From positions 8,651 through 72,650 of the forward strand of contig JBAYIT010000001.1 of NCBI GenBank assembly GCA_041665485.1: 64,000 bases of DNA, written 5' to 3'. The translations under genes and the position numbers were made by a program. Positions 1-64,000 of this stretch are shown piece after piece (within the stretch, counting starts at the first letter, position 1; every line of letters begins with the position of its first letter). The notes under the pieces are model-generated. The model did no database searches and was not told the origin of the DNA. It worked only from the letters and a program-made list of their open reading frames with translations. Source of the DNA: Candidatus Shapirobacteria bacterium (lineage in GTDB: Bacteria > Patescibacteriota > Microgenomatia > UBA12405).

Positions 1-516
1 CATTCAATGTGGATGCAAATTGATGTGGTTGATGGTAAATTTACCAGCGGTAAAACTTTTGATCTAGAGCAATTGGCTAGCAAAGAGATCGTCAACAAGG
101 ATTGGTTGTTTGATGTTCATTTAATGGTAGACGATCCGGAAAAATGGATAAACAAAGCAATTATGGCCGGGGCCAGCCGAATCACCGGGCAAGTAGAAAA
201 AATGACTTCGGTGGAAAAATTTGTAGAAAAAGTAAGGGAATATAGAATTGAAGTCGGACTAGGATTTGATATTGAGACACCGGCTGAAAAAATTCCGGAA
301 GGGACGGACTTGATTTTATTAATGGCAAGGGAGGCGGGGTTTGAACCAAAAGAAATTGATGAAAGGGTTTGGGAAAAGATTGAGATGGCAAAAAAATGGG
401 AAATTAAGATCGGGGTTGATGGAGGAATAAAAAAAGAACATATAGCAAAATTAGAAGAAGCGGGGGTGGGTGTTGCTTATGTGGGCAAAGAATATTTAAA
501 TATAGTCAATGAATAA
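1..516 (+). CDS. rpe: Ribulose-phosphate 3-epimerase, 5' end outside window (partial)
   Basis: Translation matches Rpe landmarks (DVxDGxF near start, DVHLMV, ILLM, VDGGI). The RPE N-terminal ~35 aa are missing, so the gene starts upstream of the window. Confidence 0.6.
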   Translation, partial: HSMWMQIDVVDGKFTSGKTFDLEQLASKEIVNKDWLFDVHLMVDDPEKWINKAIMAGASRITGQVEKMTSVEKFVEKVREYRIEVGLGFDIETPAEKIPEGTDLILLMAREAGFEPKEIDERVWEKIEMAKKWEIKIGVDGGIKKEHIAKLEEAGVGVAYVGKEYLNIVNE

Positions 517-949
517 ATTAAGTGAAATTGAAATCAAAAAAATGATTGCGGTGGCTATTGAGGCCAGGGGAAATGCTTTTGCACCAAAGTCGAAGCATAA
601 AATCGGCGCCTGTATACTGACGACTGATGGGGAATATTTTGGCGGGTGCAACACCGAGGGAATAATATCCAGCCTTGGGGTGTGCGCGGAAATGTCGGCG
701 ATAGATCATGCAGTGGTTCACGGAAAATACGAATTTAGGGCTTTGGCAGTAGTGGATGAGAAAATTACCTACCCATGTGGCGCTTGCCGGCAGTATTTGG
801 GGCAGTTTTATCAAGTTAATGATGAAGATATCCCGATAATAGTGGCGAAAGAAAATGGAGAATATAAAATAAGTTCGTTACTTAAATTATTACCAGAGGT
901 ATTTTTGACAACAACTTTTAAAGAAAAAATTAGAGCGTTTAAAAAATGA
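509..949 (+). CDS. cdd: Cytidine deaminase
   Basis: Zinc-binding CDA motifs CAEMSAI and PCGACRQ. 146 aa, typical Cdd size. Confidence 0.75.
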   Translation: MNKLSEIEIKKMIAVAIEARGNAFAPKSKHKIGACILTTDGEYFGGCNTEGIISSLGVCAEMSAIDHAVVHGKYEFRALAVVDEKITYPCGACRQYLGQFYQVNDEDIPIIVAKENGEYKISSLLKLLPEVFLTTTFKEKIRAFKK

Positions 950-1527
950 TTAAAACAACAAAAATAATAAAGAGGGTGGCGATATTTGGTGATGCGGAGG
1001 CCAAAGAAACGGAGAAGTATTATCAAGACGCTTTTAAAACGGCCAAATTATTAGCGGAGAATGGCTACATAGTCGTCAATGGCGGGGGGCCTGGGATAAT
1101 GATGGCGGCCACACTGGGGGCAAAGGCGGGGGGCGGAAGAGTAGAGCAAGTAATAATGGACCCTAAAAAAGAGCCGGCCAATTATGAGGGGTCGAGCAAA
1201 AAATCAACCGAGTTTGCTGACTTAGTAATTACGACTGACACGTATCCGGAAAGGTTGAACAAACTAGTAGAAATTGCCGATGCTTTTGTGGTCTGCCGGG
1301 GTGGCACCGGGACACTGTCAGAAATGGCACTGGTGTGGGAATTGGCAAAATTTGAATATGGCCATCATGAACCAATTATATTTTTGGGGGAAGAGTGGAA
1401 AAAGATAGTTGAAGATATAATTAAAGGATTAAAATTTGAGGAGATCGAAAAGAGAGTAGTGACAGTGGTGGAAACACCTGAGGAGGTAATTAAATGTTTA
1501 CTTTTGGCTCACTCCGGGTCGTCGTAG
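946..1527 (+). CDS. LOG family (TIGR00730) cytokinin riboside 5'-monophosphate phosphoribohydrolase-like protein
   Basis: GGGPGIM and CRGGTGTLSE motifs of the LOG/YvdD Rossmann fold. 4-nt overlap with cdd suggests an operon. Confidence 0.75.
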   Translation: MIKTTKIIKRVAIFGDAEAKETEKYYQDAFKTAKLLAENGYIVVNGGGPGIMMAATLGAKAGGGRVEQVIMDPKKEPANYEGSSKKSTEFADLVITTDTYPERLNKLVEIADAFVVCRGGTGTLSEMALVWELAKFEYGHHEPIIFLGEEWKKIVEDIIKGLKFEEIEKRVVTVVETPEEVIKCLLLAHSGSS

Positions 1528-1733
1528 CAACCGCAGTTTTGACACCGGGAGGCAACTGTATTTTCGGAGATGTCCCTTTGTGGTAAAAAATAACAGACAC
1601 TGGTTTGCTGTCCACATAACGGGCAAGCCATGGTATCTAATTCCGTTTCTACAAGCCACTTTTGGACTTGAGTATTATTTTTCATATGATTTATTAATTG
1701 TTTATATTGATTATGGATTGGATAAATAGCCAA
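1509..1733 (-). CDS. Small hypothetical protein with CxxC...CxxC zinc-ribbon
   Basis: 74-aa ORF with CPLCG and CQNCGC cysteine pairs. No other support. Confidence 0.25.
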   Translation of the reverse strand: MAIYPIHNQYKQLINHMKNNTQVQKWLVETELDTMACPLCGQQTSVCYFLPQRDISENTVASRCQNCGCYDDPE

Positions 1734-1803
1734 TACTTGATATCTTCATCACAGGAAGGTCACTGACTATATTCAAATTACCGACTGATATAATAATGAT
1801 GTT

Positions 1804-2802
1804 GTGAGCGAAAAAATTTTGCAAGTGAGCGATCTGCCGATGAGTTTTAGGACAGAGGTAATGAGCGAGATTGAAAAAAAATTAGATAAGAATGATGGTT
1901 TACAACTAGTGGCCTTGCCTGGGATGGGAGCGTCGAGCCTTGGAATGCAATTAGCCTCTAATTTTAAGTTTAAATATCGGGTTAACTATGTAAATTTAAA
2001 TTTACTTTTGTTTGGTGATGGTGAAGAGCTACTTCTTAAACTTAAGAAGGGAACGAGTGGTAATGATCCGGTGGTTTTTTATTTGGATCCTTTTGACCGA
2101 TTGGCAAAACTTAACCGACCAGACATTTTATCGCTTTTAATGGGTTGGCGGCAGGAGAACTATGGAAAAATAAAGTATATATTTACACTGGAACAAGAAG
2201 TGACCAAGGCTTATGAATTGAAAAATTTAGAGCCTCTGATAAGTTTAATTGTTCAAGACAGGTATTTCTTACCACCACTCAACAAATCAGACGGAGGGTG
2301 GTTTGCTCGATCGGTGGCTAGTTTACATAAATTAAAAATAGAAAAGGAAGAGGAAGAGTTGATTTGGAAATTAAGTGGCGGACACATGCAACTAATAAAG
2401 CGACTAGTTTGTGCTAAAAGTCGCGGTGTTGTAATTGAGACAATGGAAAAAATAGCACCAACTGATAGCGATGTTATTTACCAATTGGAGAGGATTTTGG
2501 CAACGGGTAATTTTTGTTGTCCGGTTATGAATAACTATTTAAAAAGTAAATTAGACAAAAATGTGGCAGATAATTTAACTTGTTTCGAAGAAAAGTTACT
2601 CAAGTTTTTAAACCGGAATCAAAATAAAATTTGTAGCCGGGATCAAATAATTATGGCGGTTTGGGGAGAGGATGGGCTAGAAAAGGTAAACGATCATGCC
2701 TTGGATCAATTAATCCACAGACTAAGAAAGAAATTGGAGACGACTCCAAATTTAGGAAGACTGGAAATTATTAGAGGGCGGGGGGTGAAGTTGCAGGCAT
2801 AA
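1804..2802 (+). CDS. Transcriptional regulator with C-terminal OmpR/PhoB-type winged-helix domain and N-terminal ATPase-like region (GTG start)
   Basis: C-terminal segment IIMAVWGEDGLEKVNDHALDQLIHRLRKKLE...GRGVKL matches the trans_reg_C consensus. N-terminus has LVALPGMGASSLG, a degenerate P-loop-like motif. Confidence 0.55.
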   Translation: MSEKILQVSDLPMSFRTEVMSEIEKKLDKNDGLQLVALPGMGASSLGMQLASNFKFKYRVNYVNLNLLLFGDGEELLLKLKKGTSGNDPVVFYLDPFDRLAKLNRPDILSLLMGWRQENYGKIKYIFTLEQEVTKAYELKNLEPLISLIVQDRYFLPPLNKSDGGWFARSVASLHKLKIEKEEEELIWKLSGGHMQLIKRLVCAKSRGVVIETMEKIAPTDSDVIYQLERILATGNFCCPVMNNYLKSKLDKNVADNLTCFEEKLLKFLNRNQNKICSRDQIIMAVWGEDGLEKVNDHALDQLIHRLRKKLETTPNLGRLEIIRGRGVKLQA

Positions 2803-3691
2803 TCCAAGGTTGGGAGTTGGAGCGGATCTCAATGGGAAAATAGTCGATGGATGTGATGGCGGATCTGGTGAGAGTAAGGCGGGCGATTTGAGAATGGGAA
2901 GTTTCGTAGGACCAACTTTGATCGAAAATAAAATTACCAAAAGAGTAAAAAATGGGCTTACCTTGGTAGATTTCTGGCGCTTGCCAAACATGAGGGTGAT
3001 GGCCGTGAATAATATCAGCGCCGGCATCAATCATCTGATGAGCTAAATCCACCCGCCATTTTTCCGGTTTGGGCAGATACTCATTACCCCAATGGATAGA
3101 AACAATTAACCAATCAACCGACGGTTTGTATTTTTTAATGGAATCAATTATTTTTTGTGGGTCGGTTTGAGGATAGGTAATGAAATCGTAGCCCAAAAAG
3201 CCAAAAGTAATATTGTTAATGGTTTTGGTATAAAAATTGTCATAAAAATAATCAGTGGTGAGTAGGTTTTTGGTTTGATTCAGACCATCGAGGCCATAGT
3301 TAAGAATATGATTATTGTTAAGATTAAAAACAAAATTATTAAGATAAGGTAAAAATCGAGTGTCGCCACAAAAAGTAAAAGTGCCAGTAAGGCCTTGAGG
3401 GCAATTCTTAATAATCGGACTTTCAAGGTTGGCGAGAGTAAAATCGTTTTGACCAAGCCAAGGGGAAATGCCATCAAAGCTCCAAGAAAAATTGTTTTTG
3501 GATCTAGCAGTAGAAGTGATATGCCGGCCAAGGCCAAGATCACCGACGAGACCAATGGTGGCAATTTGGGTAATAGTTGGGGTTGGGGTGGAAGTCGGGA
3601 AAAAGGGTGTTGGAGTAATTGTTGGGGTAAGAACCGAAGAAGAAGGGAATAAAAGAGAGATGATGCCAACTAAAATAGCTTTTAAGGACAC
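2771..3691 (-). CDS. CapA/PgsA-family metallophosphatase (poly-gamma-glutamate/capsule synthesis-like) with signal peptide and Thr/Pro linker
   Basis: DWLIVSIHWGNEY...GADIIHGHHPHVWQ...FYSFGNFIFDQ is typical of CapA (YwtB). N-terminal hydrophobic segment followed by a TPTPT linker. Confidence 0.7.
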   Translation of the reverse strand: MSLKAILVGIISLLFPSSSVLTPTITPTPFFPTSTPTPTITQIATIGLVGDLGLGRHITSTARSKNNFSWSFDGISPWLGQNDFTLANLESPIIKNCPQGLTGTFTFCGDTRFLPYLNNFVFNLNNNHILNYGLDGLNQTKNLLTTDYFYDNFYTKTINNITFGFLGYDFITYPQTDPQKIIDSIKKYKPSVDWLIVSIHWGNEYLPKPEKWRVDLAHQMIDAGADIIHGHHPHVWQAPEIYQGKPIFYSFGNFIFDQSWSYETSHSQIARLTLTRSAITSIDYFPIEIRSNSQPWIMPATSPPAL

Positions 3692-3711
3692 AAGAAATTA
3701 TAATAGCTTTT

Positions 3712-4494
3712 ATGAAAAAAATCTTATTGGGGTTAATTTTGGCTTTCACTCTGTCGGGTTGTGATTTGCAATTAAAAAAGGCAGGGGTAGAAATAATCTC
3801 TAAACCAAGTGCAAAAGTAATCATTAACAACAAAGAAGCGGGGATGACACCGTATAAAAATGAGAGCCTAACTCCGGGAGTAGTGAAAGTAAAACTGGTT
3901 TTCGACAAAGGAGAATGGGAAAAAGAAATATTACTGGAAAAAAACGTAACGACGGTGGTTGATTGGGAAAATGAAAATCAGGGAAGTGGTTATATCTTGA
4001 GCCTTGAAAGAACTGGGGATAAAGGAAAATCAGGATTAATGGTCAACGTTGATCCGAACAAGGCAATAATAAGCGTTGACGGGGAGATTCTAGGGTACTC
4101 GCCAATTAAGATTGAGGACATTGGAGTCGGTGATAAACAAATTAAAATATCATTTCCGGGGTTTGGTAGCAAAACATTGTTTGTAAAAGCGAGAGCAGAA
4201 TATCGATTAGTGGTGGAAGCCAAATTAACAAAAGATGAAATTATTCAACCAACACCGACAATGGCATTAACTCAAACAGAAAATCCGGAAGTAAAGATGG
4301 TGACAATCAAAGCAACAGAGACCGGCTGGTTAAGAGTAAGAGAGGAAGCTAATAGTGGATCTAAGGAAAAAGCGAGAGTTAACCCGGGAGAAAAATACGA
4401 ATTAATAAAAAGTGAAGGTGGCTGGGCACAAATAAAATTGAAAAACGGAGAGAGTGGATGGGTATCGGCTAGTTATGTTGATAGCGGCGAATAA
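3712..4494 (+). CDS. Lipoprotein with PEGA-like and C-terminal bacterial SH3 (SH3b) domains
   Basis: Lipobox LSGC after signal peptide. C-terminus GWLRVREE...GWAQIKLKNGESGWVSASYV is SH3_3-like. Confidence 0.6.
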   Translation: MKKILLGLILAFTLSGCDLQLKKAGVEIISKPSAKVIINNKEAGMTPYKNESLTPGVVKVKLVFDKGEWEKEILLEKNVTTVVDWENENQGSGYILSLERTGDKGKSGLMVNVDPNKAIISVDGEILGYSPIKIEDIGVGDKQIKISFPGFGSKTLFVKARAEYRLVVEAKLTKDEIIQPTPTMALTQTENPEVKMVTIKATETGWLRVREEANSGSKEKARVNPGEKYELIKSEGGWAQIKLKNGESGWVSASYVDSGE

Positions 4495-5521
4495 AAAAGC
4501 TGAAAGAAATGATGGCAATGCCAATAAAAGTATAAAACTTTTGTTGACTATTGAGGGTGAGAGCAATGACACCAAGAACCAAACTGAAAGTCCAATAAAT
4601 GAGGGCAATTTTACGGCGACTCCAACCGCGATTTAAAAGATAGTGGTGGAGATGGATATTATTAGGTTTAAAGAGAGAATGATAACGAAAGATACGAACA
4701 GTCAAGACAAAAGTGGCGTCCAACATGGGAATACCAAGAAGAAAAATAACAGTGGCCAACTTGGCTCCGGAGAGAATGGCCAAAACAGAAAGAAAAAGAC
4801 CAGCCAAACTTTTACCGCTATACCCTGGCATAATCGATTGGGGGTAAAAATTAAAAGGCAGAAAGCCAAGATAGGCTCCGGAAACGGCCCCAGCAAGAAT
4901 TATGACAGGCCACTGGGTAATGTCGGCAGCATATTTAATACCAAGAATACCGATAAAAAAAGCAGAAATAGAGACGAAACCGGGAAGCTGACCTTCAACT
5001 CCTGCCGACCAGCCAACAATATTCATGCACCAAACTATCCAAAAGACGGCAATAAAGTCTGATAATATCCAAATACTTCTTGGGCCAAAAAGATCAAAAT
5101 AAAAACGAGGATGAGACAGATCAAGAACCCCGCCAAGAGGGTTACTAACGTAAGCGATGCCAATACCGGAAGCAACAACAATAAGGGCGGAAACCAAGTT
5201 GGTAAAGAGCCGTGTTTTAGGGCTTAAATCTTTAAGGTCGTCAATTAAACCAATGACCAGGGTTAGAAAAGCGGAAAATAAGATTGCTAAAAGATGTTTG
5301 TCACCGGGTAAGAATAAAAGCGAGGTAACTAAAACGGAGATAAAGATTGGCAACCCGCCACCCCGGGGTATGGGTTTGAGGGCAGTGGCGTTGTTGGTCT
5401 TCAGTTGCTTCTCCCGAGGATTTTCAATCCAACCATGGCTTTCAAAAAATTTCCGAGTTAATGGAGTTAAGAAAAAAGAGATGACAGCAGAAAGAAAAAT
5501 GGCAATAAATAATTGAGGCAT
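4469..5521 (-). CDS. Glycosyltransferase family 4 polyprenyl-phosphate sugar-1-P transferase (MraY/WecA family)
   Basis: Multi-pass membrane protein with GLIDDL motif and MraY/WecA topology. Confidence 0.7.
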   Translation of the reverse strand: MPQLFIAIFLSAVISFFLTPLTRKFFESHGWIENPREKQLKTNNATALKPIPRGGGLPIFISVLVTSLLFLPGDKHLLAILFSAFLTLVIGLIDDLKDLSPKTRLFTNLVSALIVVASGIGIAYVSNPLGGVLDLSHPRFYFDLFGPRSIWILSDFIAVFWIVWCMNIVGWSAGVEGQLPGFVSISAFFIGILGIKYAADITQWPVIILAGAVSGAYLGFLPFNFYPQSIMPGYSGKSLAGLFLSVLAILSGAKLATVIFLLGIPMLDATFVLTVRIFRYHSLFKPNNIHLHHYLLNRGWSRRKIALIYWTFSLVLGVIALTLNSQQKFYTFIGIAIISFSFFIRRYQHN

Positions 5522-5892
5522 TAGGGAAAGAGAGTAATTATCTTGATAATAGGAAAAAGGGAAAGAAGAGAAAAAATAAATGAAGTGGAAATAAGCAGGC
5601 GAGTGAGAAGATGATTTTTTTGGAAAATGAAGGCAAGAAAACTATTAATTAACATAATGGTAATAGAAAAGATTGGTAGTAGGAACAGAAGTGACGGCGG
5701 TGCTAACTGCGATTCTCCCCAAACCAAGGAGCGAAAAAGGGGAATTTGAGGAGGAAAATTGTTGAAAAAAATTATGATGAGAAATAAATCCAAGAAAAAA
5801 ATGAGGATATTCCAACGGAAAAGACGGGAAAGAGGACGATCCTGCCAGAACTGACCAATAAGAGAGAGGTGACTAAGAATTTGTTTGATCAT
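5521..5892 (-). CDS. Small integral membrane protein
   Basis: Hydrophobic 123-aa ORF, tightly packed between two glycosylation genes on the same strand. Confidence 0.35.
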   Translation of the reverse strand: MIKQILSHLSLIGQFWQDRPLSRLFRWNILIFFLDLFLIIIFFNNFPPQIPLFRSLVWGESQLAPPSLLFLLPIFSITIMLINSFLAFIFQKNHLLTRLLISTSFIFSLLSLFPIIKIITLFP

Positions 5893-7178
5893 AATTGATG
5901 ATAAATAAGAAGCGGGCCGATATTTTTTTCCAGATAATAATAACGGTTGATAAATTGATTAAATTCAGGAAAGGGTTCGGTAGCCTTGGCAACGACGATA
6001 AATTTTGGTTGATTAATTTTAAGGCGATTAATCAAATACTGGTAATCGTTAAACTGATCAACATGAAAGGTAGTAATATATTTGGTAGCGGGTAAACGGT
6101 TGGAGAGGAAATATATTTGAGGATAATTTCCCCAAACATAAAGAAGATCGTTGAGGTTTGAATTTTCCGAAATGAAATTGCTTGCTTGAGAAATTGAAGG
6201 AATATTTTGATCAAAATAAGAAGTAAAATCGGAGCGATAAAAACTTAGATAATAATTTAGAGTGGGATAACGGTAAAAATTAATAGGAAGGATGATAATT
6301 AAATAAGAAAGAAAAACAAAAATAAGGTTTGATAACTTAGGTGACCCCAAAACTAGACAAAAAGCAGGAACAACCTGAATAAGATAGTGGGGGTAGGGAC
6401 GTGAGGAAATTGTTGAAGCGAGGAGAGAGATAAAAAACCAAAGCAGTAAAAAAGAAGAATGGCGGTGGTAGCGAAAAAGAAAAACAACAAATAAGCCGAT
6501 GATGGCCTGGGAAAGAAAAAAATGACTGGACCAGGAAGAAATATAATTATAATTACTTAAAAATGCTGAGGAGATAAAAGAAAGAAGTTGGTGATTGAGG
6601 GCAAAATACACCAGCCAAAGGGAGATTGGGATGGAAAAGCCGAGTAAAGCACGAGGAATAACTTTTGGTTTAATTAGAAACAAAAAAAGAATAAAATCAA
6701 AAACACTTGGTGTTTTGAGAGTAAAGGCGAAACCAAACAGGAGGGCGGAGATAATAATTGACTTTTTCTGAAAATAGAGAAGAAAACCCAAGACTATTGG
6801 TAAAAGATTGATTATTTCGGCGTTGAAAATATTACCCTCGAGCAAGGGGATTGAGGTAAGGATTATAAATAGTAGAGTGGAAATTTTGGCTGATTTAGGT
6901 GATAAAAGCTTCTGGGCTAAGCGATAAAAAAAGAGAGTGGTGGCTCCCATCCAAACAAAAAGGAATAATTTGGCCTGAAAAAGAGAAGTAAAGAAACCAG
7001 AGAGATAATAAAGTGAGGGAGGCTTGTGATCAAAAAGTTGACTATAAAGGAAAAGCCCACGATTAATCCCCTGTCCTATAGCTAGATAGATGTTTTCATC
7101 AAGGTACCAGTATGGTTCAAAAAGAGAGGGTATCCGAAGAAATAAAAAAAGAAACAAAGCAACTAAAAAATATTTCAT
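5889..7178 (-). CDS. GT-C superfamily membrane glycosyltransferase (ArnT/PMT-like)
   Basis: Multi-pass membrane protein with DE motif (YLDENIY) in the first extracytoplasmic loop, as in GT39/GT83 enzymes. Confidence 0.5.
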   Translation of the reverse strand: MKYFLVALFLFLFLRIPSLFEPYWYLDENIYLAIGQGINRGLFLYSQLFDHKPPSLYYLSGFFTSLFQAKLFLFVWMGATTLFFYRLAQKLLSPKSAKISTLLFIILTSIPLLEGNIFNAEIINLLPIVLGFLLYFQKKSIIISALLFGFAFTLKTPSVFDFILFLFLIKPKVIPRALLGFSIPISLWLVYFALNHQLLSFISSAFLSNYNYISSWSSHFFLSQAIIGLFVVFLFRYHRHSSFLLLWFFISLLASTISSRPYPHYLIQVVPAFCLVLGSPKLSNLIFVFLSYLIIILPINFYRYPTLNYYLSFYRSDFTSYFDQNIPSISQASNFISENSNLNDLLYVWGNYPQIYFLSNRLPATKYITTFHVDQFNDYQYLINRLKINQPKFIVVAKATEPFPEFNQFINRYYYLEKNIGPLLIYHQL

Positions 7179-8680
7179 ATATTTTTGGCAGTAGTCTTGT
7201 ACTCGATTCTTTTGCCAAGCATTAACTTAGTGTGAGAATGGAGCCCAGGGAGAACAGACATGGTTAGAGTAGCAAGTGGCATAAGTGGCCATTGGAGAAA
7301 ATTGCGGAGAAAAACTTTAAGACCACGTTTTTGGGTTGGAGGGCGGAGTTGCCAGTCAAGAACAATGAGAATAAAAAGAGGAAGAAGACAGATAGTGAGA
7401 ATGACGTTGGAAATCTTAGGGAGATTGAAACCGATAGCGGTTTGAAAGAAGTTGGGATTCATAATTAAAGGAAGGGAAGTACCTAAAGTCAGGATAAACC
7501 AATTACTGGACCAAATAAAATGAGTCTCAAGAAGTTTGCCGATACGTAAAACTCTTCTGATCAGTGGAATTTCCGGATGGTTAACAGCCTGGGAAATAGC
7601 ATAGGGAATATCTATCGCCCCCCAAGCATGGCGTAAACATTGGTTATATCGGTTTTTAAGAGCAGAAAAATAGTTTATACCGTCGGGGGCGTCAACAAGG
7701 GTGGGTAGAAAAATTGGTTCAACACTGGCCTGACCTTGAGAAGAAAAGAAAGCTTGAAGAAAAATATGCCAGTCTTCAGGAATCATGTCAGTATCCCAAT
7801 AACCAACTTGGTTTATAAGGCGATAGGATGAGGAATAACAGGAATAATTAAAGAACAAACCGTCTGGTTCCTGGATGTTGGCAATATGAATAACATTTCC
7901 CATGGTTCCAATTATTCTGATTGGAGCCGGAACAGAGTTAATATTATGGTGCCAAAAAATGGGTGACTGCCAAAAACGGAAATAACGATCCGGCGATGAA
8001 GCAAAATGATAAGTTAGAGCAGAAAAATACTTGGGGTTAAAAACAGTGTCAACATCACAACTGGTCAAAGTAAGTTGATCCAACTTATACTTGCCAGTAT
8101 CGATAAAGTGTTTTTTAAAATATTTGGCGGCCCAAGCTTCATTGCTGTGTTTGCCGGCGGTTTCTCCGGGAATGTTTCCCGGATGTTCGGTAAAAAGTAA
8201 AAGGCCAAATGTTTTATCGTATTTTTTGGTAATATAATCAATTGTCTTTTGGTTATTTTCTTCCCCGGCTCTGGCTTCTTGGCCGATAACAACAATAATT
8301 TTTTTGAGGTCAATGTCAACCTGTTCTTTAAGGCTGGTAACGGCCATTTGATCAATGATCTCAACCGGCTCCTTATAGGAAGAGATAAAAACAACGTGAC
8401 GAATGTCATTGTATTTGAGCCAACTACTTCTAAAGTTAAGTCGAAAAAAATCTAACCAGTTGGTAGATTGAGAAGATTTAATTTTGAAATAACCAATAAT
8501 AGCTAAAATAGCTGATTTAAACGATTGGTAAAGCCAAAAAAGAAGAAAAGCGATAACAAAATAGGCGACAACACGGGGAATCAGCAATGACCCCCAAATT
8601 GGAAAAGTGATGGTTGTCCAGGCAATAATGCCGGGAATCATCTCAAAAAGACGGTATGTTTTGGAATTTTTATTCATCAA
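7175..8680 (-). CDS. Family 2 glycosyltransferase, processive type (cellulose/chitin synthase-like), membrane
   Basis: TM helices flank a catalytic domain with DVD (CDVDT) and QxxRW-like (QCLRHAWG) motifs. Confidence 0.55.
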   Translation of the reverse strand: MMNKNSKTYRLFEMIPGIIAWTTITFPIWGSLLIPRVVAYFVIAFLLFWLYQSFKSAILAIIGYFKIKSSQSTNWLDFFRLNFRSSWLKYNDIRHVVFISSYKEPVEIIDQMAVTSLKEQVDIDLKKIIVVIGQEARAGEENNQKTIDYITKKYDKTFGLLLFTEHPGNIPGETAGKHSNEAWAAKYFKKHFIDTGKYKLDQLTLTSCDVDTVFNPKYFSALTYHFASSPDRYFRFWQSPIFWHHNINSVPAPIRIIGTMGNVIHIANIQEPDGLFFNYSCYSSSYRLINQVGYWDTDMIPEDWHIFLQAFFSSQGQASVEPIFLPTLVDAPDGINYFSALKNRYNQCLRHAWGAIDIPYAISQAVNHPEIPLIRRVLRIGKLLETHFIWSSNWFILTLGTSLPLIMNPNFFQTAIGFNLPKISNVILTICLLPLFILIVLDWQLRPPTQKRGLKVFLRNFLQWPLMPLATLTMSVLPGLHSHTKLMLGKRIEYKTTAKNI

Positions 8681-8732
8681 CTATTTCTGTATATTATAAA
8701 ATAAACTAGAGGAAGACAAAAGCCTTAAACTA

Positions 8733-9518
8733 ATGAGAGTGAAAAACGACGATTTGGTCAATATAATCAAAGAGACAGTATCTCATGCCCACAAATATGG
8801 GCAAATATTAACAATGGACCAATTGGAGACGAGATTGATATCCCCTATCGCCTGGGAAAGGGAGGAGATAAGGAAAGTGGCTTTGAAGGAAAAAATAAAA
8901 TTAAAGACGGGAAACGGTAAAAACAGAGAAGCGAGAAGAAAAACTGAGTTTGTCAGGCAGATTTTTAGAAAGAAGTTTATAGAAGTAGTGCCAATCGAAA
9001 TGGTGGCAGTTACCGGTTCAGTGGCAGCAGGAAACCCGAAAAGCAATGATGATATAGATTTGTTGGTGGTGGCAAGAGCAAACAGAATGTGGCTAGTAAG
9101 GCCACTGATAACAATTTGGTTGCGACTAATGGGAGTTGGAGTAAGAAGGGCGGGGAGCAAAGAAAAGAAGGATGACTTTTGTTTAAACCTGTGGCTGGAA
9201 GATGGCTATTTATTGATTCCAAAGTCAAAACAAACACTTCAAAGTGCGATTGATATGGTCAATATGGTGGTTATCTATGATAAAAATAATGTTAGAGAAA
9301 AGATGACAAATATTAATTTTTGGGCAAAAAGCTTTCTGGCGACAGGAATAAGAAAAATAGCAGAAAAACAGAGTAAGTCATTGATATTTTCCAGTAATTT
9401 CATTTTAGATGGGTTGAATACATTGGCTTTTGTTTGCCAATATCAGTGGATGAGAGATAAAATAACTTCAGAAGTAGTTGGTAAGCATCAAGCTTTCTAT
9501 CATCCTGATAGAATATAG
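8733..9518 (+). CDS. Nucleotidyltransferase-domain protein (Pol-beta superfamily)
   Basis: GSVAAGNPKSNDDIDLLVV is the minimal NTase GS...D.D motif. Confidence 0.5.
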   Translation: MRVKNDDLVNIIKETVSHAHKYGQILTMDQLETRLISPIAWEREEIRKVALKEKIKLKTGNGKNREARRKTEFVRQIFRKKFIEVVPIEMVAVTGSVAAGNPKSNDDIDLLVVARANRMWLVRPLITIWLRLMGVGVRRAGSKEKKDDFCLNLWLEDGYLLIPKSKQTLQSAIDMVNMVVIYDKNNVREKMTNINFWAKSFLATGIRKIAEKQSKSLIFSSNFILDGLNTLAFVCQYQWMRDKITSEVVGKHQAFYHPDRI

Positions 9519-9524
9519 GGTGGT

Positions 9525-10115
9525 ATGCGACGAATTATATTTTCCTTGATATTATTGTCCCTTGGGGGGTTAATTCTTTTTTTGTCATTGGTAAGAGCCG
9601 GCTGGGAGGCAACAGTGATAAACAGAGATATTGGTGGTTTAAGGACAGAACCGATATTTTTTGAAGTGTTGGGGCCAGATGGAGGAGTTAACGAGAGATG
9701 CTACAAAACTCCTAACTCGGTAATATTGCCTGGTGGGCCAGCTTACCGACTAAAAGAATTGAGAGATTTCATTTGGTACAAATTAGCAAATAACCCCGTA
9801 GCCAAGTTTAGAATGGCACTGCTGATTGCCGACAAAAGAATAGGTGAGGCAATAAAGATGGAACAAGACGATAATTTTAGTGGGGATGATTTTGCAGTAG
9901 TAGCAAAAGAGGCGGTTGACTGGTTGTCAACAGCAAGCCGTTTAGCAAAAGACATTGAATCAAAAAATCAAATTAGTCAGGCCAGTTTAGCTTATCGCCA
10001 CGAAATAGAAGAAGCCAGAGTAAAATGGGGAAACAATGGTGTAGAATACCTCGAACTACTGAAAAAATTGAAAGCAATTGATGACCAAAATTTTGAAACG
10101 TCTAAAAATAACTAA
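9525..10115 (+). CDS. Hypothetical membrane-anchored protein
   Basis: N-terminal TM segment. No recognisable domain. Confidence 0.35.
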   Translation: MRRIIFSLILLSLGGLILFLSLVRAGWEATVINRDIGGLRTEPIFFEVLGPDGGVNERCYKTPNSVILPGGPAYRLKELRDFIWYKLANNPVAKFRMALLIADKRIGEAIKMEQDDNFSGDDFAVVAKEAVDWLSTASRLAKDIESKNQISQASLAYRHEIEEARVKWGNNGVEYLELLKKLKAIDDQNFETSKNN

Positions 10116-12204
10116 ATTGGTGGTGATATTGGGCTTAATCGGTTTACTGGTGGCGTTTTTAATGATGGTGGTAGAACTACCTAACCCAAAAAAGTTGCAA
10201 AGTAGTGAGTATCCAGAATCTTCAAGAATATATGACAGAAATGGTTTATTGCTTTATGAAATATATGCCGACAAAAGAAGGTCTCCAGTAAAGATTGACC
10301 AAGTACCCAAGTATCTAAAGGAGGCGACGGTGGCAATTGAAGATGCCAACTTTTATCATCATATTGGTTTCGACATAAAAGGAATCGGTCGAGCAATATA
10401 CCGGACTTTGTTTAGGAAAAGAATCGAGGGCGGATCAACATTGACCCAGCAATTGGTTAAAAATGCCCTTTTAACTCCGGAAAAAACTATTTCCCGAAAA
10501 GTCAAAGAGGCATTCTTAACTCTGGCAACGGAAATAATTTATAGTAAAGAGCAAATACTAGAGATGTATTTAAATCAGACACCTTACGGAGGAACAATGT
10601 GGGGGGTGGAAGCGGCAGCAAATGGCCTTTTTAATAAAACGGTTGATAAGTTAGATCTGGCAGAATCGGCAATGATTGCCGGCTTGCCCGGATCACCGAC
10701 GAGATATTCTCCTTTTGCTTATCCAGAGGTGGCTAAAAAAAGGCAAGCTTTGGTTTTAAAGAGGATGGTTGAGGAAAAGTACATAACGGCAGAACAGGCA
10801 AGAGAGGCGGAAAACGAGGAACTTAAATACTTTGTTAGTAGAGTAGGGATTGAAGCACCTCATTTTGTTTTTTATGTCAAAGAGCAGTTAATTGAAAAGT
10901 ACGGAATTAAAAAAGTTAACGAAGGAGGTTTGAAGGTGATAACCACTTTAGATTTGACGATAGAGCAAATGGCAGAAAAAATAGTTGAAGAAGAATTGGC
11001 TAAGCTAAGTAAATTAAGGGTTAGTAATGGGGCAGTTTTGATAACTAAGCCGGATACCGGAGAAATATTGGCAATGGTTGGATCTAAAGATTATTTTGCT
11101 AACGATATTGATGGTAAGTTTAATGTGACAACCGCTCTAAGACAGCCTGGGAGCTCAATTAAACCGTTTAATTATGCCTTAGGAATAGAGACAGGAAAAG
11201 TGACGGCAGCGAGTGTTTTTTATGACGGGCCGACTTGTTTTGAATCTGTAGGGCAAAAAAATTATTGTCCAACAAATTATGGAGGAAATTACTTTGGAAT
11301 CCAAACACTAAGAAACTCTCTGGCAAGTTCTTTAAATATCCCGGCGGTGAAAATGCTTAAAATTAACGGCTTGGAAACGTTCGTGGCGTCAGCAGCAGCA
11401 ATGGGAATAACCACTTTAACCAATCCGGATAATTACGGATTGTCACTAACATTGGGAGGAGGAGAGGTAACAATGATGGATATGGCGACGGCTTTTGGGA
11501 CAATTGCCAATGCCGGAGTAAAACAAAATTTAATAACAATAAGGGAAACAACGGGAAAAGGATCAGAAAAACTGGAAGAATATGGTTTTATCCCGGGAGA
11601 GAGAAAATTATCAAGAGAGACAGCCTTTATAATTTCTCAAATATTATCTGACGATAACGCCAGAGCGATGGTATTTGGTCGAGGCTCAATGTTAAATATT
11701 AAAGGTCATCCAGAGGTGGCAGTAAAGACAGGAACGACAAACGACATGAGAGATAACTGGACGATTGGTTATACCCCTGATTTGGTGGTGGCAACTTGGG
11801 TAGGAAACAATAACAACACCAAAATGGGAGGATTAGTTTCGGGGACAACCGGAGCAGCACCAATTTGGAACAAGATAATGACTAAGATTTTGGCCGATAA
11901 ACCAATAAGGAAAGTCGGCAAACCGGATGGAGTAAAAACGGCAGTAGTTTGTAATTTAACGGGAATGTTGGTGCCGGAAGAAGGTTGTGAGTCTCATCAG
12001 GAATACTTCAAAGAAGGCTTCGAACCAAAAACAAGGGTAAGCCTGACAAGAAACGTGTTGATAGATAAAGATACCGGTCAAATAGTAAAGGAGGGGGAAG
12101 AAAAAACCAACGTAGAGTGGCAAAATCATCCGGTAGTGGAAGACGTAACAGGAGCATTAGTTTGTCTTGACTGCCCAAAAATAGAAAATGGAAATGGTAA
12201 TTAA
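10078..12204 (+). CDS. mrcA: Penicillin-binding protein 1A (bifunctional transglycosylase/transpeptidase), copy 1
   Basis: GT51 motifs (EDANFYHHIGFD, GGSTLTQQL) and transpeptidase motifs (SSIKP, KTGT). Single N-terminal TM. Confidence 0.9.
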   Translation: MMTKILKRLKITKLVVILGLIGLLVAFLMMVVELPNPKKLQSSEYPESSRIYDRNGLLLYEIYADKRRSPVKIDQVPKYLKEATVAIEDANFYHHIGFDIKGIGRAIYRTLFRKRIEGGSTLTQQLVKNALLTPEKTISRKVKEAFLTLATEIIYSKEQILEMYLNQTPYGGTMWGVEAAANGLFNKTVDKLDLAESAMIAGLPGSPTRYSPFAYPEVAKKRQALVLKRMVEEKYITAEQAREAENEELKYFVSRVGIEAPHFVFYVKEQLIEKYGIKKVNEGGLKVITTLDLTIEQMAEKIVEEELAKLSKLRVSNGAVLITKPDTGEILAMVGSKDYFANDIDGKFNVTTALRQPGSSIKPFNYALGIETGKVTAASVFYDGPTCFESVGQKNYCPTNYGGNYFGIQTLRNSLASSLNIPAVKMLKINGLETFVASAAAMGITTLTNPDNYGLSLTLGGGEVTMMDMATAFGTIANAGVKQNLITIRETTGKGSEKLEEYGFIPGERKLSRETAFIISQILSDDNARAMVFGRGSMLNIKGHPEVAVKTGTTNDMRDNWTIGYTPDLVVATWVGNNNNTKMGGLVSGTTGAAPIWNKIMTKILADKPIRKVGKPDGVKTAVVCNLTGMLVPEEGCESHQEYFKEGFEPKTRVSLTRNVLIDKDTGQIVKEGEEKTNVEWQNHPVVEDVTGALVCLDCPKIENGNGN

Positions 12205-14218
12205 AATACTGATTGGATTGGGGAAGCCAATATTACTTGGAATAAAGGTAGTATTAAAACATTTTGGTTATGTCTTTTTGACGCTAATTTTGATGGTAAT
12301 GACGGGAGGTTTGGTTTGGGGTTGGCAAAGAGTAATTGCCGGAATGCCCAACATCGACAAAATTTATGAACCGCCGTCAATGACCTCAAAGATCACCGAT
12401 AGAAATGGACGAGTACTTTACAAATATTATGAAAAAGAAAACAGAAGCTGGGTAAACCTGGAAAAGATCCCCAAGGTAATGGTAGAAGCAACCTTGGCAA
12501 TTGAGGATAAAGATTTTTATAATCATCACGGAATCTCTTGGAGAGGAATAATAAAGGCAATTTGGCATAATTTTACGACGAGAGGCAATAATAATGGATT
12601 GTGGGGCGGTTCAACAATAACTCAACAATTGGCAAAAAATGTTTTCCTAAACGGTGAAAAAACATGGGTGAGAAAAGCCAGAGAGGCAATATTGGCAATA
12701 ATGTTGGAAAGAAAGTTAACTAAAGATGAAATTTTAGAAAGATATTTTAATCAAGTCCCCTATGGTGGAGAAATCTATGGGGTAGCAGAGGCGGCAAAAA
12801 AATTTTTTGACAAAGATATCAGTGAAATTAGCGTAGCCGAGGCAACGTTTTTGGCGGGATTGCCGGCAGCGCCAACAGCTTATTTACCACGAAAGGGAGA
12901 TTTGGAGTTAGGCAAAGAGAGACAAAAACAAGTATTGAATCAGATGGTAACGGCGGGCTATTTAACTGAGATGGAGGCAGACAAAATCAGCAGGGAAGAA
13001 CTAAAGATTATCGAACCAAGAATCGCGATTAAGGCGCCACACTTTGTTTTTTATATTAGGGACTATCTTAAGGACAAAATGGGGATTGAAAATATTGGCC
13101 GACAGGGGTTAACGGTCAAAACGACACTTGATCTTGATCAACAATTAATAGCAGAAAAGATTGTAAAAAATGAAGTGGAAAAGGTAAGGGGTTTGGGAAT
13201 TAGTAATGGAGCGGCACTAGTACTTGAGGTCAGGACAGGAAAAATACTGGCGATGGTGGGATCTAAAGATTATTTTGCTAACGATATTGATGGTAAGTTT
13301 AATGTGACAACGGCCCTAAGACAGCCGGGGAGCTCAATTAAACCGATCAACTATCTTCTCGCCATACAGAACGGAAAAACATTAATGGATATGATTGATG
13401 ACAGCCCGGTAACTTATTACGTTAAGGGCCAGAAACCATATAGCCCGCAAAATTATAATGGCAAATACATGGGAAGAGTGACTTTAAAAACAGCCCTGGC
13501 GTCTTCCTTAAATGTGCCGTCAGTAAAACTGCTGGCGGAAAATGGAGTGGAGGAAATGATTGATTTGGGGAGAAAAATGGGAATAACCAGCTGGGATCAA
13601 CCAAATCGATTTGGTTTATCATTGGCCTTAGGGAGCGGTGAAGTGAAAATGACCGAACTTTCCCAGGCATACAGTATCTTTGCCAATTTGGGGGAAAAAG
13701 CAGAAATTAATCCGATTGTTTTAATCGAAAATTACATGGGAGAAACGGTATACGAAAGAATAAACGAGACAAGAATGGTGGTAGAGCCAAAATATGCCTT
13801 TTTAATAAACCAAGCTTTGGCAGATAACGAAGCTAGAACACCGATTTTTGGAGCAAATTCTAAATTGAAAATAACGGGAAAGACGGTAGCAGTAAAAACC
13901 GGGACGACAAATAGTCTTCGAGACAATTGGTGTATTGGTTGGACACCGGATTTGTTGGTGGCAACTTGGGTGGGAAATAATGATAATCACCCGATGGGAT
14001 GGGTGGCTTCAGGAGTTAGCGGAGCAACGCCAATATGGTATGAAATCATGAGCCAAGCATTAGCAAAAAAAGGGAATATGGAATGGGAGCCACCAATGGA
14101 TGTTTATAAGGCTAGCGTCTGTGGAAAAGAAGAGTATTTTACCGACGGAAGGGAAATAAATATAAAATGCCCGATGTTAAAACCGACCGGTGAACCCCCA
14201 GTAAAGACGGTCAACTAA
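12188..14218 (+). CDS. mrcA: Penicillin-binding protein 1A, tandem paralog (copy 2)
   Basis: Same domain order and motifs as copy 1 (EDKDFYNHHGIS, GGSTITQQL, SSIKP, KTGT). Overlaps the end of copy 1. Confidence 0.9.
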   Translation: MEMVIKILIGLGKPILLGIKVVLKHFGYVFLTLILMVMTGGLVWGWQRVIAGMPNIDKIYEPPSMTSKITDRNGRVLYKYYEKENRSWVNLEKIPKVMVEATLAIEDKDFYNHHGISWRGIIKAIWHNFTTRGNNNGLWGGSTITQQLAKNVFLNGEKTWVRKAREAILAIMLERKLTKDEILERYFNQVPYGGEIYGVAEAAKKFFDKDISEISVAEATFLAGLPAAPTAYLPRKGDLELGKERQKQVLNQMVTAGYLTEMEADKISREELKIIEPRIAIKAPHFVFYIRDYLKDKMGIENIGRQGLTVKTTLDLDQQLIAEKIVKNEVEKVRGLGISNGAALVLEVRTGKILAMVGSKDYFANDIDGKFNVTTALRQPGSSIKPINYLLAIQNGKTLMDMIDDSPVTYYVKGQKPYSPQNYNGKYMGRVTLKTALASSLNVPSVKLLAENGVEEMIDLGRKMGITSWDQPNRFGLSLALGSGEVKMTELSQAYSIFANLGEKAEINPIVLIENYMGETVYERINETRMVVEPKYAFLINQALADNEARTPIFGANSKLKITGKTVAVKTGTTNSLRDNWCIGWTPDLLVATWVGNNDNHPMGWVASGVSGATPIWYEIMSQALAKKGNMEWEPPMDVYKASVCGKEEYFTDGREINIKCPMLKPTGEPPVKTVN

Positions 14219-14749
14219 AACAGGAATAAGCTCGGACGACTCCGGTGGTGACTTAATAATCATAAAAAATGGGTTTTGAGGGATGTTGACGTATAGACAA
14301 GTGACATCACTTTGGGGATTGTATTGATGTAAATCAAATCCTTTGGGAAGAAGATCAAAAACTGGTCCAGAAGTAAGGAGTGGGGTTTTTTGGGTAAAAG
14401 CAAGGAGTTTACTGATCTGATCTGGAGAACCAATTTGATCAGGATTTTTTGACCAAATTAGATTTTGATTGTTTTGGGAAGCACCACCAACATAAAAAGA
14501 CCAATCAATAAAGTCCTGGCTAATAACAGGAAATGAGACTTCTGGAGTGGAAATTGATTTTTTAGGACTTAATGAAAACTGACGATAAAGCATAAAAACA
14601 AGAGGCAAAAAAATAGTGAGAGTCATGATGACAAAAACTAGGCGACGTTTGGAAGAGAGGTTTTTGTCTTGGGAAAGGGTTTCCACCAAGTCGAGCTGTT
14701 CACTCTCTTGAGAACGACCTTTTCTGACTTTTTCTGGTTTCGGAAGCAT
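14177..14749 (-). CDS. Hypothetical membrane-anchored protein (start trimmed to internal Met)
   Basis: ORF 14177-14863 overlaps the MFS gene by ~85 nt. The internal Met at 14749 removes the overlap. Confidence 0.35.
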   Translation of the reverse strand: MLPKPEKVRKGRSQESEQLDLVETLSQDKNLSSKRRLVFVIMTLTIFLPLVFMLYRQFSLSPKKSISTPEVSFPVISQDFIDWSFYVGGASQNNQNLIWSKNPDQIGSPDQISKLLAFTQKTPLLTSGPVFDLLPKGFDLHQYNPQSDVTCLYVNIPQNPFFMIIKSPPESSELIPVLVDRLYWGFTGRF

Positions 14750-14777
14750 ATTTAGACTAATAGTATAATACACACTA

Positions 14778-15950
14778 ATGTCTATTTCTGTCCATTCAAA
14801 CGTTAAATTCCTAACTTGGTTTAATTTTTTTGTTGACTTTACCTTGTATGGCCCAATTGCCATCTTATATTTTTCAAAGGTGGCCGGGTCGTATGCATTG
14901 GGGTTGTCAATTTTTTCGATAGAAATGATATCTTCGAGTATTTTTGAACTGCCAACAGGAGTGTTATCGGATTATATCGGAAGACGAAAAACAGTAATTT
15001 ATGGGGCAATGTGCGCTTTGATGGCGGGAATTTTTTATGCTTTAGGGGTTAATTATTGGTATTTATTTGTCGGGGGAATTTTTGCCGGTTTGGCGAGGTC
15101 TTTTTATAGTGGAAACAACGCTGCCCTGCTCCATGAATCATTGAGAGAAAATAATCAGGAAGAGGAATATTCAAAATATTCAGGACAAACGAGTTCGATG
15201 TTTCAAGTGGCTTTAGCGGTTTCAGCTCTCCTTGGTGGAATAATTTCATACTGGTCGTTTCCAGCAGTAATGTGGTTATCAGTACTCCCCCGACTGTTGG
15301 GTTTGCTAGTAGCATTTAAATTAATTGAGCCAAAGTTACTAGATAATAAAAGTGAAAATAATATTTTGACTCATCTTAAAGAATCGGTGGCTAACTTTAA
15401 ACGAAACCGAGAATTAAGAAGTTTGAATATTGTGTCTATTTTGAATTATGGAATCGGAGAAACGATGCATCAGTTTAAAGCGGCGTTTATTGCCACTCTC
15501 TGGCCGGTATGGGCAATAGGCATATCTGGCACTTTGACCCATGTTTGGGCAACGATTGGATTTAGGACTGGATCGTATTTGTCAAAGAAATTTGGTTTTT
15601 TGAAAGTGTTGTTTTTAGGAAGCATTTTTAACCGATTTTTTAGCATTTTTATGCTGTTAACGGCAAACGTGATATCGCCCTTAATTATGCCTTTTACATC
15701 TTTTACATATGGGGTAAGTTCGGTGGCTCAAGATACATTATTTCAGAAGCATTTTACCAATCGAGAAAGGGCGACTATGGGCAGTTTAAACAGTTTGGCA
15801 GGAAATTTATTTTTTGGATTATTTGCCCTAGTTTTTGGGATGTTGGCGGACAAAATTCGGCCAACACAAGCAATGATTGTTGGCGAGGTGTTGATGTTTT
15901 CGGTAGTTTACATCTACTGGCGATTGTATAGAACGGAAAAAGCAAGATAA
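14778..15950 (+). CDS. MFS transporter
   Basis: 12-TM-like hydrophobicity pattern and MFS-like loop motif (GVLSDYIGRRK). Confidence 0.65.
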   Translation: MSISVHSNVKFLTWFNFFVDFTLYGPIAILYFSKVAGSYALGLSIFSIEMISSSIFELPTGVLSDYIGRRKTVIYGAMCALMAGIFYALGVNYWYLFVGGIFAGLARSFYSGNNAALLHESLRENNQEEEYSKYSGQTSSMFQVALAVSALLGGIISYWSFPAVMWLSVLPRLLGLLVAFKLIEPKLLDNKSENNILTHLKESVANFKRNRELRSLNIVSILNYGIGETMHQFKAAFIATLWPVWAIGISGTLTHVWATIGFRTGSYLSKKFGFLKVLFLGSIFNRFFSIFMLLTANVISPLIMPFTSFTYGVSSVAQDTLFQKHFTNRERATMGSLNSLAGNLFFGLFALVFGMLADKIRPTQAMIVGEVLMFSVVYIYWRLYRTEKAR

Positions 15951-15951
15951 T

Positions 15952-16866
15952 TTATTTCCTTATCTGTTTTAGGGTTAAGAGGCCGGGTTTGGCGCCGATG
16001 AAGCTGACAACTGAAGCAGAGTTTTTAATCCCCCACTCGAGGGCTTGTTCGGGAGATAGATTATGGGCTAGAGCAGCAACAAAAGCGGAACCAAAAGCAT
16101 CACCAGCGCCAGTTTCGTCAACAGGCTTAGTGTTAATAATGGGAGAATAAAGCTTTTTTGTTGGAGTGAGGATGTAAGCTCCATCACGGCCATTGGTGAC
16201 AGCAACCAAAGGGCAGTTCCAGGAATTAATTTTTGGCCAAAAACGAGAATCAGAAAATTCAAGACCGGTTAACATCTCTGATTCAACCCGATTTAAAAGA
16301 AGGAAATCAACTAGAGGCAAAAATGATTCGAGTTGACGACGGAGAAGAAGTTCTCCCCGACCAGGGTTAAGGGATATTTTTGTATGATTTTCTCTGGCAA
16401 AACCAATTATTTTTTCCAAAAGGGAAAGATTGCCCTCAAGTGAGGTGATGTAAAACCATCCGGCGGATTTTAGCGAGGACCATTTAACGTTTTTGGACTC
16501 CAAACGACTTGGGCCACGTTGAGTTAGAATGGTTCGGCCACCATCGGGAGCAATTAAAATAACTGAAAAATCAGTATCTTCTTTTGATTGATAAACCAAA
16601 CTATTAACTTTTTCGGAAGCAAGATTGTTAATAATTATCTCTGAAAACGGATCGGAACCAATCAGAGAAAGACAGGCTGATTTCAAACCAAGACGAGAAA
16701 AGGAGACAGAGGAATTGGTGGCGCCACCACCGGAGCAGACCAAGGTTTGTTTAACTTCGTTTTTGGAGGAATAGGGTAAAAGAAGACGGTTTTGTTTGAC
16801 TTCAAAAATGTTGGATTTAAGAAAAATGTCGAATGTAGCAGCGCCAATAGAAACAATATCGATCAT
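15952..16866 (-). CDS. PfkB-family carbohydrate/nucleoside kinase
   Basis: C-terminal DETGAGDAFGSAF signature and N-terminal GGGATN. Confidence 0.75.
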   Translation of the reverse strand: MIDIVSIGAATFDIFLKSNIFEVKQNRLLLPYSSKNEVKQTLVCSGGGATNSSVSFSRLGLKSACLSLIGSDPFSEIIINNLASEKVNSLVYQSKEDTDFSVILIAPDGGRTILTQRGPSRLESKNVKWSSLKSAGWFYITSLEGNLSLLEKIIGFARENHTKISLNPGRGELLLRRQLESFLPLVDFLLLNRVESEMLTGLEFSDSRFWPKINSWNCPLVAVTNGRDGAYILTPTKKLYSPIINTKPVDETGAGDAFGSAFVAALAHNLSPEQALEWGIKNSASVVSFIGAKPGLLTLKQIRK

Positions 16867-17702
16867 GAAATTGTCGAAAAAGTATTAATTTTATCGATAA
16901 CAACTTTGGTAACATCGTCAATAACTGGTGTGAGATAGTCGTAAATTTTATCAGACTGAGTACTATTGATTTCGCGAAGGAGAGAACTTTTGTATTGGTT
17001 ACGAAGATCGGTATTAATATTGATTTTGACGACGCCAAGTTTGATGGCCTGATGGATGGCGTCAAGATCAATGCCGGAGCCACCGTGAAGAGTAAAAAGA
17101 ACTGAAGGCGGAACAACTTGCTTAATTTTATTAAGTCGGTCAAGATCAATTTTTTCTGGAGTAAGGGTGTTAACACCGTGGAGGTTGCCAATAGAAATAG
17201 CGAGAAGATCGGGGTTAGTTGTCAGGACAAACTCAGCGGCTTGATCGGGGTCAGTAAAACTATCGGGGGAGATTTCTGAGCCGGAAAGATTGATCCTGTT
17301 AAATTCAGTTTCAATAATAATTTCGGGGCTAATTTGCCTGGCTGACTTGACAAATTCTTGAGATCGGGAAAGTCCGGTTAAATAATCAAGCGAAGAGGCA
17401 TCGAAGTGAAGCATGTCAAAACCTAACCTGGCCAATTCCAAAAGGCGGGCGGTGTCCTGGCCGTGGTCCATATTAAGATAGATTGGCAAACCGTCGATGT
17501 TAGCTTTTTTAACTAATATTAAAAGACGTTTGGCGTCGATAAATTTATCTTCGCCGGCAGAAAGTTGGACAATACAAGGCAGGTTGGTTTTCTTGACCGC
17601 CAATTCAACAGCTTGATAAATTTCGAAAGAATCAATGTTAAAGGCAGGAATAGCCTTGTGACCCTGAAAAGAAGTCAGTAATTGTTTGAGGGGTGTGATC
17701 AT
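16863..17702 (-). CDS. fba: Class II fructose-bisphosphate aldolase
   Basis: NMDHG and LHGGSG motifs. 279 aa. Confidence 0.8.
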   Translation of the reverse strand: MITPLKQLLTSFQGHKAIPAFNIDSFEIYQAVELAVKKTNLPCIVQLSAGEDKFIDAKRLLILVKKANIDGLPIYLNMDHGQDTARLLELARLGFDMLHFDASSLDYLTGLSRSQEFVKSARQISPEIIIETEFNRINLSGSEISPDSFTDPDQAAEFVLTTNPDLLAISIGNLHGVNTLTPEKIDLDRLNKIKQVVPPSVLFTLHGGSGIDLDAIHQAIKLGVVKININTDLRNQYKSSLLREINSTQSDKIYDYLTPVIDDVTKVVIDKINTFSTIS

Positions 17703-18649
17703 GATTTTTGGGAAAGTAAATTATTAATTGATTTTTCAATGTCTGATGGCGACAAGCCGTAGTGCTGATAAAGAAGTTCGGGGGTGCCAGATTGGCCAAA
17801 AGAGTTATCAACGGCTAGGTGGGCGAATTTAACTTTGACACCAGAAGTGGCAATAAGGTGGGAGACGGCCTCGCCTAAACCGCCAATTTTTTGGTGATCT
17901 TCAATGACTAAACAATGGCCGGTTTTTTTAAGAGATTTAAGGATAGTCTCTTCGTCTAAAGGCTTGAGAGAAGAACAGTTAATAATTTCTAATTTCCAAT
18001 TTCTAATGTCTAAACTTAGGACTGAAGTGAGGAGGGGGCCGTAACCAAGAATAGTAATGTCTTTACCGGCATGGAGAAGATAAGATTTACCGATAGTAAA
18101 GGATTTTTTTGAATCATAATAATTTTCTGACGAAGGGCGACTAAGACGGATGTAGCAAGGAAGATGGCTTTGAGAAACGGTAGTGACGATTTTTTTGGTC
18201 TCGACGGCATCAAGTGGGGCAAAGACGTGGAGACCAGGCATAGTCCGAGTTAAAGCGATATCTTCAAGCATTTGGTGAGTAGCGCCAAGGTCGCCACTTG
18301 CCAGACCAGCGTGAGAACCGATAATTTTGACGTTGGCATGGTTCATACAAATAGACTGTTTGATAACCCCCCAATTGAGGGCGGGGGAAAAACAAGCAAA
18401 GGAAGTGAGGAAAACAACTTTACCGTTCTTGGCGAGGCCAGCAGCTACGCCTGTGGCGTTAGACTCGGCCACACCGGCTTCGATAAATCTCTTAGCAAAG
18501 TCTTGTTTAAATTTTTCTAAGAATAGGGAGGGGTAAAGGCCGGCGTCGACAACGTAGATGCGAGGATCGACCTTGGCGAGTTGGTATAAAGTGTCGCCAA
18601 AAGACTGACGCATGGAGGTTAGAGTTTGTTTAGGTCGCGTTGGGCGCAT
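17699..18649 (-). CDS. Transketolase C-terminal subunit (pyrimidine-binding and C-terminal domains)
   Basis: Split-transketolase B-subunit homology. Overlaps the A-subunit gene. Confidence 0.85.
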   Translation of the reverse strand: MRPTRPKQTLTSMRQSFGDTLYQLAKVDPRIYVVDAGLYPSLFLEKFKQDFAKRFIEAGVAESNATGVAAGLAKNGKVVFLTSFACFSPALNWGVIKQSICMNHANVKIIGSHAGLASGDLGATHQMLEDIALTRTMPGLHVFAPLDAVETKKIVTTVSQSHLPCYIRLSRPSSENYYDSKKSFTIGKSYLLHAGKDITILGYGPLLTSVLSLDIRNWKLEIINCSSLKPLDEETILKSLKKTGHCLVIEDHQKIGGLGEAVSHLIATSGVKVKFAHLAVDNSFGQSGTPELLYQHYGLSPSDIEKSINNLLSQKS

Positions 18650-19380
18650 AGGTAGAGATCTTCGGAAAGATTTTTAACGTCATGATATTTATGGTTGTTT
18701 TTAGCAAACGAGAGACCAGAACCGAAGACAGTATGGGCAATAATACAGTTGGGATAATTAGAATGGGTGGCTTTTTTGAGAGCCGAAGTGATTTTGCCAA
18801 AATTATGACCGTCTACTTCAGTAACTGTCCAACCGAAACGAACATATTTAGCGGCTAGGTCGCCCTGGGGCATAATCTCGTCAGTACTACCGCCGATTTG
18901 ATAACGATTAACATCGACAATATTGATTAAATTACCAAGATGATATTTGGCGGCAAATTGGGCAGCTTCCCAAACTTGGCCTTCTTGATGTTCGCCGTCG
19001 GTAGTAAGACAAATAATATGATTAGAACTGCCTATGGCTAAACCGGCAGAAAAAGATAATCCCTGACCGAGAAGCCCAGAGGAATAATTAACGCCGGGGG
19101 TTTCAGTGGAGATGTGGCCCTGCAAAATTGAGCCAAAACTAGCATAGGAGGAAAGGTACTCTTTGGGAAAATAGCCGGCGTGAGCTAAAACAACGTAAAG
19201 AGCGGGAGCGAGGTGGCCGGCAGAGAGAATAAATTTATCAAGCTTCAAATTAAAAATTTCACCAAAACAAACGGCAATCATAAGGTCAAGGGAGGAAAAA
19301 GAGCCGCCAAGATGACCACCGCCAGAGTGGTAAATTAGGTCAAGTAGATCGAGCCGGAGCTCTTTTCTGAGGCTTTGCAT
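18619..19380 (-). CDS. Transketolase N-terminal (TPP-binding) subunit; start trimmed to internal Met MQSLRKEL
   Basis: GGHLGGSFS TPP motif. The 66-codon upstream extension is low-complexity and would overlap the divergent sigma gene. Confidence 0.85.
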   Translation of the reverse strand: MQSLRKELRLDLLDLIYHSGGGHLGGSFSSLDLMIAVCFGEIFNLKLDKFILSAGHLAPALYVVLAHAGYFPKEYLSSYASFGSILQGHISTETPGVNYSSGLLGQGLSFSAGLAIGSSNHIICLTTDGEHQEGQVWEAAQFAAKYHLGNLINIVDVNRYQIGGSTDEIMPQGDLAAKYVRFGWTVTEVDGHNFGKITSALKKATHSNYPNCIIAHTVFGSGLSFAKNNHKYHDVKNLSEDLYLCAQRDLNKL

Positions 19381-19408
19381 AGTTAATGATAGAATAATTG
19401 TTACCAAA

Positions 19409-19933
19409 ATGGAAAGATACAGGAAAAGCATATGGGGTTTTGTGGCCAAAAAGATAGATGATGTGGGAGTAGTCGAGGAAATAACCAATGATGTAATGAT
19501 GGCAGGAATGATAGGTAGGCCAGGTTTTCGCCAAGAAGCGGGAGAATTTAGCTGGCTTTGCTCGATTGCCAAACACAAAGTAATTGATTACTACCGAAAA
19601 AAGAAATTAAAAACGATTTTGTTTTCCAGCAACCCAATGTGGGAAGAAGTGGCCAGCGAAGCAATTGGGCCGGAAAGGGACGCTCTAAAAAATGAATTAA
19701 AACAGGAGATAAATAAAACTCTTAGGGAGCTGGGAGAAGGATATGAAAAATTGTTGCGACTTAAGTATGTAGAGGGCCTCAAAATTGCTGAAATTGCCAA
19801 ACTGTTTAAATCAAGTGTTAAGGCGATTGAATCGAAGTTAATTCGGGCAAAGATGAGGTTTCGAAACAATTGGGCTTATGATAAAGCAACATATAAAGAA
19901 AATCGGAAAATTAACGGCACTGATCGGGGTTAG
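19409..19933 (+). CDS. RNA polymerase sigma factor, sigma-70/ECF family (start uncertain)
   Basis: Region-2-like FSWLCSIAKHKVIDYYRK and region-4 HTH LKIAEIAKLFKSSVKAIESKLIRAKMRFR. Confidence 0.65.
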   Translation: MERYRKSIWGFVAKKIDDVGVVEEITNDVMMAGMIGRPGFRQEAGEFSWLCSIAKHKVIDYYRKKKLKTILFSSNPMWEEVASEAIGPERDALKNELKQEINKTLRELGEGYEKLLRLKYVEGLKIAEIAKLFKSSVKAIESKLIRAKMRFRNNWAYDKATYKENRKINGTDRG

Positions 19934-20213
19934 ACAGGGGTGGTTTTTGCTAAGAAATACTTACAATCTGTTAACCAAGCCGGAAATTAGTTTTAGGGAG
20001 ATTTGGGCGAAGAAAGATAAATCGGAGATATTTTTTTTAATAATACTGGCAACACTGCCCAGCTGGGGGTATGGGGTTTTAAGGCTAGTTTGGGATAAAT
20101 ATAATTATGGGCAAGTTTTGCGAACAGCAGGGTTGGTGTTTGATGTAGTAGTGACTTTACAAATCCTAATCTTGGTATTTATTGGTTATTGGGGATGGAG
20201 GGGGAGGAAATGA
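19878..20213 (+). CDS. Small membrane protein downstream of ECF sigma (candidate anti-sigma)
   Basis: Two predicted TM segments. Overlaps the sigma gene end. Position only. Confidence 0.3.
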   Translation: MIKQHIKKIGKLTALIGVRQGWFLLRNTYNLLTKPEISFREIWAKKDKSEIFFLIILATLPSWGYGVLRLVWDKYNYGQVLRTAGLVFDVVVTLQILILVFIGYWGWRGRK

Positions 20214-20416
20214 TTTTTTCTGAAGGACCGGCAAGAAATTGGAGAACAAGACAACAGAGGTATTTGTTAAAAGCAGAGATTTGTGACAATTGCAGTAAGG
20301 CCATATTCCCGCCAAGGGATGTCTGCCCACATTGCGCCGAGATTAAGATGAGGGATATTATTCTCTGGCAAGGTTTACTAGAAATTCAAGTGAGGCCGAC
20401 AGAGAATCAAGGTTAG
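20189..20416 (+). CDS. Small zinc-ribbon protein (DUF35_N-like)
   Basis: CDNC...CPHC rubredoxin-like ribbon. Short and overlapping both neighbours. Confidence 0.2.
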   Translation: MGMEGEEMIFSEGPARNWRTRQQRYLLKAEICDNCSKAIFPPRDVCPHCAEIKMRDIILWQGLLEIQVRPTENQG

Positions 20417-21527
20417 CAAATTCGTTGGGGGCATGGAAATTGTCGCCAGTGGGGCCAAAGCCGGCAATAGTAGGAATCCCCTTCTTGATTAACATATAAC
20501 TTTCGTTAATCGGCCCGGAGCCTTTAATAATCGGTTTAATGCCAAAGGTCTGGTAATTTAATTTGGCGACAGCCTTAATAAATGGATCTTTGGGGTTTGA
20601 GAGAGCGGCGGGGACACTGTTTTTGATAATGATTTCAAAATGGCGTTTGGGAGTGGTTAATTTTTTGATAATGGCATTGATTTTGGTAATAATATTTTCG
20701 GCCGGAGTGTTGGGGAGAAGACGGATGTCGTAAAAAATTTTGGCAGTGTCGGGAACAAGGGACTCGCCCGATCCCCCGTCGATTAAAGTCGGAGTGGCAA
20801 TGGTTTTATAGCCGGGAAAATAGCGATGACGGGCGGGAAATTTAATTTTAGTAAATTCTTTTATAAACTCTAATAAACCTTCGATGGCGCTTTCGCCCTT
20901 AAGGCGCTCTTGCCATTCTTTGGAGCCACTGTGGGCGGCTTGCCCAAGGCATTTAAGCCAAAAACGGAGAACACCACGATGGCCGATATTGAGAGAATCA
21001 TGCTGGGAGTTGCCCCCGTAAGTGTAAATGGCGGCCTTAGCATTAAGGCCAAGAGTTAAAAGATGACGGAGGCCAAAATCAGAATCGCCGGCAATTTCTT
21101 CGTCGGCAACAGCAACAACTTTGACCAGATTGGGGTGGCCAAGGTCGGTAAGAATTTTTAAGATATAAAGATTGAGAGCGACACCGCCTTTGCAATCAAT
21201 GGCACCACGGCCAAAGATTTTGTTGTCAGTAATAGTGCCGGAAAAGGGCGAATGGGTCCATTTGGCAGGGTCACCAGCGGTAACAGTATCGGTGTGAGCA
21301 ACCAGTAAAAGCTCTTTATTTGAACTAAAACTTTGTCCAATAAAAATATTGGGGTGACGAGGATCTTTGGCAATAATTTTGTAAGGCAAATTAAGTTTTT
21401 TGGCTTCGGTGGCGATGACATCAACAACAGCCACTTCACTATCTTGGCCATTGACCGACGGGGCTTGAATGAGTTTTTGAAGGAAGTTGGTGAGGTCGGG
21501 GAGGTATTTGGAATAGTCGATCTCCAT
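20358..21527 (-). CDS. M20-family metallopeptidase (ArgE/DapE-like); start trimmed to MEIDYSKYL
   Basis: HTDTV, GRGAIDCKGG and ADEE metal-binding motifs. The 116-codon N-terminal extension in the raw ORF is low-complexity and overlaps the divergent gene. Confidence 0.75.
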   Translation of the reverse strand: MEIDYSKYLPDLTNFLQKLIQAPSVNGQDSEVAVVDVIATEAKKLNLPYKIIAKDPRHPNIFIGQSFSSNKELLLVAHTDTVTAGDPAKWTHSPFSGTITDNKIFGRGAIDCKGGVALNLYILKILTDLGHPNLVKVVAVADEEIAGDSDFGLRHLLTLGLNAKAAIYTYGGNSQHDSLNIGHRGVLRFWLKCLGQAAHSGSKEWQERLKGESAIEGLLEFIKEFTKIKFPARHRYFPGYKTIATPTLIDGGSGESLVPDTAKIFYDIRLLPNTPAENIITKINAIIKKLTTPKRHFEIIIKNSVPAALSNPKDPFIKAVAKLNYQTFGIKPIIKGSGPINESYMLIKKGIPTIAGFGPTGDNFHAPNEFANLDSLSASLEFLVNLARE

Positions 21528-21555
21528 GCTTGGATTATAACGATATAATACAGAC

Positions 21556-22161
21556 ATGAGGAAGATAATTGTGGTGACGGGATTGGGGGATGACGGCAAG
21601 GCGACAGCATTGGCAACAGTGGGATGGAAAAAATTAGAGTTGAGGCCGATTGTTTTTGTGCCTAAGTGGGAAAATAAGGAGGGGTTGGAATCAAAGTTGG
21701 CCAAATTATTGGAAATAATTGATAAGGAAAGTAAAACCGAAAAAATATTTTTATTAGGGATAAGTGCCGGGGCTAGTTTGGCAATGAATGCATTTATGCA
21801 AAGACTAGACAGATTGGAAAAGTTGGTAAGTGTGTGCGGAAGGTTAAGATTCGGCTGGTCGAGGGATAAAATCAAAAGGAAATTACAGGAAAATACTTTG
21901 AGTTATCTGGCCTTTAGAGAATCAGTGGAAATGCTAGAAAAAAATATCAAATATTTAGGAAAAGTTGATAGGAGAAGAATTATGACAGTGAGCGCTAAGT
22001 TTGGGGATGAAATGATTCCGAGAGGAACATCACAGTTGCCGGGGGCAAAAAATATTTTGATACCAACTATCGGACACTTGTTGTCGATTTTGTCGGCGAT
22101 GACAGCTAATTTCGAGCCAATTAGGAAGTTTTTGGTGGGAGAAAGTTCTGGCTTGGATTGA
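21556..22161 (+). CDS. Alpha/beta-hydrolase-fold-like protein (GxSxG), paralog A
   Basis: Nucleophile elbow GISAG. Clear paralogy with 23848-24531. Confidence 0.5.
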   Translation: MRKIIVVTGLGDDGKATALATVGWKKLELRPIVFVPKWENKEGLESKLAKLLEIIDKESKTEKIFLLGISAGASLAMNAFMQRLDRLEKLVSVCGRLRFGWSRDKIKRKLQENTLSYLAFRESVEMLEKNIKYLGKVDRRRIMTVSAKFGDEMIPRGTSQLPGAKNILIPTIGHLLSILSAMTANFEPIRKFLVGESSGLD

Positions 22162-22171
22162 TGTTTTCAAC

Positions 22172-22205
22172 TGGTCACAAAATGTGACCAACTGATTTTT
22201 ATCTT
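22172..22205 (+). terminator. Rho-independent terminator
   Basis: 8-bp stem TGGTCACA/TGTGACCA with AAA loop, followed by a T-rich tract, 11 nt after the stop of 21556-22161. Confidence 0.45.
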
Positions 22206-22273
22206 ATTTTAGACATTTTATTCTGCTTGATGAAACGAAGAGGAAGTCTAATTGGGAAAATTGAAATTAATAG

Positions 22274-22858
22274 ATGAGACAATTGGTAGTGAAAACCGTT
22301 AAGGAAGAACATTTCTGTTTGGATATAGGTGATTTCCCAATAGATAAATATTTCCAAAAAGGAATTGACAAGGGTAAGAGAATGTTAATTGTGGGTGAAT
22401 CACCGGCTGAAAATGGATGGCGAAAATCTGGAAAAGCCTTTTATTCACCAGAAGGAAAACTATTGACAACTGGAAAGAGATTAAATGAGTTGTTGGATAT
22501 ATTTGATTTGGATGTCAGTAAATGCGGATTTACCGAATTGTCAAAATGTTTTATTGGCAACAACAGAAAAATCTTGGGTAGTTGTTGCAAAAAATGTTGG
22601 CCTATATTTGAGAAGCAAGTGGATAATGGGGATTTTCACTTGATAATTACCTTGGGTGTTATACCGGCCCAAATCATTGGAGACATTTTAGGAGAAGCGA
22701 TTGAAATGGGCATTTTGAAAGAAATAGAAATTAGAAATAGGCAAATTAAACTACTGCCGATTTACCACCCTTCTCCTGCCAACCCTTTCGGAAGGGAGAA
22801 GAACAGAAAGATTTTTGATAGGTACGATAAAGAAATAAGAAACCTTGTCTTAGGATAA
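22274..22858 (+). CDS. Uracil-DNA glycosylase superfamily protein (family 4/5-like)
   Basis: GESPAENG motif-A analogue, C-terminal HPSPAN motif-B analogue, and four Cys. Confidence 0.6.
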   Translation: MRQLVVKTVKEEHFCLDIGDFPIDKYFQKGIDKGKRMLIVGESPAENGWRKSGKAFYSPEGKLLTTGKRLNELLDIFDLDVSKCGFTELSKCFIGNNRKILGSCCKKCWPIFEKQVDNGDFHLIITLGVIPAQIIGDILGEAIEMGILKEIEIRNRQIKLLPIYHPSPANPFGREKNRKIFDRYDKEIRNLVLG

Positions 22859-22968
22859 TTTTGTAATGAGAGACCGACGATATTGGAAGGAAGTCAAGAT
22901 TACAACTTAATTATGACATGTTTTGGGTTGAATAAGGAGATTAAAAGAATAGGAGTAAAATATCAGGA

Positions 22969-23625
22969 ATGAATACCAAATATCGGCAAAAAATACTAAC
23001 TTTAACCAAAAATTATCGTGACAAACTAAATAAAAAGGATTTCAGCCACGATAGCGATCACTTTTTTAGGGTTGAAAGATTGGCAAAATTGATTGCTGAA
23101 CAAGAGGGGGCTGACATGGAAATCATTGAAGCTTCAAGTTTGATTCTTGATATTGCCAGAGACATGGAAGATATGGGAAAAGTCGAGGATCATGCAGAGG
23201 AAGGTGTAAATATTGCACGTAAAGTTCTTAAAGAAATTAATTTCCCTGCGGATAAAATTGAAAAAGTTTGTCATGCAATTTTTGTTCACCGAAGAAGTAA
23301 GGGTAGGGTAGCGGAAACAATTGAAGCAAAAATTTTAAGTGATGCGGATTTGTTAGACGCCATGGGGGCAATAGACGTAGCCAGATCGATTTCAAGCTCT
23401 TTACAAACCAAAAAATATAAGCGGCCAATTTACATCGATAAACCGTTCGAAACCGGTGATGGTGGTATTTCGGCTATTCACTTTATGATTTATCAATTGA
23501 AACATGAAAAACATCAACCAAGTAATTTCTTTACAAAAATGGGCAAGGAATTAGCTAAAGGAAGATATAAATTTATGAAAGAATATGTCGAAAGATTTAT
23601 TGATGAATGGCACGGAACGAAATAA
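22969..23625 (+). CDS. HD-domain phosphohydrolase
   Basis: H..HD...R pattern (DSDHFFRVERL) and a downstream H/D. Confidence 0.65.
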   Translation: MNTKYRQKILTLTKNYRDKLNKKDFSHDSDHFFRVERLAKLIAEQEGADMEIIEASSLILDIARDMEDMGKVEDHAEEGVNIARKVLKEINFPADKIEKVCHAIFVHRRSKGRVAETIEAKILSDADLLDAMGAIDVARSISSSLQTKKYKRPIYIDKPFETGDGGISAIHFMIYQLKHEKHQPSNFFTKMGKELAKGRYKFMKEYVERFIDEWHGTK

Positions 23626-23699
23626 GTGGTGAGTCCCGAGTGGCCCACCTTCGCCAAGGCTACGGCGGGTAAAAGAGTCGAATCCGACTGAGTTTATTG

Positions 23700-23770
23700 A
23701 GTCCCGGGTGGGAGTTGAACCCACCTGAACGGTTTTGCAGACCGCTGTATAACCGCTTTACTACCGGGAC
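23700..23770 (-). tRNA. tRNA-Cys (GCA)
   Basis: Manual cloverleaf on the minus strand: acceptor GTCCCGG/CCGGGAC, D-arm GTA/TAC, anticodon stem GCGGT/ACCGT, loop CTGCAAA, T-arm GTGGG-TTCAACT-CCCAC, discriminator T. No encoded CCA. Confidence 0.8.
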
Positions 23771-23847
23771 ATTAAACTGTCTTTGATGCGTAATTTTAAT
23801 GCATTTCGAGTGTTTTCGCCAGACTTTAGAAACAATTGAGGTAAAAT

Positions 23848-24531
23848 TTGTGTATGAACAATATAATTATTGCAGGCCTGATTTTGTTTTTATTTGCCTT
23901 TTTATTGACAATTGTCATAAAAAGAAACAATAGTGCATTAAAGTCTAGTAATAGTACCGTCATAATTGTCCTAGGATTAGGAGATAACCGAGAATCAAAA
24001 GTGGTGACTTACTTGTGGAAAGAACAGAGAATCAAAGTTGTATTTTTTCAAACAAACTGGAAGAGTGATGAAAATTATCAAGACAAACTAAATAGATTGT
24101 TAGTGTTAATTGACAGAGAGGCTAAATTGAACAGGGTATCATTGGTAGGGACGAGCGCGGGTGGAAGTATGGTTATAAACGCATACGCTCTAAGAAAAAA
24201 TACTGTTAATAAGATGGTTACGGTATGTTCTCGTCTAAAAAAAGGTCAAATTAAAGGATTTCGTGGATTTGAGGAAAGAACAAAAGGTTATCCGGCTTTT
24301 CGGGATTCAGTGATTTTGGCAGAAGAAGTTGAGAAATCATTTTCTGAAAATGATAGGCAAAAAATAATGACGGTACATTCGTTGCTGGGCGACGAATTAG
24401 TGCCTACTAATACAGCAATCATCGATGGGGCGAAAAATATAGTCGTGCCACTTGGAGAACATATGGTTAGTATCGCTTCTAGTTTAACGATATTTTCAAA
24501 ACCACTGGTAGAATTTATGGTTTCAAACTGA
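23848..24531 (+). CDS. Alpha/beta-hydrolase-fold-like protein (GxSxG), paralog B, with N-terminal TM
   Basis: GTSAG elbow. Alignable along its length with 21556-22161. Confidence 0.5.
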   Translation: MCMNNIIIAGLILFLFAFLLTIVIKRNNSALKSSNSTVIIVLGLGDNRESKVVTYLWKEQRIKVVFFQTNWKSDENYQDKLNRLLVLIDREAKLNRVSLVGTSAGGSMVINAYALRKNTVNKMVTVCSRLKKGQIKGFRGFEERTKGYPAFRDSVILAEEVEKSFSENDRQKIMTVHSLLGDELVPTNTAIIDGAKNIVVPLGEHMVSIASSLTIFSKPLVEFMVSN

Positions 24532-24562
24532 CCACCACAAATGATACGAGTCGTCCTATTTT

Positions 24563-25558
24563 TTATTTCTTCTCGGCGCTGATGAGAACCATGAAGCCGT
24601 TGAGAGAGCGGACACAGGCGTGGGTGTAGATTTTGTTTAAAATGGCCGAATCTTTGGCTTGAGACCAGGTGGTAGCAATATCAATAGCAGAAGTGGTTGG
24701 TTCGAGGTTGAAGATATTTTCGCCGACGTGATTATAGCCGGTAAAATAAGTTCTGGAAGTTTGAGCATCAGCCATATCTTCGTAAAAGCCCTTGGAATCG
24801 TCATATTTACCAAAGTCGTTAATTTGAGAAAGCCGACGTTGGCTATAGGCACAGAGTTTTTGATCAACTAAAAATGGCTTTAATTTAGCCACAGTACGAA
24901 CTTCATTAAGTCGGTCAAAAACTTCTTGATTAAGGCTGTCTAGTTCAGACTGGGTTTGAGTAGGAAGAACTTCTTTGAATTCTTTTTTGATTTCGGGAAG
25001 AACTTGTTTTTTGAAAGTATCGGAATTCTTAAGAGCCAAACCCATGCCGAGAGCGGCTAGGGCACCACCAATAACAAGAATGGAGGGCAAAATCAGAAAA
25101 ATCGAAGAGAGGAAAAGTCTACGTTTGTTGTCGGTTTTAATTACTAGGGTGTGAGCAATTTTGTCATGCCAACCTTGCTTGCGACGATCAAAAGCGGCGG
25201 AGAGAAACCCGAGCATAAAAATTGAGGAGACGAGATAGCCGATGTAACGAAGGACACCGGTATTGACATCAATAGGACTGCCGTCTTCTTTAACAACTTT
25301 TAAACCCATGGCTCTTTTACCCAAAGTTTGGCCATTTTGTTTGGACCAAAAATAGATGGCATAAAGAGCAGAAATAAGCATGCTGGGAGCAAAAGAGGTG
25401 AAGTTAAAATCTTTACCGGTGGAGATAAAACTAAAGGAGACTGATCCAATAATCAGACCAATGATAACCCCGTCAATCATGTTGGCAACGTAGCGTTTCC
25501 AAAAACCGCCATAGCCAAACTCGGAAACAAAGGAATCTTGGGACATTTTTGTTTTCAT
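24563..25558 (-). CDS. RDD-family membrane protein fused to a C-terminal CAP (SCP/PR-1-like) domain
   Basis: N-terminus GFWKRYVANMIDGVIIG is RDD. C-terminus GENI...HACVRS is CAP-like. Confidence 0.55.
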   Translation of the reverse strand: MKTKMSQDSFVSEFGYGGFWKRYVANMIDGVIIGLIIGSVSFSFISTGKDFNFTSFAPSMLISALYAIYFWSKQNGQTLGKRAMGLKVVKEDGSPIDVNTGVLRYIGYLVSSIFMLGFLSAAFDRRKQGWHDKIAHTLVIKTDNKRRLFLSSIFLILPSILVIGGALAALGMGLALKNSDTFKKQVLPEIKKEFKEVLPTQTQSELDSLNQEVFDRLNEVRTVAKLKPFLVDQKLCAYSQRRLSQINDFGKYDDSKGFYEDMADAQTSRTYFTGYNHVGENIFNLEPTTSAIDIATTWSQAKDSAILNKIYTHACVRSLNGFMVLISAEKK

Positions 25559-25561
25559 GGA

Positions 25562-27280
25562 CTATTTTACCAATAATCCACCCCATTCGACTAGGGTGAA
25601 GCCGGTGCGGGCGGGAGCGGAGAGTTTTTGAGGAACTAAATCAACTGGTTTTTCCAAAGGAGCAAAATCAAGAAAAACCCGAATGGCCGTATCTGGCCGA
25701 GGAGAAACAGCCAAAGGCGCTAATTGATTCATCTCAACAGTGGTTAACCAAGTAAGACGAGTGTAGGCACTGGTAGGTAATTTTGACTGCCAGAATTCCA
25801 AAAAGTCGGCGGTTTCCTGCTGATTTAAACCGAGTTGGGAGAGGTGAGAAACAATAGTGGGAATTAAATCTTTTTTAGCCACCACAAATCCCCTGCCAGA
25901 AATGTCAGGATAGAGACCATGGCCCAGGCCTTCCCAAAAAAGTGAGGGGTAAGTTTGACCTTGATAATCAAGCTGGCCGTTTTTATGAGCCAAAACTGTC
26001 CAGCCATTTTGCGGATAAAGAGGTTCGGACTTAGTAATATCGGCGCCAACTTTGACAGTGACAGTGGTGTCGGTTTTGGGGTAAAGATAAATAACCGGCT
26101 TGCCACATTCGGCTTGTGGCCGATAGTCTTCATTGGAATAGATCTGCCAGTCACCCAAAGAGTCCCTAAAAAGAAAATGAGTCTTTTTAGTGAAAAAATC
26201 AGCATTAGAAAGGCTAGACTGATCTGTTTTGTCCATCAAATACGTTTTGTAAAGATGGGCAATAACTGGGTCGTCTGGACTGGAGAATGCATAAATGTCT
26301 AAAGTTTTGTTGATAAAGCTTAGAGTGCCAGCCTTAGTTAACCGATTGGGTAAATTTTCGTCAGTAAAAACATTACCCACTTCCGAACCACACCCACCAG
26401 TATTTCTCAAACCACTGGTAAACAGTGAAGAGTTTTTCTGCCCATCGTTCCACTTAATATCTGGTAGGCGATCATCGCCCATAATTTGGGGGTTATAAGA
26501 GTAGGTGGTAATAGTGTTGTCTTTAAGTTTTAAGTTGAATTGGCGATAAAACACGTCTTTTAGTTGAACGTATTCCTTTCCGTAATTTAAGTAAGTGGCA
26601 TAAATAGGTCCATATTCTGTGTCTGTAATAAGCTTCGGTTTATTTTTCTGAAGCTCGGTTATATCAGATGAGTTTCTGGCTGGTAAAAAAAGAGTACCAA
26701 TATTTAAATCGACGGTTTCCGGAGATACGATGCCATTAATTTGAGAGGTAAAAGCCTTGACTTCAGGATTGATCAGGACCAATAATTCATTATCGTAATT
26801 TCCGTCAGGTGAATAAATTCTAATTCCGCCACTCTGGTCAACAATGAATCTAAACAGGCTTTGATATGTTGCCATCCCGCACAGGTAATTTATATACATG
26901 TTGTAAAGTTTGGAGCCACTAGAAAATTCGGCGGTTTGGTGAAACTTTGCTGTCTTCGGATCGTAGCAAACTCCATCTGTGGGTAAGTTGGGACGAAATA
27001 CAGAAAGTTTGGCTACCTTTGGAAAAGACAACCATGTCGCACTTCCTAAATCAGAATTATCGATTTTTATTAATTCTGACGGTTGGGGTTGCTGAGATGG
27101 GATGATGGAGACTTCAGGAATAGTTGAAGTTGGCCCCATGGCGGGTGGAATAGAGGGAGTGGGGACGACGGAGGCGAGGGAGCGGTAACGGAGATAGAAA
27201 AAGATAGAGGAAGAAATGGCGGACAAAATAATAGTGGCAATGGCACCACCGAGGAGGGCGAATTTGAAGTTATTGGACAT
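25562..27280 (-). CDS. Large membrane-anchored extracytoplasmic protein of unknown function
   Basis: N-terminal TM, 572 aa. No motif recognised. Confidence 0.4.
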   Translation of the reverse strand: MSNNFKFALLGGAIATIILSAISSSIFFYLRYRSLASVVPTPSIPPAMGPTSTIPEVSIIPSQQPQPSELIKIDNSDLGSATWLSFPKVAKLSVFRPNLPTDGVCYDPKTAKFHQTAEFSSGSKLYNMYINYLCGMATYQSLFRFIVDQSGGIRIYSPDGNYDNELLVLINPEVKAFTSQINGIVSPETVDLNIGTLFLPARNSSDITELQKNKPKLITDTEYGPIYATYLNYGKEYVQLKDVFYRQFNLKLKDNTITTYSYNPQIMGDDRLPDIKWNDGQKNSSLFTSGLRNTGGCGSEVGNVFTDENLPNRLTKAGTLSFINKTLDIYAFSSPDDPVIAHLYKTYLMDKTDQSSLSNADFFTKKTHFLFRDSLGDWQIYSNEDYRPQAECGKPVIYLYPKTDTTVTVKVGADITKSEPLYPQNGWTVLAHKNGQLDYQGQTYPSLFWEGLGHGLYPDISGRGFVVAKKDLIPTIVSHLSQLGLNQQETADFLEFWQSKLPTSAYTRLTWLTTVEMNQLAPLAVSPRPDTAIRVFLDFAPLEKPVDLVPQKLSAPARTGFTLVEWGGLLVK

Positions 27281-28319
27281 AAGTTAGTGTACCAGTATTT
27301 AAATCGATTTTAAATTTAGGGTTGGAAAGATGAGGCGAGAGAAGAGATTTGAGTGAGTCTTTTTTGGCTTGGCCTATTTGAAAGAAAGTTTGATTATTTT
27401 TGGTAAAAATGGGAAGAAAAATTAAAGTGACTTTTGACTTGTCAATGGTGCCGGCAGTGACAAAATTGGGGGGAATTGAGAAAGGCGGAGGAATGGGTGA
27501 CTTTTTTAATTCTGTGCCGTAAAAGAAACGTTCACCAAGACTGGTTAAATTATCCGATTGGGAGATTGGCGGAGAAGACATAAAAGTAGTGGAGCGGTCG
27601 GGAAAAAGATTTGGCAAGAGCGAGAAGGAATAAGAGCCAAAAATGTGAGTGGTGGTTTCGGCATCAAAATTGTTAGCGAGAATTCCAGAATTGGTGTGGG
27701 CAAACAAGTGCCATTTTTTAATATTTTTTTGCAGGGCGTAATTAATTAGGAAATAAAGAGACTGGGGACTATCGACTTCGGCCTGTTGAATAAGTTTGGG
27801 ATCAAGATTATTTAGGGCTTTAAGAGTAAAACGGTCATGGACATTAGCAAGAGTGGCCGGGAGGTAGTGGGAAAAATCAACAGAGGCGAGGAGGAGACAG
27901 TTTTTTTGACAAATTTTAGCCACTTGGGAAATTAAGGGGTCGAGTTTGGAAAAAGAATACTTTTGGCCGATTAAAATGGGAAAAATTTGGGCGTTGGGCC
28001 AAACACTTTTGATATCTGGTAAGAGATTGTAAATAGTGTGATCGTTTCTAACGATGCCATTATTAAGATTTAGGTAGGGCGAAAGTTTAGTTTCTAGACC
28101 TTTGGCAAAATCGATTTGGGAATTAACTAATTGCCAATTGAGGTTGCCGTAAGAAGTCGATTTTTGGTAAGGAGAAAAGTGATCAGGACCAATGATAATG
28201 ATCGTTTCGACATTGGGATTTTGGCGGACAATTTGGGTGAGGTAGTCAAGACGGAGATTTTTGACCAGATTATGGTGGGGGACAACAAGGGCAAAGACGG
28301 CAGTTAATAAACCAAACAT
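27270..28319 (-). CDS. Memo-like / AmmeMemoRadiSam system protein B-like
   Basis: VVPHH...IIIIGPDHFS arrangement typical of the Memo1 family. Confidence 0.45.
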   Translation of the reverse strand: MFGLLTAVFALVVPHHNLVKNLRLDYLTQIVRQNPNVETIIIIGPDHFSPYQKSTSYGNLNWQLVNSQIDFAKGLETKLSPYLNLNNGIVRNDHTIYNLLPDIKSVWPNAQIFPILIGQKYSFSKLDPLISQVAKICQKNCLLLASVDFSHYLPATLANVHDRFTLKALNNLDPKLIQQAEVDSPQSLYFLINYALQKNIKKWHLFAHTNSGILANNFDAETTTHIFGSYSFSLLPNLFPDRSTTFMSSPPISQSDNLTSLGERFFYGTELKKSPIPPPFSIPPNFVTAGTIDKSKVTLIFLPIFTKNNQTFFQIGQAKKDSLKSLLSPHLSNPKFKIDLNTGTLTYVQ

Positions 28320-28322
28320 GGT

Positions 28323-30959
28323 TTATTGTGACATAAGAGTGGCTTGGGCGGCAGCAAGCCGGGCAATAGGCACCCGGTAGGGCGAACAAGAAACGTAGTC
28401 AAGACCGATCTGGTGACAGAATTTAATTGTTTCCGGGTCGCCACCTTGTTCACCGCAAATACCAATATGGATTTTAGGGCGGGAAGAACGAGCAAGCTTC
28501 ACTGTCATTTCCATTAGTTTGCCAACACCTTTTTGATCGACACTGCAGAAAGGGTCTTCGGACAATATTTTTTTGTCAAGGTAATCTTTGATAAATTTGG
28601 TGGCGTCATCCCGAGAAAAACCGTAGGTCATTTGGGTTAAGTCGTTAGTACCAAAGGAGAAAAAGTCGGCTTCGGTGGCCAGTTCATCGGCAATAAGAGC
28701 GGCTCGAGGAATTTCGATCATAGTGCCGATTTCATATTTCATTTTGACGCCAAAACGGCTGATGGTGGCTTCAATTATGGGAACTAAACGGTTTTTTAAC
28801 CATTTGAATTCGTTAAGTTCGCCAACTAAGGGAATCATGATTTCGGGAATTATTTGATAACCATCTTTAATGAGCTCACAGGCAGCTTCGGAAATGGCCC
28901 TAACTTGCATTTCAAAAATTTCTGGAAAGGTAACGCCAAGGCGACAGCCACGGTGGCCCATCATGGGGTTGAATTCATGAAGGTAGTCTATTTTTTCCTT
29001 AAGTTTTTCCACCGACACCCCAATTTCTTTAGCGATGTTTTCAATATCTGTTTCTTCTTTGGGTAAGAATTCATGAAGGGGCGGATCAAGAAGACGGATT
29101 TTAACCGGCAGGCCTTTCATAATTTTGAAAAGTTCCTTAAAGTCGTTCTTTTGGATGGGGAAAATTTTATTAAGAGCAACTAAGCGTTGATCGAGGTTGT
29201 CGGCCACAATCATTTGGCGAACGGCAAAAATGCGGTCGGCCTCAAAGAACATGTGTTCGGTACGGCAAAGCCCAATCCCTTCGGCACCAAAATTACGGGC
29301 AGTTTGGGCATCTTTGGGAGTATCAGCATTGGTGCGGACACCAAGACGACGGAAGTCGTCGGCCCATTTCATAATAGTGCCAAAATCGCCGGAAAGGGTG
29401 GGTGTAATGGTGGGAACCTGGCCTAAAAAGATTTCCCCAGTGGAACCATCAAGGGTAATGAAATCACCTTCAGAGATAACAAGGTCGCCGACCTTAAATT
29501 TCTTTTCCAGTTCGGAAACAATGATTGCCTCACAACCGGAAACACAGCTTTTACCCATACCTCTGGCAACAACGGCGGCGTGCGAAGTCATGCCGCCACG
29601 GGCGGTGAGAATGCCTTGAGCAGCATTCATGCCGGAAATATCTTCGGGGCTAGTTTCGGATCGGACAAGAATAACTTTTTTATCCATCTCCTTCCAATCA
29701 ACGGCAGTATTGGCGTCAAAAACAACCTGACCAACGGCAGCGCCGGGCGAGGCAGGTAGGCCCTTAGTCAATAATTTAAAGTTGGACTTTGATTTGGGGT
29801 CAAGGGTGGGATGAAGAATCTGGTCGATCTTATCGGCCTCAATTCTTAAGATGGCCTCTTTTTTGGTGATTAGTTTTTCCTCAACTTGATCAACGGCAAT
29901 TTTTACTGAAGCAAAGGCAGTTCTCTTACCATTTCGGGTTTGAAGAATAAAAAGCTGGCCGTTTTCGATAGTAAATTCAACGTCCTGCATATCACGATAA
30001 TGAGATTCAAGTTGATGAAAAATTTCTATAAGTTGGCTGTAAGCAATTTCATTGTCTTCCTTAAGTGAGCTAAGAGTTTTGGGGGTACGGATACCGGCAA
30101 CAACATCTTCGCCTTGAGCATTCATTAGATATTCACCGTAAGGTAGATTTTCTCCGGTTGAAGGGTTTCTAGTAAAAGCAACACCGGTGCCGGAATCGGC
30201 GCCAAGATTACCAAAAACCATCGACTGAATATTAACGGCTGTGCCAAACACTTTTGATTCATCGATGCGATTAAGTCGACGATAAGTAATGGCCCGGGCA
30301 TTTTGCCAGGAACCAATAACAGCGCCGACGGCTCCCCAAAGTTGAACTAATGGATCTTGAGGAAATTCGCGATTTTTTTCGATTTTAAATAGCTTATGAT
30401 AACCAGCAACAACCTGTTGCCAATCAGTGGCGGTCATGTCGGTGTCGGCTTTAATTCCCCGGGTGGCTTTGGTGGAATTAATAATATGTTCGAACTTTTC
30501 ATGATCAATTCCCTCAACAACATTACCGTACATTTGAATAAAGCGACGATAAGAATCGTAAGCAAAACGGGGATTGTCTGTTTTGCTGGCGACACCTTTA
30601 ACGACATCATCATTAAGACCCAGATTAAGGATGGTGTCCATCATACCCGGCATAGAGGCGGCGGCGCCGGAGCGGACAGAAACCAAAAGAGGATTTTTAG
30701 GGTCAGCAAAAGTTTTTTTAGTGATGGTTTCAAGTTGCTTAAGATATTTAGCAACCTCGGTCTCAAAATTTTTCGGATACGTTTGATTGTTTTGGTAGTA
30801 ATATTGGCAAACTTCAGTGGAAATAGTGAATCCGGCAGGAACAGGGAGGCCGATTTGACACATCTGAGCCAAGTTAGCACCTTTGCCACCGAGTATAAAT
30901 TTCATGTCAGCCTGACCTTCGGTGTTTTTCCCACCAAAGAAATAGAGATATTTTTTCAT
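28323..30959 (-). CDS. ppdK: Pyruvate, phosphate dikinase
   Basis: 878 aa. N-terminal ATP-grasp region, central GGMTSHAAVVARGMG phosphohistidine region, C-terminal PEP-utilising domain. Confidence 0.9.
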   Translation of the reverse strand: MKKYLYFFGGKNTEGQADMKFILGGKGANLAQMCQIGLPVPAGFTISTEVCQYYYQNNQTYPKNFETEVAKYLKQLETITKKTFADPKNPLLVSVRSGAAASMPGMMDTILNLGLNDDVVKGVASKTDNPRFAYDSYRRFIQMYGNVVEGIDHEKFEHIINSTKATRGIKADTDMTATDWQQVVAGYHKLFKIEKNREFPQDPLVQLWGAVGAVIGSWQNARAITYRRLNRIDESKVFGTAVNIQSMVFGNLGADSGTGVAFTRNPSTGENLPYGEYLMNAQGEDVVAGIRTPKTLSSLKEDNEIAYSQLIEIFHQLESHYRDMQDVEFTIENGQLFILQTRNGKRTAFASVKIAVDQVEEKLITKKEAILRIEADKIDQILHPTLDPKSKSNFKLLTKGLPASPGAAVGQVVFDANTAVDWKEMDKKVILVRSETSPEDISGMNAAQGILTARGGMTSHAAVVARGMGKSCVSGCEAIIVSELEKKFKVGDLVISEGDFITLDGSTGEIFLGQVPTITPTLSGDFGTIMKWADDFRRLGVRTNADTPKDAQTARNFGAEGIGLCRTEHMFFEADRIFAVRQMIVADNLDQRLVALNKIFPIQKNDFKELFKIMKGLPVKIRLLDPPLHEFLPKEETDIENIAKEIGVSVEKLKEKIDYLHEFNPMMGHRGCRLGVTFPEIFEMQVRAISEAACELIKDGYQIIPEIMIPLVGELNEFKWLKNRLVPIIEATISRFGVKMKYEIGTMIEIPRAALIADELATEADFFSFGTNDLTQMTYGFSRDDATKFIKDYLDKKILSEDPFCSVDQKGVGKLMEMTVKLARSSRPKIHIGICGEQGGDPETIKFCHQIGLDYVSCSPYRVPIARLAAAQATLMSQ

Positions 30960-30973
30960 ACGGGTACTTTACC

Positions 30974-31005
30974 AAAAAATCCCCCGGTGTTCACCAGGGG
31001 ATTTT
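30974..31005. terminator. Strong hairpin (bidirectional intrinsic-terminator-like) between groEL 3' end and ppdK start
   Basis: AAAATCCCC...GGGGATTTT 9-bp stem plus inner cggtg/cacca pairing, flanked by an A-run and a T-run. Confidence 0.4.
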
Positions 31006-31020
31006 CGTAGACAACAAAAT

Positions 31021-32706
<1,686 letters not shown>

Positions 32707-32760
32707 TTAATTTGAAATTTTTAATTTTTAATCAATTTTTAAATTCTTAAATTTTTAAAT

Positions 32761-33048
32761 TTATTTTATTATGGCCATGATGTCCTCGAATTTGAGGATT
32801 AAAAGATCTTCAGTGCCTTCTTTGTATTCTTTACCGCCCCATTCACGATAAATAACAACATCGTTTTTTTCGCAAGGGGCTTTAACCTCATGGTTGTCTT
32901 GAAAGGTGGAGACGCCAACACTCAAAACAGTGCCTTGTTGGGGTTTATCTTCGTGAGAGTCGGGCAAAACTATGCCGGAGGCAGTGGTCTTATCGCGCTT
33001 TTGAGGTTTAACTAAAACGTAACCAGCAACGGGGTGAATTTGGGACAT
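32761..33048 (-). CDS. groS: Co-chaperonin GroES
   Basis: 95-aa Cpn10 immediately upstream of groEL. Confidence 0.9.
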   Translation of the reverse strand: MSQIHPVAGYVLVKPQKRDKTTASGIVLPDSHEDKPQQGTVLSVGVSTFQDNHEVKAPCEKNDVVIYREWGGKEYKEGTEDLLILKFEDIMAIIK

Positions 33049-33074
33049 AAAATGTAAAAAAATAATTAATAATG

Positions 33075-33101
33075 ATTATCAGTCTAACGAGTAGACTGCT
33101 A
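33075..33101 (-). promoter_or_regulatory. CIRCE-like HrcA operator upstream of groES
   Basis: Minus strand reads TTAGCAGTC-N9-GACTGATAA against CIRCE consensus TTAGCACTC-N9-GAGTGCTAA (3 mismatches). A second partial half-site lies at 33117-33127. Confidence 0.45.
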
Positions 33102-33144
33102 ATATTGTAAACACTTTTAGCAGACTGTCAAGAGGGGTGACAAT

Positions 33145-33801
33145 TTATGGTTTAACAAGTAATCGAGAAAAAGAATCAAGTGAACCATTAAAAACATTTA
33201 AGTCAACATAACCTTTGATTCCTGATACTCGTCCCCTATTTTTATATTGCCAAAAGGTCCAATTAAGACTCTTGGGGTAAAAAAAGATATCGCGAATCCA
33301 AAGCTGGTAGTCGTTGTATTTTGAACCCAAATAATGTTTATAAAATTCGTAAGTAGTGTAAATTAACGGTTTTTGATTATAGTGTTTAGCAATAGTAGAC
33401 AAAAATATGTTTAACTCATTTTGAAATTCGTCAATTGTTGGTCGGACCTGACTATTGCCTCCAAATTCCAAATCAACAACCGGAGGGAGTGACAGTTCTT
33501 TTGGTACTGTTTGAATAAAGTTTTTGGCTTGGGAAATAGCGGTAAAACGGAGGGAATAGAAATGATAGGCGCCGACAATAAGTCCATTATCTTTGGCTTG
33601 TTGCCAATTGACAGTAAATGATTTGTCAACAAAGTCATCACCTTCGGTCGCTTTGATGTAGGCAAATTTATAATTTTGTTGACTAACCTTGAACCAGTTG
33701 ATATCACCTTGATGGTGGGAAACATCAATGCCCCTGACCGGGTACTGCGTGATGGAAGGGGTATTGGGCCAAAATATACCAAAGTAAAACAAGACCCCCA
33801 A
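33145..33801 (-). CDS. Glycoside hydrolase family 25 muramidase (lysozyme) with signal/TM
   Basis: GIDVSHHQGDINW...IKATEG...GAYHFY, a GH25 signature. Confidence 0.7.
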   Translation of the reverse strand: MGVLFYFGIFWPNTPSITQYPVRGIDVSHHQGDINWFKVSQQNYKFAYIKATEGDDFVDKSFTVNWQQAKDNGLIVGAYHFYSLRFTAISQAKNFIQTVPKELSLPPVVDLEFGGNSQVRPTIDEFQNELNIFLSTIAKHYNQKPLIYTTYEFYKHYLGSKYNDYQLWIRDIFFYPKSLNWTFWQYKNRGRVSGIKGYVDLNVFNGSLDSFSRLLVKP

Positions 33802-33899
33802 AGTAAGCGTAAAAATAATGGATGTTGCGAGAATGAGATGTGATCTAATAGGTGAATTGTAAATGATGAAAGCGTAAGTTCAAAACGGAACGACGGGGA

Positions 33900-34298
33900 T
33901 CATTGTAGGACAGTAAAGCCGAAGCGGGAAAAGTGGGAATCGAAAGTGAGAACGTTGGTTAAACAATATTCGGACATACAGGCGAAGTGAATATGATCAA
34001 AAATGTTGGGGCCAGATTTAGTGTGGCGGGAAATAATATTTTTAAAGGCACTTTCCCAAATTTTTTGGTTTAAAGAAATGGTGTTAAAGGCAGGACGGCT
34101 AAACCAAGAATTAAGATATTTGGCAAGTTTTAGCTCACCTTTTCTGATAGCAACGTTGACTGATTCGTATTTAACCAAGTCGTTAATGTAATAAGATGAA
34201 CCTTGGTATTTTCTTAGTAATTTTTGGGCTAAAAGATGGTTAGTGTCTTCTTTGTAAGAAAGAGCAACTATAAATGAACTGTCAAGAAATACATTCAT
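33900..34298 (-). CDS. vapC: PIN-domain toxin VapC
   Basis: MNVFLDSSFIVAL PIN N-terminus. 4-nt overlap with the upstream antitoxin gene. Confidence 0.6.
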   Translation of the reverse strand: MNVFLDSSFIVALSYKEDTNHLLAQKLLRKYQGSSYYINDLVKYESVNVAIRKGELKLAKYLNSWFSRPAFNTISLNQKIWESAFKNIISRHTKSGPNIFDHIHFACMSEYCLTNVLTFDSHFSRFGFTVLQ

Positions 34299-34558
34299 CT
34301 AAGGTTTTCTGGTAAATACTTATCGATATTTTCAGAAATATTAATAGATCTTTTGGAAACGGGGCGACGAACGGCCATTCTGGCCAATAGAATAAGCGGA
34401 TCGGTGTTTTTTATTTTGGCACCAGAATCAAGACGGGGTTTTGCGTTTAATAATTGACGAATATAGGCGGAAACGGTGATTTTGTTCAATTTGGCGCCCG
34501 TGCGAAGAGAAGCGGCTAGATTTTGGTCGAGATAGATTTGGGTTCTGGTCATGGGCAT
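34295..34558 (-). CDS. vapB: Ribbon-helix-helix antitoxin (VapB/CopG-like); start probably at an internal Met after the palindrome
   Basis: MPMTRTQIYLDQNLAASLR is an RHH beta-strand signature. Listed here as 34295-34558; the six-frame ORF runs to 34576. Confidence 0.5.
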   Translation of the reverse strand: MPMTRTQIYLDQNLAASLRTGAKLNKITVSAYIRQLLNAKPRLDSGAKIKNTDPLILLARMAVRRPVSKRSINISENIDKYLPENLR

Positions 34559-34576
34559 GATGTATATATACATCAT
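34557..34576. promoter_or_regulatory. Perfect 20-bp palindrome ATGATGTATATATACATCAT at the vapBC 5' end (candidate operator/-10)
   Basis: Read directly from sequence: the tract is its own reverse complement and contains TATATA. Confidence 0.4.
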
Positions 34577-34623
34577 CTAGAGTTTGATGTCAAGAGGAGT
34601 GATTGATGATATAATACCGATAG

Positions 34624-35100
34624 ATGGAAAATATCTCAATGTGGACTGAATTTGGGAGAACGTGTGGGAAACTTTTTTCTGACAATGGTCCATGTTGCGA
34701 GAGATGGACAAAGGAAGGTGGAGTGGAAGTATGTTTAGTGGGATTAGGGACCGGAGACGTAGAAGGGGGATTACCTGGCCGATGGGTTGTTGCGATTATA
34801 GAGACCAACGAAGTTGATTTGGTGGGGCCAGTAAAATTTAGAGTAGCTATGTTAGCCCAAATGGTTGAGGGCAGAGGAAGTGGGTCTGTTTGCGGTTTTT
34901 TAATAGAAGCCAGACAGTTCCACCAACAAGTCTTAGAATTAGAATTTGAGGATAGAGGCGGGCTTTGGGTTGGAAAGGCCGCCCGGTTTGTGGGTGTGGC
35001 GAAACCCGAAAAGCCAATTGATACAGATTTGCAGGAGATACTTTTGGCTTATAAAGATGCTAAACGCGGAAAACTCGTTTCTGAAAAGAGTTTGGTGTAA
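34624..35100 (+). CDS. Hypothetical protein in a locally GC-rich segment
   Basis: 158-aa ORF with Gly/Val-rich composition. The opposite-strand ORF is Pro/Ser/Thr low-complexity and likely a shadow. Confidence 0.3.
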   Translation: MENISMWTEFGRTCGKLFSDNGPCCERWTKEGGVEVCLVGLGTGDVEGGLPGRWVVAIIETNEVDLVGPVKFRVAMLAQMVEGRGSGSVCGFLIEARQFHQQVLELEFEDRGGLWVGKAARFVGVAKPEKPIDTDLQEILLAYKDAKRGKLVSEKSLV

Positions 35101-35186
35101 ATTAAGAACAGAATGAAGATAGAGGAGGTTTTGGCTAATATCTTCCAATATCTTCTAAAATATTCTAAAAATCGGTAAACTAAGGC

Positions 35187-35525
35187 ATGTCAACTTTGAT
35201 TATTAAATATAAATCCGATACGGCGGGGAGTTTTATAGAGAAGAATGGAGAAGAGTTAAGGGTAAAATTGGTAAAAATTACAAGTGAAGTTTTAAATAAA
35301 AGGCCGGAGGAAATTATTGTGGATATGGAAACGTGGCATAACAACATAAATGTCCCAGATCTTTTAGTTCGGGCAGAAACTTCGATTAGCAGGAGGAGTC
35401 TTTTGAAAGAATGGGCAGAAAAACTACATAGCGAAATTAAAATGATGACGGAAGAACACAAACCGGAGTGTGGTTGGAAAATAGCAGTTAAAAGCTATGT
35501 AATAGATTCAGAGTGGGTGGAGTAA
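35187..35525 (+). CDS. Hypothetical protein
   Basis: 112-aa ORF with no recognisable motif. Confidence 0.3.
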   Translation: MSTLIIKYKSDTAGSFIEKNGEELRVKLVKITSEVLNKRPEEIIVDMETWHNNINVPDLLVRAETSISRRSLLKEWAEKLHSEIKMMTEEHKPECGWKIAVKSYVIDSEWVE

Positions 35526-35586
35526 ACAGTAGGTTGCCGAAGAGGTCTTCACTAGATTTGATATTTTGGCTTGGTAAACTAGGGTC

Positions 35587-36291
35587 ATGATAGAACACGA
35601 ACTGCAACGAACAATTCTTAACAAAATAAAGTTTATGGTTGGTGGGGCACGTTACGGCGAACTTAAGTTACTGGATATTGAAAACGATTTGTTCAACTAT
35701 CACCTCCAACAATTGGTTAAAAATGAATATTTGGAAAAGAAAGATGGTAAATATTGGCTAACACTTAAGGGCAAATCATTGGTAACCAATATTGATGATG
35801 TAACGAAAACTGTTTTTGGGGGTTACAAAGTTAGTGTTTATATGTGCCCGGTAATTGATGGTAAAGTTTTACTCTATCGGAGACTAAAGCATCCACAATA
35901 TGGATATGTGGGGTTAACTTCAGGCAAAATCGCCTTTGGAGAGCGGATTTTGGAAACGGCAAGCCGAGAATTATTAGAAGAAACCGGACTGGTGGCGGAT
36001 TTTGAAATTATTGGGAACCTACGACAGATTAGAAAAGATGGTGAAGGTAAAGTGATAGAAGATGGCTTATTTTATGTTTGTTTTACCGATAAAGTTGAAG
36101 GCAAATTAACAGAAAAAGGGCTAGAAGGTGAATATTTTTGGACAGAACTTGATAAAGTGTCGGCGATAGAAAAGATTTTTAAACCAAGTGTGGAAATAAT
36201 AATTAAGGAAGTGAAACTAAGACTAACGGTAGAAGTGGATTGGCAAACAAAGTTTATTTACGAGCTTGAGCCGGCGCCGGAAGCATATTAA
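35587..36291 (+). CDS. NUDIX hydrolase with N-terminal winged-helix domain
   Basis: Nudix box GKIAFGERILETASRELLEETGL. The N-terminal ~90 aa is wHTH-like. Confidence 0.7.
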   Translation: MIEHELQRTILNKIKFMVGGARYGELKLLDIENDLFNYHLQQLVKNEYLEKKDGKYWLTLKGKSLVTNIDDVTKTVFGGYKVSVYMCPVIDGKVLLYRRLKHPQYGYVGLTSGKIAFGERILETASRELLEETGLVADFEIIGNLRQIRKDGEGKVIEDGLFYVCFTDKVEGKLTEKGLEGEYFWTELDKVSAIEKIFKPSVEIIIKEVKLRLTVEVDWQTKFIYELEPAPEAY

Positions 36292-36764
36292 TAAGCTGCA
36301 GGTGGAATTTTTTTGGGGCCGAGATAATTAAGGTTTAATTTGCAGACTTCGGCGTATATTTGGCCAATTTGTTCGGTGACATATTGAGTGTCAATGTCTT
36401 TTAATTTTAGTTCAGAGAGAACATAAGCTAAGGATTGGTCGTAATTATTTTTAAACTTTTGGTTGACTTCTTTCCATTTAATATTGGCCAAAGGAGGCAG
36501 AAGATTAGGGCTATATTGTATTTGGCCTTTCAACATAAGAAAAGCGATCATCGGATAACTGATAGTGCCAGTGTAGTAGGCACTATTGTCGTTTGACATA
36601 ATACTATTAGTATTTGGATCGAAACTAATGTCGTAGTATTTATTGCCAGAGGTTGAATGGCAGATGGCATTATTACCATTAACTTCAATACGTTTGTCGG
36701 CAATAGCACTTAACGCTTCGTAAACTTTAGAAATATGAGGTTTAGTCCAAGTCTGATTTACCAT
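36288..36764 (-). CDS. Hypothetical protein
   Basis: 158-aa ORF with no motif. Confidence 0.35.
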   Translation of the reverse strand: MVNQTWTKPHISKVYEALSAIADKRIEVNGNNAICHSTSGNKYYDISFDPNTNSIMSNDNSAYYTGTISYPMIAFLMLKGQIQYSPNLLPPLANIKWKEVNQKFKNNYDQSLAYVLSELKLKDIDTQYVTEQIGQIYAEVCKLNLNYLGPKKIPPAAY

Positions 36765-36790
36765 ATAGAGTTATTTTATAATAAGTTACT

Positions 36791-38065
36791 ATGTCGAACA
36801 TCAAATCAATTTCAGCAAGGGAAATATTAAGTAGTGGTGGGGCGCCGACGGTTGAGGCAAAAGTAATTTTGGATTCGGGGGTGGAGGGAAAGGCGAGTGT
36901 GGCCTTTGGGGCGTCGGCGGGAAGCAGAGAGGCGGTGACTTTGGTGGATGGCGATGAAAAAAGATTTGGAGGAAAAGGAATGCTTTTGGCTGTTAAAAAT
37001 ATCGAAGAAAAAATTGGGCCAGCGCTGGCCGGAATGGAAGTGACGGAACAAGTGGCAATGGATAAAAAAATGCTGGAGTTGGATGGGACGGAACAAAAAT
37101 CAAATTTGGGGGGTAATGCGATTTTGGCGGTGTCGTTGGCGGTAGCCCGAGCGGGAGCTAAAGAGAATAATAATGAGCTGTATGAATACATAGGAAAAAT
37201 TTTTGAGATTAAAAGGGCAGTCAAACTGCCCAAGCCAATGGTGGTGATGATTGAAGGGGGAAAGCATGCTGACAAAACCACCGATTTACAGGAATATCTA
37301 GTCAGTGCTCTGGATGGTAGAACGGTGGCCGAAATGGTGCGGATGGAGATGGAGATTTATGGGGAGTTAAAAAAGATTTTGAAGGCAGAAGGACTGTCGG
37401 TAAATGTGGGGAACGAGGGGGCGTTTGCGCCGAGTGGAATAGACGGCAACGAAAAACCAATGGAATATTTGGTGAGAGCGATTGAGGCGGCGGGGTACCG
37501 GCCGGGAATTGATTGTGGAATAAGTTTGGATGCAGCGGCGAGTGAATTCGCCGAAGCGAATTCAGAGTTATCAGTTACGAATTACGAGTTACGAGTTGAG
37601 AATAAAAAATTAACCAGTGATGAGCTGATTGAGTATTATGGGCAGTGGATAGGAAAATATCCATTTGTAAGTTGGGAGGATATGTTGGATGAAAATGATT
37701 GGGAGGGGTGGGTGAAATTGACAGAAAAAATTGGAGGTAAATTTCCTAATATTGCCGATGATTTAACGGTGACGAATACTAAATTGTGGCAAAAGGCGCT
37801 GGAGATGAAGGCGGCCAGCGCGATCTTGGTTAAATTAAATCAGGCGGGGACGTTAACGGAAACAGTTGAATGTTGCAAATTAGCCAGAGAAAAAGGTTTG
37901 TGGACTGTCCCCTCTCACCGGGGAGGCGGGGAAACTAATGATACTTTTATGGTGGATTTGGCGGTGGCAGTGGGGGCGGAATATATTAAGTGCGGACCGA
38001 CGAGAGGAGAGAGAGTGGAGAAATATAATAGATTGATGGAAATAGAAGACAAATCTTCAATCTAG
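36791..38065 (+). CDS. eno: Enolase
   Basis: Full-length enolase signatures (SGASTG-like N-terminus, SHRSGETED-like SHRGGGETNDT, metal ligands). Confidence 0.95.
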   Translation: MSNIKSISAREILSSGGAPTVEAKVILDSGVEGKASVAFGASAGSREAVTLVDGDEKRFGGKGMLLAVKNIEEKIGPALAGMEVTEQVAMDKKMLELDGTEQKSNLGGNAILAVSLAVARAGAKENNNELYEYIGKIFEIKRAVKLPKPMVVMIEGGKHADKTTDLQEYLVSALDGRTVAEMVRMEMEIYGELKKILKAEGLSVNVGNEGAFAPSGIDGNEKPMEYLVRAIEAAGYRPGIDCGISLDAAASEFAEANSELSVTNYELRVENKKLTSDELIEYYGQWIGKYPFVSWEDMLDENDWEGWVKLTEKIGGKFPNIADDLTVTNTKLWQKALEMKAASAILVKLNQAGTLTETVECCKLAREKGLWTVPSHRGGGETNDTFMVDLAVAVGAEYIKCGPTRGERVEKYNRLMEIEDKSSI

Positions 38066-38081
38066 AATCTTCAAACTTCAA
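38051..38081. repeat. Left arm of inverted repeat flanking the four-helix-bundle gene (aatcttca x2 + acttcaa)
   Basis: Reverse-complementary to 38463-38491 (tgaagatt x2 + gaagttt). Read directly from sequence. Confidence 0.5.
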
Positions 38082-38096
38082 TTAAATTGAAACAAG

Positions 38097-38462
38097 ATGG
38101 AAGGAAATATTTTGAGGGATAAAAGTTATGCTTTTGCCTTGAAAGTAATCGGTGTATATCGATATTTGTCCTCAAATAAAAATGAGTTTGTCTTATCAAA
38201 GCAACTTTTACGGAGTGGAACGTCGATAGGAGCAAATATCGAAGAATCAATTGGAGGTTATAGTGAAAAGGATTTTAGTGCCAAGTTGAGCATTGCTTAC
38301 AAAGAAGCGAGAGAAACGCATTATTGGATTAGATTGCTAAAAGATACTAATTTATTGACGGAAAATCAGACAACCGAACTATTGGATAATTGTGATGAAT
38401 TAATAAGAATTACTGGTAAAATATTGTCGACAATGAGGAAAAAACAAAAATATCAGAAATGA
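38097..38462 (+). CDS. Four-helix-bundle protein (TIGR02436; '23S rRNA intervening-sequence protein' family)
   Basis: RSGTSIGANIEES and ETHYWIRLL hallmark motifs. 121 aa. Confidence 0.7.
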   Translation: MEGNILRDKSYAFALKVIGVYRYLSSNKNEFVLSKQLLRSGTSIGANIEESIGGYSEKDFSAKLSIAYKEARETHYWIRLLKDTNLLTENQTTELLDNCDELIRITGKILSTMRKKQKYQK

Positions 38463-38491
38463 TGAAGATTGTAGTTTGAAGATTGAAGTTT
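38463..38491. repeat. Right arm of inverted repeat flanking the four-helix-bundle gene
   Basis: See left arm 38051-38081. Confidence 0.5.
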
Positions 38492-39071
38492 AAATACTGT
38501 ATTCAAAATAACTGTCGTACGGGATTACCCAGGCGCAGGTTTCGTCGACGGTGGCGGATTCCATGATTTTTCGGAAAAGGCGGATAGAGTTGCCGTGGGC
38601 GGAGATGGCGACGTTAGTTCCTAGATTAGAGATCCTAGATTTTAGATCGTCGATGAAATTTTGGACACGGATTTCAACATCAGCAAAGGACTCACCACCC
38701 GGAGGTTTGTCGTTCCAACCACGATGCCACTTGTCGAATTGTTCTTGGCCATATTTGGCAATAGTGTCGGCATGAGTTTGGCCAGCAAGATCGCCGTAAG
38801 AGCGTTCAATAATCCGATCATCAATAATGATTTGCTGACATTCGGGATGATAAACCAAAACTTCCTTAAGGGTGTCTTGAGCGCGAGAAAGTCTTGAAGT
38901 AATGGCTAAATTTATTTTTTTGTCTTTGAGCATTAAACCTAAGGCTTTGGCTTGGTCAATACCGAGTGGAGTTAGCTTGGCGTCAAGCCAGCCGGTAAAG
39001 GTTTTGCTAAGATTAAATTCTGATTGGCCGTGGCGGAAAAGAAAGATGGTGGACATACTCAAGTTTACCAA
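38490..39071 (-). CDS. Histidine-phosphatase (phosphoglycerate mutase) family protein
   Basis: LFRHGQSEFN RHG catalytic motif. Adjacent to eno. Confidence 0.7.
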   Translation of the reverse strand: MVNLSMSTIFLFRHGQSEFNLSKTFTGWLDAKLTPLGIDQAKALGLMLKDKKINLAITSRLSRAQDTLKEVLVYHPECQQIIIDDRIIERSYGDLAGQTHADTIAKYGQEQFDKWHRGWNDKPPGGESFADVEIRVQNFIDDLKSRISNLGTNVAISAHGNSIRLFRKIMESATVDETCAWVIPYDSYFEYSI

Positions 39072-39087
39072 GTTATAAAGTTAAAAG

Positions 39088-39789
39088 TTACAAGTGGAGG
39101 TAGTGTTGACGCTGGGGTTCGGGGAGTTTTTCGATGGCGTAACGAAGAGCGGTGCGAGGCATAACGGGAGCGTGCTGATCAAGAAAAGTGGTTAGAGTTT
39201 TAAGGTCACGTTTGCCGACCTCGCGAAGCATCCAACCAACGGCTTTGTGGATAAGATCATGTTTATCTTTTAAAAGATTTTCGCTGATTTTGATCGTATC
39301 TTTAAGCTGATTTACGCGGATGAAGGCGAAGGTGGAAATAATGGCGATACGGCGATCCCAAACTAGTTTAGATTTGGCAAGTTTGTATAAAATATCTCTT
39401 GGTTTATCGAGCAAATAAACTCCAACTATCTTTCCGGCGGAGATATCAACTAAGTCCCAATTGTTAATGCGGGCAGTATTGGCAAGGTAAAAATCATAGA
39501 TCTGTTTTTGTTTTGGGGGGTCGGCCTTAGCAAACTGGCGAACCAAAAACATGATAGCTAAAGTGCGGAATTCGTGGACGGGGTGAATAAGAAGTTTTTT
39601 GATATCAATTAAATCTACTTTTTGCCAATATTTTTGCTCAATAGAGTGGGTTTGGGGGAGGGTTAGGCCGAAAAATTCGTCCCCTTCTCCGTATTGGCCC
39701 GGCCCGGTTTTAAAAAAACGTTTAAAGCGGTCGATTTTTTCAGGGTTCTTAAGGGCCTTTAAAGCGGATTCGATTTGGGAGAAAAACAT
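39088..39789 (-). CDS. DNA alkylation repair (AlkD/AlkC-like HEAT-repeat) protein
   Basis: Overall similarity to the PF08713 family (N-terminal KRFFKTGPGQYGEGDEFFGL). Confidence 0.5.
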   Translation of the reverse strand: MFFSQIESALKALKNPEKIDRFKRFFKTGPGQYGEGDEFFGLTLPQTHSIEQKYWQKVDLIDIKKLLIHPVHEFRTLAIMFLVRQFAKADPPKQKQIYDFYLANTARINNWDLVDISAGKIVGVYLLDKPRDILYKLAKSKLVWDRRIAIISTFAFIRVNQLKDTIKISENLLKDKHDLIHKAVGWMLREVGKRDLKTLTTFLDQHAPVMPRTALRYAIEKLPEPQRQHYLHL

Positions 39790-39842
39790 GATTTATTATA
39801 AACGTTTCAGTTTCCTTTCAGTCAAGGGGCTATAATTGGCTT

Positions 39843-41042
39843 ATGAAAAAAGTGGCGATTTTGATGGTGGTAGCAGGAATGGTGGGTTTGGGAATTTGGA
39901 AACTGCGGGGAACTAAAACGGCGGCGGTGGAATATCAAACAGCAGTGGCGTCCAGGGGAACACTAATAGTATCGCTAACGGCTTCGGGGCAAGTGGCAGC
40001 AACTAACAGCCGGACAGTGACGACAACGGCTTCGGGAGTGGTGAAAAAAGTTTATGTAAAAGAAGGAGATAAGGTAACGACCGGGACGCCAATAATGCTA
40101 ATTGATCTAGATTTGGACGGAAAACAACAACTGGAATCGGCTTATGCTCAATTACAATCGGCCCAAAATAGTTTAATGACTGCTCAAACCAAAATTTATA
40201 CTCTAGAGAGTTCTTTGGTTAATGCTAAAAATATTTTTGACAATCAATGGTCAATGCAGTCGCCTGATGATCCGACCTATAAACAGAGGCATAATGATCT
40301 TTTAACGGCTCAAGCTAATTTTGATGCCCAACAAGCGGCAATACAACAGGCCCAAACATCCTTGAATTCGGCAAGACTATCATATCAACTATCAAGTGCA
40401 ACTGTGTATGCGCCAATTTCAGGAACAGTATCGGCAATTTCTTTGACAACTGGGATGGTGCTTAACCCAACCAGTAGTTCAAGCAGTAGTACTAATGTGT
40501 CGAATAAAATTGCCATCGTAAAAACTAATGCTACTCCGGCAATTTCGGTAGCGTTGACGGAAATTGATGTGCCAAAAGTAAAAGTGGGCGATCAGGCGAC
40601 AGTAACTCTTGATGCCCTGCCGGGAAAAACCTATACCGGAAAAGTAACAGCGGTGGATACGAGCGGAGCCATAAGTTCGGGAGTGGTGAGCTATACAACA
40701 ACGATTAGACTGGATTCGGATGTGCCGGAAATTTTGTCAAATATGTCAGCCACAGCCAACATTATTACCGACGTAAGAGATAATGTAATTTTGGTGCCGG
40801 TGGCGGCAGTGCAAACAAGCAATGGAGAAACAACGGTTCGGGAATTGGTAGGTGGGGCATTGACCAATGTGCCGGTGGAAGCGGGAAGGTCGAGCGCCAC
40901 TCAAACAGAAATTGTGTCGGGGGTGAAAGAGGGGGACACGGTGGTAACCGGAGTTAGTAGTAGTACTAGTACAACCACTACCACTGGAACGTCGGTGTTT
41001 GGCAATACCAGAGGCGGATTTGGGGGATTTGGAGGCCGGTAA
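39843..41042 (+). CDS. Efflux ABC periplasmic adaptor subunit (HlyD/MacA family)
   Basis: N-terminal TM, biotinyl/lipoyl-like half-barrels, long coiled-coil. Followed by MacB-type ABC genes. Confidence 0.7.
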   Translation: MKKVAILMVVAGMVGLGIWKLRGTKTAAVEYQTAVASRGTLIVSLTASGQVAATNSRTVTTTASGVVKKVYVKEGDKVTTGTPIMLIDLDLDGKQQLESAYAQLQSAQNSLMTAQTKIYTLESSLVNAKNIFDNQWSMQSPDDPTYKQRHNDLLTAQANFDAQQAAIQQAQTSLNSARLSYQLSSATVYAPISGTVSAISLTTGMVLNPTSSSSSSTNVSNKIAIVKTNATPAISVALTEIDVPKVKVGDQATVTLDALPGKTYTGKVTAVDTSGAISSGVVSYTTTIRLDSDVPEILSNMSATANIITDVRDNVILVPVAAVQTSNGETTVRELVGGALTNVPVEAGRSSATQTEIVSGVKEGDTVVTGVSSSTSTTTTTGTSVFGNTRGGFGGFGGR

Positions 41043-41048
41043 TTTAAT

Positions 41049-41765
41049 ATGAAAGCAATTATTGAGGCAAGCCATTTAATGAAAGTTTATAAAACCGGCG
41101 GGATAGAAACGCTGGCGGTGAACGATGTGTCGTTTGAAATTAAAGAGGGTGAATTTGTAGCAATTATGGGGCCGTCGGGAAGCGGAAAGTCGACTTTAAT
41201 GCATATTTTGGGAGCCCTGGACAAGCCAACTTCGGGAAAATATATACTTGATGGAGAAAATGTGGAAAATTTGGACGATGATGAGTTGTCAGATATTCGC
41301 AATCGAAAAATTGGTTTTGTGTTTCAGGCATTTAATTTACTACCAAGAATTACGACTTTGAAAAATGTGATGTTACCAATGGCATATGCTGATGTGCCCT
41401 TGGAAGAAAGGGAGGAAATTGCAACTAGGTTTCTAAAGATGGTGGGGCTTTCCGACCGAATGCACCACACTAGTAACCAAATTTCGGGAGGACAACAACA
41501 AAGAGTGGCGATTGCCAGATCATTGGTAATGAATCCGGCCTTGATTTTGGCCGATGAGCCAACAGGAAATATTGCCTCGGCCCAGGCGGAAGAAATAATG
41601 GAAATATTTCAGAAACTAAATGATGATGGGCACACAATTGTGATGATTACTCATGAGCCAGATATCGCCGAACATGCCAAAAGGATTATTCATATTAAAG
41701 ATGGAAGAATTGACAGCGATAAAAACATTCATCAGAAAAGATTAGTTCAATTAAAAAGGCCATGA
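41049..41765 (+). CDS. ABC transporter ATP-binding protein (MacB/LolD-type)
   Basis: Walker [10 protein letters not shown], signature LSGGQQQR, Walker B ILADEPT. Confidence 0.9.
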
Positions 41766-42985
41766 AAATAACAGAATTATTTTGGGAAAGCTTAGGAACA
41801 CTGACTTTAAATAAGACCCGGACTGGCCTGGCAATTCTGGGAATAGTGATTGGTATTGGAAGTGTGATTGCCCTAATCTCTTTGGGCCAGGCAACGCAAT
41901 TATCAATTCAGTCGCAAATAGAATCATTGGGGGCTAATTTATTAACCATCAATCCAGGGTCTCAACGAAGCGGGGCAGTGCGAGGAGCGCCGGGCGGAAG
42001 CACAACGCTAACCAACGCTGACGCAACGGCGATTGCGACTTCGACCCAAATTACGACTATCAATAGTGTGTCGGCGGAATATTCGGGTAGAGCTCAAGTG
42101 ATTGCGGGTGGCAATAATGCTAATTCGCAAATCACCGGAGTCCAACCAACCTATTTGTCAATTCATAAATTAGCTATGGATTCGGGAGTTTTTATATCAG
42201 AAACCGATGAGGCAAACATGAACAAAGTGGCGGTGTTGGGACCAGGAATAGTAGCCGATTTATTTACCGATGGAAGCTCCCCAATTGGTCAGACTATAAG
42301 GATTAAGGGGCAGATATTTACAATTATTGGAATAACAGTGTCGAAGGGTGGAAATGGATTTAATAATCAGGACAGTGCCATTTATGTGCCATTATCAACG
42401 GCACAAAAGCAGATATTTGGAGTGAGTTATTTAACTTCGATTGCCATGGAGGCAAAAAGCTCTGAAGTGATGACGGCGGCCCAAGACGAGGTGGGTTACT
42501 TTTTACTAGCACGGCACAAAATCACTGATCCAACCAAAGCAGATTTTTCCATATTTTCCCAACAAGACATATTAACCACAGCGACGTCGACGACAGGAAC
42601 ATTTACTACACTTTTGTCGGGAGTGGCGGCAATATCGCTTTTGGTGGGAGGAATTGGAATTATGAATATAATGCTGGTAACAGTGACGGAAAGAACGAGG
42701 GAAATTGGACTAAGAAAAGCATTGGGGGCGAAAAAGAAAACAATTACAACGCAGTTTTTAACGGAGTCGATTATTCTGACATTTACCGGAGGAATAGTGG
42801 GAGTAATGGTGGGAGTTTTGGCGTCGTTTATAATTTCTAAAGTGTCGAGTTCGTTGTTTGTGATATCACCATATTCAATATTGTTGGCGTTTGTAGTGTC
42901 GGCCGGGATTGGGATTTTATTTGGTTGGTATCCGGCTAAAAGAGCATCGAATTTACAGCCAATTGAGGCGTTGAGGTATGAGTAG
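41762..42985 (+). CDS. ABC transporter permease (FtsX/MacB family)
   Basis: N-terminal TM, large periplasmic domain, three C-terminal TM helices. Confidence 0.8.
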   Translation: MKITELFWESLGTLTLNKTRTGLAILGIVIGIGSVIALISLGQATQLSIQSQIESLGANLLTINPGSQRSGAVRGAPGGSTTLTNADATAIATSTQITTINSVSAEYSGRAQVIAGGNNANSQITGVQPTYLSIHKLAMDSGVFISETDEANMNKVAVLGPGIVADLFTDGSSPIGQTIRIKGQIFTIIGITVSKGGNGFNNQDSAIYVPLSTAQKQIFGVSYLTSIAMEAKSSEVMTAAQDEVGYFLLARHKITDPTKADFSIFSQQDILTTATSTTGTFTTLLSGVAAISLLVGGIGIMNIMLVTVTERTREIGLRKALGAKKKTITTQFLTESIILTFTGGIVGVMVGVLASFIISKVSSSLFVISPYSILLAFVVSAGIGILFGWYPAKRASNLQPIEALRYE

Positions 42986-43056
42986 ATTGAGAATCTACGA
43001 ATATACGAATTAACGAATATAGAATAAGAATTTAAAATTTAAAAATTTAAAAAAAT

Positions 43057-43518
43057 ATGAAACAAAATAATTTGATCATGATGGTGGTGTTGGTGTTAGT
43101 GGTTGGGGGCGGGGCATTTTTTGGCGGAATGACCTATAGCCAATCAAAGGCGACGGCGACTAGACGGCAATTTGCCGGGGGAATGGCGGGTCAAGCCGGG
43201 CAATTTGGAGGGAATCGGGCAGGCGGAGCCGGCGTCCGAGGAGGACAGGTAATGGGTGATATAGTGAGTGTGAGCGACACGTCAATGACAGTGAAATTGG
43301 CTGATGGTAGCTCTAAAATTGTGATTTTATCGGAAACAGGCAGTATTGTTAAATCGTCACCAGCAACGAAAACCGATCTGGTAGTCGGAGAAAAAGTGGC
43401 GGTGTTTGGAGCAACTAATAGCGACGGGTCGGTGACGGCGCAAAATATTCAGCTAAACCCAATTATGAGAGGGCCGGCTGATGCAACCAGGTCCCCCGCT
43501 CCAACTCAGGGGCAATAA
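43057..43518 (+). CDS. Secreted Gly-rich hypothetical protein
   Basis: Signal/TM followed by a GGxAG-rich region. Confidence 0.4.
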   Translation: MKQNNLIMMVVLVLVVGGGAFFGGMTYSQSKATATRRQFAGGMAGQAGQFGGNRAGGAGVRGGQVMGDIVSVSDTSMTVKLADGSSKIVILSETGSIVKSSPATKTDLVVGEKVAVFGATNSDGSVTAQNIQLNPIMRGPADATRSPAPTQGQ

Positions 43519-43519
43519 A

Positions 43520-44230
43520 TTATCGAACAACGTCGGTAAAAATTTCTTCTAGATTATTTTTTCCGAAGAATTTGCAGATATTGCCAATATCCCTTAACAA
43601 AAATTCATTGGCATTGGGGTTGTGGCGAACATCGATGGCTTGAGGAAAATCGATGATGTAGGGCGAATCTTGCCACCAGAGGATATTGAATTCGGACAGG
43701 TCGCCATGGACAATGCCGCATGTGTAAAATGTTTTGATAGAGTCAATGATTTGGTCAAAAACCTGGTTTAGCTGGTTTTGATCTAAATCAACGTCTTTAA
43801 GGAGTGGAGCGGGAAGATTAATATCGCCTAAATACTCCATTAAAATTGAGTCAGTGTTGTAGTCAAAAACTCCCGGAACATTGGCACCTAATTCATAAAA
43901 TTTCTTCAACAGATAAAACTCGCGTTTGGTCCACAATCTTCTGATTAAATCCTTGCCAAATTTATTACCTTTGGCGACTGACTTTTTTTGACTTGGATTT
44001 CTAAAATATTTACCGGCCAAATAGAGACTATTGCCTTGGGTGGTGCTCAATGACCGATTTTTGTATGTTTTAAGGCAATAAAGCTGGTTTTTGATGTCAA
44101 CGAGCAGACAATCGGCCTCTTTGCCAGATTTGATATTTTTAACCAAACGAATACTGGGGTATTTTTTAGACCAAATTTCAACTGATTGAGAACGAGTGGA
44201 CATTGGATTAATTATAGAGGTAAGGCACAA
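43520..44230 (-). CDS. RIO-type (atypical) serine protein kinase-like
   Basis: IVHGDLSEFNILW catalytic-loop motif, as in RIO/Kdo-kinase families. Confidence 0.55.
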   Translation of the reverse strand: MCLTSIINPMSTRSQSVEIWSKKYPSIRLVKNIKSGKEADCLLVDIKNQLYCLKTYKNRSLSTTQGNSLYLAGKYFRNPSQKKSVAKGNKFGKDLIRRLWTKREFYLLKKFYELGANVPGVFDYNTDSILMEYLGDINLPAPLLKDVDLDQNQLNQVFDQIIDSIKTFYTCGIVHGDLSEFNILWWQDSPYIIDFPQAIDVRHNPNANEFLLRDIGNICKFFGKNNLEEIFTDVVR

Positions 44231-44276
44231 GGTTTACCGAAATTAGACCATTTATTTGATATACTTCGAACATCAA

Positions 44277-44364
44277 GGAAGGGTGCGCCGAATGGTAAGG
44301 CACAGGTTTGCTAAACCTGCGTCCCGCAAGGGGCATGAGGGTTCGACTCCCTCCCCTTCCGCCA
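44277..44364 (+). tRNA. tRNA-Ser (GCT), class II, CCA encoded
   Basis: Manual fold: acceptor GGAAGGG/CCCTTCC, anticodon stem CAGGT/ACCTG with loop TTGCTAA, long variable arm, T-arm GAGGG-TTCGACT-CCCTC, discriminator G, CCA. Confidence 0.9.
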
Positions 44365-44500
44365 AAGGGTCAAAGTTCTATGCGACCCACTTGGTAGTCA
44401 AGTATTGCCCCAACCTGTTGCCATATATTCGTCAAATACAACATTTTTCGATTTAACGGCCTGTAATAGGTAGTTTTGTTGTTTGTTGATATAATCCATT

Positions 44501-45001
44501 ATGTCCTATTTAATTGATATTTTAAAGATAATTTTCTCTTGGCCGTTTGTTGTTACTGTGATATTTCTTGTTTTAAAAAAAGACATCTCAAATATTTTGG
44601 GTAAGTCTAATTTAAGCGAAATTTCAATCAAAGATATGATTCGGATTATTTTTAGCGGTCAGTATCAAGCAAAAAAAGAGCCAGAAAAGAAAGATGAGTT
44701 GATGGAAAAGTTGTACGAAAAGATGACAAGAGCCCAATTAAGATTTTTATTTTTATTAAGAGAGTCTTCGTTTAAAGGTCGTGGTCTGGATTGTGGTTAC
44801 GTCAGCAACTACTTCCAACAAATAATTAAGTCCAAAACAGATCGATATGACGGATGGATAACCCCGTTTATTACCCAGTATCTACAAGAGAATCAATTAT
44901 TGTCAGTTTCTGATAACTATTACAAACTTGAAAAGTTAGGTGATGTATTTTTGAAATATATTGAAGATAAGGGATATTCTACTCAAGATAAACCTCTTTA
45001 A
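44501..45001 (+). CDS. Hypothetical protein with N-terminal TM
   Basis: ORF only. Confidence 0.4.
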   Translation: MSYLIDILKIIFSWPFVVTVIFLVLKKDISNILGKSNLSEISIKDMIRIIFSGQYQAKKEPEKKDELMEKLYEKMTRAQLRFLFLLRESSFKGRGLDCGYVSNYFQQIIKSKTDRYDGWITPFITQYLQENQLLSVSDNYYKLEKLGDVFLKYIEDKGYSTQDKPL

Positions 45002-46320
45002 CCGATTGCCAGTTGTTTGTTGTGGAGGATAAATTTAGTTTTTATTGCCGACATTATTTGAATTCTATCTTCGGCAGATCCGGCTTTTAAGACATGGAGT
45101 AAATACTCTTTGGCGGTATCCCGATCTAGCGGTATTTTTTGAGGGTAGTCGAATTGGTTAAGATTTCCAGCTAGAAATTCCTGATGGAGTACTTCGCCTC
45201 GAAGTGAATGGAATCTCTCGATTTCCTCTTTTAACTGATTGGTTAGTGCTTTTTCATCAAGTTTGATTTCATCTATGTGGCTAACTAATTGGTTTATTAA
45301 TTCTTCTTCGCTGATGTATGGCTCGTCGCAGTCGTAATCAACGTGGCGACCGCAGTGGTAGTAAACATATTTTTTGAATGATCCGTATTTGTATCGCTTG
45401 TATTTTTCTTCCGCCGTTATCCATTCTCCACAACTGCCACATTTACATAATCCACGGAACGGGAAGAGCTTTTTATTCCATTCTTTTGGTGGGACATAAA
45501 GTTGTTTTTGGGCCTTATCAAATATTGCTTTAGTAATTAATGGTTCGTGATTTCCTTTGTAGATAATTCCTCCAAATTCAAATTCACCGTAGTAATAAGT
45601 ATTTTTTAACGTTTTGTATACCTTGCTTAGGGCCAGCGGTTTTCCGCTTCTGGTCGTAAATCCAATTTTATCGAGCCACATTTTTATCGTTCTACCGCTT
45701 TGGCCTTTATTTGCCACCCGGTCAAATATTTGTTTAATTATCGGAGCTCGTTCTTTGTCGACCTCAACGTAACTGATTCGGTTATAGCTCATGACGTTGA
45801 GGTACCCAAGCGGGGCAATATTTGGCCTCCATCCGGCCTCACACTTAGCTTTCATGCCTCTTTTGACATTAATACCCCGATTATCGTTTTCCAGCTTGGC
45901 TTGAGAGCAGAGAATCATTAGCAAGAATTTTTCATTTGGGTTGTCGGAGAATGATTGAGAGAAGGTTCTTATTGTTTGAAGTTTTCCCTGATCCATGAGG
46001 TCAACTAGTGTTCCCAAGTCTCCGGCATTCCTGCTTAATCTGTCCGGTGCCCAGGTTAATATGGCATCAAATTCTCCGGCTCTGATATCGATCAGTAGTT
46101 GATTGAATACTGGCCTCAATCCTGATGATTTAGCAGAATGGCTTTCTTGTCGAATTTCTTTTATGAATAAATTTTCTCTTTCGGCCAGCGTCTTCATCTC
46201 ATTGATTTGAGACTCGATCGACATGGCTTGTCTCTCATCCGATTCTGATGACTTTCTGGCGTAAAGGCAATATCTTGTTTGTTTTATTTCCTGTGTCTTT
46301 CCATCTTCTTTGATCTTCAT
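44998..46320 (-). CDS. Large serine recombinase (resolvase catalytic domain + recombinase domain + zinc ribbon); start trimmed to MKIKEDGKT
   Basis: YARKSSESDERQAMSIESQ catalytic-serine region. C-terminal CxxC...C pattern typical of phage-type serine integrases. Confidence 0.85.
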   Translation of the reverse strand: MKIKEDGKTQEIKQTRYCLYARKSSESDERQAMSIESQINEMKTLAERENLFIKEIRQESHSAKSSGLRPVFNQLLIDIRAGEFDAILTWAPDRLSRNAGDLGTLVDLMDQGKLQTIRTFSQSFSDNPNEKFLLMILCSQAKLENDNRGINVKRGMKAKCEAGWRPNIAPLGYLNVMSYNRISYVEVDKERAPIIKQIFDRVANKGQSGRTIKMWLDKIGFTTRSGKPLALSKVYKTLKNTYYYGEFEFGGIIYKGNHEPLITKAIFDKAQKQLYVPPKEWNKKLFPFRGLCKCGSCGEWITAEEKYKRYKYGSFKKYVYYHCGRHVDYDCDEPYISEEELINQLVSHIDEIKLDEKALTNQLKEEIERFHSLRGEVLHQEFLAGNLNQFDYPQKIPLDRDTAKEYLLHVLKAGSAEDRIQIMSAIKTKFILHNKQLAIG

Positions 46321-46381
46321 GACACAACTGTACCGCAGGTTTTGTGGAAGTCTAGGAGATGAATTAGTGCTAAAATAGGGC

Positions 46382-47062
46382 ATGAAAGCTTTTGCTTTGT
46401 CCGTACTACTGGCTATTTCAAGTTTCTTCGGTATAAAAAATAAATCGCAGGTAGTTTTGGTCGAACCGATACCCACAGTTATTCAAAATCAAACCATAGT
46501 TCCGACAGAGGTAGTTGAGATACCCACACAAATAGTTACGCCAACAATTCGTGTAATACCTACCACTATTGCGCCAAAATCATCTATTAATGAGGATATT
46601 CTTAAAAAGTTTTTTGGGGTTTCGGATATTGACTCTGTGAATCAGGTTCTAAATAATAAGTCTCAATTACAAAAATATGAGCAGGAATTTTATCAAAAGT
46701 TTTTAACTTCTCCGATTCCAAGAGTTACAATTTCAAGCAATACTCAACTTATTGCTATGCCGGGAATGAATGGAATGGTTATCTGCACTGGAAGTCAATT
46801 AAAAAAGCTTTATGAAGAAATCGGCCCTATCGAAAGTCAAATATATTTTGAAAAAATGGATTATGACTGTCATCATAACCCCAAAGTGCAAGAAACCAAG
46901 GAATGCCAAGACTGGAGAAAAATAAACGACGCTAACAGGGTCCAGCCCACCAAAGGATCAATTGATGACGAAATTTCAGCCCTACAAAAAAAGATAAACG
47001 AATATGCCAATAAAAAGAATGTTTATGATGATCTTTTAGTTAAATACTGCCCAAAGAAATGA
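46382..47062 (+). CDS. Hypothetical secreted protein
   Basis: ORF with N-terminal hydrophobic segment. Confidence 0.35.
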   Translation: MKAFALSVLLAISSFFGIKNKSQVVLVEPIPTVIQNQTIVPTEVVEIPTQIVTPTIRVIPTTIAPKSSINEDILKKFFGVSDIDSVNQVLNNKSQLQKYEQEFYQKFLTSPIPRVTISSNTQLIAMPGMNGMVICTGSQLKKLYEEIGPIESQIYFEKMDYDCHHNPKVQETKECQDWRKINDANRVQPTKGSIDDEISALQKKINEYANKKNVYDDLLVKYCPKK

Positions 47063-47562
47063 CAAAAACTAAGATAACAATTCTACTCATATCAATACTT
47101 CTAGTTGTTGGAGCAACATCCTTTATTTACCTCAATATTAATAAAATCCCTGCCGAAGATTTCAAAGCACCGGGTAAAAGTTGGCAGTCCCCTAAAAAAG
47201 TTGAGGATTATTTTATTGATAAGTTAAGATTTACTCAAAGTGATTTGGAAAGACAAAAACAAAGCGAGACGGTAGATTTTCGGCCCGGCAAAGGCTCTAC
47301 ACTTGACGCAATCATTAGTAATCTCAACTATTATGGATTCATCCGAAGTGAAAAAGCATTAATGTATGCTTTGGAGAATACGAAAGATATTACTCAAGGA
47401 AATCCGGGATTATTGTCGGTTGGTAAAAATGGGTCGATTGATATTGTTGCCAGTTACCGGATTTCGGAAAATATGACGGCTTGGGAAATAGCGGACACTC
47501 TACTTAATAAATCACACTATTTTGGTCCGAATGATGAGTATAACTATATGTTTATGCCTTAA
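47059..47562 (+). CDS. Hypothetical membrane-anchored protein (weak MltG/YceG-like N-terminal resemblance)
   Basis: TM followed by GKGSTLDAIISNLNYYGFIRS. Weak. Confidence 0.35.
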   Translation: MTKTKITILLISILLVVGATSFIYLNINKIPAEDFKAPGKSWQSPKKVEDYFIDKLRFTQSDLERQKQSETVDFRPGKGSTLDAIISNLNYYGFIRSEKALMYALENTKDITQGNPGLLSVGKNGSIDIVASYRISENMTAWEIADTLLNKSHYFGPNDEYNYMFMP

Positions 47563-47574
47563 AACTAATTAATA

Positions 47575-48294
47575 TTAGCGTGCTTCTTTTATATAAATAT
47601 CCATAAGTTTAGCTGCCCAATCGGAATAGGTTTGATATTGGCCTTCCGTTCCTTTAGAGGTATACATGTGCTTTACCATTTCAGATACTCCTTCATTTGA
47701 AATCTGGGCACATTCTGTCGTAGATAATGTCGGACACTCAGCCTTTAATTTGGCAACATACTTGTTGTAAATCGTCTGGTAACCACTGGTACCATTTGTA
47801 GTAGGACTATTTGTTTTTGACGTTACGGAATTTGTCTTAGTTGGTGCTACTGTTGGGCTAATTACTGAAATCGGCCAGTTGTCTTTCACACCTTCAATTC
47901 CAATTTTTGACCATTCGTCTTTAGACACATTGTATTCATTTAAAATTTCCTGTCGATATTTTTCTTCAAGCTCTTGGACCAATTCTGCATTTGGCTCAAC
48001 ATTTTTTTTGGCTTGTTCAGCATCTATGTGATTTAAGCTGGTAGGATATTTTTCTTCAGCTTCCTTCATTGCTCTGTCTTCTGCTTGGGCAATTTTAGTG
48101 AATATTTCCTGTTTTTCTTCTAAGCTTCTACTGCTTGTTTCAAGTGTCTTTGTGGCAGTATTCACACCATCTTGGAAGCCTTTTTGAGTATCTCTATTTT
48201 TAGCACCAATAATCATCATTAGAATGATAAAGAGAATTATCCCAGAAACTATTTTGTGGCTTAAAAACCAGTTTCGTTGCTTATCTTTTTCCAT
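47575..48294 (-). CDS. Hypothetical membrane-anchored protein
   Basis: ORF with N-terminal TM. Divergent from the XRE gene. Confidence 0.35.
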   Translation of the reverse strand: MEKDKQRNWFLSHKIVSGIILFIILMMIIGAKNRDTQKGFQDGVNTATKTLETSSRSLEEKQEIFTKIAQAEDRAMKEAEEKYPTSLNHIDAEQAKKNVEPNAELVQELEEKYRQEILNEYNVSKDEWSKIGIEGVKDNWPISVISPTVAPTKTNSVTSKTNSPTTNGTSGYQTIYNKYVAKLKAECPTLSTTECAQISNEGVSEMVKHMYTSKGTEGQYQTYSDWAAKLMDIYIKEAR

Positions 48295-48419
48295 ATATTT
48301 ATTAATTATTAATTCAACCCAATGCTAACTGCAACTTAGCACAAAGTCAAGGCTATGTCATGCCTATTTGCTAAGTAGAGCTTAGTGGAGTACAAAGGTT
48401 TTTATTTCCATACTTCGGT

Positions 48420-48635
48420 ATGAGAAGTAATGCCAAATTGTTGAAAGTTATCAGCAAAAGAATTAAGAATTGTCGCAATGAATTAGGTCTGACCCAGGAG
48501 GACTTGGCCGAGAAAGTTGGTGTGAGTCGGGTTTACATTGGTTACGTCGAGCAAGGACGCAACACTCCCTCGCTCGAGATCTTGGAAAAAATTGCCAAAG
48601 CCTTGAAAATTAATCTTTCCGGATTAATCACCTAA
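48420..48635 (+). CDS. XRE-family helix-turn-helix transcriptional regulator (Cro/CI-like)
   Basis: GLTQEDLAEKVGVSRVYIGYVEQGRNTPSLEILEKIAKAL is a canonical HTH_3. Confidence 0.7.
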   Translation: MRSNAKLLKVISKRIKNCRNELGLTQEDLAEKVGVSRVYIGYVEQGRNTPSLEILEKIAKALKINLSGLIT

Positions 48636-50196
48636 TCAAATTTACCCAATTACCCCGAGGATTAATTTGATGGAGCATTTCATGGTCCTCTCTATCAGCC
48701 CAATCTTCACCACGAATACCATTATTTCCCCGATTAGAAAAATTTACCCGAACCGCTATTGGACATCGAGATGTTAACCCTTTGGGAGGAGAAACAAAGA
48801 CATAGTTAACTAGCATAGAAAAGGCATCAACCAAATCATCGTACCTTTCTACTCCAAAGTTCAACAGTTGATCAATCAATTCACCCGAACCGTTCTTAGG
48901 AAAATAGACGTTTCCATTTTTAACGAAGTCACTAGCAATCCTTAGTCTGGTTGATTTATCCTGACCGTGAAGCTCAACTCCAATTGCAGGATAGCCAACC
49001 TTTTGTAAGTCTTGCAACATAAATGTCTGAGAAGCTACTTGTTCAACCAATATAGTACTTTTTCTTTTGGAGTTAACCGTGTTTGATAGTTCTTTAAGAA
49101 TCACCTTTACGTCTGGGTAATCTACTCTTTTGTTAAAAATTTTTGGGAGGATATAAAGAGACAAAAGATCTTTTGTTTTATAAATTCTGCCAACCAGAAT
49201 GGCTGTTTTATCAGCTTTTTCTTTTTCAGAAATAGCCGAATCAATCGAAATAATATAACCAACACAGTTGGCCTCTAGATGAGCCGGAAACACATCATAA
49301 TATCTTACCCATTCTTTTTTAATTATTTGATCTTCTGGTGGGAGGATAATTAACAAATATTCCCGATACCACGACGACTCTGATCCAACCGACATCTTTA
49401 ATTTATCAATTGCATCCATATCTGGAAATTTGTCTTTCCAAGATATATTTCGGTTACTGTCTAATAGTGGATAATTAAAAAACTTCCCACTAAGTGTGGT
49501 ATTTTCAATCATTGCTTTTAGTCTCATCAGTAAACAATCCTCGTGTAACAAATTGCCAACAACAATAAATTTCGTGTTGGTGTCACCGATGGGGAGTATC
49601 TCGCCTGTAAACCACTGAAAAGTTTTGTCTCGACTATCTCTAGTTTTGATACTATTCAAATCTTCAACGTCGTCACACACAACCAAGTCCGGCCGGTATT
49701 GACCATGTCTAATGCCTCGAATACTCTGCTCCGTTGACGCAATGGTGATTCTGGCATTGAAATTAGACAGAACGATTGATGTTGACCCCCACTCATCATT
49801 AACTTCTTGAAATGGGCCAATATCTTTTTTCAGTAATTCATTGGTTTCTAGCTCCTTTTTGATGTTCGCCAAATGAAGTCTGGCTTGGTTCTGGGTTTGG
49901 CTAACTATCAATACAAATTTTCTTTGTTGACAACCAATAATTGCCCAAATTGGATATGAAAGACTCATTAGTGTTGATTTACTAGAACCTCTAAAAGCCA
50001 CGAACACGGCCAATTTCAATCTTATATCTTCAGTAACAGAAAACATTTCGTTGTGAAATGGAGCAAATGGATGGCTTATATAGTGATTAAAGTAAATTGT
50101 AAAAAACCAAAAATGGCTGTTTCTAGCCAAAGTCTTCCGTACAGACCTATTTTTTGCAATTTGTAATTTTTCTGCTTCATTTAATACTTGTTTCAT
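48628..50196 (-). CDS. Phage terminase large subunit-like protein
   Basis: Walker-A-like FRGSSKST, Walker-B-like LVVCDDVED, C-terminal RNaseH-like nuclease region. Preceded by a small HTH protein. Confidence 0.55.
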   Translation of the reverse strand: MKQVLNEAEKLQIAKNRSVRKTLARNSHFWFFTIYFNHYISHPFAPFHNEMFSVTEDIRLKLAVFVAFRGSSKSTLMSLSYPIWAIIGCQQRKFVLIVSQTQNQARLHLANIKKELETNELLKKDIGPFQEVNDEWGSTSIVLSNFNARITIASTEQSIRGIRHGQYRPDLVVCDDVEDLNSIKTRDSRDKTFQWFTGEILPIGDTNTKFIVVGNLLHEDCLLMRLKAMIENTTLSGKFFNYPLLDSNRNISWKDKFPDMDAIDKLKMSVGSESSWYREYLLIILPPEDQIIKKEWVRYYDVFPAHLEANCVGYIISIDSAISEKEKADKTAILVGRIYKTKDLLSLYILPKIFNKRVDYPDVKVILKELSNTVNSKRKSTILVEQVASQTFMLQDLQKVGYPAIGVELHGQDKSTRLRIASDFVKNGNVYFPKNGSGELIDQLLNFGVERYDDLVDAFSMLVNYVFVSPPKGLTSRCPIAVRVNFSNRGNNGIRGEDWADREDHEMLHQINPRGNWVNLIR

Positions 50197-50609
50197 TTTT
50201 GCTCCTCCTTTTTTAAATTTTGTAAATTGTTTGGTAATACTGATGCTAGTTTTAGTGCTTTCATAACCAAAATATTTTGTTCGGGTGTTAGTTGCTCGTC
50301 TTCGTGTCCCAACTTGGCTGTTACTTCGATTTTGTTGGCATAAGCAGGGTGTCGATGATTAAGCCAATAAGCAATGGCTGAGAAATTTTTATCCTTTATG
50401 GACGAAATCAATTGCGACTCTGCCATTTCGTTAATTAAAGAGACGCCTTCACCAATAGCTATTTCTACCGTCTTAGCAAATTCCCGATCTTCATTTTTCC
50501 AACGATAGAAGGTTGCTCGGCCGATACCGATTTTTTCGCAGGCCACCTGAATGATAGGTGTTTTTTTAAGTTGCTCGATCAATAGTTGTTTATCATTATC
50601 AGTTTTCAT
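50193..50609 (-). CDS. Terminase small subunit-like HTH protein
   Basis: HTH IGIGRATFYRWKNED. Position immediately 5' of the terminase large subunit, with overlapping stop/start. Confidence 0.35.
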   Translation of the reverse strand: MKTDNDKQLLIEQLKKTPIIQVACEKIGIGRATFYRWKNEDREFAKTVEIAIGEGVSLINEMAESQLISSIKDKNFSAIAYWLNHRHPAYANKIEVTAKLGHEDEQLTPEQNILVMKALKLASVLPNNLQNLKKEEQK

Positions 50610-51337
50610 ACTTTTAATAACTTGTTATAACGGTCGACGATAATTTGGCAGTATTCTGGATCAATTTCGATTCCCAAGCATTTCCTTTTCGTCTGTTGAC
50701 AAGCAATGAGTGTTGACCCAGACCCCAGAAATGGGTCATAGACATAGTCACCAATTTGAGAGCTATTTAAGATCAAGTGTCGCAGAAGCGATATTGGCTT
50801 CATGGTGGGGTGAAGTGGACTTTTGTTAGGTTTTGGAAAAGCCAAAACACTCTTATCTTTGCTTTTAAAGAACTTGTGTGTCCCAAACCACCCATAAGCA
50901 ACAAGTTCGTGCATGGGTAGATAATCCATTCGTCCGATAACAGCATGGTTTTTTATCCAAATTAGAAGCTGACAAAATTTAAAACCTGAACCGTCAAGAG
51001 CATTCTTTAAAGCAAATATCATCTTGTCAGAGTTGAAGATATAGAAGCTATTTTTTGGAGCCAAATAGGGCTTCACTACCTCTAACCACAGCTGAGTAAA
51101 TTGTTTATATGATTCGTCAGTTTGTAGTTGATCGTTGGCAATAATCTTTCGCTTAATATTTGATTTCGAGAAGCCATCTTTACCCTCAACCAGTGCCACG
51201 GCGTACGGCGGATCTGAGAGTATTAGTGATACTTTTTTATCAACTAATAACTTTTCAATCGATATTTTATCGGTGGCATCACTACATAAAAATAAATGAT
51301 TGCCGATTGCAATTAAGTCTCCCTTTTTAATTGACAT
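50606..51337 (-). CDS. Beta-class DNA methyltransferase (N6-adenine or N4-cytosine), orphan
   Basis: Motif IV DPPY (ILSDPPYAV) N-terminal to motif I (DPFLGSGSTLIA), which is beta-class order. Confidence 0.8.
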   Translation of the reverse strand: MSIKKGDLIAIGNHLFLCSDATDKISIEKLLVDKKVSLILSDPPYAVALVEGKDGFSKSNIKRKIIANDQLQTDESYKQFTQLWLEVVKPYLAPKNSFYIFNSDKMIFALKNALDGSGFKFCQLLIWIKNHAVIGRMDYLPMHELVAYGWFGTHKFFKSKDKSVLAFPKPNKSPLHPTMKPISLLRHLILNSSQIGDYVYDPFLGSGSTLIACQQTKRKCLGIEIDPEYCQIIVDRYNKLLKV

Positions 51338-52604
51338 AAGTAACCTCCTTGCCCGTCAGTTTTGTAAAACGGGAAATAATTAAATCGCAAAAAATTGGCT
51401 CAATCTCCACCATCAAGCACTTTCGCTTTAACTGTTCGCAACTACACATGGTTGAGCCGGAACCGGCAAATAAATCTAGGACTGTGTCTCCAACTTTAGT
51501 ACAACGTCTTATCGCTTTTTCATGGAGTGTTGGACTTTTTTCAGTAGGATGACTATATTCGCTACCTGGCAATCTTTTGACTAACCAGATATTTAGCAAA
51601 TCTAAGATATCGTCTATGGTTCGATTGCCTGAGCCAATTTCTTTATTGAGAATTTCATTTAAATTTTTTGGGTTTTCAGAGATTGATGGTTTGCCTATAG
51701 TTCCATAAATACAAGCTTCATAAGATTTATTAAAAGCCACATTTGGTGTAGGAGAAAATCCGTTCTTAATCCATAAACAAACTCTCTTGTTTTCGATTCC
51801 GATTTCTTTGTATAGATCTTGGATCAAACCGATATGGCGTTCGTCATTCCATATAAATACATGGACATCAGGTTTGGAAATAGCCAGCCCATTTTCGATT
51901 ACCCTTTTTAAAAACTCGCGATATCCCAAATCGGTTTTATTGTCATCAGTTTTACCTCCATACTTTCCTTTACCACCAACACCTTTGTTGTAGTCGAGTC
52001 CAATATTAAAAGGTGGATCAAAATAGGCCATTGATACCATCTTTTCTGATGTTAATCTTTGAACAACCTTAAGATCCATGCTGTTTCCACAAACCAGCAA
52101 ATGTGGTCCGAGTTTGATGATATCCCCCAGTTTTGTCTTGGGAACTTTTATCTTCTCTATTTCCGCTTGAGTATCAAAATCGTCTTCATAAGTTTCCAAA
52201 TTTTCGTCCCAAATTTTAGATAAGTCGTTATTGTCGAAACCAATGTCCATCAATGTTTCTATGTCGAAGTTTTTGAGAAGTTCAAAATCCCAATCACCAA
52301 CTACCCGGTTCAATGTTAGATTTAGTTTTCTCTCTTTTTCGATATCAGAGATGTCAATAAAATTTACTGGAACTACCTTGTACCCCAGATCTTTAGCTAT
52401 CTTTAATCGAAAATGCCCGGCAATTACAACTCCATATCGAGACTTGTTTCCATTAGCTAAAATTGGTATCACAAAGCCATTTTCTCTAATGCTCTTTTTT
52501 AAATCAGAGATAGCTTTCTCGCTCCAATATCGTGGGTTATATTCCGAAGGTTTTAAATCTGTAACTTTTACCAGGACCGTTTTGATACTTGGTGTATTGA
52601 CCAT
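51327..52604 (-). CDS. ParB-like nuclease domain fused to beta-class DNA methyltransferase
   Basis: N-terminus KPSEYNPRYWSEKAISDLKKSIRENGFVIPIL is ParBc. Motif IV FDPPFNIG, then motif I DLFAGSGSTM. Confidence 0.8.
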   Translation of the reverse strand: MVNTPSIKTVLVKVTDLKPSEYNPRYWSEKAISDLKKSIRENGFVIPILANGNKSRYGVVIAGHFRLKIAKDLGYKVVPVNFIDISDIEKERKLNLTLNRVVGDWDFELLKNFDIETLMDIGFDNNDLSKIWDENLETYEDDFDTQAEIEKIKVPKTKLGDIIKLGPHLLVCGNSMDLKVVQRLTSEKMVSMAYFDPPFNIGLDYNKGVGGKGKYGGKTDDNKTDLGYREFLKRVIENGLAISKPDVHVFIWNDERHIGLIQDLYKEIGIENKRVCLWIKNGFSPTPNVAFNKSYEACIYGTIGKPSISENPKNLNEILNKEIGSGNRTIDDILDLLNIWLVKRLPGSEYSHPTEKSPTLHEKAIRRCTKVGDTVLDLFAGSGSTMCSCEQLKRKCLMVEIEPIFCDLIISRFTKLTGKEVTYVN

Positions 52605-52814
52605 AAAAAAAACTCCATAAAGTAATAATGCTCCCGGCCCTGCCTGGAGTGTATCTACTTTCGGAGTTTACAGGTTAAACACCTACGCTCTTGATTGAGT
52701 TAATATAATTTACCACATGTACCAGTTCCTTTCAATAGTGTTTCCCTTGATGTTTATTTGGTTGAAAAGTGTTAATAAATTTTATACAATATTGGTATCA
52801 ACTGGTAAGTAATT

Positions 52815-52988
52815 ATGGAAGAACTTTTGACATTAAATGAAACCGCTCAAATACTGAAAGTTCACCCAAACACTCTTCGATCGTGGGATAAAAAGGGGGT
52901 ATTAATTGCAATTCGGATCGGGGTAAAGAAAGCTAGAAGATACAAAAAAGAAGATATTGAAAAATTTATTAATAAGAAGAATAAATAA
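52815..52988 (+). CDS. Excisionase/AlpA-family helix-turn-helix DNA-binding protein (57 aa; not in supplied ORF track)
   Basis: Manual translation: MEELLTLNETAQILKVHPNTLRSWDKKGVLIAIRIGVKKARRYKKEDIEKFINKKNK. Fits the TIGR01764 excisionase-type HTH. Ends 2 nt before the PLD-SNF2 start. Confidence 0.55.
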   Translation: MEELLTLNETAQILKVHPNTLRSWDKKGVLIAIRIGVKKARRYKKEDIEKFINKKNK

Positions 52989-52990
52989 AC

Positions 52991-55900
52991 ATGTCATTAA
53001 TCGATAATAAAAACCAAACTTTACAAAATGCACTCAAAAATGCTTTAGTAACAGCCGACCGAATTGATATTGCGGTCGGATTTTTTTATTTCTCCGGATT
53101 TGAAGCACTGGCCGACGAGTTAAGAGATAAAAAAATACGTATTTTGGTTGGTTTGGAGGTTGATCCAAAGCTTATTTCGGAGATTTCTCAAAAAGCGAAG
53201 GATGGTGATGTTGATTTATCTAAATATCAAACCAGGGATTCAATTAATTCCAGAACAGTAAAAAAATTAAATTATGTTGATACTTTTGTGGGGTTTATGA
53301 ATGATAGTGACGTATTCGATTCAGATAAAGCTAACGAACTTTACGAACTTTATATTCAAAAAATAAACGACGGTTCTCTTGAGATTAGAAAAACTGTTGA
53401 TGATTACCACGGTAAATATTATGTAGTTCATAACAAAAAAGAAACATCTCAAAGTGGTGACTTCCCGGGTACTGTATTTTTTGGTTCCAGCAATCTTTCT
53501 TATCGAGGACTGAGTGGCCAGGGAGAATTAAATCGTTCCAGTCGAGAGAAAAATGAGTTTGATGAATTTACTGGTCAATTTGAAGAGATGTGGAGCGATT
53601 CAAAATCAATTTCAATAGCAGACGCAAACACTAAAGACCAATTTATCGAAGCGATTAAACCCCGTATTTGGAAGTACTGCACACCTCTCCCTTATTACCT
53701 ATATATTCGAGTACTGCACGAGATATTTTATCAACAGGAAATTAATACACTCAAAACTCCCAAAGCCACCACTAATGGTCTTTACATTGATCTGGAATAT
53801 CAGATTGATGCCATTAAAATGGTTATCGACAAACTCAACAAATATGATGGCGCCATTCTTGCCGATGTTGTCGGTCTTGGAAAAAGCATTATTGCTTCTG
53901 CTGTAGCTAGGAACATGGACGCAAAGACGGTGATAATTGCTCCTCCACACCTTATGTCCCAATGGGAAGAATATAAAGAACAATTTGGCATCAGGGGGTC
54001 GAAAGTATTCAGTTCGGGAAAGATTCAAGAAATTTATGATCGATATCATGAGGCTAAAGAACCCGTATTTTTCATTCTTGATGAAGCTCATCGATATCGT
54101 AATGAAGACACGAATGACTACAAGTTATTACACCAAGTTTGTCGTAGTCATCCAGAAAATAAAGTTTTATTGTTAACTGCCACCCCTTTCAATAATGATC
54201 CAAAAGATGTTTTTGCATTAATAAAGTTGTTTCAAACTCCTGGACAATCAACCATTCGCTCAGTCGACAATTTAAGTCTCCGGTATCGAGACCTTATCCA
54301 ACGATATAAAAAATTACGCAGAGACATGACAAAAGGAGCTATCCAGGAAGCGGTTGATAAAGAAACGGCCGAAATTGCGGCGGAACAGAGAAGATTAATT
54401 GAAACAATTATTATCCGAAGATCGCGACTTGATCTTAACTACATCACTCGTTATCGGGAGGACTTACAACGTCAAAATATTTCCTTTGCTGAAGTACGAG
54501 GTCCAGATCCACTTGAATACGATCTGGGAGAACTTTTTGAACCTTATATGAAAACTTTGGATTTAATCATTAAACCAGATAATGAAGGATTCCTTGGTGC
54601 CCGATATAAGCCTACATCGGAGACCTATATGGATGAAGAGAATCGCAAGAAATTTATCGATAAATATAAAAGTGAGTTTGACGATATTGAGGATCTTCGG
54701 ATTGCTCAGTCAAACTTGGCAAAATTTATGAGACGACTCTTGGTTATGCGTTTTGAAAGCTCAAAAGATGCTTTCCGTTCTACATTGGAAAAAATGATTG
54801 AGTCTAATAAACTTATTGAACATTGGTGGAGTGAGCTGGGAATTGTACCAATTATGAAAAAAGGGCAACTTCCCGATCCGCAGGACTATGACTTAGAAGA
54901 TGGTGAATCTGATTCGCTTACTGAGGAATTGGAATTATTGCGAAATAAAAAAGGTTTCCTGGAAATAAGCAAGGACATGTTAAATCCTCAATTTATTGAA
55001 GATGTACAACACGATACAAAACTATTACAGTCAATTCATGACGATTGGTATTCAAATCCCCAATTTGCTGACCTAGATCCGAAACTAGATAACATTATTG
55101 AAAAAATTGAGGAATTATTGTCTGAAAATAAAGATAGAAAAATTGTTATCTTCTCTAGCTATAAAGACACGGTCGATTATTTGTATAAGATAATGGTCGA
55201 TCGTGGATTTAGCCGCGTTACTAAATATTCAGCTTCGGAGGGAACAGACGCAAACAAAAAAATAATTCGTCAAAACTTTGATGCTTCAATTCAGGAAGCA
55301 CAACAAACAAATGACTTTGATGTTTTAATAGCCACAGACGCATTGAGCGAAGGATTTAATCTTCATAGGGCTGGAATTGTTATTAACTATGACATACCCT
55401 ACAACCCCACTAGAGTTATCCAAAGAGTTGGACGCATTAATCGTATAAATAAGAAGGTTTTTGAGTTCCTAAATATCTACAATTGTTTTCCAACAGCAAT
55501 CGGCGAAGAAGAAACTAGAGTAAAAAGTATTTCTACTCTCAAAATGAAACTAATCAATGCGGTTGTGGGAAGTGATACAAAAACTCTAACCAAAGATGAA
55601 GAATTGGTTAGTTATTTTAAAGATGAATTTGACAAAGCCCAAAAAGAGGACGAAAGGTTGTCTTGGGATACAGTACATAGAGAAAATTTTGAAAGAGCAT
55701 TAAAAGACAGTGATCTTATGAAAAAAGTCCTGGAGCTTCCTAGAAGGAGTCGTATAAAAAGGATTGGTCGTAAAAACTCCGGTACAATAGTATTTGGGAA
55801 GAAGGGGCAGAACTCCGTGTTTACTTATGGTATTACTACTGACGACATTAGAGTTACTTCAGCCGAGGAATCTTTGCCAGTTTTCGAAGCAAAACCAGAT

Positions 55901-56275
55901 GAAAAAAGTGAATTAGTTGATAAGGAGTTTACTAATATTTTTAATTTGGCTAAAGAAAAACTTTTCGCCAAACACGAGTTGCCCCAAATAAAGGGTAGAA
56001 GGGCAACTGCTATTAATATTTTAAAAGTGATTGCTGACAAAATGCCAATTGCTAGAGATTATTGCGAAGACATTATTTCTATTATCAAGACCCTTGATGA
56101 TATTAGCGATGGGTCTCTAAAAGATATTTCTCAATTGAATGCAAACAAGGTTGATGAGTCATACAAAAAATTGTTAAACATTATTCCGGAAGTGTATGTG
56201 AGAAATATTTTAAATCGATCTAAACATACTGACGAGGCACAAGAATTACTGTTGTTTGCGGAACAATTACTATGA
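52991..56275 (+). CDS. PLD-family (HKD) nuclease domain fused to SNF2/DEAH-box superfamily-2 helicase
   Basis: N-terminus has HxK...GSxN (VHNKKETSQSGDFPGTVFFGSSNLS). Helicase motifs I LADVVGLGKS, II ILDEAHRYRN, III LLTATPFNN, V LIATDALSEGFNL, VI QRVGRINRI. Confidence 0.85.
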   Translation: MSLIDNKNQTLQNALKNALVTADRIDIAVGFFYFSGFEALADELRDKKIRILVGLEVDPKLISEISQKAKDGDVDLSKYQTRDSINSRTVKKLNYVDTFVGFMNDSDVFDSDKANELYELYIQKINDGSLEIRKTVDDYHGKYYVVHNKKETSQSGDFPGTVFFGSSNLSYRGLSGQGELNRSSREKNEFDEFTGQFEEMWSDSKSISIADANTKDQFIEAIKPRIWKYCTPLPYYLYIRVLHEIFYQQEINTLKTPKATTNGLYIDLEYQIDAIKMVIDKLNKYDGAILADVVGLGKSIIASAVARNMDAKTVIIAPPHLMSQWEEYKEQFGIRGSKVFSSGKIQEIYDRYHEAKEPVFFILDEAHRYRNEDTNDYKLLHQVCRSHPENKVLLLTATPFNNDPKDVFALIKLFQTPGQSTIRSVDNLSLRYRDLIQRYKKLRRDMTKGAIQEAVDKETAEIAAEQRRLIETIIIRRSRLDLNYITRYREDLQRQNISFAEVRGPDPLEYDLGELFEPYMKTLDLIIKPDNEGFLGARYKPTSETYMDEENRKKFIDKYKSEFDDIEDLRIAQSNLAKFMRRLLVMRFESSKDAFRSTLEKMIESNKLIEHWWSELGIVPIMKKGQLPDPQDYDLEDGESDSLTEELELLRNKKGFLEISKDMLNPQFIEDVQHDTKLLQSIHDDWYSNPQFADLDPKLDNIIEKIEELLSENKDRKIVIFSSYKDTVDYLYKIMVDRGFSRVTKYSASEGTDANKKIIRQNFDASIQEAQQTNDFDVLIATDALSEGFNLHRAGIVINYDIPYNPTRVIQRVGRINRINKKVFEFLNIYNCFPTAIGEEETRVKSISTLKMKLINAVVGSDTKTLTKDEELVSYFKDEFDKAQKEDERLSWDTVHRENFERALKDSDLMKKVLELPRRSRIKRIGRKNSGTIVFGKKGQNSVFTYGITTDDIRVTSAEESLPVFEAKPDEKSELVDKEFTNIFNLAKEKLFAKHELPQIKGRRATAINILKVIADKMPIARDYCEDIISIIKTLDDISDGSLKDISQLNANKVDESYKKLLNIIPEVYVRNILNRSKHTDEAQELLLFAEQLL

Positions 56276-59200
56276 TGCAATTAAATAATGATTACCAACG
56301 TGATGATTTTCTAAAATTTCTCGAAGAAGATTTTTTAACTGACTTCAAAAGAGATATTAGATCTGTAAATACTAGTAGTCTCTCGTCTATTCAAAAAGCT
56401 AATTACTTGGGTGAAAGTAGGGATTTGGATCTTCAGGTTTTTGAGTTCTTATTTGAAGGCTCTCCAAACAAACGCATCGCTTTAACAAAAGATGCTTTTT
56501 CAGTTATGCGATCAAGCGCTATTTATAATGCATTGGCCGTCTTCCATTCTCCAAACAAGAAAGACTGGAGATTCTCCTTGATGACTGCTACCCCAGAACC
56601 GACTCAAAAAGGTAAGGTGTCACTTTCATATTCAAATCCTAGGCGCTTGTCTTTCTTTTTGGGTCCTAATGCTAAAACAAACACTCCCACAAAATTTCTC
56701 ATAAACAAGGGGAAAATTATTGACCTTGAAGACTTGAAAAAAAGATTTTCTATAGAAGTTGTTAATAGGGAGTTCTATAAAGAAATATCCCAAACATTCA
56801 CAAAATTAGTTAATGGATTACTTAAACTACCATCAACCCAAGATAAAAGCCAAGCTAATATTGATTTTGCAGTCCGGTTAATTGGTCGTGTTATTTTTTG
56901 TTGGTTTTTACGTGAGAAAAAAAGTAATACTGGAATTGCGCTAATGCCAAAAGACCTTTTATCACTCGAAGCGGTTAAGGAAAACGATGATTATTATCAC
57001 AAAATCCTTGAGCCAATATTCTTTGAAGTTCTTAACAAACCAATCAAACTAAGAAAAGAAGATTTTTCTAAAGAACCTTTCTCTTCTGTTCCTTATCTTA
57101 ATGGAGGCTTATTTTCCCCTCAAGTAGATGACTACTACAAGCGAACGAATGGAGATTTTCAGTCGCAACACCACAACACACTAATTGTCCCAGATAGTTG
57201 GATTAAAAGCTTCTATGAAATTCTTGAAACTTACAACTTTACAATTGATGAGAACACAAGTTATGACGAAGAGCTTTCCATTGACCCGGAAATGTTGGGT
57301 AGAATTTTCGAAAATCTTTTGGCGGAAATTAACCCAGAAACAGGGGAATCGGCCAGAAAAAGCACAGGGAGTTTCTATACCCCCAGAATTATCGTTAATT
57401 ATATGGTTGATGAGAGTCTATTACTTTATCTTAAGGAAAATACTGGGATACATGAAGAAAAGTTGCGGACAATTATTAGTTATGACCTTGATGATGATTT
57501 GGAAAATCCCGTAACTACAGATGAAAAAGAAAAAATAATCGATGCACTAGAAAAAGTTAAAATTCTTGACCCAGCCTGTGGTTCTGGAGCTTTTCCAATC
57601 GGGGCATTACAAAAAATTGTTTTTATTCTTCAACAAACCGATCCAGACGGGCAAATGTGGTTCAAAAAGCAGATAAAAAACACTTCTCCGGAAATAAAAA
57701 GGGTTGTAGAACGTGAGTTTGCTCATAAAAATTTTGATTATATTAGAAAGCTTGGAATCATTAGAGAAAACATATACGGAATTGATATTCAACCAATTGC
57801 TACAGAAATCTCACGACTTCGTTGCTTCCTAACTCTTGTAGTCGACGAAGGCATCCAAGAAGACCTAGAAAATAGAGGTATAGAACCACTACCAAACCTG
57901 GATTTTAAATTTGTTACAGCTAACACGCTGATCGGTCTTCCTGGGTCACAAACAATTAATCAAATGGGATTGTTTGAAGATGATGCAGGAATTAAGGAGC
58001 TAAAAGAGCTTCGAGATATGTTTTTTAATGCCTCAGGTACAGAGAGAGAACAGCTTAAACTTGAATTTGTCCAATCACAAAATCACATGTTTCAACGGTT
58101 AGTAAGTGAAGGAAGAAGGGGTCATGCGGACTTAACTACAAAATTAACTACTTGGGATCCGTTTAGCCACAAGACATCCTCATGGTTTGACTCAGAATGG
58201 ATGTTTGGAATTAAGGATGGTTTTAATATTGTCATTGGGAACCCTCCATATGTCCAATTACAAACAAACGGGGGATACCTTGCAAACCTGTACGAAAATC
58301 AAAGTTATAGTACGTTCTGTAGATCAGGAGATATCTATTCTCTATTTTATGAAAAAGGTATTCAGTTGATTACCAACAAAGGTTGTTTGTGTTTTATATC
58401 TTCTAATAAATGGATGAGAACATCATATGGTTCAAAATTAAGAAGCTTTCTAAGTAAGCTAAACATGCTAAATCTTATTGATTTTGCAGGATTTCAAGTG
58501 TTCGAAACAGCCGCTGTAGATACCACCATAGCCCTAGTGCAAAGATCAGAAAATCTAAATAAACTTGAAGCTGCACATTTCAAGGACAATTATGTCCAAG
58601 GTGATGATATTAGGGACTATTTTAATAAAAATAAGGTTGATTTAAAAAACTTAGATAGCGAACCATGGTTTATCGGCGGATATGAAACAATTAGTCTCAA
58701 ATCCAAGATTGAACATGAAGGAGTACCTATTAAACGATGGCCGGAATTATCAATTAACTATGGAATAAAAACTGGGGCCAATGATGTTTTTATAATCAAC
58801 GAAGAATTTAGGAATAAATTAATTAATTTGGAACCACAATCAGCCAGTATAATGAAACCTCTTCTTCGTGGATTACATACAAAAAACTATTACACTGAGT
58901 GGGAAAATGACTACTTACTTTACGTTCCATGGCATTTTCCATTAGAAGGTGCCATTAAAGGTTCCTCGTTAAAAGCAGAAGAAACTTTTAAAGTGCAATA
59001 TCCTCGATTATATGAATATTTTCATAGTCGGAAAGAACGACTACTTAAAAGAAACAAGGCTGAGACAGGGATAAGATATGAATGGTATGCGCTACAAAGG
59101 AGTGGGTCAAGCTATAAATCTGATTTTCTCAAACCAAAAGTGGTTTGGATGAATATGAATAGAGGGTGGAAATTTGCATATTCAGAAAGAGATTTTTATG

Positions 59201-59553
59201 TCGATATGACTTTGAACTTTTTAGCATCTGAAAAATACGCAAAATTTATGACAGGCGTTTTGTCAAGTCCTGTACACAAATGGTACTTTTTACAAACCGG
59301 AAGAATTTTTGATAACGGCGGCTTTATGACAAAGGTAGACAGCGTGAGTAATTTCCCCGTACCAACGATTAATGAAGACAATAAATTAATTTTTACTGCA
59401 GTTGAAAAACTAATAGAAAAAATACTTGACATTAAGTCACATAATAAAGAAGCAGATACAATAAAAATTGAAAACGAATTGAACGAACAAGTATATCTAC
59501 TTTATAAACTTACACCGGATGAAATTGAAATTATTAAAGAGGCAACAAAATAA
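56272..59553 (+). CDS. Large gamma-class N6-adenine DNA methyltransferase with TaqI_C-type specificity domain (PglX/Eco57I/MmeI-like architecture)
   Basis: NGGLF helical-domain motif, motif X GSFYTP, motif I ILDPACGSGAFP, motif IV VIGNPPYVQ, C-terminal GIKTGANDVFII (TaqI_C). ATGA start/stop overlap with the upstream gene. Confidence 0.85.
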   Translation: MMQLNNDYQRDDFLKFLEEDFLTDFKRDIRSVNTSSLSSIQKANYLGESRDLDLQVFEFLFEGSPNKRIALTKDAFSVMRSSAIYNALAVFHSPNKKDWRFSLMTATPEPTQKGKVSLSYSNPRRLSFFLGPNAKTNTPTKFLINKGKIIDLEDLKKRFSIEVVNREFYKEISQTFTKLVNGLLKLPSTQDKSQANIDFAVRLIGRVIFCWFLREKKSNTGIALMPKDLLSLEAVKENDDYYHKILEPIFFEVLNKPIKLRKEDFSKEPFSSVPYLNGGLFSPQVDDYYKRTNGDFQSQHHNTLIVPDSWIKSFYEILETYNFTIDENTSYDEELSIDPEMLGRIFENLLAEINPETGESARKSTGSFYTPRIIVNYMVDESLLLYLKENTGIHEEKLRTIISYDLDDDLENPVTTDEKEKIIDALEKVKILDPACGSGAFPIGALQKIVFILQQTDPDGQMWFKKQIKNTSPEIKRVVEREFAHKNFDYIRKLGIIRENIYGIDIQPIATEISRLRCFLTLVVDEGIQEDLENRGIEPLPNLDFKFVTANTLIGLPGSQTINQMGLFEDDAGIKELKELRDMFFNASGTEREQLKLEFVQSQNHMFQRLVSEGRRGHADLTTKLTTWDPFSHKTSSWFDSEWMFGIKDGFNIVIGNPPYVQLQTNGGYLANLYENQSYSTFCRSGDIYSLFYEKGIQLITNKGCLCFISSNKWMRTSYGSKLRSFLSKLNMLNLIDFAGFQVFETAAVDTTIALVQRSENLNKLEAAHFKDNYVQGDDIRDYFNKNKVDLKNLDSEPWFIGGYETISLKSKIEHEGVPIKRWPELSINYGIKTGANDVFIINEEFRNKLINLEPQSASIMKPLLRGLHTKNYYTEWENDYLLYVPWHFPLEGAIKGSSLKAEETFKVQYPRLYEYFHSRKERLLKRNKAETGIRYEWYALQRSGSSYKSDFLKPKVVWMNMNRGWKFAYSERDFYVDMTLNFLASEKYAKFMTGVLSSPVHKWYFLQTGRIFDNGGFMTKVDSVSNFPVPTINEDNKLIFTAVEKLIEKILDIKSHNKEADTIKIENELNEQVYLLYKLTPDEIEIIKEATK

Positions 59554-59556
59554 AAT

Positions 59557-60261
59557 ATGGCTAGAGACACATTTGTTTTGAACATAGATCTTGAGAGTGG
59601 AGGTAGAAGCAGTGCTCAGATAAGCGAATATCCAGATAAGTGTCCAACGTGCCACGAAGGTGGACAGCCAAAGTTTGTTTTGGCTCATTCATTAGGTGCA
59701 GCTTGGGATTATGACGAAGTTATTGAAGCCATTTTTAAATGTCCTATAAATAAGTGTAAAAGATATTATATTGGCTATTATTACAAACCTAGTAGAACAG
59801 GCGATATCTTCTTTCTTAAAGAAACGCTTGCTCCGCAGTTTTGGAAACCAATATACTTTTCAGACGAAATCAAGAATATTAGTTCACGATTTGAAAGAAT
59901 TTACAATCAAGCCGCTATTGCTGAAAACTTTGGTTTGGATGAAATTGCCGGTGGTGGTTACCGAAAGTCATTAGAATTTTTAGTAAAGGATTACCTTATT
60001 TACCTTAAATTAAAGACTAAAACCCAAATAGCCGAATTAAAGCTTAGTAAAGCTGTTGCCTTAATTAATGACAATCGTATCCAAGTTTGTGCTAAAAGAG
60101 CTGCCTGGTTAGGTAATGATGAAATTCATTTCAATCGTGTCTGGGAAAACAAAGATATTCAAAACCTTAAGGAATTAATAAAACTTTCTACTAATTTAAT
60201 GGAAAGTGATGTAATTGCTAAAAAATACGAGAAAGAAATGCCTGAAAAAAAGAAAAATTAA
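59557..60261 (+). CDS. Zinc-ribbon protein with possible HEPN/DUF4145-like C-terminal domain
   Basis: CPTC...CPINKC ribbon. C-terminal ...CAKRAAWLGNDEIHFN weakly resembles DUF4145. Starts 3 nt after the MTase stop. Confidence 0.4.
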   Translation: MARDTFVLNIDLESGGRSSAQISEYPDKCPTCHEGGQPKFVLAHSLGAAWDYDEVIEAIFKCPINKCKRYYIGYYYKPSRTGDIFFLKETLAPQFWKPIYFSDEIKNISSRFERIYNQAAIAENFGLDEIAGGGYRKSLEFLVKDYLIYLKLKTKTQIAELKLSKAVALINDNRIQVCAKRAAWLGNDEIHFNRVWENKDIQNLKELIKLSTNLMESDVIAKKYEKEMPEKKKN

Positions 60262-60265
60262 TTTT

Positions 60266-60499
60266 ATGAATAAATATCAACAAAGAATCAGAAACTTATA
60301 CATTTTTGACGCTAATAAACCTTTTCGTCTCTCCCGGTCAAAAATCGACATGTTTTTGGAGTGTCCCCGTTGTTTTTATCTGGATAGAAGACTGGGGCTT
60401 GGGAGACCAAGCACGCCGAGATGGTCACTAAACACAGTTGTGGATGAACTGCTTAAAATAGAATTTGACTTACTTCGAAAAAAATATGTTTATGCTTAA
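60266..60499 (+). pseudogene. N-terminal fragment of RecB-family (COG2887/PD-(D/E)xK) nuclease, truncated
   Basis: LSRSKIDMFLECPRCFYLDRRLGL matches the conserved N-terminal SPSRxxxFxxCPxxYxxR motif of these ~260-aa nucleases. The ORF stops after ~77 aa and the next ORF is in another frame. Confidence 0.35.
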
Positions 60500-61286
60500 A
60501 ACCTATTTTAAACAACTCATTTCATCGTTAGATTTACTTGGTGGTGCTTTTTCTGGATTAATTTTATTAATCACAGCACTTACCTACTTGTCTTATAATT
60601 TTTCAAAAGCCCCAGTGCTGATTAAGTTAGTTGTTCTGTTCATGGTCTTAGTTATTGTAATTTTTGTTGTTAGGCAGTTCAGGAAAATAAAAGACGTATT
60701 AGACGAGAAAGTTCTAAACAAGGAAATTCAATTTAAAGTTGATAGGGATAAAAAAATCAATAAATTTGACCCTTCAACAATCCCCACAACTTCAGACATT
60801 AAGAAGTGGGTAAAGTTATTGTCTATTAAATCAAGAAAATGGGCGAGTGACGCTAAGATATCGAGTTACACGTTCTACTACACATTAAAGTGGCATAAAT
60901 CTTATGGAGTTAATCACACTTTTGGTATTAGTTTTAATTCTGATGAAAGAGGTGAGAACTTAACTCTTTATATAGAAAGTAACATGGAAATCCTCACAGA
61001 ATCTATTGGTGCTAATAAACCAAAGATATCAATTGACTATGGAGAAGCCCCTTTTTATTTAAAAGTACATAATTGGAGAAAAGCTGTGATTTTCTTGTAT
61101 AGAAGGATGGAAAATAAAGTTGAAGATAGTTTCGAAATAAAAGTATCCAACAGTATGGATAGAAAAATATTCCTTTATTTTAATTATTCTTATGGACCCA
61201 AAAAAATACATTCCAGTTTTCATGGAGAGTACGATGGCAAGATACTAACTCTATATAGGACAGGTGAAAAAATTAATTTAAAATAA
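60465..61286 (+). CDS. Hypothetical membrane protein (2 N-terminal TM)
   Basis: ORF with hydrophobic N-terminus. Confidence 0.4.
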   Translation: MTYFEKNMFMLKTYFKQLISSLDLLGGAFSGLILLITALTYLSYNFSKAPVLIKLVVLFMVLVIVIFVVRQFRKIKDVLDEKVLNKEIQFKVDRDKKINKFDPSTIPTTSDIKKWVKLLSIKSRKWASDAKISSYTFYYTLKWHKSYGVNHTFGISFNSDERGENLTLYIESNMEILTESIGANKPKISIDYGEAPFYLKVHNWRKAVIFLYRRMENKVEDSFEIKVSNSMDRKIFLYFNYSYGPKKIHSSFHGEYDGKILTLYRTGEKINLK

Positions 61287-61288
61287 AT

Positions 61289-61600
61289 ATGCAAGATATT
61301 GATCAAAAAATTAAAAGCGTTCTTCAAGATCTCCGAGAAGCCCACGCAGAGTCGGAAAAGCATTATGCTAAACAAATTATTCCAGGCGAACCCACAAAGC
61401 CACATGATATATACGATATGGCTTTGGCATTTGATACCGAAAAGAAAATACATTTGGAACTTAATCTTGCTAGAAGTGAAAAGTTTCCAGATCGATTCTC
61501 AGTAGAGGAGGTTGAAAGCATAAAAAGGGAAATTAACGAACTTTCTTTTAACATTAAGGCTTGGAGAAATAGAAAATTCCCCTGTCAATTTAAAGAGTAA
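61289..61600 (+). CDS. Small hypothetical protein
   Basis: ORF 2 nt after the previous gene. Confidence 0.35.
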   Translation: MQDIDQKIKSVLQDLREAHAESEKHYAKQIIPGEPTKPHDIYDMALAFDTEKKIHLELNLARSEKFPDRFSVEEVESIKREINELSFNIKAWRNRKFPCQFKE

Positions 61601-61604
61601 AAGT

Positions 61605-62624
61605 ATGACTGACAATATTAAACCAATTATTGAAGACATTAAAGCTCGTGGACTTGCTGCAATCGAAGATGTTGTTGCCAGGAAGGAATCTGAAATGTTT
61701 TTTATCGATTTTAAACTAACACAAAGAGATGATTACTCAAGACAAAGGACTTTATTCGAGTCTGATAAAAAGAATTTAGCAAAAGCAATTTCAGGCTTTG
61801 GAAATTCGGAAGGAGGTTTAATTATATGGGGAGTTGACGCTTCCGGAAGTTCTGATGACTATGCAAAATCAATTAAGTTAATTAAAAATATAGATAATTT
61901 TAAATCTCTCCTTGAGTCGTTTGTCTCTTTATTAACAGTCCCAGCTCATAAAAACGTTGAAAGTTTTGTGGTTAAAAAATCAAATAAGGATACTAATGGT
62001 ATTGCTGTGACTGTTATTCCAAAAGGCAACGAACGCCCTTATCAATGTATTGGTGATTATAAATATTACATGAGAGCCGGAGACTCATTTGTACCTGTCC
62101 CTCATGGGGTCTTACAAGGTATGTTTGGTCAAACTCCTCAACCAAATGTGTTTTGGATGTTTAATATTAGTAAAATTCCTAAAATTGATGAAAGTAAGGC
62201 TATGACTTGGCAAGCGGGACTGATGGCCGTTAATGGAGGCCTTGGAATAGGTGAAGACATTTATGGTTTCGCTCGAGTATGGACTCCAGGTGATAACTCA
62301 GAAATTGGTATCGAACTAATTGATCAGGTGAATTACGATTTTTTTAAAGCATATGGTATTGAATTCAGTTTTATGTCAAAGAAGGATTTTAGGCTTGGAT
62401 GTGAACAAAGGTCACAAATGATGGTTTTAAATTTTTGGCTACGTCCTCCATTTACTAAAGAACTTTATATAGATCTATTAATTGGAGGAAGAAATCAGCA
62501 AATTTATAGAAGGCTTATTAAAAGAAAACCAAAAGAGTTAACTTCTATTTACAAAAAATGCCTTACTGATCCATCAAGTGAACGCATTGAAGAAATATGG
62601 GGAGGCGAAGGAAAGATAGTCTAG
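61605..62624 (+). CDS. AlbA_2 (Schlafen-like, 'divergent AAA') domain protein
   Basis: FESDKKNLAKAISGFGNSEGGLIIWGVD matches the PF04326 core motif. Confidence 0.6.
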   Translation: MTDNIKPIIEDIKARGLAAIEDVVARKESEMFFIDFKLTQRDDYSRQRTLFESDKKNLAKAISGFGNSEGGLIIWGVDASGSSDDYAKSIKLIKNIDNFKSLLESFVSLLTVPAHKNVESFVVKKSNKDTNGIAVTVIPKGNERPYQCIGDYKYYMRAGDSFVPVPHGVLQGMFGQTPQPNVFWMFNISKIPKIDESKAMTWQAGLMAVNGGLGIGEDIYGFARVWTPGDNSEIGIELIDQVNYDFFKAYGIEFSFMSKKDFRLGCEQRSQMMVLNFWLRPPFTKELYIDLLIGGRNQQIYRRLIKRKPKELTSIYKKCLTDPSSERIEEIWGGEGKIV

Positions 62625-62642
62625 TTAGTGACATTCAGTGAT

Positions 62643-64000
62643 ATGGATTATCTAAAAGACAAACGAGAATATATTGACCGCTATGACTTGTGGACCATTG
62701 AGGAATGTTTAAAGTGGTACTGGGATCTTAAAGATAATTTTCAAAAACACCGAAAGAACAAGGAATTTATTAAATATTCTGATGAGGAATTTGACGAAGA
62801 GGTGGGTAAAGTTTTATACCGCTTCTTATTGACTGTCAAAACCCAAAGATTTGAAAATAAACAAAAAACCATTGAAAAGTGGATCGATGACGACAAAAGG
62901 CTTCAAGACAAACAAGACAATACTCAGGCTCCCGAAAATATTAAGTGCCCAATATGCGGCAGGCAAATGGAATTAACCATAAAGGGCTTACACAATACTT
63001 ATGGCAAAGATCCAAAAATGTGGTTTATGTTTGAATGCAAAAAATGTAATAAACGAAGATCGGTTAACGAAGATGGAAGTGAGTGGAAGTACGAAAAACC
63101 AAAATGTCCCAAATGTAAGGCTGTACTAAAAACTGAGAATAAGTACGAGGGTGAGATTGCGACATTCATCGAAGAATGTCCCAAGTGTGGTTACAAAAAC
63201 GTGGATGTCAGCGATCATAAAAAATGGAAACGAGAGCAAGAGGCCAAGGAAAAAAGAAATAAGGAATTATTGGAGAAATATCGGGAGGAGTTTTGTTTAT
63301 CCGAAGAAAAAGGGAAAGAAATGGTTGAGCTAATGGAAGTTTTAGCCTTTGCCCATGAGGTCAGAGAGTTTGAAGCCAGTAAATATGACGATCCGGCTTT
63401 TGAAAAAGCGGCCACAATTAACAAGATTGGTATTGCTGAGGTAGAAAAAACGTTGGGTGAGGTTTTAGAAAAGGAAAGTTACACCAAGTTCTCAACAGAT
63501 AAACCCGAAATTGACCGCTATGTAATCGTCCCGTTTAGTCTTCAGGATGGTGATAGTTTGAGAAATAGAAGAGATACCCTGCGTGAATTAGAAAAGCTTA
63601 TTTGTAAGACCCTTGAGGGGACTAATTGGCGATTATTAAGCGGGAGTTTAATGAACCGACTCGGATTTATTTCGGGAAGATTAAAAGGATACGAACAGGA
63701 GGAAGACTTGCAGGAAATTTGTGGTTACAAAAAAGAGAAAGAGAAGAAAAAGTTGGATCCGGAGAAACTGGCGAAATATGGGAGTAACAATATGGTCCAA
63801 TTGGAAAAGATGCTTGGTGAACATGATGGGGTTGAAAACATGAGAAAGAGAAGACTTGTTAAAGAACCAAATGGATTTTTACTTGACAATACGGGTAGTT
63901 CATATACCTGTACTATTTGCCATGAACAATCACCTACGGGAGAAACATGGTGGTTACCTGATGCCTTGTGGTGTAAGGAGTGTAAAAGAAATATAGATGA
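62643..64000 (+). CDS. Zinc-ribbon-rich protein, 3' end outside window (not in supplied ORF track)
   Basis: Manual translation shows an open frame from ATG 62643 to the window end (>450 aa). It has repeated CxxC pairs (CPICG, CKKCN, CPKCK, CPKCG, CTICH, CKECK). Confidence 0.5.
   Translation, partial: MDYLKDKREYIDRYDLWTIEECLKWYWDLKDNFQKHRKNKEFIKYSDEEFDEEVGKVLYRFLLTVKTQRFENKQKTIEKWIDDDKRLQDKQDNTQAPENIKCPICGRQMELTIKGLHNTYGKDPKMWFMFECKKCNKRRSVNEDGSEWKYEKPKCPKCKAVLKTENKYEGEIATFIEECPKCGYKNVDVSDHKKWKREQEAKEKRNKELLEKYREEFCLSEEKGKEMVELMEVLAFAHEVREFEASKYDDPAFEKAATINKIGIAEVEKTLGEVLEKESYTKFSTDKPEIDRYVIVPFSLQDGDSLRNRRDTLRELEKLICKTLEGTNWRLLSGSLMNRLGFISGRLKGYEQEEDLQEICGYKKEKEKKKLDPEKLAKYGSNNMVQLEKMLGEHDGVENMRKRRLVKEPNGFLLDNTGSSYTCTICHEQSPTGETWWLPDALWCKECKRNID

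Follow-up and report, generated by a model that had tools for sequence, protein, structure and literature searches.

A zinc-ribbon/HEPN-like protein from a Candidatus Shapirobacteria defence island: a sister family of RAZR and its probable role as an autonomous defence gene

When a small gene lies directly behind a helicase and a large methyltransferase, does it belong to their system, or does it have a function of its own? This question is raised by a gene for a 234-aa protein in the 64,000-nt stretch of Candidatus Shapirobacteria DNA that we analysed as a whole (the window), where it follows a putative operon of an HTH gene, a PLD-SNF2 helicase, and a type IIG-like methyltransferase (Table 1). 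A first-pass annotation, made from the letters alone, had read the product as a zinc-ribbon protein with a possible HEPN/DUF4145-like C-terminus, and had offered two roles for it: an effector or sensor of the PLD-SNF2/methyltransferase system, or an independent abortive-infection (Abi) gene. It had also proposed structure prediction with a fold search, and a check of co-occurrence with the upstream pair.

We regard the ORF as a real gene and not a chance reading frame, because an identical (100%) hypothetical protein is annotated in a Candidatus Shapirobacteria MAG, a word-indexed search returned 347 homologs at E<=1e-3, and a scan of 185,579 species-representative genomes found relatives in at least 471, across many phyla and including CPR bacteria. 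As the first-pass annotation had said, the gene starts 3 nt (AAT) after the methyltransferase stop at 59553; the start of the methyltransferase ORF in turn overlaps the end of the helicase ORF. Since neither a sigma-70-like plus-strand promoter (promoter scan) nor a terminator-like site was found between the methyltransferase and the 234-aa gene, and the best plus-strand promoter-like site lies ahead of the HTH gene, it is plausible that the gene is co-transcribed with the HTH/PLD-SNF2/methyltransferase operon. The 3-nt gap was considered as a special sign and rejected as such, because abutting or overlapping genes are the norm in the window, as short intergenic gaps are in this compact genome.

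Table 1. Coordinates, in window positions, of the gene, its domains and motifs, the upstream operon, and the integrated element
Feature	Position	Strand	Basis or conservation
tRNA-Ser, left end of integrated element	44277-44364	+	ARAGORN
Large serine recombinase, left end of element	44998-46476	-	phrog_95 integrase 3e-67
Terminase large subunit, in element	48628-50196		
ParB-methyltransferases, in element	50606-52604		
Promoter-like site upstream of HTH gene	52762-52790	+	promoter scan, 10/12 match, best + strand site
HTH_17/MerR-type gene, 57 aa, head of putative operon	52815-52988	+	HTH_17 6e-12
PLD(HKD)-SNF2 helicase, 1094 aa, first large operon gene	52991-56275	+	Pfam PLDc_2, SNF2-rel_dom, Helicase_C; PADLOC HKD+Snf2 4.8e-37
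Eco57I/type IIG-like methyltransferase, 1093 aa, upstream	56272-59553	+	Pfam Eco57I 2e-37, TaqI_C; PADLOC REase_MTase_IIG 5.7e-122
Zinc-ribbon/HEPN-like protein gene, 234 aa, ATG start, stop included	59557-60261	+	ORF list and sequence; phrog_1305
Beta domain at the N-terminus, six strands, residues 8-91 (putative sensor or zinc-binding domain)	59578-59829	+	AF2 models
First zinc knuckle (putative), C29-P-T-C32	59641-59652	+	C29 55/57, C32 56/57; hhalign pairs it with first CPxC of RAZR-type proteins
Second zinc knuckle (putative), C62-PINK-C67 (Cx4C)	59740-59757	+	both Cys 57/57
C-terminal helical HEPN/DUF4145-like domain, residues 103-227, pLDDT ~90	59863-60237	+	AF2 helices; Foldseek; PF13643 in relatives
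Motif GYRKSLEFLVKDY, residues 134-146, with Arg136	59956-59994	+	G134, E140, L142, K144 invariant; R136 53/57
Motif R181-AAWLGNDEI-H191, HEPN-type active-site helix (putative)	60097-60129	+	R181 56/57; W184, L185, N187, D188, H191 57/57

The protein is poorly served by current profile libraries. Searched directly, it matches nothing in Pfam, NCBIfam, or PADLOC, and Pfam DUF4145 in particular is not reached even at E<=10; in PHROGs it matches phrog_1305 over its full length (E=1.8e-31). Its relatives come closer to DUF4145. Scanned singly, 43 of 57 match PF13643 at E<=1 (best E=1e-5), at the expected place and over profile positions ~13-85 of 88; the relatives examined score 15.1-19.4 bits against a gathering score of 23.1, where RAZR-type controls reach 61-63 bits; several homologs also carry the NCBI name "DUF4145 domain-containing". 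The conservation counts given here refer to the alignment of these 57 relatives or, for the wider set, to 134 unique family members.

An AF2 model built from the family alignment (pLDDT 90.3) consists of a beta domain, a linker, and a helical domain. The top Foldseek hits in the PDB are all HEPN proteins (1wol, 2hsb, 4nqf, 2q00, 8xeh, 8yuf), led by 1wol (ST0689) at E=0.018, prob 1.00, and TMt 0.59, with 2q00 at TMt 0.61; AF_0298 (2hsb), HEPN-MNT toxins, Csx1, and the sacsin HEPN domain are among the top matches, whose E-values are weak and whose ranking is consistent. As modelled, the C-terminal domain is a helical bundle of the HEPN fold. Together with the PF13643 matches in the relatives, this upholds the HEPN/DUF4145-like C-terminus that had been proposed from the letters, and the segment that had been quoted for it, CAKRAAWLGNDEIHFN, covers residues 178-193, the most conserved stretch of the family. 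With the DUF4145-like HEPN clade of Anantharaman et al. 2013 (PMC3710099), in which zinc-ribbon fusions and an operonic association with restriction-modification (R-M) genes are already catalogued, the family shares the helical fold and the location of the HMM matches. It departs from Pfam DUF4145 in that the window protein goes unrecognised, its relatives score below threshold, and in the R...H motif the Arg does not hold its usual place.

The N-terminal domain is predicted to contain strands at residues 8-11, 19-22, 39-46, 55-61, 70-76, and 84-91. All four of its cysteines are kept in 131 of the 134 unique members, and this Cys4 arrangement suggests that the domain binds zinc. Of the two CxxC pairs read by the first-pass annotation, one stands (C29-P-T-C32), while the second is a Cx4C knuckle (C62-PINK-C67). 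Modelled in isolation (pLDDT 81), the domain has no significant fold match in the PDB (Foldseek, best E=0.53), and neither the RAZR chain nor any zinc ribbon was matched.

Positions C62, C67, G132, G134, E140, L142, K144, A182, W184, L185, N187, D188, and H191 are invariant in the 57 relatives, and C29, C32, R136, and R181 nearly so. The putative active-site motif reads K-R181-A-A-W-L-G186-N187-D-E-I-H191 in the window protein, and across the 134 unique members N187 is kept in 134, H191 in 133, and R181 in 126. The residue before Asn187 is Gly in 128 members, R-N-x3-H occurs in only 5, and Arg181 stands at an Rx9H spacing. A canonical Rx4-6H or a RAZR-type Rx7H motif is absent from most of the family. 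Positions 136 and 186 co-vary perfectly (n=134): Arg136/Gly186 in 128 members, Gly136/Arg186 in 5, and Arg136/Ala186 in 1, with no member lacking Arg at both. Gly136 thus occurs only where position 186 is Arg, the combination that yields the canonical R-N-x3-H. Because the nearest relatives of most of these variants are ordinary Arg136/Gly186 proteins (P0023, for example, is 71% identical to P0022), the swap appears to have arisen several times. These residues are consistent with an active site whose Arg has been relocated. The swap is what would be expected if a single catalytic centre needs an Arg that either helix can supply, and it speaks for a putatively active enzyme over a degenerate HEPN. 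The essentially invariant Asn187 and His191, together with the swap, likewise point to an active site under selection. By analogy with RAZR, the C-terminal domain may be an RNase.

RAZR, formerly PD-T7-4, is a ring-activated zinc-finger RNase (Zhang et al., Nature 2026, PMC13017515) from E. coli UMB1727 (RRL46918.1; PDB 9Y9C, 9Y6U), and the same protein was given as "Zn finger-HEPN" by Vassallo et al. 2022 (PMC9519451). Its N-terminal Cys4 zinc-ribbon binds ring-shaped phage proteins and sets the specificity of defence, the triggers being the Erf-like Gp77 of SECphi27 and T7-like portals; in its C-terminal DUF4145/HEPN domain Arg146 and His154 are both essential; and it forms a 24-mer that surrounds the ring, degrades RNA without specificity, and acts by abortive infection as a single gene (PMC13017515). 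RAZR and the window protein are alike in being single polypeptides of about 220-235 aa. RAZR and the window family have in common an N-terminal Cys4 domain that opens with a CPxC(H) knuckle, a linker, and C-terminal DUF4145/HEPN-like helices, as well as a conserved Arg in helix 2, the GN-x3-H motif, and an (M/L)PE tail at the C-terminus. We recovered RAZR residues 99-165 from chain 9y9c_OA (...ADIC-R146-IVGNQAV-H154...) with a generic DUF4145-style bait, which serves retrieval, not evidence. The GN..H of the window family aligns with G149-N150...H154 of this chain, whereas Arg146 pairs with Ala183 (A/T/V/S in the family), two residues downstream of the family's Arg181. In place of Arg146, the window family keeps Arg181 and the Arg136/Arg186 pair. 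Its N-terminal domain also differs, being ~25 residues longer than that of RAZR, with six strands and a Cx4C second knuckle.

How close is this relationship? A homolog search with the 67-aa RAZR fragment gave fragments only, and full-length RAZR-type genes were gathered from plasmids and phages by way of database fragments and tblastn. Four such proteins, with a mutual identity of 36-48%, match the PADLOC PD-T7-4 model (PDLC04109) at 1e-71 to 1e-91. Against the same model the window protein has no hit at E<=1, six further relatives including phage members have none, and 56 of the 57 aligned relatives do not match, the remaining one doing so at E=0.019. The proteins without a match include three phage members. 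Profile comparison by hhalign with a thin RAZR profile gave E=4.3e-4 over 183 collinear columns (reversed controls 0.1-0.6), pairing both knuckles, YRKSLEFL with LRLALQKL, GNDEIH with GNNAVH, and MPE with LPE at the C-terminal end. When the RAZR profile was built from 42 sequences, the comparison reached only E=0.089, over the C-terminal 62 columns. The N-terminal domain compared with RAZR-type proteins gave E=0.0018 (control 0.19). Searches of the PDB by HMM and phmmer, with the window protein and with the family profile, missed chain 9y9c_OA although 9Y6U/9Y9C are in the database, where Gp77 was found, and neither entry is among the Foldseek matches listed. Given the failure at the PD-T7-4 model, the marginal profile similarity, and the pairing of Arg146 with Ala183, we rejected the notion that the window family is RAZR. 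It is RAZR-like in design, and forms a separate, uncharacterised sister family; from the sequence comparisons, the two probably share a remote common ancestry inside the DUF4145 clade.

To place the gene in its genomic setting, 101 homolog loci were fetched, with up to +-10 kb of flank where the contig allows, and queried by tblastn with the PLD-SNF2 and methyltransferase proteins. Orthologs of either were found at none of these loci; the sole matches were a 58-aa Helicase_C motif (48% identity) at the locus of the closest homolog, L093, and a 27% methyltransferase-domain match in L096/L097. DNA similarity between the window and close loci runs from ~59553 to ~60255, essentially the ORF, between unrelated flanks, and because it stops at the ORF borders the gene appears to have moved as a discrete cassette. 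Among the 150 proteins encoded by the two upstream genes of 75 non-redundant loci, 139 Pfam families are represented, most often Xre-type HTH, resolvase, phage integrase, LexA/S24, OLD-TOPRIM, and IS110 transposase. This is the signature of mobile elements and defence islands, with no fixed partner. Linkage to the PLD-SNF2/methyltransferase pair is not kept across the 101 loci, and the first-pass suggestion of an effector or sensor of that system is not supported, given this, the mixed neighbours, and the cassette borders.

Past ~45 kb in the window, GC content shifts from 0.40-0.45 to 0.33-0.38 and GC skew collapses, and the locus is part of a low-GC element that is integrated at tRNA-Ser and carries a defence island. 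Close homologs adjoin serine recombinases of 506-508 aa, and in these islands they stand next to Abi_alpha and NmeDI_C genes. In addition, about 48 temperate phages, mainly of Streptococcus, carry a family member. Two streptococcal phages were inspected, Javan197 and EJ-1. In both, the gene belongs to the lysogeny module, where it shares the orientation of the cI repressor and int and is divergent from cro/antirepressor; exclusion or Abi genes that are expressed from prophages take this position. The family occurs, then, as a single-gene system on mobile elements and prophages.

We consider it somewhat more probable than the contrary that the gene is an autonomous, single-protein, RAZR-like Abi-type defence RNase, a cassette that is co-transcribed within the defence island and is independent of the operon. 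The architecture, the fold, the conserved and co-varying residues, the cassette behaviour, the prophage location, and the RAZR precedent argue for this reading. Against it, the window protein has no Pfam DUF4145 hit and its relatives score below threshold; it fails the PD-T7-4 model and all other PADLOC and NCBIfam models; the profile similarity to RAZR weakens with the deeper profile, and Arg146 pairs with Ala183; the N-terminal domain is larger than that of RAZR and matches no solved fold; and the repeated terminal place in R-M-type operons in the closest clade may point to functional coupling. Of the two roles first proposed, the independent abortive-infection gene is the better supported, because RAZR/PD-T7-4, a small zinc-finger/HEPN protein of the same architecture, has been shown by experiment to be an Abi RNase (PMC13017515), which senses phage ring assemblies and answers with abortive infection. 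By this analogy, the N-terminal Cys4 zinc-binding beta domain would sense infection, probably in that it binds a phage protein; the divergent HEPN domain would act as a dimer or higher oligomer, and once activated would cleave RNA and so shut down translation. The gene would be one cargo of the defence island at the tRNA-Ser element, with no dependence on the HTH/PLD-SNF2/methyltransferase operon. Zinc binding, RNase activity, sensing of a phage protein, the trigger, the Abi phenotype, and co-transcription are inferences, whereas the gene, its two-domain architecture and HEPN-like fold, the conserved Cys4/Asn/His/Arg positions, the cassette-like mobility, the place in prophage lysogeny modules, and the lack of conserved linkage were observed.

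The alternative that survives best holds that the protein is a generic accessory or back-up module of restriction systems, a suicide RNase, co-expressed from the final gene of R-M operons, that would act when restriction fails or is inhibited; its logic would be that of PrrC with EcoprrI and of BxaP inside BREX. We judge this unlikely, and retain it because DUF4145-R-M operons were catalogued in 2013 and because BxaP lies within BREX. For DUF4145 domains, fusion to REase/helicase modules and a place "in operon with R-M" are both on record (Anantharaman et al. 2013, PMC3710099), and BxaP is a DUF4145 gene inside a BREX locus (PMC10799925). The gene closes its cluster, 2-8 nt after restriction-type genes or the small ORFs in such clusters, both in the window and in 6 of the 7 distinct contexts that reach >=65% identity, and in Aeribacillus phage AP45 a family member that adjoins HicAB is overlapped by a NERD nuclease gene. 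The restriction-type operons that these close relatives (65-84% identity) terminate are unrelated to each other: PLD-SNF2 and a IIG-like methyltransferase in the window; a helicase, an Eco57I/Type_ISP_C methyltransferase, and a 149-aa ORF in L093 (84%); an MmeI-like type IIG enzyme in L096; and NmeDI_C-domain genes, with or without a small ORF, in L001, L004, L013, and L099, an Abi_alpha gene lying directly downstream of the family member in L004. The upstream partners come from no fewer than four unrelated enzyme families, which makes a specific protein-protein partnership unlikely. At less than 60% identity the neighbourhood is mixed, R-M domains do not figure among the recurrent neighbour families, and in most copies the upstream gap is long or the neighbours are divergent; prophage copies adjoin a repressor and integrase, not R-M genes; short gaps are usual in this compact genome; and BxaP and RAZR each defend by themselves. 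A generic tie to R-M-type genes, though not to the PLD-SNF2/methyltransferase pair, is possible in the closest clade. A PrrC-like role as a specific guard was also considered, and rejected because the upstream partners are mutually unrelated.

A bolder variant combines these elements: the family would be an unrecognised second lineage of zinc-ribbon/HEPN sensors, with a new beta-rich zinc domain and a catalytic Arg supplied from helix 2 or by Arg181 and not from the canonical position, which in CPR/Patescibacteria would serve as the terminal, co-translated fail-safe of many unrelated restriction systems and kill the cell once restriction is overcome. We think this full combination quite unlikely.

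More doubtful still is a role as a zinc-ribbon nucleic-acid-binding regulator or an inactive HEPN adaptor, for example as a controller of the operon or a prophage regulator. Phrog_1305 and RefSeq phage records name homologs "DNA binding protein", the position equivalent to that in RAZR carries Ala183 and not the canonical HEPN Arg, and the gene stands beside cI/cro in prophages. The name, however, is an annotation label, and Pfam scans of the window protein and its relatives found no HTH or other DNA-binding domain. The invariant Asn187 and His191 and the compensatory Arg136/Arg186 swap point instead to a maintained catalytic centre, and RAZR, which joins a zinc ribbon to DUF4145, is an RNase by experiment. 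The least probable reading makes the protein a dedicated third part of the PLD-SNF2 helicase/methyltransferase system, as its sensor or effector, and is largely refuted by co-occurrence: it can draw on the 3-nt gap without a promoter or terminator, and on the closest homolog, which also follows a helicase and a large methyltransferase and shares the 58-aa helicase stretch, but that stretch is a generic Helicase_C motif, the L093 methyltransferase has no detectable relation to that of the window, no partner lies within 10 kb at the other loci, DNA homology stops at the ORF borders, and the family is far more widespread than a fixed partnership allows.

Other known systems offer parallels, each of which differs from the window protein in design. 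PrrC and RloC are anticodon nucleases linked to type I R-M loci, PrrC being the companion of EcoprrI, and they share the logic of a latent RNase, encoded in the R-M locus, as a second defence line. Their N-terminal domains are ABC-ATPase-like and their R-M partner is specific; neither is true of the window protein, whose partners vary. BxaP resembles the window gene by description: it is of the DUF4145/HEPN type, lies inside a methyltransferase-based defence locus (BREX), and gives Abi-like protection alone (PMC10799925); in BxaP, however, DUF4145 is N-terminal, followed by a HEAT-like C-terminal domain, and there is no zinc ribbon, whereas the window protein has a putative zinc ribbon and a C-terminal HEPN-like domain. 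Ishtar1/2 are anti-plasmid proteins found in defence neighbourhoods that combine HEPN (DUF4145 or DUF3644) with a beta-rich domain in a single protein (bioRxiv 10.64898/2026.07.06.735840), and by description are like the window protein in this respect; they have the reverse order, with HEPN N-terminal and the beta-rich domain C-terminal, and target conjugative plasmids.

For annotation, the PLD-SNF2/methyltransferase genes are best treated as a two-gene (plus HTH) system, with the 234-aa gene as a separate neighbour. PADLOC and NCBIfam models and Pfam thresholds miss the window family, and if its members are active, the known repertoire of single-gene HEPN immune sensors would be widened. After RAZR, a sister family with a different putative sensor domain and a putatively relocated Arg is conceptually not unexpected; the different sensor domain would make its triggers mappable, and the Arg136/Arg186 swap would offer a natural experiment in active-site rewiring. 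The two families also meet in one genome: phage IPP16 carries one gene of each, as paralogs.

Within the family of the zinc-ribbon/HEPN protein encoded at 59557-60261, residues 136 and 186 (window protein numbering; codons 59962-59964 and 60112-60114) covary perfectly across the alignment of 134 sequences, with Arg136/Gly186 in 128 and Gly136/Arg186 in five. The latter state arose independently several times, and with Arg186 the canonical HEPN motif R-N-x3-H is regained. This pattern in the alignment suggests that the catalytic arginine has moved from helix to helix within the family.

In Streptococcus phage IPP16 (KY065457.1, 4867-5187 and 6953-7594), a RAZR-type DUF4145 gene and a window-family gene occur in one prophage, both in the lysogeny region, and the two lineages are therefore paralogs able to coexist. 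A bona fide RAZR/PD-T7-4 gene was found, next to a DUF2726 gene, in the 11.5-kb inovirus-like (Tubulavirales) genome of a Vibrio phage, a case of a filamentous phage with a defence gene.

The neighbours of other homologs include nucleases and restriction-type enzymes. The closest homolog of the window protein (84%; locus L093) comes after a helicase and methyltransferase pair that resembles a type ISP enzyme split over two genes, and that is analogous in kind, but not orthologous, to the PLD-SNF2 and methyltransferase pair of the window. In Aeribacillus phage AP45, with HicAB upstream and terminase genes downstream, a NERD gene overlaps the start of a family member by 4 nt, a further nuclease-plus-HEPN pairing. 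In a Microgenomates genome (locus L004), the family gene is the middle one of three genes spaced 2 nt apart, adjoined by a MerR/DUF7380/EMARD_N protein and a serine recombinase, and these genes are a compact defence islet. This genome recurs across many samples, and the protein is indexed in 56 collection blocks.

Features of the window and of database loci holding family or RAZR genes
Feature	Location	Strand	Remark
tRNA-Ser	44277-44364		putative integration site
Large serine recombinase	44998-46476	-	in putative element
Terminase large subunit	48628-50196	-	in putative element
Two ParB/DNA-methyltransferase genes	50606-52604	-	in putative element
77-aa ORF	60266-60499	+	immediately 3' of target gene
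273-aa predicted membrane protein	60465-61286		between target and Schlafen/AlbA_2 genes
103-aa ORF			same interval; no clear family
339-aa Schlafen/AlbA_2-domain protein	61605-62624	+	PF04326, 3.5e-9
NmeDI_C, window-family and Abi_alpha genes	L004 8949-11355		consecutive; also L005-L007
Split helicase, 1079-aa Eco57I/N6_Mtase/Type_ISP_C methyltransferase	L093 1-4790
NERD gene, window-family member	L104 (AP45) 2970-4651		PF08378, 7e-14
RAZR/PD-T7-4 gene	L109 (Vibrio phage 10N.261.54.B5_PE001) 1309-1974		PADLOC 9.8e-87

The entire right end of the window (44277-64000) has the appearance of an integrated element, with tRNA-Ser as its insertion site; its GC content is reduced (0.33-0.38, versus 0.40-0.45), and the GC skew, strongly positive across the first 44 kb, is lost there. 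Downstream of the target gene, the 77-aa ORF shows similarity to no more than the first ~27 residues of a PD-(D/E)XK nuclease (PDDEXK_1; E=0.01); it appears to be what is left of a RecB/Cas4-like nuclease gene after truncation. The Schlafen/AlbA_2 domain encoded further downstream is frequent in defence neighbourhoods.
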